From: a virus
Direction: 5' to 3' (one strand)
Length of the DNA: 47,790 bases
IMG/VR virus record: IMGVR_UViG_3300045988_092571
Location: 1-47,790 of that record
Both the position numbers and the translations under genes were made by a program. The notes beneath the pieces are model-generated. The model was not told the origin of the DNA and searched no databases. It was given only the letters and a program-made list of their open reading frames with translations. This document shows positions 1-47,790 of this stretch, one piece after another. Positions within the stretch are counted from its first letter, which is position 1. The number at the start of each line of letters is the position of its first letter.

Positions 1-119
1 AATAAGGTTGATTATAATTTCCAAACATACTTATTCTCCTTCTAATTGGTTATTTACACCTAAAGTATAACGAGGATAATTACTTCATTATTGATTGAAA
101 ATTGACCAAAAAAAAAAAG
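1..119. repeat. Terminal direct repeat, copy 1 (identical to 47672..47790); indicates a circularly closed or terminally redundant genome
   Basis: Base-by-base comparison: 1..119 (aataaggttg...ccaaaaaaaaaaag) equals 47672..47790, including the 11-A run. Bases 1..28 duplicate the 5' end of the CDS 47301..47699. Confidence 0.95.
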
Positions 120-139
120 AACGACTTTATGAGTCGTCC
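108..139 (-). terminator. Rho-independent terminator after the sigma-r4-like gene
   Basis: Minus strand reads ACGACT-CATAA-AGTCGT (121..126/132..137) followed by TC + T11. The stop codon of 127..420 lies in the loop. Confidence 0.75.
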
Positions 140-420
140 TTTTCTAACAATTCCTTATAACATTCTGGAAAGTCAATCCTGCCTCTTTTGATAGATTTCT
201 TGAACTTATTAACACCGTAGGTAATCTTTCTAGATATTGTCTCTGCGTTTTGATAACCAACTTTATATGCGATTTCAACATTAGACAATCCATACACCCA
301 CTTGTATATCAAAATCTTTCCAACTATTTCTGGCATACCTACAACATTAATATAGTACTCAAGAGTTTCTTTATCAAACTCAGACATCTCTTTTCTGATG
401 ACTTTATCTATTTGTTTCAT
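127..420 (-). CDS. Small sigma-70 region-4-like / ArpU-like HTH transcriptional regulator
   Basis: 97 aa. The segment ILIYKWVYGLSNVEIAYKVGYQNAETISRKITYGVNKFKKSI matches the sigma region 4 HTH pattern (y..glS..EIA...g.s..tV...). Its start overlaps the holin stop. Confidence 0.55.
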   Translation of the reverse strand: MKQIDKVIRKEMSEFDKETLEYYINVVGMPEIVGKILIYKWVYGLSNVEIAYKVGYQNAETISRKITYGVNKFKKSIKRGRIDFPECYKELLEKDDS

Positions 421-728
421 TATTCATTAGCTTTTTGAATTTGTTTTACACATTGGTTTCCGTACACACTAAGTGATGCAACTAAAATACCTTGTACAAT
501 ACTTGTAAAGATACCTAAAATAATATCCTTGTACGTTGTAAAATCGCAGGTTCCAATTATGTAAAGACCACATAGTACAATACTTATAACTCCAAGAATA
601 TAAGGAATTACTGCATCATTTACTTTTGATTTCTTAATTGCATATCCAATTGCCCACATAACTACTACTAAAACAAGTAGTTCAGGTCTGATATAATCTT
701 TGATTGCTGTTACAAAACTTTCGTCCAT
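420..728 (-). CDS. Holin (phage_holin_4_1-like)
   Basis: 102 aa with three hydrophobic segments (LLVLVVVMWAIGYAI, ILGVISIVLCGLYIIG, ILGIFTSIVQGILVASLSVYG) and a charged C-terminus. Lies directly downstream of the endolysin. Confidence 0.75.
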   Translation of the reverse strand: MDESFVTAIKDYIRPELLVLVVVMWAIGYAIKKSKVNDAVIPYILGVISIVLCGLYIIGTCDFTTYKDIILGIFTSIVQGILVASLSVYGNQCVKQIQKANE

Positions 729-737
729 ATTAGCCTC

Positions 738-1610
738 CTATATTTTCTGTAATCCAGATGCTTTATATCTACCTAGAACACCTTGACTATCCCTTATTTC
801 ATAAGGATATGGATATTCTAGACGGATTTTAGTGATTGTTCCAACACTTCCAATACGTGCTCTGTTACCACTACCGTCAAAAGCAGCACGTCCATAATCA
901 ATAGATTTTACTCTATCTCCTACTTTTAACTCAACGTTTTCCTGAGTTGAAGAAATTGATAAATCAGCTTCTGCTACCCAACCTAATCCATCATTAATTA
1001 AATAAGGTTTCGTTGCATTAGCCTTATCATTTACCTTAGAAATTACTGCTTCTAAGTTAGTTCTTGACTGTCCTGCTCCTCCACCATAGCTGTCTGCATA
1101 TAGTGTTCCTGTAAATACAACTTTATCCCCAACTTTGTATTTTCTTTCCACAGTTTCCACAGGCTCTTCTTTTTCTTCTTCTGGGTAAATGTATGACTCG
1201 AAGTTTGTCCAACCTCTATTAGCATAAGCCACATTAATGTCAGAAATAGGATACCAACCGAAATGTAGGTGTACTCCTGTAGCATTTCCAGTCTTGCCAA
1301 CATTACCGATTTTTGTTTCGGATGTAACATTTTGTCCTTTTGCAACACTAATTTTATCTAAATGGACATAGACACCTACATAACCTAGTCTAGGATATGC
1401 TACATCTACACCTAAGGCACCTGCTGTATCTTGCCATGTTCTTACAACATAGCCATCTTCTAAAGCATAACATGGTACTTTTTTACCATTTGTACCATAA
1501 TCTACACCTAAATGATAACCACGGACTCCATTTAGAGTTCTCCAACCAAAAGGTGATGTTACATAAGGTTCTACAGATTTAATCAGTCTGCTACCATTAT
1601 TTGTTGCCAT
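738..1610 (-). CDS. Endolysin: M23 metallopeptidase domain plus two SH3b-like cell-wall-binding repeats
   Basis: HxxxD motif (YHLGVDYG) and HxH motif (GVHLHFG). C-terminal KVGDKV... and KVGDRV... repeat units. ATG at 1610 is preceded by GAGGAGAG (the ORF track starts at GTG 1619). Confidence 0.85.
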   Translation of the reverse strand: MATNNGSRLIKSVEPYVTSPFGWRTLNGVRGYHLGVDYGTNGKKVPCYALEDGYVVRTWQDTAGALGVDVAYPRLGYVGVYVHLDKISVAKGQNVTSETKIGNVGKTGNATGVHLHFGWYPISDINVAYANRGWTNFESYIYPEEEKEEPVETVERKYKVGDKVVFTGTLYADSYGGGAGQSRTNLEAVISKVNDKANATKPYLINDGLGWVAEADLSISSTQENVELKVGDRVKSIDYGRAAFDGSGNRARIGSVGTITKIRLEYPYPYEIRDSQGVLGRYKASGLQKI

Positions 1611-1725
1611 CGTTTTCACTCTCCTCTTCTACAGGGGGTTCACCATATCTTTTAATGGCTTCCTCCTCTGGTAACTGTGAGATATAATCAGTTACTTGTT
1701 CTAAAGTATCAATTGTTTCTACCAT
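1597..1725 (-). CDS. Small acidic hypothetical protein (42 aa, below the ORF-track cutoff)
   Basis: My translation: MVETIDTLEQVTDYISQLPEEEAIKRYGEPPVEEESENDGNK. ATG at 1725 is preceded by GGAGGA. Fills the gap between the flanking genes. Confidence 0.4.
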   Translation of the reverse strand: MVETIDTLEQVTDYISQLPEEEAIKRYGEPPVEEESENDGNK

Positions 1726-2041
1726 TTTTCACGTCCTCCTTTTTATTGACATTTAAGCTTCTGAGCTCTTCAACCAAATGGTCTATTACACCATTTCCCC
1801 CTAATGCTTTATATTCCTTGTACATCTTTTCTAGGTTCTCTCGTTCATAAATCGGAATGTAGCCTAGTTCATAATATTTATTATACAAGCCTATTATTGA
1901 ATTTCTAAGAAGTGCTACAATACCACTTTGTGTTGCATCTATTTGCTTATGATACTGCTTTATTTTACCATACAACCATGCAACAATACCTGTTAAAATA
2001 CTCCATAGAATTTCTTCTAAGTGGCTAGTAAAGAATTCCAT
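1709..2041 (-). CDS. Hypothetical N-terminally membrane-anchored protein
   Basis: 110 aa with one hydrophobic segment (ILWSILTGIVAWLYG). Translationally coupled within the late operon. Confidence 0.5.
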   Translation of the reverse strand: MEFFTSHLEEILWSILTGIVAWLYGKIKQYHKQIDATQSGIVALLRNSIIGLYNKYYELGYIPIYERENLEKMYKEYKALGGNGVIDHLVEELRSLNVNKKEDVKNGRNN

Positions 2042-2247
2042 TATCCAAAAATATTCCTTAAAAATTTACTAATATCTATACCGTTTATTTTTGAAATAGG
2101 AACTGCCGATTTAATTGTTACTTTCTTTATCTTACTACCTGTTGAGTTGTTGTTTTTTCTAATAGTAATACTTTTTGCATTTTTATCAAAGTCAGCTGTT
2201 GTTGTATTTGTATTACCTTTCTTTTTTACTCTCACCTTTATTTTCAC
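2041..2247 (-). CDS. Hypothetical basic protein
   Basis: 68 aa, Lys-rich. Start/stop overlaps with neighbours suggest coupling. Confidence 0.35.
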   Translation of the reverse strand: MKIKVRVKKKGNTNTTTADFDKNAKSITIRKNNNSTGSKIKKVTIKSAVPISKINGIDISKFLRNIFG

Positions 2248-2525
2248 TTATAAATGTCGCCTTCTTCCGTAACATTCCAATTACCAACTTCTCCATCGAC
2301 TTCCTCAATTGTTATCGTAACACCTTCGTCTAATTTATCGGAGATTGTAGTAATGGTGTCTTTTGTATTTTTGTACATAATTCCAATTAGAACACCAAAA
2401 GTTACTATGACAACAGTAAGAACTGAAACAACAATTATAAGCAAATGTCTAAGTAATCTGTTATCTGTAGCTTGTGTGTTTAAAACTGCGTTCAGTTTCT
2501 TTCTATCATCTTCTGTCATGCTCAT
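2244..2525 (-). CDS. Hypothetical single-pass membrane protein
   Basis: 93 aa with a TM segment LLIIVVSVLTVVIVTFGVLIGIM. Confidence 0.5.
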   Translation of the reverse strand: MSMTEDDRKKLNAVLNTQATDNRLLRHLLIIVVSVLTVVIVTFGVLIGIMYKNTKDTITTISDKLDEGVTITIEEVDGEVGNWNVTEEGDIYK

Positions 2526-2572
2526 CCCTCACTTTCAAATTAAGTATAACATGGTGTTCGACTTTTGTCAAT

Positions 2573-4360
2573 TTAGGCTGTTCGTTTCCATATATAACAA
2601 GTTATGTATGGTTGCAAGTTATTATGAGGTTGGTCCCCGCCAGCATTGGACGTATTTGGTATAGCACCAACCCCATCAGTCCATAAATTTCCTGTACCAA
2701 TACCCTTGATGCCTTGATTTTCTTGATTAAACAAAGCACTACCACCTTGAAATCCATGTGGGTGTGATGCTAATTCTTGAACAGTCAATTTGTGTGTCTT
2801 TTCACCACCTGTTTTTTCAACTGTGTTAAATTCAGTTTGACTTGTATCAACACCAACAGGAACTCTACCAGCACCCCAAATTACCCAAGTTCCTCCAAAT
2901 AGTTGACTAGGATTTGTTGAGTCTGTGCTAAAATAAAGACTTCCTACAGGGTGTGCTAAATCAACATTTATCCTAACCTGTGAGTCTGAATATTCTAATA
3001 ATTTGATACCTTTATACCATACATCGTTTCTTCTTATTCTAAAGGTTGGTGTTCCTTCTGAAAGAGACTCAGAAAAAGTAATTCCATTTACATTTACCTT
3101 ATCTTTTAATATAACTTCAATATCATAACTGTTATCTGTTGAGAAGTTTTCGCCAATCAACAAATCAGTAATACTAAAGGTATTATTTAATATGACAGCC
3201 TCTTCTGTTATATCTGAAGTAGTCTCCCAAACAGAAGTTCCTTTTGCTTTATACCTTAGTTGAACAGTTAAAGTATTATTAGTTGCTCCAAAACTATCAT
3301 TAAAATAATTTCCCGTTAAGTTCAAATGGGCTTTACCTGATAATTCATTTTCACGTGTTACTGAAATATTTGTAACAGTTAATGGAACATATTCTACATA
3401 ATGTTCAAAGTCAACTTGTAACGTATCACTGCTAAGCCCACGACTATCTTTAACTGATGTATAAAGCTTATCACTATCAACTTTGGATATGCTGCCTGTT
3501 GATTGCGTTTCTTGAAGAGCCCCACTCACTTTAGACAAATAGTATTTAGAAATAGTTGAGTTGTGTTTTGCAGTACCTGTTATTGTGTAGTTAATATTAC
3601 TTACACCTTTTACAATACCATCAACATAACCTGTTAAACTTTGTGATATTATATCTGTTGTATAACCAAAGGAAACTGTAGGTTTAGCCTCATCACTATC
3701 AACATAAACTGTAAAAGGTGTAGTAGTTGTTCCAATTAAATCATTTCCAGAATATGTATAGCAATAGAATGTTCCTTGTCCTGACACATTGTTTGGAATT
3801 TGTGCATAGAAAGTCTCGGGAACTGTCCATTGGTAACTATTAGCTACATTTGTTGCAAACTCTTCAGATAAAGTACCAAAATCGTAACGAAGTTTATGTC
3901 TAAACGACGTAGAATTTTGTGAGATGTTAATCGTTGTTGTTTTTCCAATCGTTAAATTAGTTGGACTTATAATACTATCCGCTCTCGGTATAGTAGGTAA
4001 TGGGAAAGACCCACTTATATTAGCATCTCCTAAATTCCAACTTGTATCAGCACTTGCTGTATAAGAAGCTGTAGCTTTTCCTTCATTATTATGAGGAACT
4101 ATAACATCTAAGTAACCTATCAATGTGTTAGAATTAGGACCAATATTACTAAAAGACCCTACGTTTGTCCCATTAATGTAAACAGGTGCACTAACTCCTC
4201 CACCTGAATAATTTCCAACAGAACCTACATAAGCATAATATCTGATTGCACTAGCATTTCCTGGAGTAGATTGTGAGTTATCTTGGTATAAGTCTAAAAA
4301 GAAATGACTACCATTTACACCATTAAAATTTGCTCTTTGTAATAATTGCAATTTAATCAC
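2573..4360 (-). CDS. Tail fibre / receptor-binding protein with C-terminal phage tail-collar-like domain
   Basis: 595 aa. The C-terminus KTHKLTVQELASHPH...GGDQPHNNLQPYITCYIWKRTA matches the tail-collar pattern (H..H...G...HNN.QPY). Position is distal in the tail module. Confidence 0.7.
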   Translation of the reverse strand: MIKLQLLQRANFNGVNGSHFFLDLYQDNSQSTPGNASAIRYYAYVGSVGNYSGGGVSAPVYINGTNVGSFSNIGPNSNTLIGYLDVIVPHNNEGKATASYTASADTSWNLGDANISGSFPLPTIPRADSIISPTNLTIGKTTTINISQNSTSFRHKLRYDFGTLSEEFATNVANSYQWTVPETFYAQIPNNVSGQGTFYCYTYSGNDLIGTTTTPFTVYVDSDEAKPTVSFGYTTDIISQSLTGYVDGIVKGVSNINYTITGTAKHNSTISKYYLSKVSGALQETQSTGSISKVDSDKLYTSVKDSRGLSSDTLQVDFEHYVEYVPLTVTNISVTRENELSGKAHLNLTGNYFNDSFGATNNTLTVQLRYKAKGTSVWETTSDITEEAVILNNTFSITDLLIGENFSTDNSYDIEVILKDKVNVNGITFSESLSEGTPTFRIRRNDVWYKGIKLLEYSDSQVRINVDLAHPVGSLYFSTDSTNPSQLFGGTWVIWGAGRVPVGVDTSQTEFNTVEKTGGEKTHKLTVQELASHPHGFQGGSALFNQENQGIKGIGTGNLWTDGVGAIPNTSNAGGDQPHNNLQPYITCYIWKRTA

Positions 4361-5576
4361 CTACCCAATAAATATCCGTTGAAGGCTCACCTTCAAATTC
4401 ACCTTTAGTAAATAAAAGGTAGCCCAATTGTGTTTGATTTTCTATTTTATTTTCCAAATCTATTATTTTGTTATTTACGTCTTGTATAGCTTCATCTTGT
4501 TCTTCATTCTTAGCATCTATTTGTTTTGTTGGTGTATAGTTATTTTTTAAGTTTGTATCTAACGTATTATAAGATGTATTCAATTCATTAATATCTTCTA
4601 AAACATCGTCTACTGTCTGATTTATATTGGTTATTTGACTGGCATAATTAGTTGTATGTTTCCAGTCCATTAGAGAAAAATCTTCTCCATCTATCTTAGC
4701 AGTTTGACAAACATATAGTTCTTCTCCGTTTGTCCACAAGTCTCCTACATTATAAGGAGGAACAGGTTGTTCTGTGTATGTTTTAGTGCCTCCTGCCTTT
4801 GCATTTAAGGTACCATCACTTTCTATTTCTAGGTTATCTCCTACTTTAATACCACCTAAAGTGTCTTGACTAGCTATAGGTAAATCGTATGAACTACCTC
4901 CTGTTGCAGACAAAGTACCATCATCTTCAACATGAAGTCCCGTTCCTACTTTAACTCCACCTAATGTTGTTTCTGTAGCTGGTGGAAGAACATAAGAGCC
5001 TCCACCACCTCCAGTAGCATTTAAAGTACCATCTGGCTCAATTGTTAGATTGTCTCCTACTTTAATACCACCTAATGCTGTTTCAGAGGCTACAGGTAAC
5101 TCTAAATTGTCTATAGCATTATTTACGTATGTTGCATCAACAAAGTTTTCATCGTTTTCAAGCTGTGATACTTTTGTCGGTATTTCCGACTTATCTGCTT
5201 TATTATTAAGACTGCTCTTTATTTCAGTATCATCATAGTTTTCTAAAGAAGCAAGTTTTTCTTTCTCAGCATCTGTATAATCATTAGAAGATAAAACTTT
5301 TCCTTCTTCTTTATCAACTTTATTTTCTATCTGTGTTTCTAAATCAGATACTGTTGTATTAAATGTACTATTTTCTACTTTATTATTTATTTGAGTCTGC
5401 AATTCTTGAACTTGTTCTGCAACATTAGAGACGTCTGCTTTATCTTGTTGTAGTTCCAATATCAGTCTATAGTTGTCATTGACTCCTTGCTCTGTTACAT
5501 CATTGTTTGCATTTAAGTCACTACCATAGAGTACTTGCCCATCTTGATAATCTTTTTTTAGGCTTATATTTGCCAT
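4353..5576 (-). CDS. Tail fibre protein (coiled-coil N-terminus, triplicated fibre repeat)
   Basis: 407 aa with three LP.A..(E/D)TLGG(I/V)KVG..L.(I/V)E.DGTL.A.GG units. The N-terminal part has heptad-like Q/E/N-rich sequence. Confidence 0.7.
   Translation of the reverse strand: MANISLKKDYQDGQVLYGSDLNANNDVTEQGVNDNYRLILELQQDKADVSNVAEQVQELQTQINNKVENSTFNTTVSDLETQIENKVDKEEGKVLSSNDYTDAEKEKLASLENYDDTEIKSSLNNKADKSEIPTKVSQLENDENFVDATYVNNAIDNLELPVASETALGGIKVGDNLTIEPDGTLNATGGGGGSYVLPPATETTLGGVKVGTGLHVEDDGTLSATGGSSYDLPIASQDTLGGIKVGDNLEIESDGTLNAKAGGTKTYTEQPVPPYNVGDLWTNGEELYVCQTAKIDGEDFSLMDWKHTTNYASQITNINQTVDDVLEDINELNTSYNTLDTNLKNNYTPTKQIDAKNEEQDEAIQDVNNKIIDLENKIENQTQLGYLLFTKGEFEGEPSTDIYWVGD
4791..5099 (-). 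repeat. Three tandem in-frame ~30-34-aa fibre repeats inside CDS 4353..5576
   Basis: aa 160-262: ETALGGIKVGDNLTIEPDGTLNATGG / ETTLGGVKVGTGLHVEDDGTLSATGG / QDTLGGIKVGDNLEIESDGTLNAKAGG. Confidence 0.85.
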
Positions 5577-5577
5577 A

Positions 5578-8244
5578 CTACCCCTCCTTTACTTTCTTTA
5601 GTTTATAAATAATACCAATTGCTGATAATGTAAAGTTTTTGTTATTCCTATATTTTACTACAGTGCTTTCTCCGTTTTCAGTTACAGTTTCATCATAGCC
5701 ATCTGCCAACACAAACTTAATTGCTCTACCCTTAAAGTTTGGTCTAAGTTTTAATTGTTGTATCGTTTTCTTACCAAGAGTGTCCTCTCCCAACACTAAT
5801 TCTCCTAAAACTCTAGTACCTTTGATAATATCTGCTCCCTCTAAGATACTAGCATTGCTATCTGTTTTATAGATGTAGTAATAAGTGTCTGTCGCATCAT
5901 CATACAATACTTCATAGTCTTCAGGAGATAATACAGCAACATCATCTACATAGATTGTAATGTATAACGGAATAAGTGTTTCCGACTTGTTAGTGAATTT
6001 AAAGTACACTGCTTTAAATTTTTTAGTATGTGTTGGTGTCCCTAAATGTATATAAGGTGTCTCTAATTTAGAAACAAAGTCTGCAGCATCTTTATTACGC
6101 AAATCATTATCTAAGAAATCTAAATCATTAAATCTGAATTGCATAATGTCCATATTCCCACGTTCTTCTGTATCGTTAAAAGCAGTCATATCCTCATAAT
6201 GAGCTAAATTAATAAAGTTACCATATTCATCATAGAAATTTGATAAAAATATAGAACTATATGCTTGTTTAGAGTCATCAGAAGCATCACTTAAAACATA
6301 ATGATACATTGCATTTGTGTTGATGTTCATTAAATACCATGTTCTTCCATCTGTCATAGACATGATGTAATAATTTCCAAGAACATAAGCATCTCTTACA
6401 TTTTTTGAATTAATAACATCAGGCATCATTATATCAATCTTTTCAACGTTTTCAGTTCCTTCTCCTAAGTAACCTTGCTTTAATTGATAAAGTCCATCGT
6501 TACCTACAAAGAATAGATTATTATTAACAAGTCTTACTGTAAGACCGTTAGAACAACCCATGAAATCATTTAAAGGATAAACACCAAAGTTATCAGCACC
6601 AAACGTGCCAGACATTCTTTTAATCTGTTTATTTGTAAACACTGCATAGAATTGTCTAAAATAAGTGACTGCTGTTACTTCTTCATTAGAACCATTAGCA
6701 ATATACAAATTATAGTAATTAGGAAAGTAGTCAAAACGATTATAATCACTAAAGAAAATATAACCATGTCCTCCATACAATGCTAATTGTGTTCCTATAA
6801 TTTTACACTTTGTTGAACTGAATACTAAATCATTTATCTGGTAGACTAATCCTGTTTCTTTCGTATAATCCGTACCTGTTGAAAAGTAGTTTATGAACTC
6901 ATTTTCTCCTAGAGTAATCTTAATTTCAAAGTTACCTTCCTCATTAAGACCTGTACAACTAAAGATAGAAGTTTCATTACTATATGTACCCTCAAAACTC
7001 TTGTAAGGATTTACTGTAATATCTGTTTCTCCATTATCTGGTCTATATTCAAATTTAGAAGGTGCTGTTTCTCCTGAATGTATAATATGTATATTAAATG
7101 GCTTATTAAATGGAACATTCTGAATAGGTTCATTAACATCATCACCTGCTTCATTTTGCATAGTATATGAGAAGAATACACCTTTTACAATGTCTGTAAC
7201 ACCTGTGTTATCAATATAATCAATAGGGCTCTCTGCTAAAACATTAAAACCAACATAAGTAAGCTCAATAGGTGTAGGCTTGTAGATATTTGAATTTTCA
7301 TAACCTCCCACCTCTTGAATAGTATCAGGTGCTGATAATGACACATATTCTGAGAAAGCTTCCTTCAATTTTAGAATGTAATTAGTACCTGTTGCTGCAT
7401 AATAATAACCATTAAATTTAGCCAATTCCACACATTCCGTAGGATTATCATCGGAGCCTATAACAGTTCCAGGAAAAGTGTCCTCTAACGTCTTATAAGA
7501 ATATAGCCATCTCGGATAAAATACTCCATTAGTTTGATAAGGCTTGATAGTAGGGTCTTTTGTCTCTATTTCAAAATCAACACTAATACCACTAACCATG
7601 TCATAGGATAATGTCATTCTAACATGATAAATAGCCCAACCTGCTGATATAAACTCCCATGACGTCTCTACGTCAGTTACATTAGCTTTCTTTGAAACGT
7701 AACCTCCAACAATCATTATAAACTCCATGAAATTGGTTGTTCCTGTTGGTATGTCAGTCATAGTTCCATTCAACAATTCGTCAGCCCTTAAAAGACGTTC
7801 AGAAACATTAACATCTCTTGTAATAACAAAATTCATTAAGTTTTTTGGTGTAAATCTTAAATTAATATCCTCGTTTACACTTCCTGATGTGGCTATATAT
7901 CTTTTACTTTCAGAGATACCTTTAAAAGCAATATTTACCATCTTATTAAAAGCAGTTTCTCCTACTTCCTCAGAACCTTCATAATCATTGAATGTTACAT
8001 GAAATTTGGCATCGTCATATTCTCCATCTTTGATTTTTCTGCAAAAGTAAGCTAATTTATTATCATAGACACCTGGTCTTTTTGACAAAGCTCCTTGTTC
8101 ATCATCATAGAAATTAATTAGTTCTCTAAAAGTTGAGTCGCTCACGACATCATCAGCAACACTTGTATTGATACCCGAACTGAAATTTCCAATTATATCA
8201 TAAATTTTAGCAGATGTTCCTTTGACAACTTGTCTTGTTGCCAT
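5578..8244 (-). CDS. Large tail structural protein (tail knob/baseplate-like; exact role unknown)
   Basis: 888 aa. Largest gene between the head genes and the fibres. No enzymatic motif recognised. Confidence 0.45.
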   Translation of the reverse strand: MATRQVVKGTSAKIYDIIGNFSSGINTSVADDVVSDSTFRELINFYDDEQGALSKRPGVYDNKLAYFCRKIKDGEYDDAKFHVTFNDYEGSEEVGETAFNKMVNIAFKGISESKRYIATSGSVNEDINLRFTPKNLMNFVITRDVNVSERLLRADELLNGTMTDIPTGTTNFMEFIMIVGGYVSKKANVTDVETSWEFISAGWAIYHVRMTLSYDMVSGISVDFEIETKDPTIKPYQTNGVFYPRWLYSYKTLEDTFPGTVIGSDDNPTECVELAKFNGYYYAATGTNYILKLKEAFSEYVSLSAPDTIQEVGGYENSNIYKPTPIELTYVGFNVLAESPIDYIDNTGVTDIVKGVFFSYTMQNEAGDDVNEPIQNVPFNKPFNIHIIHSGETAPSKFEYRPDNGETDITVNPYKSFEGTYSNETSIFSCTGLNEEGNFEIKITLGENEFINYFSTGTDYTKETGLVYQINDLVFSSTKCKIIGTQLALYGGHGYIFFSDYNRFDYFPNYYNLYIANGSNEEVTAVTYFRQFYAVFTNKQIKRMSGTFGADNFGVYPLNDFMGCSNGLTVRLVNNNLFFVGNDGLYQLKQGYLGEGTENVEKIDIMMPDVINSKNVRDAYVLGNYYIMSMTDGRTWYLMNINTNAMYHYVLSDASDDSKQAYSSIFLSNFYDEYGNFINLAHYEDMTAFNDTEERGNMDIMQFRFNDLDFLDNDLRNKDAADFVSKLETPYIHLGTPTHTKKFKAVYFKFTNKSETLIPLYITIYVDDVAVLSPEDYEVLYDDATDTYYYIYKTDSNASILEGADIIKGTRVLGELVLGEDTLGKKTIQQLKLRPNFKGRAIKFVLADGYDETVTENGESTVVKYRNNKNFTLSAIGIIYKLKKVKEG

Positions 8245-8247
8245 ATA

Positions 8248-8679
8248 CTACCACCCTCTCCAAAAAACAGTTCTAGCAGAGACGTCAATCGGTTTTATTC
8301 TTGATGAGTCTCCTTCAAAGCCTGTTGGCTCTCCCGCATTGGGGTCATCGTCTGGATAGACAGTTGCAATATCTCCTAACCCATTTTTAATAAAGTCATC
8401 AATAGCTGTTAAAAATCTATTATAATGAAAATCTCTAGGGTCTGAGTCACCATCATTAGCCATAATACTAAATGATAAATAAGGCTCAATCAATCGCAGT
8501 ACCCAAAAGTCAGGAATTGCCCAATAGTCTGTAGAGACATCTTCAAAAAATGGTAATCTAGTCTTTGCTTTTGCATTCACTTCAGCAATACCATTATTTG
8601 CCATACCTGTGATATTTGATGACGTTAAAGTCTCATCTGTCATATAATTTGAGTTGTTTACTACGTTTGTCAGTGTCAT
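8248..8679 (-). CDS. Hypothetical virion protein (possible head-tail adaptor by position)
   Basis: 143 aa. Lies between the capsid-proximal terminator and the large tail protein. RBS AAGGAGG. Confidence 0.4.
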   Translation of the reverse strand: MTLTNVVNNSNYMTDETLTSSNITGMANNGIAEVNAKAKTRLPFFEDVSTDYWAIPDFWVLRLIEPYLSFSIMANDGDSDPRDFHYNRFLTAIDDFIKNGLGDIATVYPDDDPNAGEPTGFEGDSSRIKPIDVSARTVFWRGW

Positions 8680-8695
8680 AAATACCTCCTTATAA

Positions 8696-8723
8696 TAAAA
8701 AAGAGCAACAATTATAGTTGCTC
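8696..8723 (-). terminator. Intrinsic (attenuating) terminator after the capsid / 118-aa genes
   Basis: Hairpin GAGCAAC-7 nt-GTTGCTC (8703..8723) followed on the minus strand by TTTTTT. Confidence 0.7.
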
Positions 8724-8734
8724 CTCTTTAAATT

Positions 8735-9091
8735 TTAATAACTTCCTAAAAAATCTAATGCTTCTTTAGGATTTTCATTTCGTTTCTTTTTTCCGACTTC
8801 TGCCTCAGCTTTTTTTGTAATTTTTCTTCTCACAAAAGTTGCAATCCAATCTGGAAGCATAACTGTACGTCCGTCAAAAATAAGAGTAACGGTAATACCC
8901 TGAACGGTCGTTACAAAACCATTCGGATATAATGAATGATAAATAACATCACATTTGAAAGGAACTCTCTTAACATCAGAAGCTGTTAATCTTTTTCCTT
9001 CCTGAAAATTCTGAGTATTTAATGCAGCATCAGAAGCTCCACTATCTTTAAAAATAGACTTTGATGTATTTATATTTTTATTAGATGCCAT
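8735..9091 (-). CDS. Hypothetical head-associated protein
   Basis: 118 aa, immediately downstream of the major capsid gene and upstream of a terminator. Confidence 0.4.
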   Translation of the reverse strand: MASNKNINTSKSIFKDSGASDAALNTQNFQEGKRLTASDVKRVPFKCDVIYHSLYPNGFVTTVQGITVTLIFDGRTVMLPDWIATFVRRKITKKAEAEVGKKKRNENPKEALDFLGSY

Positions 9092-9117
9092 TAGTCTTTC
9101 CTCCTAACTAATCAATA

Positions 9118-10182
9118 TTAGTCCTGACTTGCATAGATGTCTGTTGGACGTGGTAGTGGATTAGATACAGCATGATGGATAATTGTACAAGCAGTAGGGT
9201 CTAATACTTGTGCACCATATCCCATAGTAATCCAACCTAATGATGCGATTTGTCCTAAGTTATCCCCAGGCTTAGCTTCAAAGCCAAATCTCTTCATTTC
9301 AATACCAGCTGATGCAAGGTTCATAACTGCATAAGCATTTTCACCAAATACATAAGTATGGTAAACATCTGTAGCAGTTGTTTCTTCTCCTGCACCATCA
9401 CCATCAATATCAGTACCCTTAGCCATAATTACTGGATAATTATATTCGATAAAACGAAGATTGTAAACATCATAGCTTTCTAGACCGTTGTCCATTACAG
9501 GTTTGTTAGTATTTCCTGGTACCATTGCACGTTGCAATAATTTTTCGTCATCTAACAAATCTTGCATACCTTCAACAGGTGTAACAACAATGTATCTAGA
9601 ATATCCTGCTTTTTCATGTCCTCTACGACGAGCAACTTTCATCGTATTTGCAACAATACGGCAAACATCTAATGTAAGAATGTTTGTAGCCTTAATCTTA
9701 GAGTCGTCTGGTGAAGCAGTACCAGCATCGACTACATAATATGTACCGCCATCTTCTTCAATAGCATCACGAGTAATATACTCTAATGTTTCTGAAGCAT
9801 GATTTACAATAAGTGGTCCATATTCTACTAAAAGTTGGTCTAAGTTGTAAGACTCAACTTGACGTGTTACTTCAATGTAAGCACCATATACAGCAACAGT
9901 ACCTTCAACAGTTCTAGCTCCTACTTTCATACCGTCTGGGTTTACACCTTCAGTGATGATATGTCTGTCAGCAGCTACTGGTAAAGGCTTGTAACCTCTC
10001 CATTGAACTTTGTTCGTTCCTGCATTTCTCTTTACTTCTTGTTTCTTTCCTAAGTTATAAAGAACATGGTCTTGCATTGCATAAGCAAGTGCTCTCAATA
10101 ACACGTTATTATCAATTTTGTCGTTTTGAAGCCCTGCGGCTCCTGTTCTAATTGAACTTAGAGTGTTAATAACGTCGTTCAC
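9118..10182 (-). CDS. Major capsid protein (HK97-fold; N4-gp56-like by my recollection)
   Basis: 354 aa. Follows the acidic scaffold gene. Size and position are typical. Strong RBS. Confidence 0.7.
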   Translation of the reverse strand: MNDVINTLSSIRTGAAGLQNDKIDNNVLLRALAYAMQDHVLYNLGKKQEVKRNAGTNKVQWRGYKPLPVAADRHIITEGVNPDGMKVGARTVEGTVAVYGAYIEVTRQVESYNLDQLLVEYGPLIVNHASETLEYITRDAIEEDGGTYYVVDAGTASPDDSKIKATNILTLDVCRIVANTMKVARRRGHEKAGYSRYIVVTPVEGMQDLLDDEKLLQRAMVPGNTNKPVMDNGLESYDVYNLRFIEYNYPVIMAKGTDIDGDGAGEETTATDVYHTYVFGENAYAVMNLASAGIEMKRFGFEAKPGDNLGQIASLGWITMGYGAQVLDPTACTIIHHAVSNPLPRPTDIYASQD

Positions 10183-10195
10183 TAAAAATCATCTC

Positions 10196-11011
10196 CTATT
10201 TCTTTCCGGCTAACATTTTAGCCAAATTATCAATATCTTTATTTAATTTATTAATATCGACTTTGTTATTAGAAGATTGACTAATAGGCATTTCCTTTCT
10301 AATCTGCTCTTTTTTATTGATTGTTTCCTGTTTCTTATCAATATAAGAACCAAGTAAATGCGTCAAAGCAGCTTTTGGCATATTAAATAGCATTGCATCT
10401 GTAATCCCATCTTTTGACAAATCTTTACTCAACTTATCAACTTCAGGTTTTGATAACTTATTATCACTAATAAATTCCTGCAGTGTGCTTGCTAGTTCTT
10501 TGCCTCTTTGCTTAACTTCTTGCTGTGTCATCTTTTCCATGATGTCATTTACGTTTTTTGATAAGTTTTGAATTTCTTCATAAACTTTTGCTGATACTCC
10601 AGACTGTTGTGCCTGCTTATCAGCTACTCTCTGTTTTGCTTTTGTTATAAATGCGTTAGCATCTGCAAATCCTAGGCTTTTTGCTAGACTCTCAACATCT
10701 GAAATCATATCTTTGTATTTTTTGTTTTCAGTACGCATAGAAGCAAAAGCTGTGTTTGAACGGTCGCCATCAAGTGAAAAATCAACCTCTTCAGAACCAT
10801 CATCTTCATCATCTACATCATCAGTATCATTTGAAGCTTTCGCATCATTTGAACTTGTTTCAGCAGGTGTTGAATTTTGATTATTGTCCTCTTTAGACTC
10901 ATCGACCAAATCATCTAAATTTAGGTCATATTCACTTCCTAATACAGTCTCTGCATTAGTGTTACTGTCTTGTTGTTCAGGGGCAGTTTTCCCATTTAAT
11001 ACTTCATCCAT
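10196..11011 (-). CDS. Scaffolding protein
   Basis: 271 aa. Very acidic, low-complexity N-terminus (DDVDDEDDGSEE) and a helical Lys/Glu-rich C-terminal part. Lies between portal and capsid. Confidence 0.6.
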   Translation of the reverse strand: MDEVLNGKTAPEQQDSNTNAETVLGSEYDLNLDDLVDESKEDNNQNSTPAETSSNDAKASNDTDDVDDEDDGSEEVDFSLDGDRSNTAFASMRTENKKYKDMISDVESLAKSLGFADANAFITKAKQRVADKQAQQSGVSAKVYEEIQNLSKNVNDIMEKMTQQEVKQRGKELASTLQEFISDNKLSKPEVDKLSKDLSKDGITDAMLFNMPKAALTHLLGSYIDKKQETINKKEQIRKEMPISQSSNNKVDINKLNKDIDNLAKMLAGKK

Positions 11012-11094
11012 AAGAACACACCTTTCTCACACTTATTTATATTGTCCTAGTGGTCGGACGTAGTGCTATGGGAGCAAGTATAACTCCAATTAAA

Positions 11095-11123
11095 AATATA
11101 ACACAACCCAAAATAAAAGTCAA
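11095..11123 (-). promoter_or_regulatory. Sigma-A-type promoter for the scaffold-capsid genes
   Basis: Minus strand: TTGACT (11123..11118), 17-nt spacer, TATATT (11100..11095). The -35 box lies within the terminator stem. Confidence 0.5.
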
Positions 11124-11140
11124 CTTATGTAAAGTTGACT
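11108..11140 (-). terminator. Intrinsic terminator after the portal gene
   Basis: Perfect 9-bp stem AGTCAACTT/AAGTTGACT (11118..11126/11132..11140) with a 5-nt loop, followed on the minus strand by TTTATTTT. Confidence 0.7.
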
Positions 11141-11226
11141 ATTTGTTCACTGAGGGGTGAACTCAAATTGACATTGACCTCGTGCATACAGAAGAAAGAG
11201 TATTTTCTATTATGAGGTCATTTTAA

Positions 11227-13272
11227 TTATAACACATCTATATTAGATTGTGTAGTATCTTGTTGACTATTTTGTACTCCACCTGTCAAAGCCTGTAAAG
11301 CATTGTTTAAAGTATCCGCACTTACTAATGAATTTTGTAGACTATTTATTTCTTGTTGATATGCTTGCTGCTGTTCTTGTTGCTTTAACTGTGTTATCTG
11401 TGTCTCGTATTGTTCATAAGTATCGAATATCTGCTCTACTGTTGTTAGTTCATTGTTGTCATCTAATACATCAATAATACCCTGTTGAACTAATTCTGCT
11501 GGAATTAGTGGCTGACCATTCGGTGTTGTTGTCTGTGCCATTGTCATAATCTGAACAATTAAATCGGCTTTTTCTGCAAATGCTTCTTCTGTCATGTTGC
11601 TTAATCTCTTAAACATTTCTGTGTAGTTGTCAAGCTGTGCAGCTTTTACCAAGTCTGGAATATTGATGACCTGGTTTTTGTCCTTATATTGTTGTTGTAA
11701 TTGATACAATTCTTTTAACAAATTATACTGACGGTTCTTATCTGTCTTACTTCTACTTGCTAAATCAACTTCAAAGTCGTAGTTAAGAACACTGGCATTG
11801 TCAGGCATTTTTGCCTCTTTCCAACTAAATCTATTGTTTTGGTCCAACTCGTTTTTCTCTCTAATATAGATAGTCTCATCTTTGTAGTATCTAGCCATGA
11901 ATTTTATTAACAATCTTGTTACCTTTTCAACAAATTTCTTAATTTGTTTTAGTGGGTCGTTATCAATAATTGTTGCACGACTAATTGCAGCTAATGTACC
12001 TTCAGCGGTAGAACCTGCTGTACCAATATCACCTTGATAAGCATTTGTTGCACCTGCATATTGGAAAATATTAGCAACAAAACTGTCTTTGATTGCTACA
12101 AGTTCGGCATTAATTTGAGGTGGGTCTAACTGTTTAATTGCTGTGTTAGGGTCTGTATCAACCTTCCACACCATACCTAAAGCAGCTGAAAGTTTTGCAA
12201 CTTCATCAATATCCAATCCACTATCAGATGAAACAATCCATGTCGGAACTGTATAGTGCATAGCAATATTATTAGCAGCACTCTCAATTAAGTTAGCAAC
12301 TTTTTGTGGAACAGTAAGACCTCTAAGAAGTGGAATACCGTAAGGTGTTTGAGGAAGTTCTTGCCATTGGAATGCAATGATAGGAAATTCGTCAAATGGA
12401 TAATCCTCATTCTCCTCTAAAAGAACATCATTACACAAATAATATACCTTTATGCGTGTACGTGATACAGTTTCTTTCTTACTATCCTTTTTCTTGCTAT
12501 TTTTCTTTGTATCTTTACTGTCTTTATTCTCTTCATCAGAGTCTAGTTCTACATCTTCTAATTCTTTAACATAAAGTGTAGAAATTAAGAACAAAGATGA
12601 ACTATTCGGATTATAGTCTCTTCCTGTAAAGATATATCCTGCATCTTGAGCATCAATTATTCCACCTGCATTGTTTGTGTTTTTTGTTAATTTCTCATAC
12701 CAATCTGGTTTGTTTCTCTTTACCCAACTTTTTGTACGTCTTGTATTAACTACAATATACTCACAATCGTCTAAGGAGTCGGCTGTCGGGTCTAAATAAA
12801 CGTTTGCAGCAGCCAAATACTTTGCAGTAACAGCTCCTTCACGTTTTTTATTAGTACCTCCGACAATAGTGTCAGGGTCAAAATTAAGCTCTAGGTAACC
12901 ATTATCAAAAATAGCACCATCTCTAACGCATTTCTCTAAAATATCATCAATATTTAGACGAAACCACTCATTTTTATAGATTACATTCAGTTCCTCGATG
13001 GCTTCTACATCGTCTGGACTTTGTGGAAGTAGTTCACCGTAGTATGTATTGGCAGACAAGCTTCCTAAACGTAAATCTACTGCATTTTTCAAGTGGTTAA
13101 TGTCACTTTTTAACAAAAATGGAGAGTCCTCATCAAAATTAGCAAGACTCCAATGAAGTCCTTCATAATGTGCCTCGTTTGTTAGGTATTCATCATCTCT
13201 TTGTGACCGTCTAAAATCTACAGCATCTTGAACTAGTTGCTTTAATTTATTCATTTTCTTAGTATCGTCCAT
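11227..13272 (-). CDS. Portal protein
   Basis: 681 aa. Directly downstream of the large terminase and upstream of scaffold/capsid. Q-rich C-terminal tail. Confidence 0.7.
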   Translation of the reverse strand: MDDTKKMNKLKQLVQDAVDFRRSQRDDEYLTNEAHYEGLHWSLANFDEDSPFLLKSDINHLKNAVDLRLGSLSANTYYGELLPQSPDDVEAIEELNVIYKNEWFRLNIDDILEKCVRDGAIFDNGYLELNFDPDTIVGGTNKKREGAVTAKYLAAANVYLDPTADSLDDCEYIVVNTRRTKSWVKRNKPDWYEKLTKNTNNAGGIIDAQDAGYIFTGRDYNPNSSSLFLISTLYVKELEDVELDSDEENKDSKDTKKNSKKKDSKKETVSRTRIKVYYLCNDVLLEENEDYPFDEFPIIAFQWQELPQTPYGIPLLRGLTVPQKVANLIESAANNIAMHYTVPTWIVSSDSGLDIDEVAKLSAALGMVWKVDTDPNTAIKQLDPPQINAELVAIKDSFVANIFQYAGATNAYQGDIGTAGSTAEGTLAAISRATIIDNDPLKQIKKFVEKVTRLLIKFMARYYKDETIYIREKNELDQNNRFSWKEAKMPDNASVLNYDFEVDLASRSKTDKNRQYNLLKELYQLQQQYKDKNQVINIPDLVKAAQLDNYTEMFKRLSNMTEEAFAEKADLIVQIMTMAQTTTPNGQPLIPAELVQQGIIDVLDDNNELTTVEQIFDTYEQYETQITQLKQQEQQQAYQQEINSLQNSLVSADTLNNALQALTGGVQNSQQDTTQSNIDVL

Positions 13273-13285
13273 TTATGCAACCTCC

Positions 13286-13480
13286 TTAACTCTTTTTCTT
13301 GTTCAAATCTATATTTTTGTCTATATAATCCTTCTGATATTGAGGAACTCCTGCTAAAGAGTACCTTTTTTCATCATTTTTTGTGTTTTTTGACACAATT
13401 TTTTCAAATTTTTGAAAATTGTCGATGAAATAGACAAATTTTTCATAATTTTTTAAAAGAAATCTTAGTTTTTTCAACAT
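13286..13480 (-). CDS. Hypothetical small protein
   Basis: 64 aa. Overlaps the terminase stop. Lys-rich. Confidence 0.35.
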   Translation of the reverse strand: MLKKLRFLLKNYEKFVYFIDNFQKFEKIVSKNTKNDEKRYSLAGVPQYQKDYIDKNIDLNKKKS

Positions 13481-14874
13481 AATCTATAGCCTCCTGAGTG
13501 TCTTTTTCCTCTTCTTTCTCTAGCTGTTTCTTCCACAGACTCTTGGTACATATCCTTTAGCAAGGTTTTCATTGTACTTTCTCGCTGTTCTTTAGGTTTC
13601 TGGTTCATTGTTTTAAAGAAATCGGCATAACTTGCATAAGAAGTATGCTTCATATTCAAGTAGTCATAAGGAATGTCTTGGCAAATATAACGTAAGCAGT
13701 CCATTAAGTGATTATTCTTATCCAATGGCTTTTCTCCTAAGTTTTTATTCTTGTTTCGTTCCTCTTCTGTTGGATAACGATATTCACAGCCTTCCCATAT
13801 AGTGTTAGTCAAGCTTCTGAAAAACCTTACTTTTCCATTATACATCATATTTTTTACTTTTTGAATACCGTCCTCTAGTGCGTTGTTTGCTAACTTAAAC
13901 ACAATACCATGCTCAATCTGCATTTGTTGTTTATATGTTCTCGGTACAATCTGACTTCGTTTATTGGCAGACGGGTCAACTAATGGAGTATGTAACATTC
14001 CTGGAGCAATATCTTTTGTCATTTCGTAGAAAGCACTTGCTACTTGTGATGCAACTTTATTTTTCTGATAGTATTCTCTAAAAAAGTGAACAATTCCTGT
14101 TTCTGGGTCAATTGCTCCCATTAATATAGCAGCAGGGTCGTTAATTCCAGGGTCATGGGCTAAATAAACTTCCCAATTCTTCGGTATATCGAAGTCATCT
14201 TCTACCATATTTAAAATATTCGGATATACTGCACCTACTGCATACTCAATAATACAGTCAATATACAGTCTTGCTTCTTCTGGTGATAGAGACCTCTCTA
14301 CTGTCTCGACAAATCCAGGTGGTAAGTATGGATTATCTCTACTACTTGACAAAAATGCTTCAATTTCTGGGTTTGGTCTTTTGACACGGTCTTTATACAT
14401 GGCAACTGTATTCTGTATAGATGCACTACCATAAATTTTACTAGCTGTAAAAAGCAAATCTCTCAAATAACCATGAGACGGGTTAGATACTAACAGACCT
14501 ACATAATGAGAAACTCCATTAATGATGCCTGCTTTATTTCTTAGACGTCTAATACACTCTTTATAAATTTTCGGGTCTACACCGGATGCTTCTTCTATAT
14601 AGAATGCAGTAATATCCATAGAACGTATTTTTTCTTCGTCATCACTGGCAAGTCCTAAAATAGTGTGTCCATTTTTTAGAATTATCTCAATATCTTGTTT
14701 TGTATCTGTCCATTTCTCTACAAATTTTCGTGGCAAGTATTCATCAAATATTGGCATTATCGCCTTACTTAACTGCTTTAATGTCTGTGCAAACATTACT
14801 GTCTTTCCGTTCGGTACTGACAGGGCATGGTCTATAATCTCGTTTACTCCTGCACGGGACTTAGCTGAGCCCAT
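13474..14874 (-). CDS. terL: Terminase large subunit, exon 2
   Basis: Begins with the second half of the Walker A motif (MGSAKS). Walker-B-like AFYIEEASG. Nuclease-domain motifs LAHDPGINDPAAIL and DKNNHLMDCLRY. The frame is closed by TAA immediately upstream. Confidence 0.85.
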   Translation of the reverse strand: MGSAKSRAGVNEIIDHALSVPNGKTVMFAQTLKQLSKAIMPIFDEYLPRKFVEKWTDTKQDIEIILKNGHTILGLASDDEEKIRSMDITAFYIEEASGVDPKIYKECIRRLRNKAGIINGVSHYVGLLVSNPSHGYLRDLLFTASKIYGSASIQNTVAMYKDRVKRPNPEIEAFLSSSRDNPYLPPGFVETVERSLSPEEARLYIDCIIEYAVGAVYPNILNMVEDDFDIPKNWEVYLAHDPGINDPAAILMGAIDPETGIVHFFREYYQKNKVASQVASAFYEMTKDIAPGMLHTPLVDPSANKRSQIVPRTYKQQMQIEHGIVFKLANNALEDGIQKVKNMMYNGKVRFFRSLTNTIWEGCEYRYPTEEERNKNKNLGEKPLDKNNHLMDCLRYICQDIPYDYLNMKHTSYASYADFFKTMNQKPKEQRESTMKTLLKDMYQESVEETARERRGKRHSGGYRLC

Positions 14875-15607
14875 CAATTATGTTATCGTAAAGGCTCTTT
14901 ATCCTTTACTTCTGTAGTTTCTTTTCTTTATATCGACTCCATATTTTATCGTGGTTTCCTGCATACTCTAAGAACTCTTTACTAAATGTTCCCATTTTTA
15001 ATGCGTGTTCATAATTCTCACGATTTGTTACCCATTCTAAATTGGTTACTTTGTTGTTAGATTTATCACAATCTATGTGATTGACTTGAGGTAAGTTATT
15101 AGGGTTTGGTAAGAAATACTTAGCAACTAATCGGTGTACTTTGTATTTCTTTCTTCCTATTTCTACATAATAGTAACCTTTGTGGTCTTTTTGTGGTTTT
15201 ATACATCTTTTACTGAATGTACTGTAAAAGTTACCTTTATCAGAAATATAATAGTCTCCTTTTGTTTTAAGTTTACCTGCTTCATTAACAAGTTTCCAAT
15301 TTTCTTCTGAATTCATTTACATCACCTCACGTCCTAATATTACAGGTTATGTGGTGATGTTGTCAATATAAATTGTTATTTCTACAGTTCAGACTATATC
15401 TTCACCTTTCGGTGTCGGGCACTCGTGGACAGTTTATTGTTATCCGAACTCACTGTCTAGTCGTTGGACCCAATCTTAACATTGACACCTTTTCTATAAA
15501 TACCTTATAACGACTAAGATGTCAACGGATGCTAAGACCTTGGCTGCTGATTACCCACTTCTGGGCTTCCCAGCAATTCACCCGATTACGAGGCTATGGG
15601 CTATTTA
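14875..15607 (-). mobile_element. Group I intron (733 nt) carrying an HNH homing-endonuclease ORF, inserted in terL
   Basis: 5' splice site after U of GGAGGU (15608). Intron nt 8-18, CCCAU-A-GCCUC (15600..15590), can pair both with the exon 2 start AUGGG (P10) and with the exon 1 end GAGGU including U.G (P1). Intron ends in G (14875). Ligation is in frame and gives GGMGSAKS. GNRA hairpin CACC-GAAA-GGUG (15414..15403). Locally G+C-richer, helix-rich sequence. Confidence 0.8.
14906..15316 (-). CDS. HNH homing endonuclease (NUMOD4 + HNH_3-type), intron-encoded
   Basis: 136 aa. WKLV...YYISDKGNFYS (NUMOD4-like). HRLVAKYFLPNPNNLPQVNHIDCDKSNNKVTNLEWVTNRENYEH (HNH). RBS GAGGTGAT. Confidence 0.85.
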   Translation of the reverse strand: MNSEENWKLVNEAGKLKTKGDYYISDKGNFYSTFSKRCIKPQKDHKGYYYVEIGRKKYKVHRLVAKYFLPNPNNLPQVNHIDCDKSNNKVTNLEWVTNRENYEHALKMGTFSKEFLEYAGNHDKIWSRYKEKKLQK

Positions 15608-15811
15608 ACCTCCCAACATAATTTTTATCTTGGCACGACTTTTATGAAACTCTAACTGGTGAGGTAGGGGCACGTAGTGTATATATGCTGCTCCACACGC
15701 ATCACAATACCCGTACTGGTGCTTCCCATCTTTCTCGATTGTGATATGTCCACTACCACAGACGGGACACTTAAATATAAGTGTGTTTTCTGTCTCAGCT
15801 TCTTGTATCAC
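15608..15811 (-). CDS. terL: Terminase large subunit, exon 1 (N-terminal Zn-ribbon plus first half of Walker A)
   Basis: CPVCG...CDACG zinc ribbon, then LPHQLEFHKSRAKIKIMLGG, ending at the first two glycines of the P-loop. The in-frame TAA at 15605..15607 belongs to the intron. Confidence 0.8.
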
Positions 15812-16040
15812 TATGTCTCTCCTTAAAGTACGTGTCTCGGCACTCTTTGGAACAGAAATCTAAAAATGTACCGTCTCGCCATGTGTTTATCCACCCGTCA
15901 ATCCTTAGTTCTGCGTTCGCTTCTTTATAATCTGTTGTGCCATATATCTCATACTCTTTCCCACAATTGTCACATTGTGCTGTTACTGTCTCGAAGTCGT
16001 AATCTGAATATTTACTCATTGTCCACCTCCCGTGACACAC
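15795..16040 (-). CDS. Zn-ribbon protein (hypothetical)
   Basis: CDNCG...CSKEC. Likely starts at MSKYSDYD (ATG 16019). Confidence 0.45.
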   Translation of the reverse strand: MCHGRWTMSKYSDYDFETVTAQCDNCGKEYEIYGTTDYKEANAELRIDGWINTWRDGTFLDFCSKECRDTYFKERHSDTRS

Positions 16041-16215
16041 CTTTTATCGCCCAAAATAGTGCTTCTTCTATTTTTGTCCGGGCTAAACTTGTCTCTCTGC
16101 CAGGAAGACACAGCTTGTCTAGCTCATATAAGAGGTCACTGAATTTCTCCCGTATTGTGTCTATTCTGTTATTTTTCTCGCTGCTTACATCATTAAATCT
16201 TACTGTGGGGTGCAT
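16012..16215 (-). CDS. Small helical hypothetical protein with GRETSLARTKIEEALFWAIKG motif
   Basis: 67 aa. The motif resembles a widespread small phage protein family; I cannot identify the family without a search. Confidence 0.4.
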   Translation of the reverse strand: MHPTVRFNDVSSEKNNRIDTIREKFSDLLYELDKLCLPGRETSLARTKIEEALFWAIKGVSREVDNE

Positions 16216-16219
16216 ACCC

Positions 16220-16534
16220 TCACCTCCTTAATATTTTCTCTAAGTCACTATAGTAGCTATCATCTAATACACGACAGTCTCTTTTTGTTTCTAAGAAAAA
16301 ATCTGTAATCCGATTATACAATGTCTGATTTGTGCTCTCAATCCGATGTAATTCTACATGTGCTTCTACCGTTAGTAGGGCATAGTTTGTTATGTCGTCT
16401 ATCTCATAGTGTACTTTCTTAATAATGTGATGACGTGTTAACACACTCCGCTTTGTAATCTTATACCCTAAAAAGTCTCTATCTGTGATGTGGTGCATTA
16501 TTTTTAAGTTCTTGATGTCCATTTTCTTAGACAT
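16220..16534 (-). CDS. Putative small HNH endonuclease (terminase-associated type)
   Basis: 104 aa. RHHIIKK...NYALLTVEAHVELH fits an H-H...N...H...H arrangement. Located upstream of terL. Confidence 0.45.
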   Translation of the reverse strand: MSKKMDIKNLKIMHHITDRDFLGYKITKRSVLTRHHIIKKVHYEIDDITNYALLTVEAHVELHRIESTNQTLYNRITDFFLETKRDCRVLDDSYYSDLEKILRR

Positions 16535-16760
16535 TGTCGATAACTAATGTAATGTCCTTATTACTACTATTATAACAACTCAACAATACTCCGTAAATAT
16601 ATGTTCCGCACTCCTCACACTCGAGCGGTATATCCACATTTACTCTTTCTTTGTGCTTCATGCAGTAGTCGTCCCATATATCCCACGCATCACGTGCGTG
16701 CCTTACTTTTAACACTCTCCCACAGTGCTTACACACTGCTCTCACACTTATCTTTCTCAT
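16527..16760 (-). CDS. Zn-ribbon protein (hypothetical)
   Basis: 77 aa with CKHCG ... CEECG pairs. Confidence 0.45.
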   Translation of the reverse strand: MRKISVRAVCKHCGRVLKVRHARDAWDIWDDYCMKHKERVNVDIPLECEECGTYIYGVLLSCYNSSNKDITLVIDNV

Positions 16761-16932
16761 TGTCCTTCTTTCTTAGTGCCTCGGCAACTAAATAACTTAA
16801 TTCTATATTGCGGTGCGTTAATTCTTTTATTCTACGTTCCAACACTCTTATCTTGTACTCGTACTCACTTATTTTGTCATCTATGTTGCACTCTAATATT
16901 GTAGACAGCACCCGTGTGTAGTCGTTACGCAT
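16729..16932 (-). CDS. Hypothetical coiled-coil protein
   Basis: 67 aa with a heptad-like segment RVLERRIKELTHRNIELSYLVAEALRKK. Confidence 0.35.
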   Translation of the reverse strand: MRNDYTRVLSTILECNIDDKISEYEYKIRVLERRIKELTHRNIELSYLVAEALRKKDNEKDKCESSV

Positions 16933-17440
16933 ATTTATCTGGCACCCTCATTATTACTATGTTGTCACTCGCTTTCTCTCCTGTCTCCATATTGTTTAAT
17001 AACTGTAACGAGTCTCTTTTATTCTTACTTGTGGGGTCTGCAAGTGTTGCCTCTGCCCGCATCTTTAATACCGTCTTCTTATGCTTACTAATATATGTGT
17101 TTACAATGCGGTCTAACAAAAATGAGTTCCACTGGTCTACGGTATAGTCCGGGTACGCAGTATTTAAGTCGAACTGGTCTTTCATTATATTGTGCTTTAA
17201 GTCACTAATATAGTATCTTGCCATGCCTAGCATCTCACTCTTCTTCGCCTCAGAGAGGTGCGTGGACTCACTAAGTGATGTCGTTAGTGGGTCGTTCTCA
17301 ATTGGTCTAAAGAGCATATCAATATTCTCGTCTTCTGTTACATAGTTACTAGATGAGTCTTTATCTAGCATCTCTACTACATCTGCTGCAGAGGCATTCT
17401 CACCATTTTCTGGATACTTTTCCATTAATTTTTCTAACAT
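16925..17440 (-). CDS. Hypothetical protein, first gene of the late block (possible small terminase by position only)
   Basis: 171 aa. No motif recognised. Position is upstream of HNH/terL. Confidence 0.35.
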   Translation of the reverse strand: MLEKLMEKYPENGENASAADVVEMLDKDSSSNYVTEDENIDMLFRPIENDPLTTSLSESTHLSEAKKSEMLGMARYYISDLKHNIMKDQFDLNTAYPDYTVDQWNSFLLDRIVNTYISKHKKTVLKMRAEATLADPTSKNKRDSLQLLNNMETGEKASDNIVIMRVPDKYA

Positions 17441-17455
17441 ATTATCACCAGATAT

Positions 17456-17464
17456 AGTATATCA
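17456..17464 (-). promoter_or_regulatory. Possible extended -10 promoter (TGaTATACT) for the late block
   Basis: Minus strand: TGATATACT, with no good -35 box. It would give a very short leader (GGUGAUAAUAUG). Confidence 0.25.
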
Positions 17465-17947
17465 TATTTTTGTTTTTTGGGGTAGAAGAAGAGGAGATGC
17501 TAATACATATATCTCACATAAGACTAAAGCTAGCGGAAGAACAATTTTGAACCCACCCCCTAGGTAAGATACTAACAGAGTGATAATAACAACATGATAA
17601 TATTATTTACTTGCTTCCTTGCCAGATTGCAAAATCAACTTACTAAAATAGTGTATTCTTTGCGTGTAAAATAGTGTCAAGCAATAACCATAAAAATGTA
17701 AAGTAAAATAAATTAAATAGTTGTTACCATTTTTTTAAAACTCGAACACTTGAGGCTCTAAACGTGCCACGTTAAAAATTGAAATATAATAAAATACTAC
17801 ATAAGGATATGTTATTTATATTATTAGGATATATATATATATATTATATTGATAAAATCTTTATTTAGGGAAATTTGAATTTGGATTTACCTTATGTACT
17901 TTTTTATTAGGTAAATAAAAAAATTTAAAAAAAATTAAAAAAAGTTA

Positions 17948-17976
17948 TTGACAATAAATTTAATATCTGATATAAT
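17948..17976 (+). promoter_or_regulatory. Consensus sigma-A early promoter
   Basis: TTGACA (17948..17953), 17 nt, TATAAT (17971..17976), about 50 nt upstream of the first plus-strand gene. Confidence 0.8.
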
Positions 17977-18026
17977 GAAATCACTTGAAACGAAAAAGTG
18001 TCAAGTAGAAATGGAGATTTATTAGA

Positions 18027-18260
18027 ATGAAAACGATTTACATTGATAGCCACAAAATTGATATTGTTAGAATATCATCCAATTTTAGCAATGGAAAAAG
18101 GTTGTATCATATTTACTATGAGTATAATAACGGATATGGTCAAACAGATTTTATAATTGATATTGATAGTCCAAGTGCAACATTATCTAGGATATTTACA
18201 ACTAGACAACTTAAAATACTTATGAATAAACTTTTAAAAGTGGAAAGAGAGGGAAAATAA
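18027..18260 (+). CDS. Early hypothetical protein
   Basis: 77 aa. RBS GGAGA. First gene after the early promoter. Confidence 0.5.
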   Translation: MKTIYIDSHKIDIVRISSNFSNGKRLYHIYYEYNNGYGQTDFIIDIDSPSATLSRIFTTRQLKILMNKLLKVEREGK

Positions 18261-18261
18261 T

Positions 18262-18603
18262 ATGAAAAAAAGAGTTACAAGAAACATAATTACAAAAGCA
18301 TATGACTACACTATTTCAGTAGGTTACTGCAATGCTCAACATCTATTGACTACTTTAGAGCCGTCTTATTACACGGCGGGTAAGTATGGCTGGTCGGCAG
18401 ATGTGTATTCATTAGGTAATACGGCAATCGTTACGGGATACAGACCGTTTGGCAACATCAACCCGGACTATGGCATGGTCAAAACTTACGATGACAGAGC
18501 CAGACAAGTACTAAGTAGCAATATACCAAGAGAACAAGTAAACGAGCAAATTTACGCATTACTATGTGAATTTATTCACGAGTGCAAGAAAGGAAGTAAA
18601 TAA
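18262..18603 (+). CDS. Early hypothetical protein (GYC..Q.LL / YGW..DVY motif family)
   Basis: 113 aa. Motifs VGYCNAQHLL, GKYGWSADVY and TGYRPFG recur, to my recollection, in phage/plasmid proteins of unknown function. Confidence 0.5.
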   Translation: MKKRVTRNIITKAYDYTISVGYCNAQHLLTTLEPSYYTAGKYGWSADVYSLGNTAIVTGYRPFGNINPDYGMVKTYDDRARQVLSSNIPREQVNEQIYALLCEFIHECKKGSK

Positions 18604-18605
18604 TT

Positions 18606-19064
18606 ATGGAAAAATTGGGATTATTAAAATTAAAAGATATGGGAGAATATGAAAAAGAACAGGGTTATGCAAGTTATAGAACTATTGTAAAAAGATTTAT
18701 AGGTGATTTGGTATTATGCAATAACATAGCCAATATTGACACTAGCATTTATGATAATATGGAAAACGGCTTCCATTATGTAGATGACGAGGGAAACGAA
18801 AGAACAGAAGAGGAATACCAGAATGACACAACGGGAACTATTGGCATAGAGTATGACGATATTTATCAATATTACTTATGTAATGTTAGTCAATTTGATA
18901 AAGAGCAAGCTCTAAAAGCGGGATTGATTTTATCTTATAGTGATATGCTTGATTGTGATGTATTATGTGTCAACCATTATGGCACGAGTTGGGACTATGT
19001 CTTAACTGATGTAAAATTGTTTGACAACTGGGAAGAACTTAAAAAATATGAAGAAAGTGATTAG
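18606..19064 (+). CDS. Early acidic hypothetical protein
   Basis: 152 aa, strongly acidic, with an HYGTSWDYV motif. Confidence 0.5.
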   Translation: MEKLGLLKLKDMGEYEKEQGYASYRTIVKRFIGDLVLCNNIANIDTSIYDNMENGFHYVDDEGNERTEEEYQNDTTGTIGIEYDDIYQYYLCNVSQFDKEQALKAGLILSYSDMLDCDVLCVNHYGTSWDYVLTDVKLFDNWEELKKYEESD

Positions 19065-19082
19065 TAAGGGGGATTAGATAAT

Positions 19083-19742
19083 ATGGATAAATACGATTTG
19101 ATTTTAAAACTAAAACATATTTTAGAACATGAGGATATGAGCGAATTACGTGAGGTTATCGAAAAACTACAAGACGAGGCACGCAAAGAAACATACAGTA
19201 CAAAACCAACAGATAAGAAGAAATTATCAACTATTGAGAAAGTACTGGATAAACGAGGTTATCGTGTATTTAATCAAGCAGTAGGACTGGATAAACGTGG
19301 ATATACAATCATTACGGATAGTTATTTCGGGGTATTACTAAAAGATGATATATTACCGTTTCCGTATGCTTTTACAGACGACACAACAGACGAACAGAAA
19401 GCCACGATAAAAGATAAGGGTTTGGAAATTAAAGCGGGAACATATCCAAGTTTCAATAACTTAGTACCAACTGAGGAACATGAAACAGTGAAAATAAGTT
19501 GTGATGATATTAAATATGCGGATAAAACAACTTTGAAAGAGAATGACGGAAAGAAAGTCTATAAGATTATGAACGATGACGGAACAGTAAAAATTGCCTT
19601 TGATTTAAAGTATATGATGTATGTTATTAATATCATGCAACTAACTGGGGATATTGAATTGGAAATTTATGGGGATATAAAACCGATTGTTATACGTGAT
19701 AAAGAAAATATTGGAATTGTATTACCAATTAAAATTTATTAG
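19083..19742 (+). CDS. Early hypothetical protein
   Basis: 219 aa. RBS GGGGGA. No confident motif. Confidence 0.5.
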   Translation: MDKYDLILKLKHILEHEDMSELREVIEKLQDEARKETYSTKPTDKKKLSTIEKVLDKRGYRVFNQAVGLDKRGYTIITDSYFGVLLKDDILPFPYAFTDDTTDEQKATIKDKGLEIKAGTYPSFNNLVPTEEHETVKISCDDIKYADKTTLKENDGKKVYKIMNDDGTVKIAFDLKYMMYVINIMQLTGDIELEIYGDIKPIVIRDKENIGIVLPIKIY

Positions 19743-19760
19743 GAAAGAGGGTAAATAAGT

Positions 19761-19943
19761 ATGAAAATTAATGATATTTTGAATACAATTTATGATGTAC
19801 AAGAAGAAGTCTTAAACGAATGCGAGGACTTTCTATATGAATATGATTGTGATTATCACACGTTTGATATGGCTATATTACAATTTTGTAAAAAATTAGA
19901 AGAAGTATTAAAAGATAAAAATAATGAAAGTGAGGAAATATAA
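19761..19943 (+). CDS. Early acidic hypothetical protein
   Basis: 60 aa. RBS AGAGGG. Confidence 0.4.
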   Translation: MKINDILNTIYDVQEEVLNECEDFLYEYDCDYHTFDMAILQFCKKLEEVLKDKNNESEEI

Positions 19944-19945
19944 TT

Positions 19946-20248
19946 ATGTTAAATCAATTTGTATTAGTAGGAAGAGTAAACAATATTAATAAAATTAATG
20001 ATAAGGAATGTACAATTACATTAGAAATTCCACGTCCATTTAAGAATAAAAACGGGGAGTATGAAAACGATTATGTAGATGTAATTGTAAGGGGAGAAGT
20101 AGCCAAGACAACTATGGAATACGTGGTAAATAAGGATATAATCGGTGCTAAAGGACGTTTTGTAAAAACTGTTGATATGACTACTTTAGAATTAAATGCT
20201 GAGAAAATTACATTTCTAAGTAAGTATAAAGAAAGTGAGGAAAAATAA
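19946..20248 (+). CDS. Short OB-fold SSB-like protein
   Basis: 100 aa. MLNQFVLVGRVNNI...DYVDVIVRGEVAKTT...IIGAKGRF follows the SSB N-terminal OB pattern. No acidic tail. Confidence 0.5.
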   Translation: MLNQFVLVGRVNNINKINDKECTITLEIPRPFKNKNGEYENDYVDVIVRGEVAKTTMEYVVNKDIIGAKGRFVKTVDMTTLELNAEKITFLSKYKESEEK

Positions 20249-20249
20249 T

Positions 20250-20648
20250 ATGGAAATAACTGAAAAACTATGTTATGGGGTTAAGGAAAATACTCCAAAA
20301 GAATTACTGTATGTTAAAAGAATTATATTAAGAAGTTATGATGATGAAAATAGAAATAAAGAGTTTATGAAAATGTTACAAGATTTTAAGGTATATCAAT
20401 ATAATTATGATGAAGCAAAAGATAGTGATTACTTTATGTGGATATACGTGGACGATAACGGAAAAGAACATTGGAACCAAGTAGAACTGTGTTGCTATCA
20501 ATCTAGTATGCAAAGTGTCTATAAAATGTGGAACTTGTATAACTTATGCAAAACATTTGATATGAATATAAAAGCAGAAATACAACTTGATGATATTAGA
20601 AACATGATATTTAAAGCAGAACATGAATTATTAAAGGAGAGTGAATAA
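20250..20648 (+). CDS. Early hypothetical protein
   Basis: ATG 20250 (MEITEKL) is preceded by GAGGA. The ORF track starts at 20235. Confidence 0.45.
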   Translation: MEITEKLCYGVKENTPKELLYVKRIILRSYDDENRNKEFMKMLQDFKVYQYNYDEAKDSDYFMWIYVDDNGKEHWNQVELCCYQSSMQSVYKMWNLYNLCKTFDMNIKAEIQLDDIRNMIFKAEHELLKESE

Positions 20649-20650
20649 AT

Positions 20651-20989
20651 ATGAATAAAGAAGTATACGTATTAACGTTAGAAATGTATAACGAATGGGC
20701 ATGGGAAAATGGTGCTTGTGATGTTATCGGGGTTTATGATGATTTAAGTATTTTAGAAAAAGATTTAAAAACATATTTAAGTTCAGATATTGAGGCAGGT
20801 TATATTTTAAATAATCATGCTAGTATTGATGAGTTATTCGATTGGGATAACGAGGATAATTATTATAATGGGGTTTATGTCTATACCTCAGAAGAAAATT
20901 ATCAGAACACATATAAGAATGGAACATATTGTGTTTATAAGAAATACATAAATGAACGTGCCATAACAACAGATGATGAGGGAGAGTAA
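20651..20989 (+). CDS. Early acidic hypothetical protein
   Basis: 112 aa, rich in D/E/Y/N. Confidence 0.45.
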   Translation: MNKEVYVLTLEMYNEWAWENGACDVIGVYDDLSILEKDLKTYLSSDIEAGYILNNHASIDELFDWDNEDNYYNGVYVYTSEENYQNTYKNGTYCVYKKYINERAITTDDEGE

Positions 20990-20995
20990 TTAAAT

Positions 20996-21205
20996 ATGAA
21001 TTATACATTAGATAAAGTAAATGAGTTTTTAAAAAAGACAGAAACATATATTAAAGACAATCTTTGGGATATTGGTACACAATGCAGACAAGACCTAACA
21101 GAGAAAGATTATATGCTTTTAGAGGCATTTCTAGATAATATTATGTCAAGAGTTTATGACAGTGTTGATTGGGTTAGAGTATATTTTGAAAGTATGAGAG
21201 ATTAA
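20996..21205 (+). CDS. Early hypothetical protein
   Basis: 69 aa. RBS GGGAGAG. Confidence 0.4.
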   Translation: MNYTLDKVNEFLKKTETYIKDNLWDIGTQCRQDLTEKDYMLLEAFLDNIMSRVYDSVDWVRVYFESMRD

Positions 21206-21249
21206 AAACGTCCGATAAATTAGGACAGTATAATAAATAAAATAAATGG

Positions 21250-21278
21250 TTGCAAATTAATTTAATAAATGATACAAT
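21250..21278 (+). promoter_or_regulatory. Sigma-A-type promoter upstream of the AbrB-like gene
   Basis: TTGCAA (21250..21255), 17 nt, TACAAT (21273..21278), followed by RBS GAGGAGG. Confidence 0.7.
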
Positions 21279-21299
21279 AACTGAAGAGGAGGAGCTATT

Positions 21300-21572
21300 A
21301 TGGAAGTTATTAGAAAATTAGATAAAGCAGGACGTATTGGTATTACTAGAGATATGATGTCTGAGGCAGGCTTTGTTCCTGATGAGGAGTTCTATATTGA
21401 ATTAGAACCTGAGACAAGACGTCTTATATTCACACCAAAAGAGACAACACGTCCGTGTCAATTATCACAAGAAGATGTAGACACAATTAAAAAAGTATTT
21501 CTAAGTGCAGAAGCTTTTGGACTTATTACAGAAGAACAAAAGAAAGTACTAGAAAGATTTAAGAGTTTATAG
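21300..21572 (+). CDS. AbrB/MazE/SpoVT-type (swapped-hairpin) DNA-binding protein
   Basis: N-terminus VIRKLDKAGRIGITRDMMSEAGFVPDEEFYIELEPETRRLIFTPKE matches the SpoVT_AbrB pattern (vRk.D.lGRi.iP.e.r..lgi..gd...i). Confidence 0.7.
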   Translation: MEVIRKLDKAGRIGITRDMMSEAGFVPDEEFYIELEPETRRLIFTPKETTRPCQLSQEDVDTIKKVFLSAEAFGLITEEQKKVLERFKSL

Positions 21573-21716
21573 TGTGTACTATTTAGAGTATTTAGATTGT
21601 AGCCATTTAAGACCTAAAAGAAAGAAACAAGTAGTTACTTCTTATACACAGTTTACACAACTAAAAAGGTACGTCGAATACTCTAAGAAATACATATTAA
21701 TAGGAAGTGGTTTAGT

Positions 21717-23057
21717 ATGATTTATGATATGCTATTCGATTATCAGAAAAAGACAGTAAATGCACTAAAAGAATATGACTCTTGCGGGTTATTCTATGAC
21801 GTTGGTTGTGGAAAAACAATTACTTCATTAGCACTTTATGAGGATAAACTTATAAGACGATTAGTGGATAAATTGATTGTTGTTTGCCTTTACTCTAAGA
21901 TAGAAGAGTGGCAGAAAGATATCGAACATTTCTTTCCATTCTCAAAAGTGCTTATCTTTGACGGAAAAGATAAGACATTAAGAGACTTTAGAAAAGGCGA
22001 CTGGGATATCTGTATCATCAACTTTGAAAAAACATGGAGAAACAAAGACTTATATCTTATTAGCAATCGCACTATGATAATCATTGATGAGTCTCATAAG
22101 ATTAAAGACTCAGAAACTAAAATAGGAAAGTTCATGAAAGCATGGGAAACGTGTACACCTTATAAAATCATATTGACGGCAACACCGATGAGTAAAGGGT
22201 ACATTGACATATACAATCAGTTTTACTTCTTAGGACTACTAGACATGAGTTTGAATGAATTTAAGAAAAAGTATTGCATTGAGCAACTGGTATTCTTTCC
22301 AGGAATGAAACCTTTCAAAAAGATTACTGGATATCGGAATACACAAGATTTAGACTTGCTAATTCAAAGGTACACAAGATACCATAAACGTGAGATAGCA
22401 GACAATATGCTACCTGAAGAAATTGTGATACCTATTAAAATAGACAGTAAATACAGAAAAATAATGAAAGACAGAGTCTATGAGGATATTGTACTAGATA
22501 AAGTATCTAGAAAGAGATTAGCAGATAAGAGTTTGTGTTCAGGTACAATCATGGGAAAAACTCTTGTATCAGAGAATGGAGAGTCTTTAAATCGTATTTA
22601 TCAGTTAAACAAATACAAGATTAACTGGATAAAAGATTTCTTAGAGTCTTTTCAAGATAGAGTTGTTATATATTACTTATACGACCATCAATGTGAGCAG
22701 TTATATAATATGATTAGAGATTTAGACAGACCATGTGCTAGATACAACAGTACCTATAAAGAGCAGGCTACATTTGAAAACAATGATAATGCAGTTCTAT
22801 TAGTACAATACAAGAGCGGTTCGACTGGACTAGACTGGTTAAAGAGTGCGTACGTTGAGATATTCTATACGTTACCTGACAGCTACATTGAGTTCTATCA
22901 GGCAAAAGGACGTATCAATCGAATAGGGCAGACTCATAAACCACTATACTACATTCTATTAGCAGGCGATGAAAAGTCGGCAGACAATCTAAACTATCAG
23001 GCACTGTTAAATCAGGAAGATTTTACAGATGACTTTTATGATAGAAATTTCAATTAA
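21717..23057 (+). CDS. SNF2/DEAD-like superfamily 2 helicase
   Basis: Walker A DVGCGKTITS. DExH box IIDESHKIK. TATP (motif III). Motif VI QAKGRINRIGQ. Confidence 0.85.
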   Translation: MIYDMLFDYQKKTVNALKEYDSCGLFYDVGCGKTITSLALYEDKLIRRLVDKLIVVCLYSKIEEWQKDIEHFFPFSKVLIFDGKDKTLRDFRKGDWDICIINFEKTWRNKDLYLISNRTMIIIDESHKIKDSETKIGKFMKAWETCTPYKIILTATPMSKGYIDIYNQFYFLGLLDMSLNEFKKKYCIEQLVFFPGMKPFKKITGYRNTQDLDLLIQRYTRYHKREIADNMLPEEIVIPIKIDSKYRKIMKDRVYEDIVLDKVSRKRLADKSLCSGTIMGKTLVSENGESLNRIYQLNKYKINWIKDFLESFQDRVVIYYLYDHQCEQLYNMIRDLDRPCARYNSTYKEQATFENNDNAVLLVQYKSGSTGLDWLKSAYVEIFYTLPDSYIEFYQAKGRINRIGQTHKPLYYILLAGDEKSADNLNYQALLNQEDFTDDFYDRNFN

Positions 23058-23084
23058 AATGTTCAATGAGGGGAGAATGATAAT

Positions 23085-23741
23085 ATGAATGAACAAACAA
23101 AGATTGAAGAAACACAAACAGATTTATTACTTATTAGAAAAGTAAATGACATTGTAAAGGCAATGGACGAAATTGATGAACTAGTTAAGACATTATCAGA
23201 AAGACGTAGTAATATTGACTTAGAGTTAAGTGATTTACTACATATTATTGAGAATAACGATTTAGATGAGTTTGCGTCTCATAATATAACAAAGAGAATA
23301 CATGACCTAAGAAAGAAGAGACGTTCCATTAGTAATGAACAGGCTCTAATAGAGTTATGGAAACAACAGAGAAAAGACCTATTGTATAGTTCAAGCAGAG
23401 CCCAGTTAGGAAAGTTGTTCCTAGATAAGATTGGCTCTTTAGAAATGCCATATAAAAATAGAATTTTATCTGATGAGAATATTGATAGTCTATTACATCA
23501 GAGAGTGTCTTATAGTCCGAATGGAATAGAAAATACTTCTGACAGTACTAAAGAAGAACCGGTAGAGAGAGAGTCTAAAAGACATAAAAGAACTACTGGA
23601 AAGAATAAAGAAGAACGTGATAAACAAATTATTGAATTGTACAGTCAAAATGTAGCACCAAAAGAAATTGCTAAACAGTTAGGTATTACAGTCACAATTG
23701 TACGTAATACAATCTATAAATCTAGAACATTGAATAGTTAA
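23085..23741 (+). CDS. Coiled-coil protein with C-terminal HTH (sigma-r4/LuxR-like); putative transcriptional regulator
   Basis: The C-terminus IIELYSQNVAPKEIAKQLGITVTIVRNTIYKSR is an HTH. Confidence 0.5.
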   Translation: MNEQTKIEETQTDLLLIRKVNDIVKAMDEIDELVKTLSERRSNIDLELSDLLHIIENNDLDEFASHNITKRIHDLRKKRRSISNEQALIELWKQQRKDLLYSSSRAQLGKLFLDKIGSLEMPYKNRILSDENIDSLLHQRVSYSPNGIENTSDSTKEEPVERESKRHKRTTGKNKEERDKQIIELYSQNVAPKEIAKQLGITVTIVRNTIYKSRTLNS

Positions 23742-23879
23742 GTAGTTTAAAAACCTAGAAAAGTGCAGTTTAATAAATCTCTTTTCGATACTAACTTGAT
23801 TAACTTATGTATATAGTGAGTTTGCACTAGGTGAGTTTGACTATATTACTTATTTAGAAATAGCAAAAGGAGTAAATGT

Positions 23880-24173
23880 ATGAATGTAGATATGAATATT
23901 TTATTAGTAGTATGTTATTTTGGAATGCAAATTATAACGATAGTATTCTGTAAGAGTTGTATTGACTCATTAAAAGATTATGTGGACTCTTTTGTAGATA
24001 TCATAAGAGATATAAACGATAATGTATATGATGTTATAAAGATTACAACAAAACTAGCAGATAACCAATTGAGAGCTACTAAAAGAATTAATGAGTTGGA
24101 GAACAAAATAAATGAACAAAGTAGTAAAACCTTTGATACGTTTAGAAGTAAACGTACTAAAGAACAAAAATAG
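23880..24173 (+). CDS. Hypothetical membrane/coiled-coil protein
   Basis: 97 aa with N-terminal TM ILLVVCYFGMQIITIVF. Confidence 0.4.
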   Translation: MNVDMNILLVVCYFGMQIITIVFCKSCIDSLKDYVDSFVDIIRDINDNVYDVIKITTKLADNQLRATKRINELENKINEQSSKTFDTFRSKRTKEQK

Positions 24174-24320
24174 ATTGTTAAAGTCAAAAGTAAAAGTCTT
24201 AAAAGAAGAAAACAGACTTCTGTATGAGCAACTAATGTATTTACAAGAGGTTATTAGAAAATTGAAAAAGAAATGATTAACACTTTTAGTGTAAAGTTTC
24301 TTTATTTTTTGAAAATATTG

Positions 24321-24349
24321 TTGAACACCCGTTCAAAGTATGATATGAT
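24321..24349 (+). promoter_or_regulatory. Sigma-A-type promoter for the recombination/replication operon
   Basis: TTGAAC (24321..24326), 17 nt, TATGAT (24344..24349), with TGa immediately upstream (extended -10). Confidence 0.65.
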
Positions 24350-24380
24350 GTTTGTACAAGGAGATGATGTGATGTAAAAT

Positions 24381-25040
24381 ATGGAACCATTTATTAGAAT
24401 TAGCTCTGACAATCATGATGAGTGGTTAGAGAAACGAAAAAATGGAATTGGTGGAAGCGATGTTGCCTCTGTTCTTGGAGTTAGTCCTTACAAAACAAAT
24501 CAACAGATATATGATGAAAAAGCAGGACTAAAGGAACCTGAGAACATAGACGATAAACCTGTTATTAAGTATGGGCACGACGCAGAAGAACCACTTAGAC
24601 AATTATTCATGTTAGACCACCCTGAATATGAGTTATTTCACGACTCTTATATGATTTTACAGAGTACAGAATATCCTTTTATGCAAGTTAGTCTTGACGG
24701 AGAACTAACAGATGTGAACACTGGAGAGAAAGGTATTTATGAGGGAAAAACAACAATTGTCCATAGTTCTAGAGACCTAGATAAGTGGAAAAATGAAATA
24801 CCTATTTACTACTATTCACAATGTATTCATGCAATGAATGTTACAGGTTACTCATTCTTTTGGTTAAGAGTACAAATAAGTTTTGCATGGAACCCTGATA
24901 AGAAAGAAATAAGAGACTACTTTTATAGGAAAGAGGATGTTCTAGCAGATATGGAATATGTGAAACAAGAAGTTATAAAGTTTTGGACAGAAAATATTAT
25001 GAAAGGAGTTAGACCTGGGTTAAAATTACCAGAGTTGTAA
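24381..25040 (+). CDS. YqaJ-like (lambda Exo family) recombination exonuclease
   Basis: RKNGIGGSDVASVLGVSPYKT signature. PD-(D/E)xK-like SLDGE...YEGKT. Confidence 0.8.
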   Translation: MEPFIRISSDNHDEWLEKRKNGIGGSDVASVLGVSPYKTNQQIYDEKAGLKEPENIDDKPVIKYGHDAEEPLRQLFMLDHPEYELFHDSYMILQSTEYPFMQVSLDGELTDVNTGEKGIYEGKTTIVHSSRDLDKWKNEIPIYYYSQCIHAMNVTGYSFFWLRVQISFAWNPDKKEIRDYFYRKEDVLADMEYVKQEVIKFWTENIMKGVRPGLKLPEL

Positions 25041-25043
25041 GAT

Positions 25044-25913
25044 ATGGAACTAAAAATTGAAGAGTACAATTTACCTGAACAAATTGGTTTCAACTATGAC
25101 GAACTTAAAGAACAAATTGAAAAATCTTTAGAAAAGTATCAGAACTTAATTGTTACTCAAGCAAATCTAAGTGACTCAGAGAAAGCAAGAACAACACTTA
25201 GAGGCTTTAAGAAAGCTTTAGATGAGCAAAGAAAAGCCATTAAGAAAAAGTGGAATGAACCATACGATGCCTTTGAGAAAAACATAAAAGAATTACTTGC
25301 TCTTGTTGATAAACCTATCTTAGCACTTGATAAACAAATTAGTGTGTTTGAAGAAAAATCAAAGATGGAGAAAATGGAACGTATTCAGAACTTCATTACT
25401 GAACAACTATTCTCATTTATGGAAGAAAACAAAAATTGCCCTTTTGATACTAATAAAATAATTATTGATGAGAGATGGTTTAACAAGACATTTAAAGATA
25501 AAGACATTGTAGACAGTATTAAGCAACAGTTTCAAGACCAATTAGACGATTATGAGGCATCAGAACGTGATATGGAACTAATTAAAACTGTTTATGAAAC
25601 ATTCCCTGATGATGCTTACAGAAAACCTATCAGTCTTGATAAGTACTTAGAAAGATACAAGTACACGAGAGATGTAAACGATATTGTCAAATCTATGAAA
25701 GAAGAGTATGCAAGAAATAAGCAAACAGTGAATGGTAAAGGAGATTGGGTTGTGAACAGTACACCTGTAACTGACCCGTTCGCTGGTTTATCTACAAGTG
25801 CTACGGTTTTGACTAAAGAACAATGCAAAGACATGATTAACACTTTGATTACAGAAAGTGATTATGAAGATTATATTAAGAAAGAATTATTAAGATTTAT
25901 GGAGGAGAGATAA
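25044..25913 (+). CDS. DUF1351-like recombination-module protein
   Basis: 289 aa. Coiled-coil N-terminus with ...ARTTLRGFKKALDEQRKAIKKKWNEPYDAFEKNIKEL... as in DUF1351 proteins that accompany Erf/RecT (from memory). Confidence 0.5.
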   Translation: MELKIEEYNLPEQIGFNYDELKEQIEKSLEKYQNLIVTQANLSDSEKARTTLRGFKKALDEQRKAIKKKWNEPYDAFEKNIKELLALVDKPILALDKQISVFEEKSKMEKMERIQNFITEQLFSFMEENKNCPFDTNKIIIDERWFNKTFKDKDIVDSIKQQFQDQLDDYEASERDMELIKTVYETFPDDAYRKPISLDKYLERYKYTRDVNDIVKSMKEEYARNKQTVNGKGDWVVNSTPVTDPFAGLSTSATVLTKEQCKDMINTLITESDYEDYIKKELLRFMEER

Positions 25914-25914
25914 T

Positions 25915-26769
25915 ATGGAAAAACAAGCAATGACAGAACAGGCAATGTTATATAAGAAAATCAACAAAATGCGTGTTGATTTAAGTACTGAAATGAGCAA
26001 GTCAGGAGAAAATAATTATTCACATTTTAGTTACTTTCAACTAAAAGACTTTATGCCTAGAGCATTAACACTTTGTGATAAGAATAATGTATTTACGAAG
26101 TTTCAAATGGAGACTAGAAATGCACCACTTATTGAGGAAACAAGGATAGATTATGTCAACGATGAAAACACAGGTGAAATGACATCTAAAACCGAAACAA
26201 CAAAAAACAATATAAAGGAAGCCTTGATGGGTGTCTTATATGTTACTGACTTAGATACAGGCTACACAGAAGTATTTACAAAAGAAGCCAAGGAAGCTAC
26301 TGTATCAGGAGCAAGTGCTATTCAGAATGTTGGAGCAACTTCTACATATATGAAACGTTATATGTATATGGACTTATTTGAAATTAATGAAAATGACATT
26401 GTGGACGGTACAAGTGGAAAACCTGAGGAAGAAAAACAAGTACCAGCAAAGCAATCTAGATTTACAGGAGCTAAACAGTATGCAGTAAAGCCTAAAGAAG
26501 AACTTCCAAAGCCACCTGTTAAGACAGCAACAGAAGTTACAGAGGCACCAGTTACACCTATTCCTGAAGTTGTAGCAGAACCTGTAAATACAAGTGAACT
26601 TATGAAAATTGAAACTAAGTTGGAGATTGCAAATTATGCGAAGTTAAAAGGTTTAGACCAACGTACAACTATTGTAGAAATTGCTAAGAAATTAAATACA
26701 GACGTTCCACAATTAAAAGAAAATCAAAAAGATATTATCAAGCAAATGATTGATGAAATGGCTGGATAG
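25915..26769 (+). CDS. erf: Erf-family single-strand annealing protein
   Basis: KINKMRVDL...GENNYSHFSYFQLKDFMP...STYMKRYMYMDLFEI are typical ERF motifs. Pro/Glu-rich linker tail. Confidence 0.75.
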   Translation: MEKQAMTEQAMLYKKINKMRVDLSTEMSKSGENNYSHFSYFQLKDFMPRALTLCDKNNVFTKFQMETRNAPLIEETRIDYVNDENTGEMTSKTETTKNNIKEALMGVLYVTDLDTGYTEVFTKEAKEATVSGASAIQNVGATSTYMKRYMYMDLFEINENDIVDGTSGKPEEEKQVPAKQSRFTGAKQYAVKPKEELPKPPVKTATEVTEAPVTPIPEVVAEPVNTSELMKIETKLEIANYAKLKGLDQRTTIVEIAKKLNTDVPQLKENQKDIIKQMIDEMAG

Positions 26770-26785
26770 AAAAGAGGAACCCAGA

Positions 26786-27049
26786 ATGAAAGGAATTGAG
26801 ACAGTAAAAAAGTCTATAAATGTAAAAGATGCACCTGCAGGGACTACATTAGATTTTGCAATTTGTGTAAAACAAATTGATAAAGATACACTAAACACAA
26901 GAGTAGAAGGAGCAGCTAACATAGCAGTCATAACAGTTGTTTTACAAGAAGCAATTGTAACATTATTAAGAGATTTTAATGTAGCACCGCTTGAAATGTT
27001 TGAGATTATTTCAAATATTATTGCAGATTATGTAAAAGAGGAGGACTAA
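26786..27049 (+). CDS. Hypothetical protein
   Basis: ATG 26786 (MKGIETV) is preceded by AAGAGGA. The ORF track starts earlier, at 26750. Confidence 0.45.
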   Translation: MKGIETVKKSINVKDAPAGTTLDFAICVKQIDKDTLNTRVEGAANIAVITVVLQEAIVTLLRDFNVAPLEMFEIISNIIADYVKEED

Positions 27050-27051
27050 AA

Positions 27052-27306
27052 ATGCGTGAAATTCTAGAAAATAAAAAAGTTGTTAGTAATGAAGTTACAC
27101 CATCTAATAATGATAAACCTATTAATTTAGAAATTACAATACGTGAAGTTGATGACTTATTACAATTAACTGTAAGAGGAAAAGCAAATTTAACAGCAAT
27201 GCTTAAATTGTTTGAATTTGTTTCAGGTGCCTTAGTAGAACAGTATGGTGGCACCCCAGATAAGTTAAAAGAGTTAGTAGATTATATGTTTGATAAGGAG
27301 GATTAA
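27052..27306 (+). CDS. Hypothetical protein
   Basis: 84 aa. RBS GAGGAGGA. Tightly packed in the operon. Confidence 0.45.
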   Translation: MREILENKKVVSNEVTPSNNDKPINLEITIREVDDLLQLTVRGKANLTAMLKLFEFVSGALVEQYGGTPDKLKELVDYMFDKED

Positions 27307-27308
27307 TT

Positions 27309-27680
27309 ATGAATTTCGTATTATTTTCAGGTAATTTAGTAAGGGACTTAGAATTAAAACAGAGTGGTAATGGTAAAGATTACACTTATGGAACAATTGG
27401 AGTTTATCAAGGAAAGAATGAGAATGGAGAAAATAAACCATCTATCTTCTTTGACTTCACTTGTTTTGGAAATGATGCCAAAACATTAGTAGAAACGTCT
27501 AAAAAAGGTGATTTAGTTGTTATTTGTGGTCGTCTAGAAGAAGTTGAAACCACTTCTGATGACGGAAGAACTTTCGTACATAAACGTGTAATTTGTCAAA
27601 GTGCAAAAGCTTGTAAAAAATATGTTGCAACACCTCAAACAAATGAATACGACCCTAGTATCTGGGAAAGTGCTAAGTAG
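27309..27680 (+). CDS. ssb: Single-stranded DNA-binding protein
   Basis: MNFVLFSGNLVRDLELKQSGNGKDY...FFDFTCFGNDAKTL...KGDLVVICGRLE is the canonical SSB OB-fold pattern. Confidence 0.75.
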   Translation: MNFVLFSGNLVRDLELKQSGNGKDYTYGTIGVYQGKNENGENKPSIFFDFTCFGNDAKTLVETSKKGDLVVICGRLEEVETTSDDGRTFVHKRVICQSAKACKKYVATPQTNEYDPSIWESAK

Positions 27681-27685
27681 GACAA

Positions 27686-28366
27686 TTGACTATGTTTAAG
27701 AAAAATGAAATCAAAGACGTTTTCAAACGTGCTAAAAAACAACCAATTGATATTAGAGGATATGAATTTGTAGGATTTCATGAGGACTACAAAAACATCG
27801 CATATTATGTACAAAAGTTACAACATAACAATTACAATCTTTTAGAAGCAAAGCTGGACGTTCTAAACAAGAAGTTTGTTCTTACAGCAGGAACGTCAAT
27901 TAAAGTTTTAGATAGTTTTATGTATTATTATCTAAAACGAATTATGGAAAATCCAAGTTATTCAGACTCTGAAGAATTTAAAACATTTGTAAAAGATGCA
28001 GTAGAGGACTCATTTGCAACAGTTGATGAAGAGACTAGAAACAGTCTAACAGAACTTTATAACTGTAAAGTTCCTCAAGATGTAAAAATGCACGATGAAT
28101 ATAAAAAAGCAATAAAAGAAGGCTTTAAAGTTCTTTATTGCAGTAATGACGAGTCTGATAAAAAGAAGTTTGGAATTGTACACTTAACAATGTATAAAGA
28201 ACAAGAGATTGACGGTTTTCACATCAAACGTCATTACACAGTCTTTAGACCCCTTACTTATATGGTAAAACCAAGTTACCTGAAAAAAGAAGGTGTTGTT
28301 AAGTACAATGAAATGGCACTTCCAGATTTAGCTATATCACATGACATATTAAATAAAAAAGACTAA
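27686..28366 (+). CDS. Hypothetical protein
   Basis: 226 aa. No motif recognised. Confidence 0.45.
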   Translation: MTMFKKNEIKDVFKRAKKQPIDIRGYEFVGFHEDYKNIAYYVQKLQHNNYNLLEAKLDVLNKKFVLTAGTSIKVLDSFMYYYLKRIMENPSYSDSEEFKTFVKDAVEDSFATVDEETRNSLTELYNCKVPQDVKMHDEYKKAIKEGFKVLYCSNDESDKKKFGIVHLTMYKEQEIDGFHIKRHYTVFRPLTYMVKPSYLKKEGVVKYNEMALPDLAISHDILNKKD

Positions 28367-28368
28367 TT

Positions 28369-31224
28369 TTGGAGGTGGGTACTTTGGCATCATTACACTT
28401 TTTTGAAGATTATTTGAATGACTTATATGAGAAAAAGAAAGTTAAAACAAAGTACCCCGACAGTCATGGAAATGTACCATTCTGTTGTCCATTTCCACAT
28501 ACCAGAGAAGTCTTTAATCCTGAAACATGGGAAACTTCTACAGAAGAGTACTACGAGAAACAACCAAGTTGTAGCATTAATCTAGATATGAGAGTTTTCC
28601 ATTGTTTCACTTGTAATCGTACAATGAGTGAAATGGAATTTGCTAAAAATATAACAGGTAAAACAGAAGAGGAAATCACAAAAGAATTTCTTTCTAAAGA
28701 AGAACTTACATCAATCTCAGCAACATGGGAACATGAGCAACACAGAAGTCTGTTAGAGAATGAAGAAGTTTTACAAAAACTAAAAGATTTGACAATTTCT
28801 ATGGACGTTATAAAAGAATTAAAACTAGGATATATGACAAACAGACTTGCAACTCCTGTATTTAAAAGAGGCTACCTAGTAAATATTGCAAGATATGACA
28901 TCAATCATACGTCTCAAGTTAAAGTTCTTTATAACGAAAATGCAAATTCAGGTGATATTGTTCCATTTGACATCTGGGTAAAAGATGATAGAACTCCAAC
29001 AGTTATCTGTGAGGGAGAAAAAGATATGCTAGTCGCTAGGAGTCATGGTTTCAATGCTATTACACTTACAGGCGGCTCACAGTCAAACCTTTTAGAAGAG
29101 TATTTATCTTATTTTAAGCAAAGAACAGTATACATTTGTTACGATAATGATAACCCTGGTAGGACGGGTGCTTTAAAGTTGTATAAGTCTCTACAAAACA
29201 GTTGTAAAGACATATACATTGCAAATGTTGGATTAGTATGTCAAGAAAACAAAGAGGACGTAACAGACTTCTTTGTTAAGTACAAAAAAACAGCAGACGA
29301 TTTTACAACAGAGATTTTATCAAAAGCTACAAAACCTTCTAAAGAAGAATTAGAAGATGTAGAAGTTAAAAATGAATTGAAGATTACAAAGATTGACACA
29401 AACATAAGAAATAGTATTCTAAGAAGAAAGGTAAAATCTGTATTTCAAGTTGTTGCTACTTGTACGGAAACTTATGCAGTTCCTGAGTATGCAATATTTA
29501 AGACTAAATTTGAACTAAAAGGAGACTCTAAGACATGGTATTTAAGTCCTAAAAATGAGTCTTTCTTAGAGTTAATGGAAGGAAAGATTTCAAAGACAGA
29601 TTTACCTAACATATTAGCAAGACTTTGTGGTTTAGAAAAGAATTGGCAAAAACTATACACACTTGAATATGGAAAGCTAAAGACCATATATAAAGTGAGT
29701 GTAGTCGACCAGGTAAAAGATAACGATGAAAAGGCTTCAGAGCAGACAATTGATTTATACACTAGAGTCCCATTACAAATAGGAAATACGTACATGGTTA
29801 CATATCGTATTTTTCCACACCCTAGAAACGGTAGAAAATTAATTGCTATTGCAGATGATGTCTATGAAACAGATTACAGTTTCGATACGTCAAACAAAGA
29901 GTACACAAACAGTTTAGATAAGTTCAAAATAAATACAACAATAAAAGACAAGCTAAATGATTTGTATGAGAGTGCTCGTTATTATATAGCACCTTATCTA
30001 AATTATGATTTGTGGTTGATTATGGAACTTGTATTTAATTCTCCTCTAGACATAACATACAGAAATGAAATAAGAGGAGCTTTGGACATATTTATCTTAG
30101 GTGATACAAGAACAGGTAAATCTGAAACATCTAAGGCACTTGTTCACTTGTACGATTTTGGAGAAGTCATTCCTTTAAAAACAGCAACGGTCGCATCTAT
30201 TATTGGAGGTACTGATGACAAGCTAAAAAAGACAAAGTTAGGTGTTCTTCCGAAACATCACAAAGAATTAGCAGTTCTAGAAGAGTTTAGTGGGGCACCA
30301 ACAGAATTCATAAAGACACTTACAGAAATACGTTCCAGTAATATGGTTAAGATTTACAGAGTTGCTGGGGATATACAAGCACCTTGTAAACTACGTATGA
30401 TAACCATATCCAATCCTATTTCGGATAATGGCAATATTATGACGTTATCATCTTATCCTAGTGGTGTTGAACCTATTAATGAACTAATTAAATCTCCTGA
30501 AGATATTGCTCGATATGATTTATTTACATTAGTTCCTTCTGTTGAAAACTTAACCAACCCATTTAATACAGAAATAGATACATCAAAAAAGTTGGAAAAA
30601 ACAGACTATGAACATAAGAGTAGATGGATAAGGTCTTTAACGTCAAAGAATGTTGTCATATCTAACGAATTAGGAACTTATATATTTCAAGAAGCTATAA
30701 AGCTAAATGAATTATTTGAATGCAGTTTTACAGTCTTTGGAAGTGAAACAGATAAAAAGATTGCAAGACTTGCTTCGGCTTTGGCTTGTATGCTTGTATC
30801 AACAGTAGATTATGAACACGTTATCGTAACTAGAGAACACGTAGACTTTGTTGTCAATTTACTAAAAAGAAATTATGACAACAGCTTCTTTAGATTAAAA
30901 GAAATCGCTCAAGAAGAGAAGTCTTACAAGAAAGTAGTTACAAACGATACAGAGACATTACAGAAGTTATATCCTAAAAATGTTACATTTATCGACTTTC
31001 TTGCAAATTCATCTAAAGTCAGTAGAAATGAATTAATGACTGTATCAGGACTAAACAAAGATGAGTTCTCTAAGATATTTAATATACTTACCGCAAGGAA
31101 GTTCGTTAAGTTAACAAAAGACCAGGTAGTGCCAACAATCAAATTTAGAAATACATACAAATTATTAGACAAGTCTTTCAATATGAATGATGCCGTCTAC
31201 GATGATAACGAAAGTGTATTTTAG
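28369..31224 (+). CDS. Primase-helicase fusion: Zn-finger + Toprim (DnaG-type) primase N-half, MCM-like AAA+ helicase C-half
   Basis: CCPFPH...CFTCN. Toprim CEGEKDML ... YDNDNPGRTGA. AAA+ half: Walker A ILGDTRTGKSE, Walker B LAVLEEFSG, sensor-1-like MITISNP, SRFD-like arginine finger IARYDLF. The true start is probably TTG 28384, after GGAGGTG. Confidence 0.75.
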   Translation: MEVGTLASLHFFEDYLNDLYEKKKVKTKYPDSHGNVPFCCPFPHTREVFNPETWETSTEEYYEKQPSCSINLDMRVFHCFTCNRTMSEMEFAKNITGKTEEEITKEFLSKEELTSISATWEHEQHRSLLENEEVLQKLKDLTISMDVIKELKLGYMTNRLATPVFKRGYLVNIARYDINHTSQVKVLYNENANSGDIVPFDIWVKDDRTPTVICEGEKDMLVARSHGFNAITLTGGSQSNLLEEYLSYFKQRTVYICYDNDNPGRTGALKLYKSLQNSCKDIYIANVGLVCQENKEDVTDFFVKYKKTADDFTTEILSKATKPSKEELEDVEVKNELKITKIDTNIRNSILRRKVKSVFQVVATCTETYAVPEYAIFKTKFELKGDSKTWYLSPKNESFLELMEGKISKTDLPNILARLCGLEKNWQKLYTLEYGKLKTIYKVSVVDQVKDNDEKASEQTIDLYTRVPLQIGNTYMVTYRIFPHPRNGRKLIAIADDVYETDYSFDTSNKEYTNSLDKFKINTTIKDKLNDLYESARYYIAPYLNYDLWLIMELVFNSPLDITYRNEIRGALDIFILGDTRTGKSETSKALVHLYDFGEVIPLKTATVASIIGGTDDKLKKTKLGVLPKHHKELAVLEEFSGAPTEFIKTLTEIRSSNMVKIYRVAGDIQAPCKLRMITISNPISDNGNIMTLSSYPSGVEPINELIKSPEDIARYDLFTLVPSVENLTNPFNTEIDTSKKLEKTDYEHKSRWIRSLTSKNVVISNELGTYIFQEAIKLNELFECSFTVFGSETDKKIARLASALACMLVSTVDYEHVIVTREHVDFVVNLLKRNYDNSFFRLKEIAQEEKSYKKVVTNDTETLQKLYPKNVTFIDFLANSSKVSRNELMTVSGLNKDEFSKIFNILTARKFVKLTKDQVVPTIKFRNTYKLLDKSFNMNDAVYDDNESVF

Positions 31225-31238
31225 AGAGGAGGTTATAC

Positions 31239-32141
31239 ATGAGTGCAAAAGAAAATGCAAGACTTAATGAGTTAAGACTTGTTATCAATCTTGTTGATGT
31301 TGATAAAAAATTAGATGGTTTAGCTTTTAAGAATTATGTTTCATTATTATGTTGTTTAGCTCTTGCAATTGGAAGAGAGCTTAACAATCACTTATACGAA
31401 ATCATCAAAACGGCTTTGTCAACAAATTACTTAGGAGCAAGTGATAAAGAAATCATAGCAACTTGTAAAACCTTTTTTAAACCTACAGTTGCTGCTAAAA
31501 AATTAGGTTACACTTATCCATACTACACCACAAAATATGCTGATTTGCTGTCTAGAGACTACATAAAGGAAGAGTGGCTCGATGATTTGAAACCACTTTT
31601 CCCTGATGATGTAGACCTCATAAAGTTTGTGAATAGCTTCATAGAAGGTTTCAACTTTCCTGTAGGAATACGAAACAGTTCTATTGAGAATGACCTTAGA
31701 ACGTACGAACTTGAGTTTTGGATTATCTATACTAAATTAAATAGTATCTTTCAAAACGACGTGTTCTTACATAATTTCATAAAGGTTGTTTGTAATACAT
31801 TTGGTATCGACTATGACACTATAAACTATTTGGAAAGTAATATCTATCGCATCTCAAGAAGTTATCCTGTATTGAAGTACAACAAACAATATTTTCTACA
31901 AGAATTGATTAATATGTGCTATGCAAAGGGAATTAAAAGAGGAACAATAGGAAAAGACATTTTAGGACAAGACACACATTACTTGTACAATAATAAGAGA
32001 GCAGTTACTGAGAATATCTTAGGAACAGAGGTATTCGATTGTATCTATGTTCCAACACTTACATGGAATTCCTTAGATAAAATATCCGTAAATCGCTTCA
32101 TTTCAATCTTTTATGATTTTGTTGAAAATGGAAATAACTAA
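31239..32141 (+). CDS. Hypothetical replication-module protein
   Basis: 300 aa, between the primase-helicase and the polymerase. RBS GAGGAGG. Confidence 0.45.
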   Translation: MSAKENARLNELRLVINLVDVDKKLDGLAFKNYVSLLCCLALAIGRELNNHLYEIIKTALSTNYLGASDKEIIATCKTFFKPTVAAKKLGYTYPYYTTKYADLLSRDYIKEEWLDDLKPLFPDDVDLIKFVNSFIEGFNFPVGIRNSSIENDLRTYELEFWIIYTKLNSIFQNDVFLHNFIKVVCNTFGIDYDTINYLESNIYRISRSYPVLKYNKQYFLQELINMCYAKGIKRGTIGKDILGQDTHYLYNNKRAVTENILGTEVFDCIYVPTLTWNSLDKISVNRFISIFYDFVENGNN

Positions 32142-34374
32142 AGAGTTTTTATATAAAAAGTTTGGCTATAAAACATTAGAACTAAAGACAATGAAAGACA
32201 TAGAAGAAATGGAGTGGGATTTTGTTACAAGTAATGTTCCCTACTTTGCATACGATACAGAAACTACAGGTTTGAACTTTATGACAGATGTTCCTTTCCT
32301 AGTTATATTTGGATTTGCTAAGAACATATATTACTGGGAAGCTGATTTTAAAGAAGCAACGCAAGCCATGTATAGGATTGTAGAAAGTACAGATAAAATG
32401 CTTTTTGCTCACAATGCTAAATACGATTATCACATGATGTACAACAAAGGCACTCCTATTCCTGATGACATAGAATTATCAGACAGTATCACACTTATGA
32501 GATTGATTAGTCCTGCTGATGATGAACACGCAAGTATGAGACTAGAAAAAATGGGAGAAAAGTATGTTGACCCTGATGCTAAATTTGCTAGTGATATCAT
32601 CAAAGATAAACTAGAAGAAATAAAGAGAGAACGTAAGAAAGAAGTCTGTGACAATTACAAACTTATAACGGGCAATAAAAAATATAATGAAGCATGGAAT
32701 ACTTTTCATAACAGGGTTAGATTTATCACAAAGTATCATGAATGTTTTGATGATTATAAAGAGCCTACATATTATGATGTCTTTAAAAGAGATAGAAAGT
32801 TAGTTATAGACTATGCTATTGATGACGTTGTGATTATCTTAGAATTTCTTAAAAAATCTGGTACAATCTATGCTAAGAAGTACAGAACAAAGAACGGTAT
32901 AGATACGAGAACATGGAAACGTGAGAATAGATTACTTCGTGGTATTGCTACTATGGAAAGAAATGGTTTCAAAGTGGACGTCGACTATCTAATTAGTTCT
33001 CATTACAAGATAGAAAAATTTCAGGAATTACTCTATGAAAAGTTACATAAACTAACAGGAGAAGATTGGAATGTAGGACAACATCAAAAGATAAAAGACT
33101 TCTTCCTAAACAAGTATCATATTTTATTAGAAAAAAGTGATAAAAAAGCTATGCAGGATTTAACACACAATGAAAATGAAACTGTTTCTGAAATAGCTAG
33201 ATTGATATTAAAACTAAGAACAGTATCTAAATGGTTATCGACTTACATTGACGGTGTTCTTAATAAAATCATAAAAGTAAATGGAGAGTGGAAGCTGTAC
33301 ACTTCAATTAATAACAATGGAGCAGTTAGTGGACGTGTCAGTTCAGACTTACAACAAATGCCTAAATATGGTATCAATCAGACGGATGATGAGGACAATC
33401 TTTTATTAGACAAGTCATTAACAGATGACGACGGAAACGAGCTATTTCACCCTAGACGTTTCATTATTCCTAGTACAGGATATAAGTTATATTATTTGGA
33501 TTATAGTCAGATGGAACTGAGAATACAGGCTTTTTACACAATATTAGTGGGACATTTAGACTATCACTTATGTAAATCTTATATGCCTTATGACTGTGTT
33601 AATTCAGTTACAGGAGAGACATTTAACTATAAAAATCCTGAACATATAAAGCATTGGGGAGACCTAAGAGAAGGACACCCTGACCCTCACACTGTAAAAG
33701 ATGGTATGGAAGGATTGTTTAAAGATGGTTGGTCTGTTTGGATAGATAATGAAACAGGCAAGCCATGGGTACCTACAGATTTGCATACAAAAACGACATT
33801 GACAGCCTTTCCTGAATTTACAGACAAGACAGACACGAAAGAATTTAAAAAGAAATGGAGATACTTAGGGAAGCAAACTAATTTTTCCAAAAATTATGGC
33901 TGTGGAGCACGTAAGTTAGCAGACCAATTAAATGTACCATTTGACATAGCTAAGAAGTTATCAGACGGTTATAATCAGTCATATCCAGGTGTAATAAAGT
34001 ATCAACAAGCTGTTCAAAACCAACTAGCACTTGTAGGTTATGTTGAAAATCTATATGGTCGACGTTATTACCTAGAAAACTCATCGAACTACTATAAAGC
34101 TAATAATTATCTAATACAAGGAACTGGAGCAGATATGCTAAAAGAAATAGAAATAAAAATCTGTGATTATCTAAAGGATAAAAAGTCACGGTTTATATTA
34201 CCTATTCACGACGAAGTGTGTATTGAGGTTCCACCTGAAGAAGAGGACACAGTACCTATTACCATAAAACGTATGATGGAAGATGTAAGTGATGTAATAC
34301 CTTATGTGCCTGTTGTTAGTGATGTAGAATGTACGTCAACAACATGGGCTGACAAAAAAGACGTTTATTTGTAA
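32113..34374 (+). CDS. Family A DNA polymerase with 3'-5' exonuclease domain
   Basis: Exo I AYDTETTGL. Exo II AHNAKYDYHMM. Motif A LDYSQMELRI. Motif B RYLGKQTNFSKNYGCG. Motif C LPIHDEVCIE. An alternative start is ATG 32128. Confidence 0.9.
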   Translation: MILLKMEITKEFLYKKFGYKTLELKTMKDIEEMEWDFVTSNVPYFAYDTETTGLNFMTDVPFLVIFGFAKNIYYWEADFKEATQAMYRIVESTDKMLFAHNAKYDYHMMYNKGTPIPDDIELSDSITLMRLISPADDEHASMRLEKMGEKYVDPDAKFASDIIKDKLEEIKRERKKEVCDNYKLITGNKKYNEAWNTFHNRVRFITKYHECFDDYKEPTYYDVFKRDRKLVIDYAIDDVVIILEFLKKSGTIYAKKYRTKNGIDTRTWKRENRLLRGIATMERNGFKVDVDYLISSHYKIEKFQELLYEKLHKLTGEDWNVGQHQKIKDFFLNKYHILLEKSDKKAMQDLTHNENETVSEIARLILKLRTVSKWLSTYIDGVLNKIIKVNGEWKLYTSINNNGAVSGRVSSDLQQMPKYGINQTDDEDNLLLDKSLTDDDGNELFHPRRFIIPSTGYKLYYLDYSQMELRIQAFYTILVGHLDYHLCKSYMPYDCVNSVTGETFNYKNPEHIKHWGDLREGHPDPHTVKDGMEGLFKDGWSVWIDNETGKPWVPTDLHTKTTLTAFPEFTDKTDTKEFKKKWRYLGKQTNFSKNYGCGARKLADQLNVPFDIAKKLSDGYNQSYPGVIKYQQAVQNQLALVGYVENLYGRRYYLENSSNYYKANNYLIQGTGADMLKEIEIKICDYLKDKKSRFILPIHDEVCIEVPPEEEDTVPITIKRMMEDVSDVIPYVPVVSDVECTSTTWADKKDVYL

Positions 34375-34385
34375 AGGAGGTTTAT

Positions 34386-34616
34386 ATGAAAAGATACATA
34401 AAAAAAGTCATTCCTATAGTATATGATTTCTATGTTGATTTTGAAAGTAAAAACGGATACTGTCCTTCTTACCGTGTAACTAAAGAAGAAACAGGTATTT
34501 GTTTAGACTACATTAGTAAGTCAATTAATTGGCTTGCAGATAATGGATACATTTCTGTAATGAGTAAAGGTATTTATAAAGTCAACAAAGATAAAGTTTT
34601 CAAAGGAGTTGATTAG
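34386..34616 (+). CDS. Small winged-helix-like protein (hypothetical)
   Basis: 76 aa. ...ETGICLDYISKSINWLADNGYISV resembles a wHTH recognition helix plus wing. Confidence 0.35.
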   Translation: MKRYIKKVIPIVYDFYVDFESKNGYCPSYRVTKEETGICLDYISKSINWLADNGYISVMSKGIYKVNKDKVFKGVD

Positions 34617-34896
34617 CATGCTTATTGGTGTTGTAACAATGCTATTTCTTTTAACTGTAATGTCGTTTATTTTTGCAGAGGACTCCTATTACAGATGGGT
34701 TTCAATCATTTTCTTCATAATTGGTTTAATTTGTTTGTTTGGTGTGGTTGTTGGTTGGTATGATTTATATGCAGAAAGCCAAACAACAATTAAAGAACTA
34801 ACTGAAGAACTTTCTAAGAAAAACTCAGAAATAGATGGTCTCTATGATGAATTAGAATACTATAAAGGAGATAATTATGAAAAATATAAAAGTTGA
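34609..34896 (+). CDS. Hypothetical two-TM membrane protein
   Basis: Hydrophobic segments LIGVVTMLFLLTVMSFIFA and IIFFIIGLICLFGVVVGW, then a coiled coil. Confidence 0.45.
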   Translation: MISMLIGVVTMLFLLTVMSFIFAEDSYYRWVSIIFFIIGLICLFGVVVGWYDLYAESQTTIKELTEELSKKNSEIDGLYDELEYYKGDNYEKYKS

Positions 34897-35080
34897 AAGA
34901 TTTAAAGATACTATGTGGATAAGTGATGAAATAAATGCGTTTTTAGAAGAAAACGATGCAGAATATGTAGACATGAAATATATTGGTGAACTTGGTGTAC
35001 TTCTAGTTTATCGAGAAAAAGAAAATAAACTTGAAAGAAAACCTTATGAAAAATATCCAGAAAATAAAAAGGAGGATTAA
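34877..35080 (+). CDS. Hypothetical protein
   Basis: 67 aa, overlapping-coupled. Confidence 0.35.
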   Translation: MKNIKVERFKDTMWISDEINAFLEENDAEYVDMKYIGELGVLLVYREKENKLERKPYEKYPENKKED

Positions 35081-35083
35081 TTA

Positions 35084-35794
35084 ATGACGAAATATATCGC
35101 TAGTGTGAGTTTTGGTAAAGATAGTTTAGCGATGTTACTATTAATACTAGAGAAAAATAAACCATTAGATGAAGTTATTTTTTATGATACTGGTATGGAG
35201 TTTCAAGCGATTTATAATATCAGAGATAAAGTTGTTGAATTGTTAAAAGAAAAAGGTATTAAATATACAGAATTAAAACCTAAACTTCCTTTTGAATACG
35301 TTATGTTTGAAAAACCAGTAAAACATAGAAACGGTACAATTAGTAAAGGTTATTCATGGTGTGGAGGTAGATGTCGTTGGGGTACAACAGAAAAAAATAC
35401 TATAATTAAAAAATACTTAAAAGAAAATTATAACGATGATTATAAAGAATATATAGGTATTGCTTATGATGAACCTAATAGAATAAAAGATGATAATAAA
35501 AAGATATATTTACTTTATGATTTAAAATATACAGAAAAAGATTGTTTGAGATATTGTTATTCTAAAGGTTACTCGTGGGAAGAAGATGGTATAGATTTGT
35601 ATAGTGTTTTAGATAGAGTATCTTGTTGGTGTTGTGCTAATAAAAATTTAAAAGAATTAAGAGCATATTATAAATATTTACCTACGTATTGGAATAAGTT
35701 AAAAGAATTGCAAAGTAAAACAGAAAGACCTTTTAGAAACAATAAAGAAAGTATCTTTGATTTAGAAGAAAGATTTAAGAAAGAGGAGGATTAA
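35084..35794 (+). CDS. PAPS-reductase / PP-loop ATPase family protein
   Basis: PP-loop SFGKDSLAML. C-terminal Cys cluster (CGGRCRWG, CWCC). Confidence 0.7.
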   Translation: MTKYIASVSFGKDSLAMLLLILEKNKPLDEVIFYDTGMEFQAIYNIRDKVVELLKEKGIKYTELKPKLPFEYVMFEKPVKHRNGTISKGYSWCGGRCRWGTTEKNTIIKKYLKENYNDDYKEYIGIAYDEPNRIKDDNKKIYLLYDLKYTEKDCLRYCYSKGYSWEEDGIDLYSVLDRVSCWCCANKNLKELRAYYKYLPTYWNKLKELQSKTERPFRNNKESIFDLEERFKKEED

Positions 35795-35798
35795 TAAA

Positions 35799-35912
35799 AT
35801 GAAAGAAAATTTACTTAAAATAATTAATCATTATGGTTTATCGCCACAATTAAAGTACTTTCAAAGTGAAGTTTTTGAACTTAAATCAGTATGCTTACTT
35901 GTTTGTAAATGA
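35799..35912 (+). pseudogene. 5' remnant of a MazG-like gene (37 codons)
   Basis: My translation MKENLLKIINHYGLSPQLKYFQSEVFELK-SVCLLVCK* aligns with residues SSNLIKVSEYFGSEKQLLKLVEELDELK of the intact MazG-like CDS at 38548. It lacks the EExADV metal-binding helix. Confidence 0.55.
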
Positions 35913-36168
35913 AGGTATAGAATATATTGGGATAGACAGCGGAACTTGTATTCCTACAAATTATGGTTTAATGCAACCTATTATAACCGATAAGATAAAG
36001 TTTATACCGTTACCTTATGAACAAGTTCGGCATTATTTTGTAAATGATGTCATCATAAGTTGTTTATGCGTTGATTATTTAGTACCGATAAGGGCTGTAA
36101 AAGCCAAACGATTGATAATTAATGACCTGGATAAAGATGGTAAACCTATTGCAAAAGAGGTGGAATAA
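35866..36168 (+). CDS. Hypothetical protein (uncertain start)
   Basis: 100-aa ORF with GTG start and no clear RBS. Confidence 0.3.
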   Translation: MKFLNLNQYAYLFVNEGIEYIGIDSGTCIPTNYGLMQPIITDKIKFIPLPYEQVRHYFVNDVIISCLCVDYLVPIRAVKAKRLIINDLDKDGKPIAKEVE

Positions 36169-36453
36169 ATGACTCAAGAAGAATTTATATCTGAATTTTA
36201 TTCTCGTGATAATGAAGAAGAAGCATTAAAGAGATTGTATAGTAAGTTGTGTTGCTTAAAAGAAGAAAACCAAGAACTACAGAAACAACTTGAATCTAAA
36301 GAAACTCAACAAAAAGAGTTTATAACATATTTAGAAGAGCCTATAAGAATAATAACAGATGGAAACCCCACCAATATATCAGAATATACAAGTGCTAAAT
36401 TAGACACATTAGAAGAAATCTTATCAAAATATAAAGAAATAATAGGAGAATAA
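36169..36453 (+). CDS. Small coiled-coil protein, paralog family member 1
   Basis: EENQELQKQL core and C-terminal LDTLEEILSKYKEIIGE. Confidence 0.5.
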   Translation: MTQEEFISEFYSRDNEEEALKRLYSKLCCLKEENQELQKQLESKETQQKEFITYLEEPIRIITDGNPTNISEYTSAKLDTLEEILSKYKEIIGE

Positions 36454-36454
36454 T

Positions 36455-36688
36455 ATGCCAAAGTATAATTATGAACAAATATGTTCTGAACTGGTTGATT
36501 TGTTGATTGATATGTGTTTTGAAAAAGAAGATGGTATGAATTTATATGGAAGTAAAGACAGTTGGTGTGAAATATTCTGTAGAAAGTTGTTGCAATATGG
36601 CTATATAGAAAAAGATAAAAATGGTTTTTATATATTTACTGGAAAAGGTAGAACTCTAAAAGGAAAAGGAGTTGTTAAAAATGAATAG
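36455..36688 (+). CDS. Hypothetical protein
   Basis: 77 aa. Its last codons lie in the 22-bp repeat flanking the methyltransferase. Confidence 0.45.
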   Translation: MPKYNYEQICSELVDLLIDMCFEKEDGMNLYGSKDSWCEIFCRKLLQYGYIEKDKNGFYIFTGKGRTLKGKGVVKNE

Positions 36689-36698
36689 TATGTCAAAA
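36677..36698 (+). repeat. 22-bp direct repeat, left copy (AAAAATGAATAGTATGTCAAAA)
   Basis: Identical to 37369..37390. Contains the methyltransferase start region. Confidence 0.9.
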
Positions 36699-37376
36699 AT
36701 AGATTTAAAATATGGGGATTGTTTAAAATTAATGAAAGATATTCCGGATGATAGTATTGATTTGATAGTTACTGACCCACCTTATAGAACGACATCCAGA
36801 GGATGTAGTGGTACTATGGGGGGATATTGGAAAAGTGAAAAGGCTAAAAAAGGAATAATCTTTGATTATAATAATATTTCTTGCGAAGATTATTTACCAC
36901 ATTTTTATAGAATACTTAAAGAAAAAACAATATGTTATATTATGTGTAACAATGTTAATCTGATAAAAATTATAAATACTGGTATTGAATGCGGATTCAA
37001 GTTTGTTAAATGTTTGATTTGGGAAAAAGGAAATAAAATATGTGGAAGATATTATATGGGATGTTTTGAATATATAATTCTTTTTAGAAAAGGTGGAGAT
37101 AGACCAATAAACAATTGTGGTACTCCAGATATTTTATCAATACCTATAAAGAAATTAAAAAATGAAAATGGTAAAAATTTACATGATACAGAAAAACCAG
37201 TAGAACTAATGAAAGTACTTGTAGAAAATTCTAGTAATGAATTAGAAACAGTATTAGACCCGTTCATGGGTATAGGTAGTACAGGTATAGCTTGTAAAGA
37301 ATTAAATAGAAACTTTGTAGGTATAGAATTGGATGAAAAATATTTTAATATAGCAAAAGAAAGAATTGAAAAATGA
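36681..37376 (+). CDS. Orphan N6-adenine/N4-cytosine DNA methyltransferase (beta class, N6_N4_Mtase family)
   Basis: Motif IV LIVTDPPY precedes motif I LDPFMGIGSTG. DTEKPVELM. No adjacent restriction endonuclease. Confidence 0.85.
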   Translation: MNSMSKIDLKYGDCLKLMKDIPDDSIDLIVTDPPYRTTSRGCSGTMGGYWKSEKAKKGIIFDYNNISCEDYLPHFYRILKEKTICYIMCNNVNLIKIINTGIECGFKFVKCLIWEKGNKICGRYYMGCFEYIILFRKGGDRPINNCGTPDILSIPIKKLKNENGKNLHDTEKPVELMKVLVENSSNELETVLDPFMGIGSTGIACKELNRNFVGIELDEKYFNIAKERIEK

Positions 37377-37390
37377 ATAGTATGTCAAAA
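37369..37390 (+). repeat. 22-bp direct repeat, right copy
   Basis: Identical to 36677..36698. Re-creates ATGAATAGTATGTCAAAA followed by a 13-codon dead-end ORF. Confidence 0.9.
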
Positions 37391-37412
37391 CACATTAAAA
37401 GAGGTGGAATAG

Positions 37413-37736
37413 ATGAATGAAGAATTTATTGAATGTAAAAAACATCCTATAACGAATTGTTATGATTTAACTAAACACTTTATTGGTAACCATGGAGGAA
37501 CGATTGTTTATTTGTCGCCAAATTTTGAAATAGACTTTATGCGTAGAATGTCAAGAACAGATGAATTGCAGCAACAAAACCAACAATACAAAGAAGTATT
37601 TGATAAAGTAGAGGAATATATTAAAAATAGAATAGATAGTTGCACTGCAGAAGCAAATTCTACAACAAATGATACCATGTGTAGAATAACGATAGTAGGA
37701 TTAAAACATTTATTAGACATATTAAAAGAGGAGTAA
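37413..37736 (+). CDS. Small protein, paralog family member 2
   Basis: N-terminus MNEEFI. Central QQQNQQYKEVF. C-terminus LKHLLDILKEE. Confidence 0.5.
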   Translation: MNEEFIECKKHPITNCYDLTKHFIGNHGGTIVYLSPNFEIDFMRRMSRTDELQQQNQQYKEVFDKVEEYIKNRIDSCTAEANSTTNDTMCRITIVGLKHLLDILKEE

Positions 37737-37739
37737 AAA

Positions 37740-37937
37740 ATGAATAAAGAATTAGATGTCGCAAAGAGCATCATCCGTAATCATTTGAATACGAATTTGA
37801 ATATTGACTCTTTGGATGCAATATATGAAATTGATAACGATAATAAAGAACTGTTGTTAGCACATGTAGATGCTTTAATAAATATATTTAAAAAAGCAAA
37901 AGAACAGTTAGAAGAAATGATAGGAAGTGATAAGTAG
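37740..37937 (+). CDS. Small hypothetical protein
   Basis: 65 aa. C-terminus KEQLEEMIGSDK resembles the family tail. Confidence 0.4.
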   Translation: MNKELDVAKSIIRNHLNTNLNIDSLDAIYEIDNDNKELLLAHVDALINIFKKAKEQLEEMIGSDK

Positions 37938-38221
37938 TGAATGAAGAGTTTATAAAAGAAATTATTAAAGCTACCATTAGTGGAGAACGACATCTAGGAA
38001 CAAATTTAAAAGAGCAATGTTTAACGTATTTCGATAATTTGATTAGTGAAAATCAACAATTAAAAGAACAACTAGAAAAAGAAAGAAAAGCAAGAAAAGA
38101 AGCTATTGAGTACATAAATGTAACTGAATATAGTGGTATAGTTGGTTTGAATAATAATGGTATAAAAGAATTTTGGTTTATGAAAGATTTATTAGAAATA
38201 TTAGATAATAAAGGAGAATAA
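37937..38221 (+). CDS. Small coiled-coil protein, paralog family member 3
   Basis: N-terminus (V)NEEFI. ENQQLKEQLEKE core. C-terminus MKDLLEILDNKGE. Confidence 0.5.
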   Translation: MNEEFIKEIIKATISGERHLGTNLKEQCLTYFDNLISENQQLKEQLEKERKARKEAIEYINVTEYSGIVGLNNNGIKEFWFMKDLLEILDNKGE

Positions 38222-38225
38222 ATGA

Positions 38226-38555
38226 ATGAATGATAAACCTGTTATACACATAACTGCAGCAGAGGTAATTGAAAAAGAAAATGAGACAATTTATGATTAT
38301 GATAACTCTCATGTTATATATAAAATGCAAGACTTAGGTAGTTTTGCAGAACTCCAAAAAATGAAAGCGGTAAATCAACAACTAAAAGAGCAACTACAAC
38401 AAAAAGAAGATATTATCAATAAAGCAAAAGTTGATTTAGAAAAACACTTAAATGCAAAGAGTTATGGTAATCATAAATATGAGTTGTTTGATAGGAAATA
38501 TTTAGACGATTTATTAGAAATATTAAATAATAAAGGAAGTGATAATAATGAATAA
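38226..38555 (+). CDS. Small coiled-coil protein, paralog family member 4
   Basis: VNQQLKEQLQQKE core. C-terminus LDDLLEILNNKGSDNNE. Its 3' end shares 29/30 nt with member 3. Confidence 0.5.
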   Translation: MNDKPVIHITAAEVIEKENETIYDYDNSHVIYKMQDLGSFAELQKMKAVNQQLKEQLQQKEDIINKAKVDLEKHLNAKSYGNHKYELFDRKYLDDLLEILNNKGSDNNE

Positions 38556-38859
38556 AGAAAGTTGGAGAGTCAATTCTTGTACAAGTTCTAATTTAATTAA
38601 AGTTTCAGAATATTTTGGTTCTGAAAAGCAATTATTAAAATTAGTAGAAGAACTAGATGAACTAAAAGAGGCTATTATCAATTTTACAGATGGAAAAGAC
38701 ACAAAAGAACACGTTATTGAAGAAATTGCTGATGTAGAAAATCTCCTTTATCAAATAACAGATTTATGGGATTGTTCAAATTTTTTAAATATTGTAAGAG
38801 ACTATAAAGCAGCTAGAACAGTGTGGAGGTTAAGTGAAGGAACAAAATATACAGACTAA
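38548..38859 (+). CDS. MazG-like nucleoside triphosphate pyrophosphohydrolase
   Basis: LLKLVEELDELKEAI ... VIEEIADVENLLYQI (EExxE ... EExxD helices). Confidence 0.6.
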   Translation: MNKESWRVNSCTSSNLIKVSEYFGSEKQLLKLVEELDELKEAIINFTDGKDTKEHVIEEIADVENLLYQITDLWDCSNFLNIVRDYKAARTVWRLSEGTKYTD

Positions 38860-39115
38860 TATAATGAATTACATATCCAGTATAGGTGGGCTTCCTATTA
38901 AACAAAATCAGTTAGGAATTTATGCTCAAGCAGGTGTCCCAGACTTAATTTGCTGCGTTAAGGGGCACTTTATCGGTATAGAGGTAAAACAATCAGGGAA
39001 GAAGCCAACACCTATACAGAAGGCATTTTTGGAGGCAATAATAAGGTGTGGTGGAATTGCTTTCTATGCTACAAGTGTTGAAGAAGTTAAAGATAAATTA
39101 AAAGAGCTAGTTTGA
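38834..39115 (+). CDS. VRR-NUC domain nuclease
   Basis: GVPDLICCVKGHFIGIEVKQSGKKPTPIQKAFL = PD...(D/E)xK core plus the Q..w motif. GTG start after GGAGG. Confidence 0.7.
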   Translation: MKEQNIQTNIMNYISSIGGLPIKQNQLGIYAQAGVPDLICCVKGHFIGIEVKQSGKKPTPIQKAFLEAIIRCGGIAFYATSVEEVKDKLKELV

Positions 39116-39133
39116 ATTTCTAGCTCTTTTTCT
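39101..39133. terminator. Bidirectional terminator at the convergence of the plus and minus blocks
   Basis: Perfect 10-bp stem AAAGAGCTAG/CTAGCTCTTT (39101..39110/39120..39129) followed by TTT on the plus strand. Overlaps the stops of both convergent CDSs. Confidence 0.7.
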
Positions 39134-42100
39134 TGTATTTACAAGATTATTAAGTCTTAGCCTACTGTTATTATTTAACTCACTGATTGTAGGAACATCT
39201 ATACCTTGACTCTTCAATTCTGAAATCATTTCCTGATACTTTTCTAGTTCTTGATAGACTCGGCTATTTGCAACACGTTCTGCATTTGTATTTTGTGCGA
39301 TAGAATTTAAAATTTCAGCCCACATTTCGCTATTGGAAATATCACCGTTAAATCTATCGTAAATGGCTTTTGCTTTATCAAACACATTAGTTGTTACTGT
39401 ATCAATACCTAGTGTATTTGCTAACGTTTCTACTGTGCTTCTGTTTAGTTCATTACCTGTGAATGTATCAACACCTGTTACTTGTTCAAATGGTGTTCTA
39501 ATTAATGGCGAAGTAGAAGAAACTACTCGACGTAACGGTTCTTCTGCAAACTCACCTAAATCAGATACAGGAAGATTTAATTTCAAGTAAATACGATTAC
39601 CTTCATCATCAGACCATGGCAGTGGTAATTGGAAGTTTTCTTTCTGATACTGATAATATTCGTTCTCATCTAAATCACTATAGATACTATTATAGCCTTT
39701 AATTAGCTTATTATATTTGTTTGCATTCTTCATTAGATTAGAAGCCTGGAATAACAAGTTCTGTTTCGTAAACGTATAAAATGGAATGATTTTCTTAACA
39801 ACGTTACGTTCAAAATCACTCATATTATTTGGGTCCATTAATGCAAATCTAACAGCTTCTATAGGGCTATTAAATCCTAAATTGCTAACAAATTTAGGGT
39901 GTTCATTAGCATATTTAAGAAGTGCCATTCTGTTTAGTGAGTCAATTGCACCATTTAAGTCACCATTCATTTGAACTAATCTACTAACAACACCTTTAGA
40001 ATTTCCAGCACCTTGTAAAACTTCCTCCAAGTCTTGTAACGTTGTACCTGCATTATTAAAACCACCCTGATAGAATTGTCTAATTAAATTGTAATCATCA
40101 AGTTCTGCTTTAGTTAGTGTTTCAAGTCCATTATTAGCCTTAGCAATGATATTGTCCATATTATTTAATAGCTTAGAAGCATCTTGGTAAAGTCCAGGTA
40201 TTTGTGAAGTAGGAACTCCACTTAAAGCTAAGTTTACTGCATTACCTGTAATGTTTCTAATTTGGAAACCAGGAGTTAAAACTTTAAATTTCTTAAAAGT
40301 ATTATTGAATGAGTTTACCATTTTTAGAATAGGACTCATCTGTCTACCATCATTGAAACCAACTTTAAATAAATTAGCTAAGTTTTTATCCATATAGACA
40401 ACCTTACCATCTAAAGAATTTACAAAGTCTTGAAGTGCTGTTGAGTTTTCTGGAAGAATACCTTTAATAGCATCAACTTGTTTAGCTATCTTACTTGCAT
40501 CAACCCTTGTAAAGTTGTAAGGAATTTGACCGTCTACTAAATCATCAGCTGTCTTTATTAAGTCTGTATCGTTCAACGTACCTGTTAAAAGTGCTTCATT
40601 ATAAAGTTTAGCACCTTTTGAAGTAGCTGTAGCATTATTAATAAAGTCCTCAATTCCTGCCATAGCATCTAAATTAAATAACTCTTTACCTTGTTGACTT
40701 TCCAATACATCTGTGGCTTTCTGCAAGTTTTCTATTCTTTTTATTTTAGCAGCATCAGCACTTTCATCAAGTGCACCTATTTGAAGTTCAAAATCACGTT
40801 GCTTTTGTTTAAGTCTGCTAATTTTATCAGAAAAAGTTTCTCTAATAAGAGGTTCACTTTCTCTTAGCTTAGCATAAGCAGCACTTTGTTTGACATATCG
40901 TTCAGTAAGATTATCTGACTTATCCATAGCTTTAACAGTATCATCTATAGTCTTAAGTGCAGCATCATCAATTGTTCCTGCTATTTTTGCAGAACTTACT
41001 CTAACGTTATTTTCTAATTTAGTTATACGTTGTTCTAGTTTGGAAGCCCTATTAAGTAATGAGTCTACTTGTCTTGGTTTCAAATTATCTGAGTTTTCAA
41101 TTTGTTTTATAAGGTCATTAAATTGCTTTTTAGAGTCTGCTAATTTAGTTGTATCATTTAAGAACTTATTAGAAAGTCTTGGGTCCTGTATTTTAGAGGC
41201 TTTGTCTATAATCTTATCAGAAAGTGCATCTCTTAATGTTTGTCTTGCAGTATCTGTCTTAGTTAAAGACTCTAGCTTCTTAGCTTGACTTGCACTAAGT
41301 TTAGCCAACTTTGCATCTCTTTTAGCCTCTGTTTCTGTTATTTGTCTAGATACATCACTTATCTGTTCTTCTAAAATAGTACGTTTATTTGCTGACAAGT
41401 TCTTTTTTAAGTTATCCACAGTTCTTCTATTTCTTGAAATAGCTTCAGTAATTGCTTCCTGTGCTCTTACATTTTCAACTTCTCCTGGGTCAATTCTTGT
41501 TCTTGAAGCAAACGAATTTGGATTAATTACATTACCTCTTCCAGATGCTATGTTTCTAGCTTCCTCACCTAAATCGCCTTGTGCACGTCTAACATATCCA
41601 GGACGATTAACAATATCTGAGAAGTCTGCACCTGTTTCTTCACGGATAATTCTAGATATATCCTGATAAGCTTGTTTAGTATCATCTACTAAAGACATAA
41701 ATTCACTATTTTGTCTTAGGTCATTTATTCTCTTAAGTTGTTCATCTGTATAGTTAAGACTTCTATTTAAGTTTAAATTTCTAAATGCTTCTTGAACGTT
41801 TGGATTGTTCTTAAAGTCATTAAGTAATTTGGACTTCTTTGTATTGATGACAAGTTCTGTACCACGGTCTCCCTCTCTAATTGTATATTTTATAGATGGA
41901 TATTGGTCTAAAACATTCTTAACTTGATTAATGGACTCGTCTGTTGCACTAAGTATATTTCTTTTGTTCTTAGAACTTATATTTCTAAGCCATCTTTCAC
42001 CATCAATTGCGGTGTCCATTTCACTTTCAATAACACGTGTGATGTCCTCAGAAACTTCTTTCATGACATCGTCTACATTTCTATTTGTCCTTTGTGCTAT

Positions 42101-43057
42101 GTCATCAGCATAGCTTCTTGCTTTGTTTACTAAATTATCAAGTACCTGATTAGAACGTGTTCTAGCAAAATCAGCAGCATAAGTACTTTCTCTAGCACGA
42201 TTGACCATATTGTTAGGAAGTGCTTTTGAAGCATCAAAAACACCTGTTAGAGACCGTTTTATATTATTGTAATCAGTCAATAAATTGGACCTCTGAACAT
42301 CACTTGTTACACTTCCTGCTTGTTGAATAGCTCTGTCTAATCTACTATTTCTAGCTATATCAACTGCCCCTAGACCTTTTTGAATTAGGTTATCTGCAAT
42401 ACCTGCTCCACCTTTAACAGCCTTTCCTGCTGCTCTAAATATAGCATCAGAAGGTGAAATAAATCTAATAGACCTAGCAGCATCAGAAGCAGTATCTACT
42501 GCATTAGCTGCTTTAGCTGCTTTAGAAGCAACTCTTGCTGCATCTGCAGCAGTATCGGCTGCATTAATACCAGCAGAAACAGCAGCACTTGCTCCTCCTG
42601 TAACTGGAATTAAAGCTAAATCTACAGGGTCCGCAAACACATCTAAACCAAAACCTAGTATGTCATCAAGACCTACATCCCCAATAATACCTTGGTCTGA
42701 CATTCCAGCATTTCTAAGTAATTGACCTCCTGATGTTGTCTTATTTCCTGTTAGACCTTCAAGTGCACCTTTCCCAACATCTCCACCCGTTTGGGCTGCA
42801 TCAATTGCACCAAACAAAGCTTGCTGTGGACGTCCTAAAATCTCAAATATATCAAATAGAATATTTTGGTCGTCTGGTAAATTAAATAGCTTCTCAAACC
42901 AGTCTCTTGTATCTGTGTCTACTCCTGAAGCTGTTAATCTCGTTTTAGCATTATTAACCTGTGATTGGAGCCTATTTGAAGAACTAGAAGAAGAGGAAGA
43001 CCGAAGTCTATTAGTAGTACTTGCTAGTCTTCCCGTTACTTTACTTTTCTTAGCCAT
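39107..43057 (-). CDS. Giant 1316-aa protein (putative virion-internal/ejection protein; function unknown)
   Basis: Poly-Ser tract, Gly/Ala-rich N-terminal region (GGASAAVSAGINAADTAADAARVASKAAKAANAV), long coiled-coil middle, distinct C-terminal domain. No enzymatic motif recognised. Confidence 0.4.
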   Translation of the reverse strand: MAKKSKVTGRLASTTNRLRSSSSSSSSNRLQSQVNNAKTRLTASGVDTDTRDWFEKLFNLPDDQNILFDIFEILGRPQQALFGAIDAAQTGGDVGKGALEGLTGNKTTSGGQLLRNAGMSDQGIIGDVGLDDILGFGLDVFADPVDLALIPVTGGASAAVSAGINAADTAADAARVASKAAKAANAVDTASDAARSIRFISPSDAIFRAAGKAVKGGAGIADNLIQKGLGAVDIARNSRLDRAIQQAGSVTSDVQRSNLLTDYNNIKRSLTGVFDASKALPNNMVNRARESTYAADFARTRSNQVLDNLVNKARSYADDIAQRTNRNVDDVMKEVSEDITRVIESEMDTAIDGERWLRNISSKNKRNILSATDESINQVKNVLDQYPSIKYTIREGDRGTELVINTKKSKLLNDFKNNPNVQEAFRNLNLNRSLNYTDEQLKRINDLRQNSEFMSLVDDTKQAYQDISRIIREETGADFSDIVNRPGYVRRAQGDLGEEARNIASGRGNVINPNSFASRTRIDPGEVENVRAQEAITEAISRNRRTVDNLKKNLSANKRTILEEQISDVSRQITETEAKRDAKLAKLSASQAKKLESLTKTDTARQTLRDALSDKIIDKASKIQDPRLSNKFLNDTTKLADSKKQFNDLIKQIENSDNLKPRQVDSLLNRASKLEQRITKLENNVRVSSAKIAGTIDDAALKTIDDTVKAMDKSDNLTERYVKQSAAYAKLRESEPLIRETFSDKISRLKQKQRDFELQIGALDESADAAKIKRIENLQKATDVLESQQGKELFNLDAMAGIEDFINNATATSKGAKLYNEALLTGTLNDTDLIKTADDLVDGQIPYNFTRVDASKIAKQVDAIKGILPENSTALQDFVNSLDGKVVYMDKNLANLFKVGFNDGRQMSPILKMVNSFNNTFKKFKVLTPGFQIRNITGNAVNLALSGVPTSQIPGLYQDASKLLNNMDNIIAKANNGLETLTKAELDDYNLIRQFYQGGFNNAGTTLQDLEEVLQGAGNSKGVVSRLVQMNGDLNGAIDSLNRMALLKYANEHPKFVSNLGFNSPIEAVRFALMDPNNMSDFERNVVKKIIPFYTFTKQNLLFQASNLMKNANKYNKLIKGYNSIYSDLDENEYYQYQKENFQLPLPWSDDEGNRIYLKLNLPVSDLGEFAEEPLRRVVSSTSPLIRTPFEQVTGVDTFTGNELNRSTVETLANTLGIDTVTTNVFDKAKAIYDRFNGDISNSEMWAEILNSIAQNTNAERVANSRVYQELEKYQEMISELKSQGIDVPTISELNNNSRLRLNNLVNTRKRARNSN

Positions 43058-43068
43058 AGAAACACCTC

Positions 43069-44145
43069 CTACTGATAGTTCTTATAGTAGTCTATCAAAT
43101 ATCCTAAGTTGGTTGCTGCTTGATTGTACAAAACGTTATCTAAGTTATATTGCTCTTGATATGCTGCAATTGTATCCATAGCTGCATCATAAATTTCATT
43201 CATCGTATTTTTGTCATTTCTATTAGTACGTTTTAATTGATTAGCTGCATCATTTACAATACTATTTAAAGCATTAATACCAGCATTTTGAGTAGCTGCT
43301 GCATTAGCTCTTTGTGATGCTAAGCTTGCTGCTAAACTTGCAGCTTGTTGTCTAGCCTCTTCTTGACGAACCCGTTCATTGTATTCTAACTGAGCAATTA
43401 AATTAGCGGTATTTGCATCAATATTTTGAACATTTAGATTATATTCATTTAAAATATCATTTAGTGACTTGTCTGTATCTTCTTGAGCTTCACGAAGTGC
43501 TGTTCTAAGTGCGTCCATAGCTTGTTGATTAGCATTTGCATTTTCACTAACTTCTCTACCTTGAGCAATCAAATTTTGCAATTGTGATAACTGTTGAAGA
43601 CCACTTCCACTAATACCTCGAGAAGCTGCGTCTATCATAGTTGTTCTATCTGCTTGATATCTTGCATCTTCTAAGTCTGCTCTTGTACTAAGATAATCCT
43701 GCCTTTGTTGTTGCTGTTGAAGTGCATTCTGCTCTTGAAAACGTTTAATAGAAGTTAGTAAGTCTTGTCTTTTAGATTGATACGTTTGATTGGCTGTATC
43801 TTTTTGTGCTTGTGCTGCTTGGTTATAAGCATTAATCATAGGTGTTAAATCAATAGGACGTGCAGCAGCTACAGCTTGATTATAAGCTGAACTAGCTCCT
43901 CCTAATTGATTATTTACAAGTGAATTTAAGTCTACACCCGAACCGACGGTCACTAATTTAGATGTATCAAAGCCAGAACTTGTATTTGTATTTGTAGTTG
44001 TAGGTCGTTGATTTCTATCTGCTGTTGGTCTAGGAAGATTATTCGATGCTCCAGGTTGATTTCCAATACTGGTCGATGTTGTAAATACAGGAGTTTTAGA
44101 TTTATTACTACTTCCACCAAAAAGAATATTCCACAAACTTGCCAT
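43069..44145 (-). CDS. Gln/Ala/Asn-rich coiled-coil protein (hypothetical)
   Basis: 358 aa. RBS AAGGAGG. Co-oriented with, and 11 nt upstream of, the 1316-aa gene. Confidence 0.5.
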   Translation of the reverse strand: MASLWNILFGGSSNKSKTPVFTTSTSIGNQPGASNNLPRPTADRNQRPTTTNTNTSSGFDTSKLVTVGSGVDLNSLVNNQLGGASSAYNQAVAAARPIDLTPMINAYNQAAQAQKDTANQTYQSKRQDLLTSIKRFQEQNALQQQQQRQDYLSTRADLEDARYQADRTTMIDAASRGISGSGLQQLSQLQNLIAQGREVSENANANQQAMDALRTALREAQEDTDKSLNDILNEYNLNVQNIDANTANLIAQLEYNERVRQEEARQQAASLAASLASQRANAAATQNAGINALNSIVNDAANQLKRTNRNDKNTMNEIYDAAMDTIAAYQEQYNLDNVLYNQAATNLGYLIDYYKNYQ

Positions 44146-44182
44146 ATTTATACCTCCTTATATAGTATATAAAATCATCTAA

Positions 44183-44211
44183 AGTATATCATAAATGTCT
44201 ATAAATGTAAA
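44183..44211 (-). promoter_or_regulatory. Sigma-A-type promoter for the 358-aa/1316-aa operon
   Basis: Minus strand: TTTACA (44211..44206), 17 nt, TATACT (44188..44183), preceded by TGa. Confidence 0.65.
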
Positions 44212-44304
44212 CAAAAGCACCATGGTTGAACCACAGTGCTAGTTTAGAACCCAGAATGTTCTAATGGAATATGTTGGATTGTAGATGTCAAGTAATGCAC
44301 CTAC
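44209..44304 (-). ncRNA. Candidate small RNA unit 3 (~95 nt), bounded by promoter and terminator
   Basis: Starts ~7 nt after the TATACT at 44316..44311. Internal hairpins GUAAU..AUUAC and UAGAAC..GUUCUA. Terminator stem AGCACUGUGG/CCAUGGUGCU (44240..44216) plus UUUUGUUU. No RBS-preceded ORF. Confidence 0.5.
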
Positions 44305-44310
44305 TATTAC

Positions 44311-44339
44311 AGTATATAATATTAAAAATTTTATGTCAA
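44311..44339 (-). promoter_or_regulatory. Sigma-A-type promoter of sRNA unit 3
   Basis: Minus strand: TTGACA (44339..44334), 17 nt, TATACT (44316..44311). Confidence 0.7.
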
Positions 44340-44512
44340 TAAAATAGCACCTAGAAGGTGCTCTGGAAAAAATAAATAAATAGTGAGAGACTTCATCCAA
44401 AAAACATAAATCTGTACTTGGCTTTGACATAAAAGTTAAAATAATTGGTTTTGAAGTAAAAGTTAACCTGAAAGGTAGTTGTGTGATTACAAAAACTATA
44501 GAAATCTCTCAC
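44338..44512 (-). ncRNA. Candidate structured RNA unit 2 (~175 nt), bounded by promoter and terminator
   Basis: The predicted TSS G (44512) opens a 12-bp helix: GUGAGAGAUUUC (44512..44501) pairs with GAAGUCUCUCAC (44394..44383), with one G.U. Terminator AGCACC-UUCUA-GGUGCU (44362..44346) plus AUUUUAUU. Internal duplicated UUAACUUUUA. Confidence 0.5.
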
Positions 44513-44518
44513 ATATTT

Positions 44519-44547
44519 AATATAACATATATCGAACACTTTTTCAA
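44519..44547 (-). promoter_or_regulatory. Sigma-A-type promoter of RNA unit 2
   Basis: Minus strand: TTGAAA (44547..44542), 17 nt, TATATT (44524..44519), preceded by TGt. Sits in a tandem 11-bp duplication ACTTTTTCAAT x2 (44538..44559). Confidence 0.65.
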
Positions 44548-44556
44548 TACTTTTTC

Positions 44557-44645
44557 AATAAAAAATGACTACGGAGCATTGAGTCATCTTTTATCACCAT
44601 AAAACTGGAAGTGTAAATGAAACACCAATTATAGGAATAACCTAC
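44557..44645 (-). ncRNA. Candidate small RNA unit 1 (~90 nt), bounded by promoter and terminator
   Basis: Starts ~7 nt after the TATACT at 44657..44652. Terminator ATGACT-11 nt-AGTCAT (44587..44565) plus UUUUUAUU. No RBS-preceded ORF. Confidence 0.45.
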
Positions 44646-44651
44646 ATCTAA

Positions 44652-44680
44652 AGTATAGCATAAAACAACTTAAAAATCAA
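44652..44680 (-). promoter_or_regulatory. Sigma-A-type promoter of sRNA unit 1
   Basis: Minus strand: TTGATT (44680..44675), 17 nt, TATACT (44657..44652), preceded by TGc. Begins 4 nt after the tRNA CCA end. Confidence 0.65.
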
Positions 44681-44683
44681 TAT

Positions 44684-44760
44684 TGGAGCACCATACCCGA
44701 ATTGCACGAGTGTCTATTTGATTTGCAGTCAAATCGGCTTCGCTTCTTGCCTAATGGTGC
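44684..44760 (-). tRNA. tRNA-Cys(GCA): tRNA-Cys(GCA)-like gene with encoded CCA and non-canonical D and T loops
   Basis: Minus strand: GCACCAT-TA-GGCAAGAAGCGAAGCC-GA-TTTGA-CTGCAAA-TCAAA-TAGAC-ACTCG-TGCAATT-CGGGT-ATGGTGC-T-CCA. Perfect 7-bp acceptor stem. 5-bp anticodon stem with loop CU-GCA-AA. 5-bp T stem. Discriminator U73 and an A13.A22 mismatch, as known for tRNA-Cys. The D loop lacks GG and the T loop is UGCAAUU instead of UUCRANY. Confidence 0.65.
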
Positions 44761-44787
44761 ATATTTAAGGGAATTACTCCCTTATAA

Positions 44788-45144
44788 TTATTTTACAATC
44801 CAAACATATTCTGCTTCTCTTTCCGTACAATCAAATGTATCATAGATATTACCATATTTTGAGCAAGTTATATGCCCTATCATAGTTATCAATAATACAT
44901 TATCTGGGTATAAACTAGAAATGTAGCCAACTGTTCCTTTTGTATAAGGCAATCTGTCATAACGTCTGTCTAAATAGTCTATAATAAACTCCCTGTCGTC
45001 CATCATAGTACCTTGAGCTTGTGCTATATCACTTAATTTTTCATATACATAATCCCAACTTTTACCAGTTGCACATGAAATAGCCCTTATAGTACAGTCT
45101 GAAATGTTTTTGCCCCTTACATTTGCATTATAATATTTATACAT
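44788..45144 (-). CDS. Hypothetical protein with papain-like Cys/His arrangement (possible cysteine peptidase fold)
   Basis: 118 aa. N-terminal NISDCTIRAIS motif, later MIGHITC and D residues. The family resemblance is from memory only. Confidence 0.35.
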   Translation of the reverse strand: MYKYYNANVRGKNISDCTIRAISCATGKSWDYVYEKLSDIAQAQGTMMDDREFIIDYLDRRYDRLPYTKGTVGYISSLYPDNVLLITMIGHITCSKYGNIYDTFDCTEREAEYVWIVK

Positions 45145-45659
45145 TACATTTGACTCATTTCATGAACAGTACGTTCTAATAGTTTTTCTTCTTCTGGAGT
45201 GGAAGCATTCTCCCTTAGGAACTTAGTATATTCTTTTAGAGACTTAAGCATCAACTTATAGCTTTCCATAGTATCCTGGTCAGCACCATACATTTCTTTT
45301 CCTTCTGAATAGTTACCATAATGATAGCTCATCTCATCAAGCATATCTTCTCCACGATAGCCTCGTCCTGTTCCTGGGACACCACGTCTACCGTATGCGT
45401 CTCCTTCCATGTATCTGCCTCTAGAGTCTCTTCTACGACGACCGTATCTGTCATCTCCATACATATATCTCATATTGTCCTCCTTTTCTTTCCAATACTC
45501 TTCATTTTCAATATCTTTATGAATATCAATCATTTTATACAGAGTTGTAATATCTTCACTTTTTATTCCTTTATCAAGAATGTCTTTCATCATTCTTTCC
45601 ATTTCTTCTTTTAAGCGATGTACTACAGGTTTTTCTTCCTTTTCATTCATACTTATCAC
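45144..45659 (-). CDS. Hypothetical Arg/Gly/Tyr-rich protein
   Basis: 171 aa. Central RYGRRRRDSRGRYMEGDAYGRRGVPGTGRGYRGED low-complexity tract between helical acidic ends. Confidence 0.5.
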   Translation of the reverse strand: MISMNEKEEKPVVHRLKEEMERMMKDILDKGIKSEDITTLYKMIDIHKDIENEEYWKEKEDNMRYMYGDDRYGRRRRDSRGRYMEGDAYGRRGVPGTGRGYRGEDMLDEMSYHYGNYSEGKEMYGADQDTMESYKLMLKSLKEYTKFLRENASTPEEEKLLERTVHEMSQM

Positions 45660-46118
45660 CTACGATTTCTTTGTAATTGAAATGTTTGCGTTTTGAATTA
45701 CTGGAACTTCTGTAACTGTTGTCGTTCCTGGTGTAGTAGCACCTGTTAAAATACTAGGCACTGCTTGTACTGTTAATGTAGTGTTACCATTACAACATAC
45801 ACGAAGTTTCTTGTCGAATGATACATTTACATAGTCCCCTGTTGTTGTGATTTGTGCAATTACTGTCGTTCCAGGTACTAATACACCGTCTTGATAAAGT
45901 CCTAAAGCGACTGCTCCTGCAACTGATGATGTAACATTAGCATTGAATGAAACTTCATATATTCCACCACACAATATTTTGTATAGAGGAGAACCTTCAT
46001 TATGTTGTAACCAATTACAACAATTAGCACTTCTCGTTCTTAAATCGTCAACACTAAATGATACTGGAGCAGAATTGCTAGTTAATGCTGTGATAGGCTC
46101 TAAAACACTTTGTATCAT
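45660..46118 (-). CDS. Hypothetical beta-rich protein with CC pairs (TNF/C1q- or BclA-C-terminal-like pattern)
   Basis: 152 aa. ...GGIYEVSFNANVTSS..GAVALGLYQDGVLVPGT... resembles jelly-roll C1q/BclA-CTD strands. Cys pairs NCC and VCC. Confidence 0.4.
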   Translation of the reverse strand: MIQSVLEPITALTSNSAPVSFSVDDLRTRSANCCNWLQHNEGSPLYKILCGGIYEVSFNANVTSSVAGAVALGLYQDGVLVPGTTVIAQITTTGDYVNVSFDKKLRVCCNGNTTLTVQAVPSILTGATTPGTTTVTEVPVIQNANISITKKS

Positions 46119-46133
46119 ATTATCAATCCTTTC

Positions 46134-46168
46134 TTATAAAAAATAAGAGATAGGGCTTGCCTATCTCT
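46134..46168 (-). terminator. Intrinsic terminator between the 262-aa and 152-aa genes
   Basis: 9-bp stem AGAGATAGG/CCTATCTCT (46146..46154/46160..46168) with a 5-nt loop, followed on the minus strand by TATTTTTTAT, only ~17 nt before the next start codon. Confidence 0.65.
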
Positions 46169-46172
46169 GTTT

Positions 46173-46188
46173 AGGACATATATGTCCT
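46173..46188. repeat. Perfect 16-bp palindrome AGGACATATATGTCCT
   Basis: Self-complementary, immediately upstream (in the minus sense) of the terminator hairpin. Confidence 0.8.
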
Positions 46189-46231
46189 TAGCAAGTCCCT
46201 GTAATTAGGTTAGTCTATTAGACCAATGCTA

Positions 46232-47020
46232 TTAAATTACTGTTCCATTACAACCGCACGTGCTATAGCAACAGTTCGGGTTTGGAACAACGTATGCTGG
46301 GCTTGGGCATGGTTTTAACTGATTAATCAAGTACGTATTTTGTGCTTCTTGACTTGCTCTTAAACGTAGAGCATTGATTTCATTTTGTTGTGCTGCAATT
46401 TGTGCGTTCTTATCTTCAATACGGTTAGCAAGAATTTCATCATGCAATGCACGATAATTTGCGTTCTGATTGTCGATGATGTCTCTAGTGTTGTTACATA
46501 ATGTTTGTTGAATAGCATTTGTATTCATAGCCATATTGTAATTAATTCCGTCGAGACCACGTTGTGTTTGGCAGCAGCAATCAGAAATTTGTTGACGAAT
46601 ATCACAGCAACAATTTGCTAACTGACTAGATAATCCTTGAACCCCTAAACGAGTTTCATAGCCATTTGTAGTGATTGCTTGATTAATACCACTGAAACCT
46701 TGGCATAGTGTCTGTTGCGTTGCTGCAAAACCATTTGTCATAGTGTTGTTTAGTGCAAAAGTGCTATCACAAATACCATTTGAAATCGTATCTAGTTTTC
46801 TATCAACCTGTGCGAAATCACTAGCTAAAACATATCCGTCTGCAACTCCACCAGAGTTTCCGCCGAAGCCACCGCCAAATCCGTTTCTTCCAAATCCAAA
46901 GATTAAGAATAGAATTATAATCCAAGCATAGTCATTACCCCAGCCATTGTTATATCTTCCATTACCAGCATTACCTGACAATACTGCCACATCTGCTGGA
47001 GAAAGAACACCTTCGTTCAT
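46232..47020 (-). CDS. Membrane-anchored Gly-rich, cysteine-cluster protein (hypothetical)
   Basis: 262 aa. TM segment YAWIIILFLIFGF, then GFGGGFGGNSGG. Two CCC triplets (NCCCDIRQQISDCCCQ). C-terminal PCPSP...NCCYSTCGCNG. Gln/Asn-rich coiled coil. Confidence 0.55.
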   Translation of the reverse strand: MNEGVLSPADVAVLSGNAGNGRYNNGWGNDYAWIIILFLIFGFGRNGFGGGFGGNSGGVADGYVLASDFAQVDRKLDTISNGICDSTFALNNTMTNGFAATQQTLCQGFSGINQAITTNGYETRLGVQGLSSQLANCCCDIRQQISDCCCQTQRGLDGINYNMAMNTNAIQQTLCNNTRDIIDNQNANYRALHDEILANRIEDKNAQIAAQQNEINALRLRASQEAQNTYLINQLKPCPSPAYVVPNPNCCYSTCGCNGTVI

Positions 47021-47073
47021 ATTGTTTCCTCCTTATAAATTATCTATATCAAGCTACCTAGGTTAGCTGATAC

Positions 47074-47298
47074 CTATTTAAAATTGTTCATAAACTCAGA
47101 AAATTCCTCGTCAAAATTTCTTCCTTTTTCTTTAAAAAGATTTCTAGCGAAATTTTCTAGTCCTTTTGTATCTCCTTTATTAGCCATATCTATTAGGTTT
47201 CCCATAACAGGATTATTAGAACTAATAGACTTTTTAATTAAATCTGGGATATTTCCTCCCTTACTTATAAATGTTTTTAAAGGTTCTAAATTATTCAT
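47074..47298 (-). CDS. Small helical hypothetical protein
   Basis: 74 aa. Overlaps the stop of the upstream gene. Confidence 0.45.
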   Translation of the reverse strand: MNNLEPLKTFISKGGNIPDLIKKSISSNNPVMGNLIDMANKGDTKGLENFARNLFKEKGRNFDEEFSEFMNNFK

Positions 47299-47300
47299 AA

Positions 47301-47699
47301 TTAATCTCCTTTAGCATTTAAAGTATCTGTGATACTTTTAAGGTTGTCTTTTAGTTTTTGAATGTCATCTTCAATACGTGACAAATCGTCACTTGTTAAA
47401 TACTTTGTAACATGACTTCCTTCTGTTGTAGGTTTATATACAACGGTTTTACTTGTTCCATCATTCTGTAGTTGTTTTGTAACAATGGCACTTCCATCAG
47501 TTAATGGAAAATAACTAATACTTCCATCTAAAGGAATATCCATTGCTCGAACTACATCAATACTGTCTACTGACTTTCCCAAAAGTCCTGCCGGTTTTGT
47601 GAAATTGTTCGTATTATATTGAGGATATTGTGGCTCCATAGGTTGTGTTCTCTGTATCTGTGGTTGCATATAATAAGGTTGATTATAATTTCCAAACAT
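47301..47699 (-). CDS. Hypothetical protein with Gln/Pro/Tyr-rich N-terminus
   Basis: 132 aa. MFGNYNQPYYMQPQIQRTQPMEPQYPQYN low-complexity head, a globular core (DIPLDGSISYFPLTDGSAIV) and a C-terminal coiled coil. RBS AAGGAGA. Its start lies in the terminal repeat. Confidence 0.55.
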   Translation of the reverse strand: MFGNYNQPYYMQPQIQRTQPMEPQYPQYNTNNFTKPAGLLGKSVDSIDVVRAMDIPLDGSISYFPLTDGSAIVTKQLQNDGTSKTVVYKPTTEGSHVTKYLTSDDLSRIEDDIQKLKDNLKSITDTLNAKGD

Positions 47700-47790
47700 A
47701 CTTATTCTCCTTCTAATTGGTTATTTACACCTAAAGTATAACGAGGATAATTACTTCATTATTGATTGAAAATTGACCAAAAAAAAAAAG
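47672..47790. repeat. Terminal direct repeat, copy 2 (identical to 1..119)
   Basis: Same comparison as copy 1. Confidence 0.95.

Follow-up and report, generated by a model that had tools for sequence, protein, structure and literature searches.

The large terminase gene (terL) of this phage raises a simple question: is it one gene or two? The window analysed is a stretch of 47,790 nt (IMGVR_UViG_3300045988_092571, positions 1 to 47,790). It is a phage genome of about 48 kb (33% GC) that encodes a P22-type portal and a polymerase of family A. No close relative was found among the 50,697 deposited phage genomes searched. On the minus strand, beside the portal gene (the relatives have the same order), there is an ORF of 68 codons and then one of 466 codons (Table 1). 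The short ORF encodes an N-terminal zinc-ribbon-like segment (CxxC...CxxC) and ends with the first two Walker A glycines (...KIKIMLGG). The long ORF opens with an ATG at 14874, reads MGSAKS, which is the remainder of Walker A, and holds the ATPase and nuclease domains. Judged by the comparisons below, these are the two exons of one terL, split inside the codons of the ATP-binding loop. We argue with high confidence that the locus is a single terL gene interrupted by a mobile group I intron.

Table 1. Features of the interrupted terL locus (window positions)
Feature	Position	Strand	Details and basis
terL exon 1	15608..15811	-	68 codons, GTG start; ORF list
terL exon 2	13474..14874	-	466 codons + stop; Pfam Terminase_3, Terminase_6N
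Group I intron, 733 nt	14875..15607	-	gap-free exon join vs L002; collinear flanks; Rfam RF00028; own model R1
In-frame UAA stop	15605..15607	-	first three intron bases; sequence; kept in 11/11 same-site relatives
P1 exon strand GAGGU	15608..15612	-	pairs GCCUC 15594..15590; last U forms U·G wobble at 5' splice site
Internal guide sequence	15590..15600	-	CCCAU (P10 guide, 15600..15596), A, GCCUC (P1 guide, 15594..15590)
Terminal G (omega G), 3' splice site	14875..14875	-	...AUAAUUG/AUGGGC; same G in 11/11 same-site relatives
Ribozyme core	15392..15585	-	Rfam alignment, hand-drawn structure on A3, covariation counts
P3	15585..15579 with 15421..15415	-	core helix
P4	15575..15570 with 15550..15545	-	core helix
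P5 hairpin	15565..15554	-	core helix
P6a/P6b extension	15473..15538	-	about 48 nt unique to window copy; loop holds CUUAGUCGUU
P7	15462..15458 with 15396..15392	-	core helix, pseudoknot with P3
Extra hairpin between P7 and P3'	15456..15429	-	covarying, helix 8
P8 CACC-GAAA-GGUG	15414..15403	-	core helix
P9 5' strand CUGUAG	15382..15387	-	pairs CUACAG 14917..14912 across HNH cassette
P9 3' strand CUACAG	14912..14917	-	kept in ORF-less introns too
3'-terminal hairpin GUAAAGG-AUAAAGAG-CCUUUAC, P9.1-like	14888..14909	-	covariation, helix 12
HNH homing endonuclease gene, 136 aa, I-HmuI-like	14906..15316	-	Pfam, PDB 1U3E, four orthologues
Promoter-like site TTGACA-18 nt-TAATAT upstream of HNH ORF	15337..15366	-	consensus scan, 10/12 matches
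Leader hairpin ACAUCACC...GGUGAUGU	15319..15360	-	MFE, shuffles, consensus fold

The first-pass annotation had rejoined the exons in frame as GGMGSAKS, and comparison with uninterrupted genes agrees. The joined exons come to 1605 nt and align without a gap to the uninterrupted 1605-nt gene of a related contig (L002), with 94.5% nucleotide and 98% amino acid identity. The insert sits between G68 and M69. Collinearity with L002 extends to either side of terL and is broken solely by the 733 nt. The uninterrupted homologue P0001 (534 aa) is 98% identical and continuous through KIKIMLGGMGSAKSRAGV. About 50 more contiguous homologues (529-545 aa) and the TerL of Paenibacillus phage API480 are continuous across the junction as well, where GGMGSAKS or GGYGSGKT is unbroken. 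Exon 1 matches the N-terminus of the contiguous homologues residue for residue, and in the family alignment G70 and the Walker A lysine K73 are invariant. The joined protein scores 38.1 bits with Terminase_3 and 32.3 bits with Terminase_6N, both above the cut-offs. It enters the Terminase profiles at position 1-2 and outscores exon 2 alone. Its matches to the C-terminal nuclease domain are weak and below the Pfam cut-offs. Synonymous and non-synonymous codon differences from L002 stand at 7:1 in exon 1 and 67:10 in exon 2, and both exons show strong purifying selection.

It could be supposed instead that these are two natural genes, one for a small zinc-ribbon protein and one for a terminase shortened at its N-terminus, with an endonuclease gene between them and no splicing. 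Exon 2 does start with ATG, and gene callers annotate proteins of 463-469 aa beginning at MGSAKS in the relatives. However, separate genes would leave the break inside the Walker A loop, and no Shine-Dalgarno sequence can be read upstream of exon 2. Between the two ORFs lies a group I ribozyme that covaries, and the exon 1 codons follow its guide sequence. The first-pass annotation would have been refuted by intron-less homologues with two naturally separate genes. What those homologues show is one continuous gene. We see virtually no chance that there are two.

The boundaries of the intron can be read directly. The 5' boundary is GGAGGU/UAAAUAG and the 3' boundary is AAUUG/AUGGGC. In intron numbering, the guide runs CCCAU (nt 8-12), A (nt 13), GCCUC (nt 14-18). 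The first-pass annotation had proposed these features together with P1 and its U·G pair, P10 and a last-base G, and all of its coordinates and sequence features are present in the window. P1 covaries at 5/5 pairs in the wider family (helix 1). The exon 1 end GGAGGT is found in 12/12 occupied alleles but in only 1/19 empty ones. CCCAU lies directly 5' of the P1 guide and complements the first five bases of exon 2, AUGGG (14874..14870). It is identical in 10/11 same-site relatives; the exception is CCCCU in L072. Since this segment is nearly invariant, with a single mismatch in one relative and no compensating change among the same-site introns, the case for P10 is the 5-bp complementarity itself.

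The intervening sequence also folds as a group I ribozyme. The Rfam model RF00028 (Intron_gpI) aligns over its full length (positions 1-253) and reaches 60.7 bits in the window, where the gathering score is 50 (E = 4.8e-13). Five same-site relatives are above the threshold at 64-75 bits. The introns of L003, L004, L011 and Clostridium phage CPQ4 fall below the Rfam threshold and are matched by our own model (R1), which gives 176 + 65 bits on the window. The first-pass annotation had made its reading depend on a P3-P7-P8 core. A covarying P3-P9 core with a P3/P7 pseudoknot could be modelled, and the GNRA-capped hairpin that it pointed out is P8. Every computational check that it proposed, the Infernal search among them, speaks in its favour. 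P2 is absent in the window, where the joiner between P1 and P3 is GUAA (4 nt). The relatives have a second inner helix between P7 and P3' that is missing from the window. According to a review of phage introns, extra helices P7.1/P7.2 between P7 and P3' and the presence or absence of P2 are class criteria, which bear on subgroup IA (the phage type, e.g. IA2). Leaving the ORF aside, the ribozyme comes to a compact 240 nt or so, without P2 and with one extra hairpin between P7 and P3'.

Covariation argues for this fold. P9 becomes CUGCAA/UUGCAG and CUGUAA/UUACAG in relatives, and across the family all six of its pairs vary on both strands (helix 11). The 3'-terminal hairpin becomes CUAAAGG/CCUUUAG and GUAGGAG/CUUCUAC, and 7/7 of its pairs change on both sides. 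In an alignment of 68 distinct family sequences (A4), the paired share of cells is 95.4%; shuffles give 66.6% and slid partners 31-42%. Of 56 helix pairs, 54 vary on both strands without loss of pairing. The covariation score, 0.466 as against 0.114, is attained in 0/500 shuffles. All these counts lean toward the model helices because A4 was fitted to them. P7 is outside the model, hence it alone is free of fitting bias. It is 98.9% paired, and 2/5 of its pairs change on both sides (GACUA/UAGUC becomes GCAUA/UAUGC and GCGUA/UACGC), with little variation overall because the family pattern scan required the P7 3' strand.

It must be noted that the window copy has a P6 stretch of about 48 nt that is absent from all aligned relatives. 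This extension may pair internally (UCUUA/UAAGA and UUGACAUC/GGUGUCAA). The first-pass annotation had counted long-range complementary segments such as CUUAGUCGUU/AACGACUAG as a group I hallmark. The pair is present (15518..15509 and 15465..15457), but it lies outside the conserved fold and its first segment is within the window-only stretch. Among composition shuffles of the 733 nt, 96% hold at least one 8-mer pair, and the 4 observed are below the shuffle mean of 5.3. Perfect complements of 8-9 nt are expected by chance, so the pair is not evidence, and on this point the annotation erred.

Even so, one could argue from the extension that the intron is genuine but dead: splicing would have become inefficient, and terL would be a pseudogene in the genome of a phage that is defective or was disabled recently. 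The loop of the extension could base-pair with J6/7-P7 at the expense of the catalytic helix. The window is also the lowest-scoring of the same-site copies that pass the Rfam threshold, and the lowest with our own model. However, the competing complementarity is at chance level, while all core helices are intact, and so are the guide, the U·G pair and the terminal G. The terminase is essential, the remainder of the 47.8-kb genome appears complete, and the purifying selection described above does not fit a pseudogene. A dead intron is very improbable.

The same pairing could be read in another way, as the off-state of a switch. Splicing could tie packaging to the nucleotide state of the cell, because ATP binding by the terminase needs removal of the intron and splicing needs guanosine. 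A 'molecular on-switch' idea has been put forward for the introns of the Bastillevirinae (PMC11878797). In the window, what speaks for such a gate is the position of the intron; the pairing between P6 and J6/7-P7 is not conserved. We give little credence to the idea that regulated splicing of this intron gates the packaging of DNA, instead of being neutral.

We propose the following route for expression of terL, based on established group I chemistry. The gene would be transcribed as a single pre-mRNA. A ribosome on exon 1 would halt at the UAA formed by the first intron bases, which would leave the ribozyme free to fold. The GCCUC guide would then pair with the exon 1 end GAGGU, and a free guanosine bound at P7 would attack after the U of the U·G pair. 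With CCCAU holding AUGGG in P10, the 3'-OH of exon 1 would attack after the terminal G. The product, ...GGA GGU/AUG GGC..., would restore GGMGSAKS in a terminase of 534 aa. A review of phage introns describes the same use of in-frame stops after the exon, which keep ribosomes out of the ribozyme.

This route has the RNA splice itself, but perhaps the intron is spliced in vivo and needs a host or phage protein to do so. No result of the analysis counts directly against this; compact phage group I introns commonly self-splice. This ribozyme is small and lacks P2, and some Bastillevirinae phage introns are spliced in vivo and not in vitro (PMC11878797). We consider protein-aided splicing unlikely, yet a scenario to be taken seriously.

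What might make the intron mobile? Its ORF encodes a protein that matches HNH_3 with 40.1 bits (cut-off 24.8) and NUMOD4 with 25.7 bits (cut-off 23.4). The I-HmuI structure (PDB 1U3E) is matched over residues 19-112 with E = 5.9e-12, and the motifs VHRLVA, NH.D and NL.WVT align. The first-pass annotation had identified a NUMOD4/HNH_3 endonuclease and placed it in the 3' part of the intron. The identity holds, but the location needs refinement. The ORF lies within the terminal loop of P9 and its end runs into P9 and the next hairpin: the codons for L-Q (CUA CAG) double as the P9 3' strand, while the ORF stops within the hairpin that follows. Orthologues occupy the same place in L003, L072, L073 and L075. 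They are all 136 aa long and 65-76% identical, and H61, N79, H80, N88 and N98 are invariant in the five proteins.

The endonuclease gene appears to have expression signals of its own. A box pair (TTGACA, 17-18 nt, TATAAT/TAATAT) precedes the ORF in 5/5 HNH-bearing introns; promoter-like boxes were not enriched over shuffles in a region scan. The leader hairpin has an MFE of -20.6 kcal/mol (z = -3.86), and 0/200 shuffles are equally stable. The five introns share a consensus fold in which one pair has changed on both strands; 2/5 copies have mismatches. The 3' arm of the hairpin holds the Shine-Dalgarno sequence of the HNH ORF (GAGGUGAU) and the 5' arm falls in the spacer that separates the -35 box from the -10 box. 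From this arrangement we infer control by promoter and hairpin. The endonuclease is apparently expressed from its own promoter, and the hairpin would hide its ribosome binding site in read-through transcripts. A transcript from the internal promoter would be without the 5' arm. The review of phage introns describes intron ORFs as tightly controlled so that folding is undisturbed. Both the stop after exon 1 and the promoter and hairpin features match its description.

The distribution of the intron is informative. Introns at the same site were found in eleven other contigs, with 241-292 nt where there is no intact ORF and 677-681 nt where there is an HNH ORF. Those with the intact 136-aa protein are 677-733 nt long if the window is included. 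The ORF-less ones are 241-245 nt. The copy in L011 (261 nt) retains only a promoter-like TTGACAACAT, and the copy in L013 (292 nt) has a decayed HNH remnant, NLRWVTN. Near-identical phages differ in the presence of the intron (the window and L002) or of the cassette (L003 and L004, which are 98.5-99.7% identical outside it). This pattern of presence and absence is what one would expect of a mobile element that is active or was so until recently. On the model of I-HmuI, the HNH enzyme would nick or cut an intron-less terL near the same site in a mixed infection, and repair would copy the intron in.

Even if the intron splices, the HNH protein might not, or might no longer, act in homing. It could be inactive, a maturase, or involved in DNA packaging. 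Terminase-associated HNH proteins with a role in packaging exist, and this one lies inside a terminase gene. It is also short, without the C-terminal part of I-HmuI. The decayed and lost copies in relatives show that the phages can do without the ORF and that it is often in the course of being lost. However, ORF-less introns at the same site mean that packaging does not need the protein. The orthologues have kept their length, their HNH residues and their expression signals, and both the NUMOD4 + HNH_3 pair and the I-HmuI match are typical of intron-encoded homing endonucleases. Near-identical phages with and without the intron or cassette argue for homing too. A protein without a homing function is improbable.

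Introns in terminase genes are not new, as the first-pass annotation had already stated. Group I introns in terL have been published for Lactobacillus phage LL-H (Mikkonen & Alatossava 1995, as cited in PMC4299906), Bacillus phage Moonbeam (PMC4299906) and Bastillevirinae such as SIOphi, where HNH-type proteins are listed for TerL introns and splicing of the SIOphi TerL intron is shown in vitro and in vivo (PMC11878797). Compared at the level of the host gene, of a group I element that often has an endonuclease gene, and of the overall logic, these are alike; the window phage belongs to another lineage. Since terminase introns with endonuclease genes are documented, the window intron is less unusual than first thought. 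It is a clear and well-supported example of a type of mobile element already known in phage terminase genes, and it leaves existing knowledge of group I introns and terminases unchanged.

Other systems share parts of the design. The SPO1 DNA polymerase intron has an endonuclease of the same HNH family, I-HmuI, inside a phage group I intron, but the host gene differs and I-HmuI has 174 aa against 136 aa for the window protein, which misses the C-terminal segment. The review of phage introns describes HNH intron endonucleases as nicking enzymes that initiate homing. The td intron of T4 offers a parallel for the control of the intron ORF. Its I-TevI ORF lies in a peripheral loop and reaches into ribozyme sequence, and I-TevI is of the GIY-YIG family. 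Expression apparently separate from the host gene and a stop after exon 1 are further likenesses. The endonuclease family and the loop differ, and the promoter inside a hairpin in the window is suggested by sequence conservation. An unannotated intron in Clostridium phage CPQ4 (MZ401006.1) belongs to the same ribozyme family (86.6 bits with our own model). Its 3' tail is 93.8% identical over 47 nt and it has the same P3'/P7/P9 layout. However, the gene that it interrupts is another one, of unknown function, and the intron includes a P2 hairpin. Its ORF is a different one as well, located in the loop of P5 and not of P9, with GIY-YIG and NUMOD1 matches that are weak and below the Pfam cut-offs.

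The intron matters for annotation. In the window phage and at least 11 related contigs terL is miscalled as a small 'hypothetical protein' and a terminase cut at MGSAKS, with the intron missed. A similar misannotation caused by an intron is found in a different gene of the deposited CPQ4 genome. With split calls, terminase trees, packaging-type predictions and gene counts would be wrong. The site also offers a natural series of empty, ORF-less, intact-endonuclease and decayed or trace alleles, in some cases between genomes that are more than 98% identical. This series at one site, with exon codons that follow the guide, would be a convenient system for homing and loss.

Inteins are another class of selfish element that enters the catalytic motifs of the same protein, but they are spliced at the protein level and the window has none. 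Three relatives of its TerL (P0054, P0074 and P0075) carry an intein (PF14890) after DKNNH.

The terminase ORFs on either side of the 733-nt insert are best read as one gene. The ORF listing of the window has three consecutive ORFs on the minus strand (see table). When the first and the last are joined, they match the Pfam terminase profiles from the first positions, with a higher score than the last ORF has alone. No Shine-Dalgarno sequence of its own was seen ahead of exon 2 on inspection. Among 5.8 billion proteins searched, one of 534 aa has the same length as the joined product and is 98% identical to it. The same search gave about 50 further contiguous TerL homologues of 529-545 aa, all uninterrupted across ...LGGMGSAKS.... 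The terminase of Paenibacillus phage API480 is likewise uninterrupted at Walker A (GGYGSGKT), and neither G70 nor the Walker A lysine, K73, varies in the TerL family alignment.

The DNA comparison is just as clean. Joining the exons gives 1605 nt, which align with 0 gaps and 94.5% nucleotide identity to the equally long (1605 nt) uninterrupted gene of a close intron-less relative, L002. The two sequences are collinear for kilobases on both flanks, and the sole break is the 733-nt block. Compared codon by codon with L002, exon 1 has 7 synonymous differences and 1 non-synonymous, and exon 2 has 67 and 10, so both exons have been maintained as coding sequence. We reject translational bypassing or frameshifting across the block, as the gap is 733 nt and has its own gene inside. 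It must be noted that exon 1 encodes an N-terminal CxxC...CxxC zinc-ribbon-like segment, whose matches to Lar_restr_allev and Zn_Ribbon_TF are weak and below Pfam cut-offs. This segment is conserved family-wide, API480 included, and is an unusual extension for a large terminase.

Features of the terL locus and other positions in the window
Feature	Coordinates	Strand	Description
terL exon 1 ORF	15811..15608	-	68 codons, ends ...KIKIMLGG; GTG start behind AAGGAG
Intron	15607..14875	-	733 nt
Rfam Intron_gpI match	15653..15373
P1			exon GAGGU with GCCUC; U·G at cleavage site
P10 (putative)			CCCAU complementary to exon 2 AUGGG
P1-P3 joining			GUAA directly into P3
P4, P5, P6			next after P3; P6 with unique extension of ~48 nt
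P6 extension	15473-15538
P7			GACUA with UAGUC (15396..15392); one hairpin between P7 and P3'
P8			hairpin capped by GAAA
P9			CUGUAG with CUACAG
Final hairpin			GUAAAGG/CCUUUAC, then ...AUAAUUG; last G is the intron end
HNH ORF	15316..14906	-	136 codons; Pfam NUMOD4 and HNH_3
terL exon 2 ORF	14874..13474	-	opens MGSAKS... at in-frame ATG; Pfam Terminase_3/Terminase_6N
104-aa ORF	16220-16534	-	histidine-rich (...TRHHIIKK...TVEAHVELH...)
tRNA-Cys (GCA)	44684-44760	-

The block is recognized as a group I intron by Rfam. Intron_gpI matches with 60.7 bits (E = 4.8e-13), above its gathering score of 50, and the corresponding region in five related contigs scores 64-75 bits. The same scan of the window gave no group II match. 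Rfam, whether run at the gathering score or at E <= 0.01, missed the introns of three other related contigs (L003, L004 and L011) and of Clostridium phage CPQ4. Our own covariance model detects all four, so Rfam alone under-detects this family.

We drew the fold from the same-site introns of the window's relatives. The joining segment runs directly into P3, so P2 is absent. The complementarity read as P10 is nearly invariant among same-site copies, and its 3' exon columns are ragged on the covariance-model alignment. The P6 extension is about 48 nt longer than in relatives and is found in the window's intron only. Its loop contains UAGUCGUU, a mimic of the P7 3' strand; the match is statistically at chance level, and in principle it could compete with P7.

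The first-pass annotation had the intron boundaries right, and likewise the positions of the guide CCCAU-A-GCCUC (intron nt 8-18) and of the hairpin CACC-GAAA-GGUG. Its claim of one gene split by a group I intron is borne out by the gap-free joined exons, the Rfam score above threshold and covariation, and the intron-less homologues it proposed to align do have terL as a single continuous gene. It also offered the long-range complementary segments CUUAGUCGUU/AACGACUAG. These are present, but we reject them as evidence since complements of 8-9 nt are expected by chance. AACGACUAG comprises J6/7 and the P7 5' strand, the true partner of which is the UAGUC in the table, and CUUAGUCGUU lies in the window-specific P6 extension.

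The covariance model was built from eight same-site introns. In two MAFFT alignments one P3 pair of L011 and the 5' end of CPQ4 were out of place, and we therefore re-aligned with the model. It has 77 matches in the DNA examined, including dozens of unrelated viral contigs from a core-motif scan, and within the window it matches a single intron, the one in terL. The alignment of 68 distinct sequences was fitted to the model helices and its figures therefore lean towards the structure: standard pairs fill 95.4% of cells versus 66.6% in shuffles, sliding the partners by 1-3 columns lowers pairing to 31-42%, both strands change in 54 of 56 helix pairs, and the covariation score of 0.466 (0.114 in shuffles) was reached by none of 500 shuffles. 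P7 is outside the model and tests the fold independently. Its pairing reaches 98.9%, and members not selected by the pattern scan have GCAUA/UAUGC or GCGUA/UACGC in place of GACUA/UAGUC. We argue that the insert is very probably a group I intron whose predicted splicing restores terL.

At the identical place, eleven other contigs also carry an insert, with ends GGAGGT↓TAA... and ...TTG or ...ATG↓ATGGG. The in-frame UAA (exon 1 frame) is present in every same-site copy. An intein is rejected, as the reading frame is not continuous here and the intron opens with a UAA codon. This stop codon at the intron start may correspond to the ribosome-stalling feature that a review of bacterial group I introns describes. 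An assembly artefact can also be set aside, since four independent assemblies have the same architecture.

These copies differ in what they carry. Introns of 241-245 nt have no ORF, those of 261 nt (L011) and 292 nt (L013) keep only an ORF trace or decayed remnant, and those of 677-681 nt have the HNH ORF. L013 retains NLRWVTN from a decayed HNH gene, while all that L011 retains of the HNH cassette region is TTGACAACAT. The HNH cassette of about 434 nt distinguishes L003 from L004, which are otherwise 98.5-99.7% identical. The window and L002 genomes are 94-97% identical, the former with the intron and the latter without. The contigs thus show gain, decay and loss of an endonuclease gene at one site. 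The exon codons follow the guide as well. The two glycines are spelled GGAGGT, which pairs with GCCUC, in 12 of 12 occupied alleles and in 1 of 19 empty ones; most other empty alleles have GGTGGN, and L002 has GGAGGG. Co-conversion during homing would account for this, as would selection for splicing. The one empty allele with the exact codons of occupied alleles, GGAGGT↓ATGGGT (L066, 1060-1083), may have lost the intron precisely, or may be a ready-made homing site.

The HNH ORF is located in the P9 loop. Its last codons (...L-Q-K, CUA CAG AAG) and stop codon overlap the P9 3' strand and the start of the final hairpin. ORF-less introns retain these 3' sequences, which therefore belong to the ribozyme. 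The protein matches I-HmuI (PDB 1U3E) with E = 5.9e-12 over residues 19-112 but lacks its C-terminal part. Four orthologues (L003, L072, L073 and L075) are each 136 aa and 65-76% identical, with invariant HNH residues.

All five HNH-bearing copies have TTGACA, a 17-18 nt spacer and TATAAT (TAATAT in the window) upstream of the ORF. This promoter-like site is not significant on a region scan alone, and we retain it because it is conserved in all five. Each copy also has a hairpin with the Shine-Dalgarno sequence in its 3' arm and its 5' arm between the promoter boxes. In the window its energy is -20.6 kcal/mol (z = -3.9), and across the five copies one pair is changed on both sides. Read-through terL transcripts would then mask the endonuclease start, and transcripts from the internal promoter would expose it. 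This agrees with the same review, which states that ORFs extending into the core are kept under tight control. We put the chances of these regulatory details, promoter and hairpin masking alike, at about even. The 104-aa ORF two genes upstream of terL has histidine-rich stretches that recall small terminase-associated HNH proteins, and it has no Pfam match.

Some relatives of the window's TerL have additional interruptions. One type lies just after the nuclease motif AHDPG (residue ~311-313), with ~275 nt in L050 and L073, ~958 nt in L018 and L072, and ~743 nt in L064. Our model matches inside all three types, where P7 is GCAUA/UAUGC. These interruptions explain a class of ~317-aa truncated "terminases" in the protein database. 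L073 has another interruption of ~1 kb just after DKNNH (residue ~459). The window's terL has neither. Three homologues (P0054, P0074 and P0075) have an intein (PF14890) after DKNNH, and the sequence goes on CLTGDT.... Selfish elements have thus targeted three catalytic motifs of one TerL family. In L082, a distant TerL of 42-49% identity is split by a 221-nt intron (2548-2768) that belongs to the same broad ribozyme family (67.6 bits). We read its boundaries as GGAGGGU↓...CACAUUG↓AUGGUACUGGU, one nucleotide downstream of the window's site, giving GG-Y-GTGK, and its own P1 guide is GCCCUCC. This suggests either repeated colonisation of the Walker A codons or a shift of the site.

Introns in terL are already published from other phages. 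The review lists terminases among typical phage targets, and a terL group I intron was published for LL-H (1995; cited in PMC4299906). Moonbeam has two introns in terL (PMC4299906). In Bastillevirinae 5 of 52 terL genes are split; HNH-type proteins are among those encoded in such introns, and splicing was shown for one terL intron (PMC11878797). The HNH endonuclease family of the window's protein is represented in 2,269 phage records. As for the ribozyme, its similarity to known introns, for example that of S-PM2 psbA, is limited to short core stretches. When the locus was compared by megablast with 50,697 phage genomes, no close relative came up; the sole match was 47 nt to CPQ4, which is the intron's 3' tail. 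The locus is mainly of value for correcting the annotation and as a neat natural series in which homing can be studied.

CPQ4 (MZ401006.1) has an unannotated 1030-nt intron of this ribozyme family at 2019-3048. By boundary reading it splits another gene, joining an annotated 113-aa CDS and unannotated downstream sequence into 211 aa in frame. P2 is present as a hairpin there, and the P5 loop has a 243-aa ORF with weak GIY-YIG and NUMOD1 matches, below Pfam cut-offs. One viral contig (L047, 1-3073) has at least six separate model matches within about 3 kb, which suggests a gene with several predicted introns of this family. At ~48 kb and 33% GC, the window itself appears to be a complete phage genome; it encodes a family A polymerase, primase, SNF2 helicase, P22-type portal and M23 peptidase. 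It has a single tRNA gene, tRNA-Cys, and in L003 and L004 a tRNA is also present, upstream of the terminase region.

Follow-up and report, generated by a model that had tools for sequence, protein, structure and literature searches.

Anatomy of the intergenic region

The window, i.e. the whole stretch of viral DNA that was analysed (47,790 nucleotides), contains an intergenic gap of 642 nt at 44146-44787, which lies between two minus-strand genes, 43069-44145, starting at 44145, and 44788-45144, ending at 44788. The gap holds a tRNA-Cys gene, four minus-strand promoters of the sigma-70/sigma-A type and three predicted terminators, each a hairpin followed by a U-run (Table 1). The predicted promoters and terminators bound three ORF-free units of ~90, 173 and 97 nt. 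An earlier note on this DNA had proposed the same four promoters, all with 17-nt spacers, and the promoter scan recovers every one of them in place. Two of the three terminators that it described were likewise returned by the terminator scan, and the third, T1, is evident in the sequence and in its predicted fold; T1 is absent from the scan output because its stem has fewer than three G-C pairs.

Table 1. Predicted features of the gap, and the candidate target site of unit 3, in window coordinates
Feature	Position	Strand	Sequence or properties	Basis
tRNA-Cys (GCA)	44684-44760	-	encoded CCA	ARAGORN; Rfam tRNA 44.7 bits
Promoter P1	44652-44680	-	TTGATT-17-TATACT, 9/12, extended -10 TG	promoter scan
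Unit 1, predicted RNA	44556-44645	-	~90 nt	fold -22.7 kcal/mol, z = -4.3
Terminator T1	44565-44587	-	core stem ATGACT/AGTCAT, then U6	sequence inspection and folding
Promoter P2	44519-44547	-	TTGAAA-17-TATATT, 10/12, TG	promoter scan
Unit 2, predicted RNA	44340-44512	-	~173 nt	fold -36.9 kcal/mol, z = -3.8
Unit-2 closing helix, 5' arm	44501-44512	-	GUGAGAGAUUUC	inverted-repeat search and fold
Unit-2 direct repeat	44415-44466	-	two 25-nt copies, 27-nt spacing	repeat search
Unit-2 closing helix, 3' arm	44383-44394	-	GAAGUCUCUCAC	inverted-repeat search and fold
Terminator T2	44346-44362	-	AGCACCU-UCU-AGGUGCU, then AUUUUAUU	terminator scan; -9.9 kcal/mol
Promoter P3	44311-44339	-	TTGACA-17-TATACT, 11/12	promoter scan
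Unit 3, predicted RNA	44208-44304	-	~97 nt	fold -30.6 kcal/mol, z = -4.2
Unit-3 invariant 24-nt core	44247-44270	-	AUUCCAUUAGAACAUUCUGGGUUC	identical in the window clade and L092/L093
Terminator T3	44216-44240	-	11-bp stem including 2 G·U, then UUUUGUUU	terminator scan
Promoter P4	44183-44211	-	TTTACA-17-TATACT, 10/12, TG	promoter scan
Candidate target site	26777-26788	+	GAACCCAGAAUG; SD end to AUG of the 87-aa gene 26786-27049	complementarity

The elements are closely packed. The tRNA-Cys gene is without a promoter of its own and is predicted to be co-transcribed with the upstream operon; the -35 hexamer of P1 begins 4 nt past its 3' end. P2 is located inside an 11-nt tandem duplication (TTGAAAAAGTA/TTGAAAAAGTG), and the U-runs of T2 and T3 share bases with the -35 hexamers of P3 and P4, respectively. 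P4 follows T3 and is the predicted promoter of an operon comprising a 358-aa and a 1316-aa gene, in agreement with the claim of the earlier note that the fourth promoter alone feeds a protein operon.

Such a concentration of signals is unusual for this DNA at the stricter of two cut-offs. The whole window, on both strands, has 17 promoter-like sites with a 17-nt spacer that score at least 10/12, 3 of which are in the gap on the coding strand, where ~0.11 would be expected. At the looser cut-off of 9/12, promoter-like sites are not enriched (18 versus 14.9±3.7 in shuffles). Terminator-like sites number 11 in 47.8 kb, with 2 in the gap (3 counting T1).

The terminator hairpins are better formed on the minus strand. 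A-U pairs lengthen the core stem of T1 to 44558-44595 (15 pairs), and the fold is worth -13.1 kcal/mol on the minus strand versus -8.4 kcal/mol on the opposite strand; the corresponding values for T3 are -14.7 and -10.3 kcal/mol. Minus-strand hairpins are more stable than their complements by 1.3-4.7 kcal/mol, due to G·U pairs, which make the hairpins strand-specific and so indicate RNA rather than DNA structure.

Units 1 and 3 differ in their predicted folds. Unit 1 opens at +1 with a hairpin (GUAGG-UUAUU-CCUAU), which is followed by two small hairpins and T1. It lies downstream of the tRNA with no terminator intervening, where polymerases reading through from the upstream operon and the tRNA would pass, such that T1 should serve also as the terminator of that operon; unit 1 may additionally arise as a 3' trailer of the tRNA. 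In unit 3, a 7-bp hairpin at +1 precedes a conserved core of 34 nt, mostly unpaired, and T3 ends the RNA.

Selection within and between clades

Within the clade of the window, the comparison drew on independent metagenomes, which yielded 11 haplotypes; samples that contain the phage include ERZ27260745, SRR22360833 and SRR14556799. Unit 3, including T3, is invariant (0 of 97 sites variable), and unit 1 with T1 varies at 2 of its 90 sites; in these genomes, 10.9% of third codon positions are variable in the 118-aa gene and 25.9% in the 358-aa gene. Pairwise divergence is 0.6-1.6% for the units, 1.7-2.5% for the 118-aa gene, where all the changes are synonymous, and 1.4-5.8% for the 358-aa gene. 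By this measure units 1 and 3 are constrained more strongly than the flanking protein genes. The promoter hexamers are also invariant among the haplotypes while their spacers vary, P2 having 5 variable spacer positions.

Homologues from outside the clade come from one moderately diverged lineage, L092/L093, and the covariation evidence is that of two sequence types. Relative to the window, the 358-aa gene of this lineage is 68% identical in DNA (58.9% at third codon positions) and the 1316-aa gene 60.6%, whereas the body of unit 3 is 89.7% identical in L092. There the T3 stem has been rebuilt by two double and two single compensatory changes, and the 5' hairpin of unit 3 is retained, with changes only in its loop; the 5' hairpin of unit 1 persists, with its loop unchanged and a 2-bp insertion that is paired. 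The promoters follow a similar pattern, P1 being TTGCTT-17-TATAAT in L092 and TTGATT-17-TATAAT in L112, in both cases with the TG kept and a spacer of unrelated sequence, and P3 being TTGACT-17-TATACT in L092, with a spacer that is 66% identical. Judged by these substitution patterns, the units are real elements under purifying selection, with the exception of the near-neutral interior of unit 2.

Coding capacity

The earlier note had found no protein ORF preceded by a ribosome-binding site in the units, and this holds on closer analysis. The gap has three ORFs and no others, of 63 aa (ATG), 48 aa (GTG) and 15 aa (TTG), which lack a Shine-Dalgarno sequence, cross terminators and promoters, or are disrupted in relatives by indels of 1, 2, 4, 27 or 28 nt or by loss of the start codon. 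The TTG of the 15-codon ORF, in unit 3, is the only SD-preceded start (AGGUG, 6 nt upstream); in L092 it is gone and the frame is broken by a 2-nt and a 1-nt indel, with the nucleotides still conserved. Frame-breaking indels of this kind in relatives rule out the peptides. The contrary case raised by the earlier note, a peptide ORF conserved in homologues, is thus not what is found; there are indels and start loss, with compensatory base changes instead.

These results bear on the proposal that the region consists of decayed protein-coding morons, of very small peptide genes missed by annotation, or of signals that arose by chance in AT-rich DNA. It could draw on the small ORFs after the 118-aa gene in two relatives (L001, L002), on the Shine-Dalgarno-like motif ahead of the TTG ORF and on the abundance of 9/12 promoter-like sites, which does not exceed that of shuffles, but is most improbable given that units 1 and 3 have far fewer variable sites than the third codon positions of their neighbours, that the unit-3 body keeps 90% identity in a lineage where that of the genes is down to 61-68%, and that the TTG ORF has been lost in L092 with its nucleotides conserved and the remaining ORFs are disrupted by indels.

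Unit 2

Unit 2 is laid out as a 12-bp closing helix starting from +1, an interior with the direct repeat of 25-27 nt, an A/U-rich tail, and T2. The closing helix (11 Watson-Crick pairs and one G·U) exists as the earlier note had described it, and over both arms 1 of 24 sites is variable among the 11 haplotypes. The further claim, that the middle unit is a discrete folded RNA, fares less well: the interior varies at 14 of 106 sites in the same haplotypes, about the neutral rate, and tolerates deletions. Deletions of 27 or 28 nt occur in L089, L091 and L119, three haplotypes being down to one repeat copy, and the copy number among close relatives is 1 or 2. On these comparisons unit 2 is the least constrained of the three, the closing helix and T2 alone being kept.

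The composition of the gap, which is AT-rich and has, in unit 2, two 25-nt direct repeats and an A/T tract, as well as the clustering of promoters, which is also a feature of the primary origin of phage T7, might suit an element acting at the DNA level, e.g. a transcription-activated or primed origin, a packaging signal or protein-binding iterons, with any RNA incidental. We consider this very unlikely. There is a single repeat copy in three haplotypes and none in L092, and the whole array is missing from other relatives, which argues against an essential origin or packaging site; the G·U pairs give the hairpins strand specificity; the terminase genes are ~30 kb distant; and the turning points of cumulative GC skew are near 17.5 kb and 39 kb, away from the gap. 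An origin with an iteron array was rejected specifically, there being at most two repeat copies. A CRISPR mini-array was also considered and set aside as unlikely: the only internal repeat is of 25 nt at a 27-nt period, with no spacer-sized gap, and for such an array, or for an RNA anti-CRISPR mimicking a host repeat as a solitary unit, repeats of 28-37 nt separated by spacer-length intervals would be expected.

Database searches

The earlier note had been unable to assign the units to any known RNA family, and the Rfam search of the region bears this out, with only the tRNA above threshold at E <= 10; the best sub-threshold matches are to SpF36 (27.4 of 48 bits, at a terminator) and preQ1-II (24 of 47 bits). 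Over the whole window, the Rfam 15 search at gathering thresholds gave, besides the tRNA, only a group I intron, located elsewhere and unrelated. No match was obtained by blastn of the region against INPHARED phages, and blastn and nhmmer, run with the gap and with the units one by one on 80 IMG/VR relatives of the 118-aa gene, returned promoter and tRNA fragments only, the downstream gaps of these 80 relatives being occupied mostly by genes or short spacers, with no arrays. Exact-core scans of IMG/VR gave 0 matches for units 1, 2 and 3, and a covariance model of unit 3, run against 64 sources, matched only the window and L092. In the GTDB genome scan the sole match was the phage itself, binned in a MAG, with no host sequence match, and the JGI metagenome scan gave one further close relative and one chance 20-mer. 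As to the host, Gastranaerophilales is the only indication.

A candidate target for unit 3

The invariant 24-nt core of unit 3 is a candidate seed or binding segment. Its positions 44247-44258 are a perfect 12-nt complement of 26777-26788(+), at the translation start of an 87-aa gene located between ERF-like recombinase and SSB genes, and the match is kept in relatives or altered to a G·U pair. Pairing of unit 3 with the SD-AUG region of this early gene is only a lead; when units 1-3 were compared with 83 phage translation-initiation regions, no target was significant, 28-100% of dinucleotide shuffles giving duplex energies at least as good as the best ones observed.

Turnover of the locus among relatives

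The number of units at this site in related phages is 0, 1, 2 or 3, and in the more distant ones their sequences are unrelated. L112 has one unit, ~60 nt in length, after tRNA-Cys, and L114 and L092 have two units each, every one of which is made up of a 5' hairpin and a terminator. L098, L099, L104 and L113 are without units, and P4, which is conserved in all the relatives, is the sole promoter there. A homology between unit 3 and the L098 gap, suggested by MAFFT, was rejected, the L098 stretch being tRNA-Cys. The tRNA-Cys itself exists as two alleles, ~35% divergent, that replace one another in near-identical genomes. In L001 and L002 small ORFs follow the 118-aa gene. From its distribution, the array is an accessory insertion with turnover of content rather than part of the conserved core of these phages.

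In every lineage that bears units, these are directly upstream of P4 and the 358-aa gene, whether the tRNA is present or not. The units point in the direction of the downstream operon and invariably adjoin its promoter on the upstream side; regulation in cis has therefore to be weighed, in which the region would insulate the upstream operon and the tRNA from the 358/1316-aa operon, or tune the latter, e.g. by attenuation, occlusion or put-like RNA-mediated antitermination, the short RNAs being by-products or cis leaders. Such a role would fit with the overlap of terminator U-runs and -35 hexamers and with the location of unit 1 where read-through from the upstream operon would continue, T1 doubling as the terminator of that operon; RNAs made by premature termination in 5'UTRs are, moreover, frequent in phages (PMC10914365). 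It is harder to reconcile with P4 being strong, universal and located after T3, the operon being served by P4 alone in the four unit-less relatives, and with a single terminator, as in L098, being enough for insulation. The strongest constraint, furthermore, is on the unpaired core of unit 3 and not on promoter or terminator signals, which is unexpected for a pure insulator. Control in cis thus appears to us the less probable explanation, albeit one of some weight.

The hotspot behaviour of the site, with unrelated cassettes in related phages, its strong predicted promoters, the compact and stable-looking predicted RNAs and the swapping of the adjoining tRNA-Cys between two 35%-divergent alleles could alternatively reflect RNA decoys or anti-defence RNAs that imitate or tie up a host component, be it an RNA-guided or RNA-sensing part of its immunity, an RNase or an RNA chaperone; the sequence turnover between lineages would then be an arms race. 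That explanation is quite unlikely, because the units resemble no Rfam family, the direct repeats of unit 2 are merely 27 nt apart, there is no host sequence match, the lone genome-contig match being the phage in a MAG, and the units are invariant within the clade rather than diversifying. A broader and rather speculative version, which we hold to be doubtful, is that the site is a hypervariable 'RNA accessory island', where RNA cassettes and tRNA alleles are swapped as tools of counter-defence or host takeover; the cassettes would include, for example, decoys for RNA-guided or RNA-sensing immunity and sponges for host RNases or chaperones, making the island an RNA-only analogue of protein anti-defence islands.

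Interpretation

The explanation that we favour, with a moderate degree of confidence, is that the gap is a set of three autonomous non-coding genes, likely new phage small RNAs, that form an accessory, fast-turnover array of 'non-coding morons'. The interpretation of the earlier note, that the units are discrete small RNAs, finds support in their anatomy, non-coding nature, lack of an Rfam family, selection, strand-specific hairpins and compensatory changes; that they are transcribed is inferred, and so are the protection of their 5' ends, a trans mode of action and the target.

According to this proposal, three non-coding genes would have been acquired at a site flanked by the phage tRNA-Cys on one side and the promoter of the following operon on the other, and a host RNA polymerase of the sigma-70/sigma-A type would read each unit from its own near-consensus promoter. 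Each RNA would open directly with a hairpin, a form expected to shield the 5' end, and would stop at an intrinsic terminator, with a U-run overlapping the -35 hexamer of the next promoter. Units 1 and 3 would be the functional core, most likely as trans-acting RNAs. The most probable mode would be base-pairing riboregulation via the core of unit 3, 24-34 nt that are invariant and for the most part unpaired, with binding and titration of a host or phage factor as an alternative; release from the tRNA transcript, as its 3' trailer, may be a second route to unit 1. The site is an accessory hotspot, with 0, 1, 2 or 3 units of unrelated sequence in the same place.

Small RNAs of virulent phages have barely been catalogued beyond a few model systems, and almost nothing is available for phages of uncultured gut bacteria. 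Of the three compact candidates that the locus adds, two evolve under tighter constraint than the proteins beside them. If transcribed, they could be new phage riboregulators or RNA decoys. The combination of a consensus promoter, a +1 hairpin, a terminator overlapping the next -35 hexamer and diversity below that of synonymous sites may also be useful as a signature with which to mine metagenomic phages for RNA genes that annotation has missed.

Comparison with known systems

In Pseudomonas phages, ONT-cappable-seq and Northern blots have revealed ncRNAs that run from a promoter to a premature terminator, and candidates derived from 5'UTRs lie upstream of phage genes in YuA, PAK_P3, phiKZ and LUZ19/24 (PMC10914365). 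The present units are similar in being short (~90-200 nt) and ORF-free, in their location upstream of structural or replication genes, in having a transcription start site and an intrinsic terminator, here predicted from sequence, and in their conservation in close relatives. They differ in that each has its own promoter, three are arranged head to tail, and the host is of another type. By contrast with the 5'UTR-derived ncRNAs, the downstream gene has a predicted promoter of its own, P4 (44211-44183), placed after T3 and ahead of the start codon, so the units are not simply truncated 5'UTRs.

Trans-acting, base-pairing sRNAs of phages and prophages include lambda PreS, DicF, AgvB/AsxR and the Pas sRNAs. 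Like these, the units have the predicted attributes of stand-alone sRNA genes, i.e. their own promoter, a Rho-independent terminator and no conserved ORF, and unit 3 has a conserved, predicted single-stranded segment between hairpins. They differ in having no statistically supported target in the phage and no sequence or Rfam kinship with that group; the genome, moreover, looks like that of a virulent podovirus of an uncultured gut bacterium and not a lambdoid prophage.

The proximity to a tRNA recalls the small stable RNAs of the phage T4 tRNA cluster (species 1/2, rnaC/rnaD), which are processed from a tRNA precursor and are without promoter-terminator pairs of their own, and the E. coli sRNA 3'ETS-leuZ, which derives from a tRNA 3' trailer. 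Here too, small predicted non-coding RNAs adjoin a phage tRNA, and unit 1 could be a trailer; unlike the T4 RNAs, units 2 and 3 are each preceded by a predicted promoter, as is probably true of unit 1. The packaging RNA of phi29 (Rfam 'Bacteriophage pRNA'), from a podovirus with a low-GC host, has a length of ~174 nt, comparable with the ~173 nt of unit 2, which is likewise non-coding and predicted to be structured. A phi29-like pRNA was, however, rejected for unit 2, with no Rfam match at E <= 10 and an interior that is unconstrained and partly deletable; unlike phi29, this phage also has a classical large terminase, a family-A polymerase and a primase-helicase.

A parallel in organization is with the morons described by Hendrix and colleagues, which are promoter-gene-terminator cassettes inserted between phage genes. 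The units are similarly autonomous cassettes with a promoter and a terminator, situated between two operons, variable in presence and turning over in content. They differ in their cargo, which in morons is a protein gene and here appears to be a non-coding RNA; it may be that morons are able to carry RNA as well, if the units are transcribed.

Phage genome and host

The window is the full extent of a metagenomic contig (ena:ERZ27260745:k119_156290, 47,790 nt; G+C 32%), and its gene content is that of a tailed phage, including large terminase, portal and major head and tail proteins, the replication genes for a family-A DNA polymerase, a primase-helicase and a helicase, and an ERF-like recombinase and SSB. 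Among isolates, the phage comes closest to the Paenibacillus podophages API480 and SV21, whose portal protein is just 26% identical. A contig 96% identical to the window phage (L111, CALUVM010000042.1, 46,296 nt) is binned in a 'Candidatus Gastranaerophilales' (Melainabacteria) MAG; this sole pointer to the host is a weak hint and possibly a binning artefact. A group I intron (RF00028, 60.7 bits, E = 4.8e-13) adjoins the large-terminase gene and interrupts it; the large-terminase ORF matches phrog_2, and the terminase region upstream of it is split into several short ORFs.

Anatomy of the array

The array lies among late-type genes that form a block on the minus strand, in a gap bounded as the earlier note had described it; all of the features listed there are present in the window. 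The four promoters (P1-P4) have the hexamers assigned to them, each with a 17-nt spacer. Of the proposed terminators closing the units, T2 and T3 were both picked up by a terminator scan, and T1 (ATGACT/AGTCAT) folds as a 15-pair hairpin followed by U6; the 12-bp helix said to close unit 2 is likewise real. Counted from a +1 set 7 nt past each -10 hexamer, the predicted small RNAs (units 1-3) are 90, 173 and 97 nt long, close to the ~90, ~175 and ~95 nt first proposed. The modules are packed closely, each terminator's U-run overlapping the -35 hexamer that follows.

Positions of the array, its neighbours and other features discussed, with variable sites among 11 gap haplotypes
Feature	Position	Strand	Variable sites	Remark
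Cysteine-rich protein genes (two)	45660-47020	-		Just upstream of tRNA-Cys
Gene 118 (118 aa)	44788-45144	-		Upstream neighbour
Gap	44146-44787			
tRNA-Cys	44684-44760	-		Inside gap
P1	44680-44652	-		
Unit 1 (body + T1)	44556-44645	-	2/90	
T1	44587-44565	-		
P2	44547-44519	-		
Unit 2	44340-44512	-		
Unit-2 closing helix			1/24	
Unit-2 interior			14/106	
Unit-2 direct repeat	44415-44466	-		25 nt, 27-nt period
P3	44339-44311	-		
Unit 3 (body + T3)	44208-44304	-	0/97	
P4	44211-44183	-		Drives downstream operon
Operon of 358-aa and 1316-aa genes	44145-39107	-		Downstream neighbour
87-aa gene	26786-27049	+		
Short ORFs, terminase region	15795-16040, 14906-15316			
Group I intron	15373-15653	-		
Large-terminase ORF	13474-14877			

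At a loose level (9/12 matches) promoter-like sites are not enriched; at least 10/12 matches with a 17-nt spacer occur only 17 times in the whole window (both strands), three of these being in the gap on the correct strand. Terminator-like sites number only 11 in 47.8 kb. Whole-unit folds have z = -3.8 to -4.3 relative to dinucleotide shuffles, and, because the hairpins contain G·U pairs, they are 1.3-4.7 kcal/mol more stable on the minus strand than on its complement; on these models the hairpins point to RNA rather than DNA structure. An origin or packaging site is, on the data as a whole, a disfavoured explanation for the locus.

Constraint and coding potential

The locus was gathered from many independent samples by exact-protein look-ups, yielding 11 distinct gap haplotypes, in which the promoter hexamers are invariant and the promoter spacers variable. 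In the same genomes 10.9% of third codon positions vary in gene 118 and 25.9% in the gene for the 358-aa protein (gene 358), so, given their few variable sites, units 1 and 3 are under stronger constraint than the synonymous sites of the neighbouring genes; even at the lower rate the probability of no change in 97 sites is ~1e-5. Unit 2, which the earlier note thought looked like a discrete folded RNA, is constrained only in its frame, the closing helix and terminator; its interior varies and a copy of its direct repeat can be lost. Two independent deletions have cut the repeat to one copy, one of 28 nt (L089 and L091) and one of 27 nt (L119) that takes out the other copy. Upstream of the locus, 171/173-aa and 150-153-aa gene variants (~45145-46050, 900 nt, L082-L091) differ by 4-12% in DNA, compared with <2.5% for gene 118 and the RNA units of the same genomes, which indicates mosaic exchange around the locus.

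The units are non-coding. As the claim that they are ORF-free would have it, the 63-aa and 48-aa ORFs present each extend across terminators and promoters and lack a Shine-Dalgarno sequence; both are disrupted by 1-, 4-, 27- and 28-nt indels among near-identical genomes. Only one ORF, a 15-codon one in unit 3 that begins with TTG, is preceded by a Shine-Dalgarno sequence; in the relative L092 it has lost start and frame (2-nt and 1-nt indels), with its nucleotides still conserved. Decayed morons, peptides or chance are disfavoured as explanations of the array.

Relatives and origin of the array

In a diverged lineage (L092/L093), the 358-aa homologue has 71% protein and 68% DNA identity, and the gap contains tRNA-Cys and two units, the second of which is unit 3. 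Its body is 89.7% identical, whereas the flanking genes reach 68% and 60.6%, and third codon positions 58.9%. A 24-nt core is fully conserved, the stem of the 5' hairpin is kept with changes confined to the loop, and the terminator stem has been restored through compensatory changes, two of them double and two single-sided; P3 retains its hexamers, with a spacer that is just 66% identical. The first unit opens like unit 1, with the same UUAUU loop and a stem longer by a paired 2-bp insertion; past this hairpin its sequence is unrelated.

The units are co-oriented with the downstream operon and always lie just upstream of P4, as would be the case if they were a cis-acting insulator, attenuator or antitermination leader of that operon. 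Two things weaken this possible reading: relatives lacking units rely on P4 alone, and the constraint centres on unit 3's unpaired core.

The relatives of gene 118 in IMG/VR (<=79% identical) showed neither a gap similar in sequence nor a comparable array. Searches of IMG/VR, of GTDB genomes and of JGI metagenomes gave no further copies of the units; for unit 3, a covariance model added no homologues, and the Rfam check proposed earlier returned no family for the units. Several distant relatives (L098, L099, L104) have tRNA-Cys immediately ahead of the 358-aa homologue. The architecture of the array reappears at this site in other relatives, with units unrelated in sequence: in L112, tRNA-Cys is followed by a P1-like promoter, a single ~60-nt unit with terminator and then P4, whereas L114 lacks the tRNA and has two units. 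P1 and P4 have in common a 20-nt -10/start block (44645-44664 and 44176-44195, 95% identical), and the -10/+1 block of P3 (44299-44322) resembles 44152-44175, directly before the gene-358 Shine-Dalgarno sequence, with GTAGGT replacing GGAGGT; these likenesses suggest that the array may have grown through promoter-region duplication.

The tRNA-Cys(GCA) exists as two alleles ~35% divergent in genomes otherwise 98-99% identical around it (L085 3385-3458, L094 1778-1851, L119), a pattern that looks like cassette-like replacement at a fixed position. Both this allele swap and the cassette turnover would fit a speculative role as an RNA decoy or in anti-defence. Of the two cysteine-rich proteins encoded nearby, one (262 aa, phrog_16490) has CCC/CC clusters and a Gly-rich N-terminal part, and the other (152 aa) a weak BclA_C-like match; the tRNA-Cys is possibly carried to supply their Cys codons.

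Proposed function and comparison with known systems

The best-supported reading of the sequence is that the array comprises three autonomous small-RNA genes, 'non-coding morons'. Each unit would have a common design, i.e. a strong host-type promoter, a hairpin from +1, a short linker and an intrinsic terminator. In low-GC bacteria a +1 hairpin protects from 5'-end-dependent decay, and those of the units would, we infer, shield the RNAs likewise. Unit 1 could also arise as a tRNA 3' trailer, since no terminator separates it from the tRNA.

Conservation in unit 3 peaks in the linker, most of it unpaired, and in a small loop, the pattern of a putative seed or protein-binding segment. Its nucleotides 44247-44258 (CAUUCUGGGUUC) are perfectly complementary to 26777-26788, a stretch that spans the end of the Shine-Dalgarno sequence up to the start codon (AUG) in an 87-aa gene flanked by those for the ERF-like recombinase and SSB; an extra 5-bp helix (AUUCC:GGAAU) is possible, and in three relatives the site is unchanged or has a C-to-U change retaining a G·U pair. 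Because duplex energies against 83 initiation regions were no better than shuffles (p ~0.28), this initiation region is proposed as a target of unit 3 as a hypothesis only. The 87-aa gene is hypervariable (74-100% amino-acid identity among otherwise ~97% identical genomes); its annotated TTG start (26750) is probably wrong, the ATG with Shine-Dalgarno sequence AGAGGA fitting better.

The element itself is real, non-coding and under selection, and it most likely represents a group of new small RNAs of the phage at an accessory hotspot; for a metagenomic locus, the evidence for function of these predicted RNAs is unusually good. Identity with the phi29 pRNA is rejected, given the lack of an Rfam match, the different packaging and replication machinery, and the deletable unit-2 interior. 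The predicted units are closest in kind to the 29 ncRNA candidates of Pseudomonas phages that lie between promoters and premature terminators, of which Northern blots have confirmed some (PMC10914365), and more generally resemble stand-alone phage and prophage sRNAs. Two features set them apart: a separate promoter serves the downstream gene past the last terminator, which distinguishes them from 5'UTR-derived RNAs, and each unit has its own promoter-terminator pair, which distinguishes them from the stable RNAs encoded in the T4 tRNA cluster.

Follow-up and report, generated by a model that had tools for sequence, protein, structure and literature searches.

The window, i.e. the whole stretch of DNA that was analysed, is a complete contig of 47,790 nt (ENA ERZ27260745 k119_156290) from an uncultured gut phage, with 32% G+C and a genome arranged in two divergent arms. 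PHROG and Pfam matches comprise structural and lysis proteins (large terminase, portal, major head protein, tail proteins, M23 endolysin, and holin), replication proteins (family-A DNA polymerase, primase-helicase, helicase, RecE/Erf, and SSB), a PAPS-reductase-like protein, and a DNA methyltransferase. Among the 56 ORFs scanned against PHROGs, neither an integrase nor a repressor turned up, which makes a virulent tailed phage of ~47.8 kb probable. Its nearest cultured relatives are Paenibacillus podophages with a portal identity of ~26%, and neither the region nor the tRNA described below gave a match in megablast and blastn searches against 50,697 phage records; therefore, no annotated close relative exists among them. 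Related contigs bear IMG/VR metagenome identifiers, and annotated relatives of the Cys-rich protein listed below originate from human and animal faecal samples. The MAG labels on phage-size contigs disagree, pointing either to Gastranaerophilales or to Bacilli.

The late genes are located on the minus arm in the order endolysin, holin, 97 aa, 132 aa, 74 aa, 262 aa (Cys-rich), 152 aa, 171 aa, 118 aa, tRNA. As judged from the sequence, the tRNA gene lies at the very end of this late operon, at the operon boundary. The following features surround it:

46232..47020 (-): gene for a 262-aa Cys-rich protein with 14 Cys and two CCC motifs (phrog_16490), 1.5 kb upstream of the tRNA in the same operon
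45660..46118 (-): gene for a 152-aa protein with 5 Cys (CC motifs) and a weak BclA C-terminal-like match
44788..45144 (-): gene for a 118-aa protein (phrog_3754, no function assigned), the last protein gene before the tRNA slot
44766..44784 (-): hairpin AAGGGA-GUAAU-UCCCUU without a following U-run; its end lies 5 nt ahead of the tRNA 5' end
44684..44760 (-): tRNA-Cys(GCA) gene of 77 nt with encoded CCA and discriminator U73 (ARAGORN; Rfam tRNA 44.7 bits; compensatory changes in homologues)
44652..44680 (-): promoter-like TTGATT-17-TGcTATACT immediately 3' of the tRNA, where the next transcription unit probably begins
44547..44596 (-): hairpin with U-run; going downstream from the tRNA, the first structure resembling a terminator (sequence; fold; weak SpF36 terminator-like Rfam hit)

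The original prediction had placed the tRNA immediately after a cluster of genes for Cys-rich proteins. Both belong to the same late operon, but two genes intervene, encoding the 171-aa protein without any Cys and the 118-aa protein with four; the 14 Cys of the 262-aa protein were confirmed. The possibility that the tRNA is a remnant of an attP or integration site was rejected, as it is complete with its own sequence and lies within the late region of a genome with no integrase among the 56 ORFs. Theta/HDV-like ribozymes are known to occur next to gut-phage tRNAs; such an element was rejected here as well, since none is among the Rfam matches up to E <= 10 in 44100-45000.

ARAGORN, a check proposed along with the original prediction, calls a single tRNA in the 47,790-nt window, a tRNA-Cys(gca) at 44684..44760 (-), in agreement with the claim that the genome contains no other. 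Read from 5' to 3', the gene is parsed as GCACCAU-UA-GGCA-AGAAGCGA-AGCC-GA-UUUGA-CUGCAAA-UCAAA-UAGAC-ACUCG-UGCAAUU-CGGGU-AUGGUGC-U-CCA, with the following parts:

44740..44747 (-): D loop AGAAGCGA, read as A14 G15 A16 A18 (44744) G19 (44743) C20 G20a A21 (family alignment and 42-sequence alignment)
44734..44735 (-): G (44735) and A (44734) separating the D stem and the anticodon stem (ARAGORN drawings; invariant in the family)
44724..44726 (-): anticodon GCA inside the standard loop CUGCAAA, with A36-A37-A38 (sequence; ARAGORN anticodon position 35)
44700..44706 (-): T loop UGCAAUU, read as U54 (44706) G55 (44705) C56 (44704) A57 A58 U59 U60 (sequence; consensus in bioRxiv 10.1101/2022.12.26.521914; covariation with A18)

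This parse bears out the predicted 77-nt minus-strand cloverleaf with its perfect 7-bp acceptor stem and encoded CCA, its T loop UGCAAUU, and the two nucleotides between the D and anticodon stems. According to studies in E. coli, the identity set recognized by bacterial CysRS consists of U73, the anticodon G34-C35-A36, the A13.A22 mismatch, and the 15:48 tertiary pair. The first three had been attributed to the window tRNA, together with the loop CU-GCA-AA, and all of them are present: the discriminator U73 is the U at 44687 and recurs in 41/42 aligned tRNA-Cys, the anticodon element occupies 44726..44724, and the A13.A22 mismatch is common across the same 42 sequences. CUGCAAA is the usual loop of bacterial tRNA-Cys. 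G15 and C48 are present, too, as a standard Levitt pair, the corresponding pair of E. coli tRNA-Cys being G15:G48. The window tRNA thus resembles the bacterial-type tRNA-Cys(GCA) of E. coli or B. subtilis in every respect tested except the canonical elbow nucleotides G18-G19 and U54-U55-C56, in place of which it has A18-G19 and a G55. In addition to A18 for G18 and G55 for U55, it differs from this type by an extra nucleotide, placed most plausibly between C25 and A26, and by a very AU-rich anticodon stem with a single G-C pair.

When the tRNA region alone was compared with Rfam RF00005, it scored 44.7 bits against a gathering threshold of 29 (E 2.7e-8) over the full model (1-71). The Rfam gathering scan of the whole window with fast filters did not report it; therefore, the sequence is divergent enough for a standard pipeline to lose it. 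Its RNAfold z-score is only -1.7, and in the minimum-energy fold an alternative hairpin, GAUUUG-ACUG-CAAAUC, supplants the AU-rich anticodon arm and buries the anticodon. A bit score that is low for a tRNA, the failure of the filtered scan, and the competing fold could be taken as signs of decay, i.e. of an acquired tRNA-Cys that has suffered damage in the D loop, the T loop, and the junction and is no longer functional. A U.U mismatch in the anticodon stem of one homologue (L100) would fit the same reading.

The comparison with homologues, which were collected by pattern scans of viral, genome, and metagenome collections and by exact-protein look-ups, makes such a relic extremely improbable. 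Close homologues are present in L002/L098/L143, L004, L008/L136, L100, L121, L147, and L151, and copies identical to the window tRNA in L092, L141, L146, and L148. Across the six most distinct homologous sequences, 99.2% of the cells of 21 pairs are paired, and double compensatory changes affect six pairs, three of them in the acceptor stem (2:71, 5:68, 6:67), one in the D stem (11:24), and two in the T stem (49:65, 52:62), hence three of the four stems. Not one of 500 shuffles matched the observed pairing and compensation, and slid registers fell to 18-45% paired. The anticodon arm is invariant in the family apart from the mismatch in L100. In an alignment of the genomic context, the tRNA is nearly invariant, with both flanks unalignable in most relatives. 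The compensatory changes, together with a tRNA conserved amid diverged flanks, therefore identify the locus with high confidence as a real, selected tRNA-Cys gene. The changes in the D and T loops likewise argue against damage, as they go together and are found again in many lineages and isotypes.

In the elbow of tRNAs, residue 18 inserts between positions 4 and 5 of the T loop, forming a bond with residue 55, and the exposed outer face is made up of G19:C56 (PMC4810234; PMC7912444). Ordinary tRNA T-loops follow UUCRA with an intercalating G18, from which the window tRNA differs. The original prediction stated that G18G19 is missing from its D loop, which is literally correct in that the loop contains no GG, but homology assigns these positions to A18-G19, which leaves G19 in place. 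The family consensus of the D loop is A-G-N-A-G-Y-(N)-A with the fourth and fifth bases (A, G) invariant, and its positions six and seven vary (C/U or absent, and G/U/A, respectively). It is these variable positions that had been proposed to pair as a D-loop CG with G55-C56 in a compensatory swap, a proposal that was rejected because the supposed partners vary or are absent in homologues and the true covariation proceeds from G18:U55 to A18:G55.

This covariation was followed in 42 distinct aligned tRNA-Cys, comprising canonical ones from related phages and many of the G55 type from unrelated contigs. As the search pattern constrained the T loop and left the D loop free, the alignment provides a fair test of positions 18 and 55. 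The position-18 column holds A in 30/31 tRNA-Cys with G55 and G in 11/11 with U55, and position 19 is G in all aligned tRNA-Cys but L029. As a control served 283 distinct non-Cys tRNAs, unselected in that they chanced to lie in the fetched loci. Eighteen of them, belonging to ten isotypes, have G55-C56, and in 16 of the 18 AG takes the place of GG; among the 250 with U55-C56, 247 contain GG and three do not (Fisher p = 6.8e-21 between the two sets). The same tRNA arrays also show swaps at 19:56, from G19:C56 to U:A (L003 tRNA-His), A:U (L029), or C:G (L130, L122). L038 (A18/G55) and L050 (G18/U55) have their D and T stems in common; hence the A18/G55 switch occurs within a lineage. Taken together, the alignments indicate that the atypical loops are a coordinated variant, in which G18:U55 has become A18:G55 with G19:C56 unchanged, and not a loss.

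A structural parallel is offered by T-loops outside of tRNAs, which follow UGNRA and use almost exclusively adenosine as intercalating base, with (UGHAA)UU as best-performing consensus (bioRxiv 10.1101/2022.12.26.521914). The window loop UGCAA-UU fits this consensus exactly, having U at the first and A at the fifth position, where the motif has a reverse Hoogsteen pair, G at the second, a purine at the fourth, and two bulged 3' nucleotides. Where G55 stands in for U55, A18 stands in for G18, which would fit adenosine intercalation. The elbow is thus most likely built in the style of the UGNRA motifs of FMN and cobalamin riboswitches, RNase P, and rRNA, with A18 at the intercalating place beside G55 and the G19:C56 face kept. 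Unlike in those RNAs, the motif occurs here within a tRNA, and the third loop base would still pair with G19. As U55 and G18 are replaced, pseudouridine 55 and Gm18 cannot form. No description of an A18/G55 tRNA variant was found in the open-access literature searched; tRNA compilations may list cases.

The junction between the D and anticodon stems is a further peculiarity. In the ARAGORN drawing of the window tRNA, the anticodon stem has 6 bp, a single nucleotide serves as spacer, and the variable loop comprises 4 nt. Among 341 distinct tRNAs, the program shows 26:44 as a sixth pair without spacer in 82 cases, and the class with six base pairs plus one spacer has 13 members, mostly of the window tRNA family. 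Relatives such as L091 (AGGC-A-AGGGA...UCCCU-UAUAC) have A26 opposite U44. The best reading of the window junction would accordingly be a retained A26:U44 pair with one G (44735) inserted between C25 and A26. Invariance of this pair within the family puts it outside the reach of covariation. A sixth anticodon-stem pair that can be drawn, the missing G18G19, and the missing T-Psi-C are also traits of tRNAPyl and bovine mitochondrial tRNASer(UGA), in which one nucleotide connects acceptor and D stem, the D loop has five nucleotides, and the variable loop three (PMC1851642). A compact architecture of this kind was rejected for the window tRNA, which has two nucleotides (UA) at the first position, an 8-nt D loop, and a variable region of 4-5 nt, and which, unlike the two compact tRNAs, keeps G19:C56.

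Homologues of the 118-aa protein (43-79% identity) are encoded on 80 viral contigs, and in at least 11/80 a tRNA-Cys(GCA) is located downstream, mostly within ~30 nt of the gene. Most of these slot tRNA-Cys genes are canonical. Every tRNA-bearing slot contains a tRNA-Cys, preceded in two cases by a tRNA-Gln. Six sibling genomes are 93-96% identical to the window, and each encodes an identical 118-aa protein. Four of the six carry the window-type tRNA, two of these with single loop substitutions. In the other two, L149 and L150, a different tRNA-Cys of 74 nt begins at the same coordinate; it is fully canonical, its D loop containing GG and its T loop reading UUCAAAU. Right up to G1, and again from C72-U73-CCA on, both genomes match the flanks of the window with 100% identity, so that the exchange is limited to the tRNA body. 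In L092 and L141, the tRNA is identical at 77/77 positions next to 2.3-2.6 kb of 77-78% identity, and homology ends at the tRNA 3' end. In L002, L100, and L121, the homology shared with the window is confined to the tRNA +/- 30 nt.

These comparisons indicate that the tRNA is a mobile cassette, swapped among related phages with canonical as well as variant bodies. Since siblings hold a canonical tRNA-Cys in the same slot, the variant is most likely functionally interchangeable with a normal tRNA-Cys and would work as an ordinary tRNA. That the slot keeps a tRNA-Cys while the body changes speaks against the unusual features being the target of selection. A sporadic distribution among relatives, a position at an operon boundary, and horizontal exchange are shared with phage-encoded accessory tRNAs in general. 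The window tRNA differs from these in that Cys is the isotype of the sole tRNA, that the body is exactly replaced between siblings, and that the elbow is a variant one.

The role of phage tRNAs is under debate, with codon supply and counter-defence among the proposals (PMC10264068). Applied to the window, the latter would mean that the phage tRNA replaces a host tRNA-Cys removed by a tRNA-targeting nuclease or depletion system, the elbow, which lacks G18 and U55 (and thus pseudouridine 55), and the junction insertion making it a poor substrate. The hypothesis has been published for phage tRNAs in general (PMC10264068; papers on PARIS), and in this lineage the sole tRNA is repeatedly of an isotype that phages seldom encode. 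In cells, tRNA-Cys of the G55 type is very rare: a pattern scan of 185,579 species genomes gave 11 loci, and about half of these lie on phage-size contigs or mobile tRNA arrays, and the type recurs in phage contigs and arrays. In the published evasion model, however, the changes affect the anticodon loop (PMC10264068), and no mutation of that kind is present in the standard loop CUGCAAA of the window. The canonical tRNA-Cys of the siblings in the same slot means that the variant features are not required, and even within phage tRNA-Cys the G55 type is outnumbered, with 9 loci versus at least 120 for the canonical control pattern. Counter-defence is therefore considered a somewhat unlikely explanation.

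A more far-reaching version would unite the A18:G55 and 19:56 swaps in a class of 'elbow-recoded' tRNAs, found mainly in phages and mobile arrays and selected to escape host factors that read G18 and pseudouridine-55 while staying competent for the ribosome. Examples of such factors would be T-loop-cleaving toxins, modification-dependent surveillance, and TruB/TrmH-dependent checkpoints. We regard this as quite improbable. If it held, the body-for-body replacement between the window and L149/L150 would be the route between recoded and canonical versions.

With respect to codon supply, the original prediction had suggested that the tRNA serves the Cys-rich late proteins. A dedicated supply, in which the tRNA is present because the neighbouring 262-aa and 152-aa proteins need it, receives circumstantial support from the common operon of the tRNA and the Cys-cluster genes. 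A homologue of the 262-aa protein is present in 10/10 tRNA-Cys-bearing relatives with enough flank, with the module rearranged in L100. Within the 262-aa gene, TGC accounts for 8/14 Cys codons versus 20% elsewhere (p = 0.005), and no significant bias was detected in its other NNY codon families. Against this reading, tRNA-Cys is absent from 40/50 relatives with a 262-aa homologue (Fisher p = 0.33), and the Cys counts of the homologues are alike with and without the tRNA (median 11 vs 10, p = 0.26). The TGC bias of the gene family is equally independent of a phage tRNA (39% with vs 41% without, p = 0.76). The sibling L147 has lost the 262-aa gene and kept the tRNA, and in L002 the tRNA is present with the Cys-rich module absent from the 3 kb upstream. 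Homologues of the 152-aa protein have a median of 4 Cys in tRNA-bearing genomes versus 3 in the others (p = 0.005), a small nominal effect among genomes that are related and hence non-independent.

Cys makes up 1.22% of the 14,869 codons of the genome, 0.87% in the arm of the tRNA itself and 1.64% in the other arm. An association of the tRNA with the presence of the Cys-rich gene, its Cys count, or its TGC bias was rejected for want of a significant signal. The link of the tRNA to the Cys-rich proteins is weak. A dedicated coupling is unlikely; the gene would rather provide a general boost of a scarce tRNA, possibly of help to the Cys-rich proteins.

The architecture of the slot raises a further alternative. 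A hairpin is located 4-6 nt upstream of the tRNA in 14/16 tRNA-bearing relatives, with varying stem sequences and without a U-run on the tRNA strand. At the same place, tRNA-less relatives have a hairpin with U-run, i.e. a terminator, followed by a TGnTATAAT promoter. Of the tRNA-less loci, 22 were examined, and in most of them the gene is followed at once by a plain terminator; at about half of the tRNA-less loci the intergenic gap is < 75 nt, too short for a tRNA. An intrinsic terminator follows the tRNA in L012, L017, L029, L031, L050, and L092. The strong promoter-like site after the window tRNA has similar counterparts in L002, L004, L008, and L121.

A tRNA situated exactly at the operon boundary, behind a hairpin whose structure is kept despite differing stems and where tRNA-less relatives have a normal terminator, might act primarily as a punctuation element of RNA processing: its shape would draw RNase P to cut the late transcript after the hairpin and so stabilize the 3' end of the mRNA upstream, with decoding secondary or absent. 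GCA, U73, A13.A22, and CCA would be needless for processing, yet the slot tRNA is always a tRNA-Cys (with a tRNA-Gln sometimes before it), the cassette swapped into the siblings is again a tRNA-Cys, and the anticodon arm is invariant in the family. Such a role as the main function is very unlikely.

The explanation that fits best as a whole, held with about even confidence, is that of a functional decoder that supplements the tRNA-Cys pool and carries an isofunctional elbow variant. By position, the tRNA is the last element of the late operon, with the lysis genes, the module for Cys-rich proteins, and the 118-aa gene ahead of it, and it sits between a putative terminator-derived hairpin and the next promoter. 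It would be transcribed by read-through and excised by RNase P and 3' processing, and the RNase P cut would give the mRNA upstream a 3' end shielded by the hairpin. Charging by the host CysRS would rely on U73, G34-C35-A36, and the A13.A22 / G15:C48 core, all of which are present, and the charged phage tRNA may add to, or insure, the small tRNA-Cys pool of the cell during infection. In the elbow, the covariation shows A18 in place of G18 and G55 in place of U55 with G19:C56 kept; in the three-dimensional reading drawn from the T-loop literature, A18 would take over as the inserting base. One extra G would be tolerated at the 25/26 junction. Some observations count against this explanation. Most relatives (40/50 with the same module) manage without a tRNA-Cys, so the benefit would be conditional. 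Furthermore, the phage is not Cys-rich overall, RNAfold buries the anticodon, and the Rfam window scan missed the tRNA.

A phage-encoded tRNA is ordinary in itself; the covariation in the elbow and the exact swap of the cassette are the points for specialists. The window tRNA would provide a natural example in which the near-universal elbow contact between G18 and pseudouridine-55 is replaceable by A18/G55, with a T-loop of the riboswitch type inside a tRNA. An elbow of this kind affects the scoring by tRNA finders and covariance filters as well as the modifications that are possible. The swap between siblings suggests that tRNA genes move as precise cassettes with the Cys specificity retained. 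Finally, a phage lineage of gut and rumen that repeatedly keeps a tRNA-Cys as its sole tRNA may offer a tractable case for weighing supply against counter-defence.

The slot occupied by the variant tRNA-Cys(GCA) at 44684..44760 (minus strand) can be filled by different tRNA-Cys bodies. In the siblings L149 and L150 (3385..3458), the tRNA body (positions 2-71) is exactly replaced by an unrelated canonical tRNA-Cys, with both flanks being 100% identical to the window. Upstream of the tRNA lies a conserved structural element:

44766..44784, minus strand: hairpin preceding the tRNA, ending 4-6 nt from its 5' end in the window and its relatives

A hairpin is present at the equivalent position in L002, L004, L008, L011, L012, L017, L029, L038, L050, L060, L061, L092, L100, and L121. 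Compensatory changes preserve the stem across the window and its relatives, and a U-run is absent. Its probable origin is the hairpin that belongs to the terminator in relatives lacking the tRNA. An alternative hairpin is possible within the tRNA itself due to the inserted G: in the RNAfold minimum-energy structure of 44720..44735 (minus strand), G26-A-U-U-U-G pairs with C-A-A-A-U-C around the tetraloop ACUG, a conformation in which the anticodon is buried.

Downstream of the tRNA, 540 nt (44146..44683, minus strand) are non-coding and show an alternation of promoter-like and terminator-like sites, followed by two Cys-free protein genes:

44680-44652, minus strand: promoter-like site, first after the tRNA
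44596-44547, minus strand: terminator-like site
44547-44519, minus strand: promoter-like site
44362-44346, minus strand: terminator-like site
44339-44311, minus strand: promoter-like site (11/12 match)
44240-44216, minus strand: terminator-like site
44211-44183, minus strand: promoter-like site, preceding the 358-aa gene
43069..44145, minus strand: gene of a 358-aa protein
39107..43057, minus strand: gene of a 1316-aa protein

The three promoter-terminator units fold better than shuffled sequences (z of -3.3, -4.3, and -4.2), and none of them matched an Rfam family; they may represent three small phage RNAs or leaders. The 358-aa gene is of low complexity and Ser/Thr/Asn-rich at its tRNA-side end, and neither the 358-aa nor the 1316-aa protein matched a Pfam or PHROG family.

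Elsewhere in the window, a Cys-rich protein is encoded in the late operon upstream of the tRNA, and a PAPS-reductase-like protein in the early arm, with a DNA methyltransferase gene close by; the latter protein may serve sulfur metabolism or DNA modification:

46232..47020, minus strand: Cys-rich protein (phrog_16490), homologues in L010-L089
35084..35794, plus strand: PAPS-reductase-like protein, 236 aa, 7 Cys (phrog_424), early arm

Members of the phrog_16490 family combine a hydrophobic/Gly-rich N-terminal segment with CCC motifs. Fibre or spike protein is the annotation given to some of the distant homologues. The genes of the family choose TGC rather than TGT about twice as often as neighbouring genes do, in all relatives and regardless of a phage tRNA-Cys. 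Compared with window 46077..47790 and 1..71, the sibling L147 (Logan ERR4096532_1001) is a natural deletion variant: three whole genes (132, 74, and 262 aa) and a portion of the 152-aa gene are missing, and the 118-aa gene and the tRNA are retained.

The window also carries a group I intron:

15373..15653, minus strand: group I intron (Rfam RF00028, 60.7 bits)
14906..15316, minus strand: HNH endonuclease ORF, 136 aa, adjoining the intron
13474..14877, minus strand: 467-aa ORF just downstream, large-terminase profile match

Since the intron and the HNH ORF adjoin an ORF whose match covers only the C-terminal part of the large-terminase profiles, a group I intron with a homing endonuclease appears to interrupt the terminase gene.

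Several other contigs harbor tRNA arrays; L111 and L122 are grouped with L130 (metagenome contig Ga0335085_10008033) for elbow-variant tRNAs. The chromosomal-size contigs L090 and L093, from Candidatus Obscuribacterales MAGs, have 21 tRNA genes arrayed at about 4000-8000. Among these are two tRNA-Cys genes, one of the G55/A18 type and one canonical with anticodon GCA, as well as one tRNA with the anticodon ACA. The L130 array (8500..14700) shows non-canonical elbows in most members: nine non-Cys tRNAs possess G55-C56 T loops, mostly together with an A-G D loop, and three further non-Cys tRNAs have both U55-G56 and a G-C D loop, which amounts to a swap of the 19:56 pair from G:C to C:G. This suggests that entire sets of elbow-variant tRNAs reside on one element.

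Follow-up and report, generated by a model that had tools for sequence, protein, structure and literature searches.

The window, that is, the whole stretch of 47,790 nucleotides analysed here, is circular: sequence self-comparison showed that bases 1–119 are identical to bases 47672–47790, and the genome length is therefore 47,671 bp. An earlier note made from the letters alone had placed six co-oriented genes after the lysis genes, across the circular junction, and we found all six ORFs (g1–g6) there on the minus strand, together with every sequence detail that had been listed for their products (Table 1). On the lysis side they are preceded by genes for a 97-aa protein, a holin and an M23 endolysin; on the other side lie two more large co-oriented ORFs that had no match in profile and database searches, so that the cassette sits between these and the lysis genes. 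The strong ribosome-binding sites claimed for the module are present at g1–g4, whereas g5 has a weak site. The start codon of g6 falls on the g5 stop, giving a one-base overlap. As the note had also held, none of the six products resembles a standard structural, lysis or replication protein: no cassette protein matched such a family, or a virion or scaffold family, in PHROG, Pfam or NCBIfam.

Table 1. Features of the cassette and of the adjoining lysis region.
Feature	Position	Strand	Description
M23 endolysin	738-1619		lysis side preceding the cassette
Holin	420-728		lysis side preceding the cassette
97-aa gene	127-420		lysis side preceding the cassette
Hairpin (GGACGACT..AGTCGT) and run of 11-12 T	108..139	-	directly past the stop codon of the 97-aa gene; read from sequence
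-10-like motif TATACTTTAG	47731..47740	-	about 30 nt upstream of g1 start; equals 60-69 in the overlap
g1	47301-47699	-	132 aa; variable Q/P/Y/N-rich head, small conserved beta domain, C-terminal heptad helix
g2	47074-47298	-	74 aa; small protein
g3	46232-47020	-	262 aa; phrog_16490 member (1.6e-36)
Terminator-like hairpin AGAGATAGGCAAGCCCTATCTCT (46146-46168) and T-run	46136..46168	-	in the 113-nt g3-g4 spacer
g4	45660-46118	-	152 aa; slot 4; N-terminal arm and TNF/C1q/BclA-CTD-like jelly roll
g5	45144-45659	-	171 aa from GTG; two helical ends and R/G/Y/D-rich low-complexity linker
g6	44788-45144	-	118 aa; slot 6; candidate small papain-type cysteine peptidase; phrog_3754 (5e-14)
tRNA-Cys, anticodon GCA	44684-44760	-	27 nt downstream of g6; ARAGORN, Rfam 44.7 bits

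Proteins encoded by the cassette

The signature protein, g3, begins with an acidic tail of about 30 aa, after which come a single hydrophobic segment with W and G at its flanks (AWIIILFLIFGFG), a Gly tract (GFGGGFGG) and a ladder of cysteines that includes an invariant CCC. A helical region (NANYRA...ASQ.AQN) is next and, at the C-terminus, PCPxPAYxVPNPNCCYxxCGC; the g3 of the window has two CCC triplets and a C-terminal CCxxxCxC. Cysteine makes up 5.3% of this protein compared to 1.15% of the rest of the proteome. Across 123 sequences, the hydrophobic segment had a mean Kyte-Doolittle value of 2.0 and the net charge of the N-tail was -2.2; in 85% of sequences the flank on the C side was the more positive one. 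These values suggest a transmembrane-like segment, with a charge bias that would put the bulk of the protein on the cytoplasm side. This suggested cytoplasmic placement, together with the absence of an N-terminal signal peptide from the partner proteins (judged by eye), counts against the structure favoured below. Matches to g3 number at least 7,948 clusters when grouped at 90% identity. At 50% identity there are 1,574 representatives, whose lengths all lie within 73–333 aa, and the best 150 of these include no domain fusion. The protein matched nothing in Pfam or NCBIfam, and no holin or spanin PHROG.

Of the partners of g3, g1, g2 and g5 have no match in Pfam. Q, P, Y or N account for 22 of the first 32 residues of g1, whose beta domain carries the motif GKxVxSxxxVKAxDIPLDGSxxYFP..TKQL..DGT and whose C-terminus has a strong heptad pattern, and g2 is marked by NP..NL..MA..G..E.FARN..KE.G.DFD.EF. 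The public gene call for g5 starts at the ATG at 45650 and gives 168 aa. This protein contains RYGRRRRDSRGRY and GRGYRG and is acidic overall (pI 5.3), and in several loci it is split at the linker into two separate ORFs. The likenesses to CotY/ExsY/CdeC, GerQ and YjcZ proposed earlier are compositional only, with g1, g2, g3 and g5 unmatched in Pfam and NCBIfam.

The C1q/BclA C-terminal fold suspected for the 152-aa protein g4 is borne out. The AF2 model (pLDDT 72.8; core 80–90) is a TNF/C1q jelly roll preceded by a Cys-bearing arm of about 32 aa with pLDDT below 50, and its best PDB structural matches by Foldseek are the Bacillus spore-surface proteins BclA, F-BclA and BxpB/ExsFA (E 5.6e-7, TM 0.59–0.71). 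Pfam BclA_C was matched by 15/32 members of the g4 family, with a best value of 5e-7 and 7e-5 for the window protein, which stays under the family cut-off (23 vs 38 bits). CC pairs occur at residues 32–33 and 107–108; C107 is invariant and C108 nearly so. The same fold is common in other phage and giant-virus proteins in a viral structure library, whose output gives no aligned positions and in which the longer proteins matching g4 are mostly named collagen-repeat or tail-fibre.

For the 118-aa protein g6, the papain-like peptidase that had been proposed stands as to the catalytic layout and not as to a significant fold match. Residues N6, N8, D16, C17, R20, H91 and D102 are invariant among 70 sequences of 29–98% identity, with D16-C17 and G90-H91 present in the window sequence, and a confident AF2 model (pLDDT 92.7) puts Cys17 at the N-terminus of helix 17–26 and His91 at the start of a strand. 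Foldseek gave a best E of 0.44 (TM 0.35–0.49, none significant), with a weak list that is repeatedly papain-like (Tse1, Tae4, 6mpz, PCAT1, UfSP, PLpro, deubiquitinases), and there was no sequence match in Pfam or PDB. 'Peptidase' is the sole label that two depositors have given to relatives of g6. Stand-alone relatives occur amid early/host-takeover genes of Geobacillus phage GBK2 and large Bacillus phages, adjoining Ocr, Ser/Thr kinase, RecT and SSB genes. This setting, the g6 E value and the lack of any virion, lysis or scaffold family match for the cassette each count against the structure favoured below.

Transcription signals, conservation and genomic context

The hairpin past the 97-aa gene, whose T-run lies in the 119-nt assembly overlap (108–118 equal 47779–47789), probably ends the lysis transcript immediately upstream of the cassette. 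The genome has only three unique exact copies of the motif TATACTTTAG, each of them on the minus strand; one precedes g1, one follows the tRNA-Cys (44648–44657) and one precedes a 358-aa gene (44179–44188). By its sequence and position, the copy before g1 is likely to be the cassette promoter; a promoter-like site of the cassette's own, positioned after a terminator, makes late timing less certain. The internal terminator noted earlier was seen between g3 and g4, and it is conserved: of 122 distinct g3-to-slot-4 spacers from related loci, 86 have an equivalent hairpin and T-run. It is probably a leaky attenuator that would keep expression of g4–g6 below that of g1–g3.

That the six genes form one module was checked by their co-occurrence elsewhere, which is decisively confirmed. 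Contigs from phages and metagenome bins yielded 165 related loci in which the families keep a fixed order and a common strand, a grouping far beyond chance. g3 is accompanied by g1 in 139 of these loci (in each directly upstream of g2/g3), by g5 in 132, g6 in 111, g4 in 109 and g2 in 102 (in each between g1 and g3), and the order is either g1-g2-g3-slot4-g5-slot6 or g6-g1-g3-g4-g5. The tRNA-Cys described as dedicated to the module is a conserved part of it: tRNA-Cys(GCA) follows the last gene on the same strand, usually 11–40 nt past g6, in 41 of the 69 loci that share the gene order of the window (type A), and all 43 tRNA-Cys genes found across the 165 loci adjoin the cassette. The six genes and the adjoining tRNA-Cys are one portable phage operon.

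Two positions in this operon are exchangeable. Among 114 loci with full flanks, slot 4 holds g4 in 80 and an unrelated Cys-rich protein in 31, never together, and for the peptidase slot the counts are 79 loci with the papain-like g6, 22 with an HExxH metallopeptidase of 104–131 aa and 13 with no peptidase detected, and never both types. Judged from these sequences, proteolysis is integral to the cassette and is assigned to two exchangeable catalytic types of predicted peptidase.

The carriers are gut phages. Their contigs span 37–146 kb, include crAss-like and recoded phages and are in many cases binned with Clostridia; the cassette is tied to neither size nor type of phage, and g3 is shared by phages of different host phyla, its full architecture being present in crAss-like phages as well as in a Bacteroides uniformis phage. 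A near-complete cassette is present in a Butyrivibrio fibrisolvens phage. The upstream neighbour is on the same strand in 135 of 157 cases, and endolysin and amidase families are the commonest such neighbours (50 non-redundant loci). In Butyrivibrio phage Ceridwen the cassette follows a lysin and two small genes, and in locus L017 g6 is directly followed by a holin homologue. Dulem virus 35 and locus L061 have the cassette among head genes, Clostridium perfringens phage CPD1 and Bacteroides phage C3_41T2LP have the g3 gene amid replication/recombination genes, and in a Bacteroides phage a gene annotated as a PolyVal metallopeptidase lies near the g3 gene. We found no virion proteome or transcript data for any carrier phage.

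A candidate accessory structure and the alternatives

We tentatively favour, at a probability of about 0.35, a product that is made in abundance and assembles by itself into an accessory structure, linked through cysteines and matured by proteolysis. In this model, the promoter immediately past the lysis terminator would drive g1-g2-g3, and g3 would be the major product, a stalk or anchor held through its single hydrophobic segment, with a helical body bearing the ladder of conserved cysteines and a Pro/Cys-rich knot at the C-terminus; g1 and g2 would be its obligate partners. The conserved leaky terminator would turn down three minor parts: an exchangeable head protein, here a BclA/C1q-like trimer with a flexible Cys-bearing N-terminal arm and in other phages an unrelated Cys-rich beta protein; the R/G/Y-rich helical g5; and a peptidase that would trim one or more of the other parts and that is papain-like in the window, with a small zinc enzyme in its place in other phages. 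The phage tRNA-Cys would meet the unusual cysteine demand. The product would be made late and might form a fibre or decoration of the particle or lie at the inner membrane face where particles mature.

An abundant, Cys-demanding product is suggested by the Cys content of g3, the linked tRNA-Cys, the strong ribosome-binding sites of g1–g4 and the hairpin after g3. The matches of g4 to BclA-CTD, F-BclA, BxpB and ExsFA, the fibre-named viral matches and the exchange at slot 4 lend a structural flavour, and a late context is indicated by the same-strand upstream neighbours, the dominance of endolysin and amidase families among them, and the head genes around two cassettes. The size range of the contigs, with crAss-like and recoded phages included, is awkward for a part that docks on one particular capsid or tail.

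That indifference to phage type, and the spread of g3 across host phyla, would be easier to understand if the cassette made an intracellular, membrane-tethered scaffold or host-takeover complex that never leaves the cell with the virion, which we consider possible but doubtful. Here g3 would be anchored to the cytoplasmic membrane and extend its Cys-rich helical domain into the cytoplasm, as its hydrophobic segment and flanking charges and the signal-peptide-free partners would allow, and its cysteines would bind metal rather than form disulfides. Low-complexity g1 (Q/P/Y) and g5 (R/G/Y) and the g4 trimer would form a matrix on g3, either to organise replication or assembly or to sequester a host factor, and the peptidase would cut a host or phage target. 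The stand-alone g6 relatives beside Ocr, kinase, RecT and SSB genes, the setting of g3 in CPD1 and C3_41T2LP and the cassette's own promoter-like site after a terminator are consistent with this. However, the TNF/C1q-like domain of viruses is otherwise found mainly in proteins named collagen-repeat or tail-fibre; exchange at slot 4, a linked tRNA-Cys and an attenuator behind g3 point to structural protein made in bulk more than to a regulator; and the upstream context is mainly of late and lysis genes.

The same upstream context could mean a module for control of lysis or egress, with g3 as a large single-pass holin-like or lysis-timing protein, the other proteins as regulators and the peptidase as trigger. 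Holin and endolysin directly precede the cassette in the window, the neighbours in the 50 non-redundant loci, in L017 and in Ceridwen are of the same kind, and the layout of g3 is comparable to that of T4 holin T, in which a short N-tail and a single transmembrane segment precede a large, disulfide-containing C-terminal domain. We nevertheless regard this role as improbable: a position after lysis genes is simply the end of the late block in many Firmicutes phages, the window already has a recognised holin and endolysin, several cassettes lie far from lysis genes (head genes in Dulem virus 35, replication genes in C3_41T2LP), and no holin or spanin PHROG matched g3. We also know of no lysis system with a TNF-like trimer, low-complexity proteins and a dedicated tRNA.

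Few loci lack a dedicated peptidase, which can be of either catalytic type, and its substrates could instead be internal head proteins that enter the capsid together with the DNA and are injected at the next infection, on the model of T4 internal proteins or of the core proteins that adenovirus processes with a cysteine protease. The Arg-rich tract of g5, the PolyVal annotation near a Bacteroides phage g3 gene and the two large unmatched ORFs past the cassette, which could be ejection proteins, would fit such a cargo; but g5 is acidic overall, a transmembrane-like anchor and a TNF-like trimer are unexpected in cargo proteins and most loci show no tie to portal or scaffold genes, and we judge this quite improbable. 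The spore-targeting or spore-mimicking device raised earlier, whose proteins would become part of a sporulating host's exosporium or spore coat or mimic it, is very unlikely despite the spore-surface matches of g4, the composition rich in Cys, Q and R/G/Y and the many Clostridia bins, because carriers include phages of Butyrivibrio and Bacteroides and crAss-like phages, whose hosts are not known to sporulate, while no cassette protein matched CotY/ExsY, exosporium-leader or YjcZ models in Pfam and NCBIfam and the TNF/C1q fold is common in other viral proteins too.

Comparison with known systems

In fold (a TNF/C1q-type jelly roll), size and flexible N-terminal arm, g4 agrees with BclA-CTD, BxpB and ExsFA from the exosporium nap of the Bacillus cereus group, and it is encoded alongside a Cys-rich partner. 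Unlike BclA, it falls below the BclA_C cut-off, has no collagen-like repeats and has no exosporium leader by NCBIfam; g3 has no detectable relation to the CotY/ExsY of the exosporium lattice, and the cassette is phage-borne, also in phages of non-sporulating hosts. Assembly of BclA includes N-terminal proteolytic trimming that removes residues 1–19 (PMC12357932).

In the viral structure library, g4 shares its fold with collagen triple helix repeat, L-shaped tail fibre and C1q-domain proteins of phages and giant viruses. The C1q/BclA-like domain is the C-terminal knob of such fibre proteins, whereas g4 is a separate 152-aa protein, and g3, the candidate stalk encoded nearby, combines a Cys ladder with a hydrophobic anchor; no cassette protein matched tail-fibre or decoration PHROGs.

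g6 resembles papain-like (clan CA) peptidases in having a Cys at a helix start, His and Asp on following beta strands and a conserved Asn upstream, and its domain of about 120 aa is similar in size to C39 double-glycine peptidase domains and the small amidases Tse1 and Tae4; it differs from established members in lacking a significant fold match or a Pfam or PDB sequence match. g3 is built like phi29 p16.7, a membrane-anchored replication organiser with one transmembrane segment, and like T4 holin T: a single hydrophobic segment separates a short N-tail from a large helical C-terminal domain, and the protein is encoded by a phage gene near the end of the late region. It has no known sequence relation to either, and differs in its Cys-richness, invariant CCC, Pro/Cys C-terminus and four to five fixed partner genes.

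Ena1A/B endospore appendage subunits are cross-linked through Cys, and g4 resembles Ena and F-ENA subunits as a small beta-sandwich with a conserved Cys in its N-terminal arm and a Cys in its core, although it had no Pfam match to DUF3992 or DUF4183 and no Ena protein was among its top 50 Foldseek matches. In Ena and F-ENA appendages, jelly-roll subunits are joined through their N-terminal arms; F-ENA is described in PMC12357932. By analogy, the arm and core cysteines of g4 form a layout that would suit covalent head-to-tail or head-to-stalk linkage.

Architecture and genomic setting of the cassette

The six genes of the cassette, termed g1 to g6 in order, form an operon of fixed architecture in which two slots are exchangeable, the position of g4 (slot 4) and that of g6 (the peptidase slot). 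All six ORFs described in the earlier note are real and lie on the minus strand, and each sequence detail that it listed was found in the window proteins. To assess co-occurrence, we ran an iterated profile of every cassette gene against the complete ORF sets of 165 fetched loci; alongside g3, these contained g1 in 139 cases, g5 in 132, g6 in 111, g4 in 109, and g2 in 102. The strand was always shared, and the order was one of two, either g1-g2-g3-slot 4-g5-g6 as in the window (type A) or g6-g1-x-g3-g4-g5 (type B), the latter often with a DUF7841 gene next. Because this synteny is conserved, chance clustering of orphan ORFs was ruled out. An extra conserved gene of ~105 aa follows g5 in L042 and ~20 other type-B loci; nine scanned slot-variant proteins matched Pfam DUF7841 (best 1.5e-36), a match that we ascribed to this gene on the grounds of its size and position. 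Several unrelated carriers have free-standing homing endonuclease genes inserted between genes of the cassette.

Genes g1 to g4 have GGAG-type ribosome-binding sites and g5 has a weak one; a one-base overlap joins g5 to g6. A terminator-like hairpin lies within the 113 nt that separate g3 from g4. Of 122 distinct spacers between g3 and slot 4, 86 had a hairpin of this kind with a T-run, which suggests higher production of g1 to g3 than of the genes after them. The 3' end of the 97-aa gene preceding the cassette carries a hairpin followed by 11-12 T, and the -10-like decamer TATACTTTAG stands ~30 nt upstream of the g1 start. This decamer, present in the genome as just three unique exact copies and, upstream of the endolysin gene, as a copy with one mismatch, may be a shared phage promoter element. 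Of 69 type-A loci, 41 had a tRNA-Cys(GCA) gene after g6; none of 35 type-B loci did, and all 43 tRNA-Cys genes found in the loci adjoined the cassette. In the window, g3 has 14 cysteines, g4 has 5, and g6 has 4; g1, g2, g5, and both large downstream proteins have none, and the rest of the proteome is 1.15% Cys.

Upstream neighbours were co-oriented with the cassette in 135 of 157 cases and belonged mostly to endolysin and amidase families, and downstream neighbours were co-oriented in only 83 of 162. The cassette usually closes a late block; in some phages, it lies amid head genes, virion genes, or replication genes. The first 119 bases of the window are identical to bases 47672-47790, so the window represents a circular genome of 47,671 bp, whose public record is a k119 assembly contig. 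In minus-strand order, an HNH endonuclease gene lies directly upstream of the large terminase gene, and genes for the portal, a 271-aa protein, and the major head protein follow; then come several ORFs without a match, tail proteins, an M23 endolysin, a holin, and the 97-aa HTH-like gene; and the order ends with the cassette, the tRNA-Cys, and genes of 358 and 1316 aa. Between the head and tail genes, we found no tape-measure-like gene, and an 888-aa ORF (searched in PHROGs, Pfam, and PDB) and two small ORFs there had no match anywhere, so the layout looks podovirus-like; these features and the HNH endonuclease gene upstream of the terminase fall within 5578-9091 and 13474-15316. One tail-protein gene contains three tandem units that probably encode a repeated fibre or beta-helix module.

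The unusually long non-coding stretch beyond g6 contains terminator-like hairpins, a sigma-70-like promoter, and a sub-threshold Rfam match. Of the two large ORFs that follow, the 358-aa protein is Q/N/A-rich and the 1316-aa protein has a run of Ser at its N-terminus and a long middle part that is helical; neither matched PHROGs, Pfam, NCBIfam, or PDB. Distant relatives (24-30% identity) of these ORFs also follow the cassette in L006, L007, L013, and L017, and their products may be ejection or internal virion proteins.

Coordinates of cassette genes, local signals, and variant loci (window positions unless a locus is named; L-numbers denote individual loci among the 165 compared)
Feature	Position	Strand	Details
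g1	47301-47699	minus	132 aa
g2	47074-47298	minus	74 aa
g3	46232-47020	minus	262 aa
g4	45660-46118	minus	152 aa
g5	45144-45659	minus	171 aa from GTG; public gene call: ATG at 45650, 168 aa
g6	44788-45144	minus	118 aa
tRNA-Cys(GCA)	44684-44760	minus	same strand as cassette, after g6
TATACTTTAG, exact	47731-47740 (=60-69)	minus	before g1
TATACTTTAG, exact	44648-44657	minus	after tRNA-Cys
TATACTTTAG, exact	44179-44188	minus	before 358-aa gene
TATACTTTAG, one mismatch	1701-1710		~80 nt upstream of endolysin start
Non-coding stretch	44146-44787		640 nt, contains tRNA-Cys
Terminator-like hairpins	44346-44362, 44216-44240		in non-coding stretch
Sigma-70-like promoter	44311-44339		11/12, in non-coding stretch
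Rfam match to sRNA SpF36	44547-44596		sub-threshold, E 0.6
Two large downstream ORFs	39107-44145	minus	co-oriented with cassette
Tandem units	4789-5102		inside 407-aa tail-protein gene; three units, ~105-111 nt, 62-73% identity
Extra type-B gene	L042 9677-9997		~105 aa, after g5
Homing endonuclease inserts	L011 8883-9701, L014 8841-9365, L040 6422-6985, L084 8088-8948, L085 6041-6688		HNH_3/NUMOD4, one LAGLIDADG
Two-ORF g5 loci	L030, L033, L096, L097, L104, L111, L112, L122		g5 position
g3 homologue and neighbour in crAss-like cr52_1	L003 5545-7526		in-frame TAG codons in both
Other recoded carriers	L047-L053, L062, L071, L074-L076		fragmented ORFs

Occupants of slot 4 and the peptidase slot

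The AF2 model of g4 (pLDDT 72.8; 80-90 in the core, mostly <50 in the first 32 residues) is a compact jelly-roll beta sandwich of TNF/C1q topology, for which Foldseek returned 179 PDB matches at E<=1e-3. The top 12 were to BclA-CTD, F-BclA, and BxpB (E 5.6e-7 to 6e-6, TM 0.58-0.72), followed by ExsFA, TNF ligands, and C1q domains. Pfam BclA_C (PF18573) matched window g4 at 23 bits (E 6.5e-5), short of its 38-bit gathering threshold, and matched 15 of 32 members of the g4 family at E<=0.01 (best 5e-7). It was the only Pfam, NCBIfam, or PADLOC match of the window proteins that we did not judge to be chance. A PDB profile search with g4 returned BclA entries only (E 0.2-0.95), and a PDB sequence search with g4 alone returned noise. 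Pfam, the AF2 model, and Foldseek thus bear out the earlier proposal of a C1q/BclA-C-terminal-like fold for this protein. Unlike BclA itself, g4 has neither the GXY stalk nor the exosporium leader: there are no collagen-like GXY repeats in its sequence, and no NCBIfam model matched it, the exosporium-leader model included. In a viral structure library, the best matches of g4 were uncharacterised gut-phage proteins of 130-143 aa, and the next were much longer proteins, many of them named as collagen-repeat or tail-fibre proteins.

Among the 114 loci with full flanks, slot 4 held g4 in 80, an alternative protein in 31, neither in 3, and both in 0. The alternative is a Cys-rich beta protein with an N-terminal CxxxCxxC, and a PDB profile search with its family gave no match. 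Because hhalign of the g4 profile against this family gave a probability of 1.4%, we treated the two as unrelated rather than as divergent copies.

Seven residues of g6 (N6, N8, D16, C17, R20, H91, and D102) were invariant in 70 sequences of 29-98% identity. In the g6 model (pLDDT 92.7), Cys17 starts a helix (17-26) and His91 and Asp102 lie on consecutive strands (91-96 and 99-102), a modelled Cys-His-Asp layout that is a papain-type arrangement. The best Foldseek match was not significant (E 0.44); weak papain-like matches recurred at TM 0.35-0.49 and included Tse1, Tae4, C39 double-glycine peptidases, UfSP, PLpro, and deubiquitinases. There was no Pfam match and no PDB sequence match beyond noise. 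The suggestion in the earlier note that this protein resembles a papain-like peptidase therefore stands for the catalytic layout in the model and not for a significant fold or profile match. Stand-alone relatives of g6 occur among early genes of Geobacillus phage GBK2, large Bacillus phages, and Lak megaphages, and those in large Bacillus phages were called peptidase by two depositors.

Across the same 114 loci, the peptidase slot held a papain-like g6 in 79, an HExxH metallopeptidase in 22, no detected peptidase in 13, and both types in 0. The HExxH enzyme has 104-131 aa and belongs to Pfam SprT-like, DUF6782, or M78. This mutually exclusive replacement at 22 loci gives indirect support to the candidate peptidase role of g6, and the substitution of an enzyme of another catalytic class argues that proteolysis is part of the function of the cassette.

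The cysteine-rich protein g3, its partners, and carriers

The sole PHROG match of g3 was phrog_16490 (1.6e-36), of unknown function. We confirmed 300 relatives in IMG/VR, found 130 in a species-representative genome set scanned with a narrower g3 alignment, and matched at least 7,948 clusters at 90% identity in a large protein database, or at least 1,574 representatives at 50% identity; the best 150 of these 1,574 were 73-333 aa long and had no domain fusions. Conserved features of the family are an acidic N-tail, a single hydrophobic segment bordered by W and G, flanks rich in Gly, cysteines in a ladder that includes an invariant CCC, a helical region (NANYRA...ASQ.AQN), and the C-terminal motif PCPxPAYxVPNPNCCYxxCGC. 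The mean Kyte-Doolittle value of the hydrophobic 15-mer was 2.0 over 123 sequences, in 85% of which its C-side flank was more positive than its N-side flank. If the segment is a membrane anchor, these charges predict a large domain on the cytoplasmic side.

The earlier note had likened the composition of the module to, among others, CotY/ExsY/CdeC and a YjcZ-like N-terminus. Neither likeness was found for g3 at the profile level: 38 diverse g3 sequences matched no CotY/CotZ/ExsY/CdeC-type family in Pfam at E<=0.01, NCBIfam gave no relevant match, and the N-terminus matched no YjcZ-like sporulation protein in Pfam or NCBIfam, leaving a likeness of composition only. The sole Pfam match in the family (Baculo_PEP_C, 3.5e-4, 1 of 38 sequences) was dismissed as coiled-coil noise. 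PDB searches with g3 gave noise only (by sequence) and coiled-coil noise only (by profile). Depositors have named g3 'spike protein/glycoprotein' or 'outer capsid protein/viral fiber', names that look like automated coiled-coil matches; cassette genes are otherwise labelled hypothetical.

The remaining proteins are g1, whose head is variable and rich in Q/P/Y/N and which also has a small conserved beta domain and, at its C-terminus, a heptad helix; g2; and g5, an acidic protein (pI 5.3) with an R/G/Y/D-rich linker between two helical end regions. Along with g3, these proteins had no match in Pfam, NCBIfam, or PADLOC, weak matches of window proteins to IpaC, TrsD, ZorA, BTB, and NYD-SP28 being judged chance, and a Pfam scan of every g1, g3, and g2+g5 family member found no recurrent family. 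The R/G/Y-rich linker of g5 is the split point in several loci, where one ORF of ~64-77 aa and another of ~116-136 aa replace the single gene; this hints that the two helical halves can function when made apart and that, in unsplit versions, the peptidase may act on the linker.

Carrier contigs ranged from 37 to 146 kb and included recoded phages, among them several jumbo-phage loci whose ORFs are fragmented under the standard code. Two carriers are cultured, Butyrivibrio virus Ceridwen (MN882553; g6, g1, g3, g4, and g5-like) and C. perfringens phage CPD1 (g1, g2, and g3). Bacteroides phage C3_41T2LP and crAss-like phages, cr52_1 among them, likewise carry g3 with its full architecture. Because hhalign comparisons of the genes adjoining g3 in the Bacteroides phage with the g1 and g4 profiles were negative, we claim only g3, and not the whole cassette, for Bacteroidota phages. 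Genome matches were almost all phage-sized contigs, in bins of Clostridia, Oscillospiraceae, Lachnospiraceae, Bacilli, and a few Bacteroidota, with one match in the cultured isolate Muriventricola aceti; from this spread, the host of the window phage is probably a low-GC Firmicute.

Possible functions and relation to known systems

Our favoured explanation, to which we give a probability of only about one in three, is that the cassette builds an abundant self-assembling structure. In this model, g3 would be the major Cys-rich stalk or anchor, co-produced with g1 and g2; the slot-4 protein would be a less abundant, exchangeable head joined through a Cys-bearing N-arm; g5 would act as a helper; and the peptidase would mature one or more precursors. 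The tRNA-Cys would serve the cysteine demand of the cassette; their linkage is also a clear case of a phage tRNA that goes with the amino-acid needs of a specific operon. The structure might end up on the particle or stay at the membrane.

Nearly as likely, if also tentative, is an intracellular, membrane-tethered scaffold or host-takeover complex. It is favoured by the predicted topology of g3 and the absence of signal peptides, by the occurrence of the cassette irrespective of phage morphotype, and by the early genes that surround g6 relatives where these stand alone.

A bolder reading, which we consider doubtful, is that phages of gut anaerobes carry a portable kit for a spore-coat-like layer or set of fibres, cross-linked through cysteine and perhaps also tyrosine, on or around the particles. 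Its base, a Cys-rich lattice or stalk, would bear a BclA/ExsFA-like trimer, with maturation by a dedicated protease; such a structure could lock the particles in oxygen on their way between animal hosts and release them in the reducing gut. Such a kit would be a viral counterpart of the exosporium.

The other readings are weaker than the structure and scaffold readings. Lysis control is unlikely: g3 matched no holin or spanin family, it has no lipobox in its sequence, and a separate Phage_holin_5_2 holin is present in the window. A set of internal cargo proteins is less likely still. Spore targeting, raised in the earlier note, is very improbable. What survives of it is the real structural likeness of g4 to BclA, BxpB, and ExsFA, but carriers infect Butyrivibrio and Bacteroides, which we take to be non-spore-forming, and profile links to CotY/ExsY, YjcZ, or an exosporium leader are absent; a spore-specific role was rejected on host range. 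We also set aside a defence system (no PADLOC match, phage context), including a defence or counter-defence role for g3, whose only PADLOC match was ZorA at chance level (E 0.0057, 13 bits), and a RiPP/bacteriocin locus (no modifying enzyme or transporter; g3 uniform at roughly 230-330 aa).

The cassette looks like a working machine, with a fixed gene order, two interchangeable slots, a conserved attenuator, and its own tRNA, and through Ceridwen and CPD1 it is open to experiment now. A particle-surface or protective structure would bear on the persistence of anaerobe phages, on their passage between animal hosts, and on their contact with mucus or the immune system; an intracellular scaffold would reveal a new means by which phages organise infection. 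Thousands of clusters at 90% identity make up each of the g4 and g6 families, and for g3, g4, and g6 we found no Pfam model, annotation, or paper; families of this size place them among the larger unexplained sequence blocks in gut viromes.

A literature search found no description of the cassette. Among its parts are new members of folds already known, TNF/C1q and, probably, the papain-like fold, and as a whole it matches no known kind of system; if it turns out to be a fibre or decoration of the virion, it would rank as an unusual variant of something familiar. BclA is trimmed at its N-terminus during assembly, which also involves a partner layer rich in Cys (PMC12357932). The likeness of the cassette to this assembly lies in how the parts may work and is not evidence of family membership.
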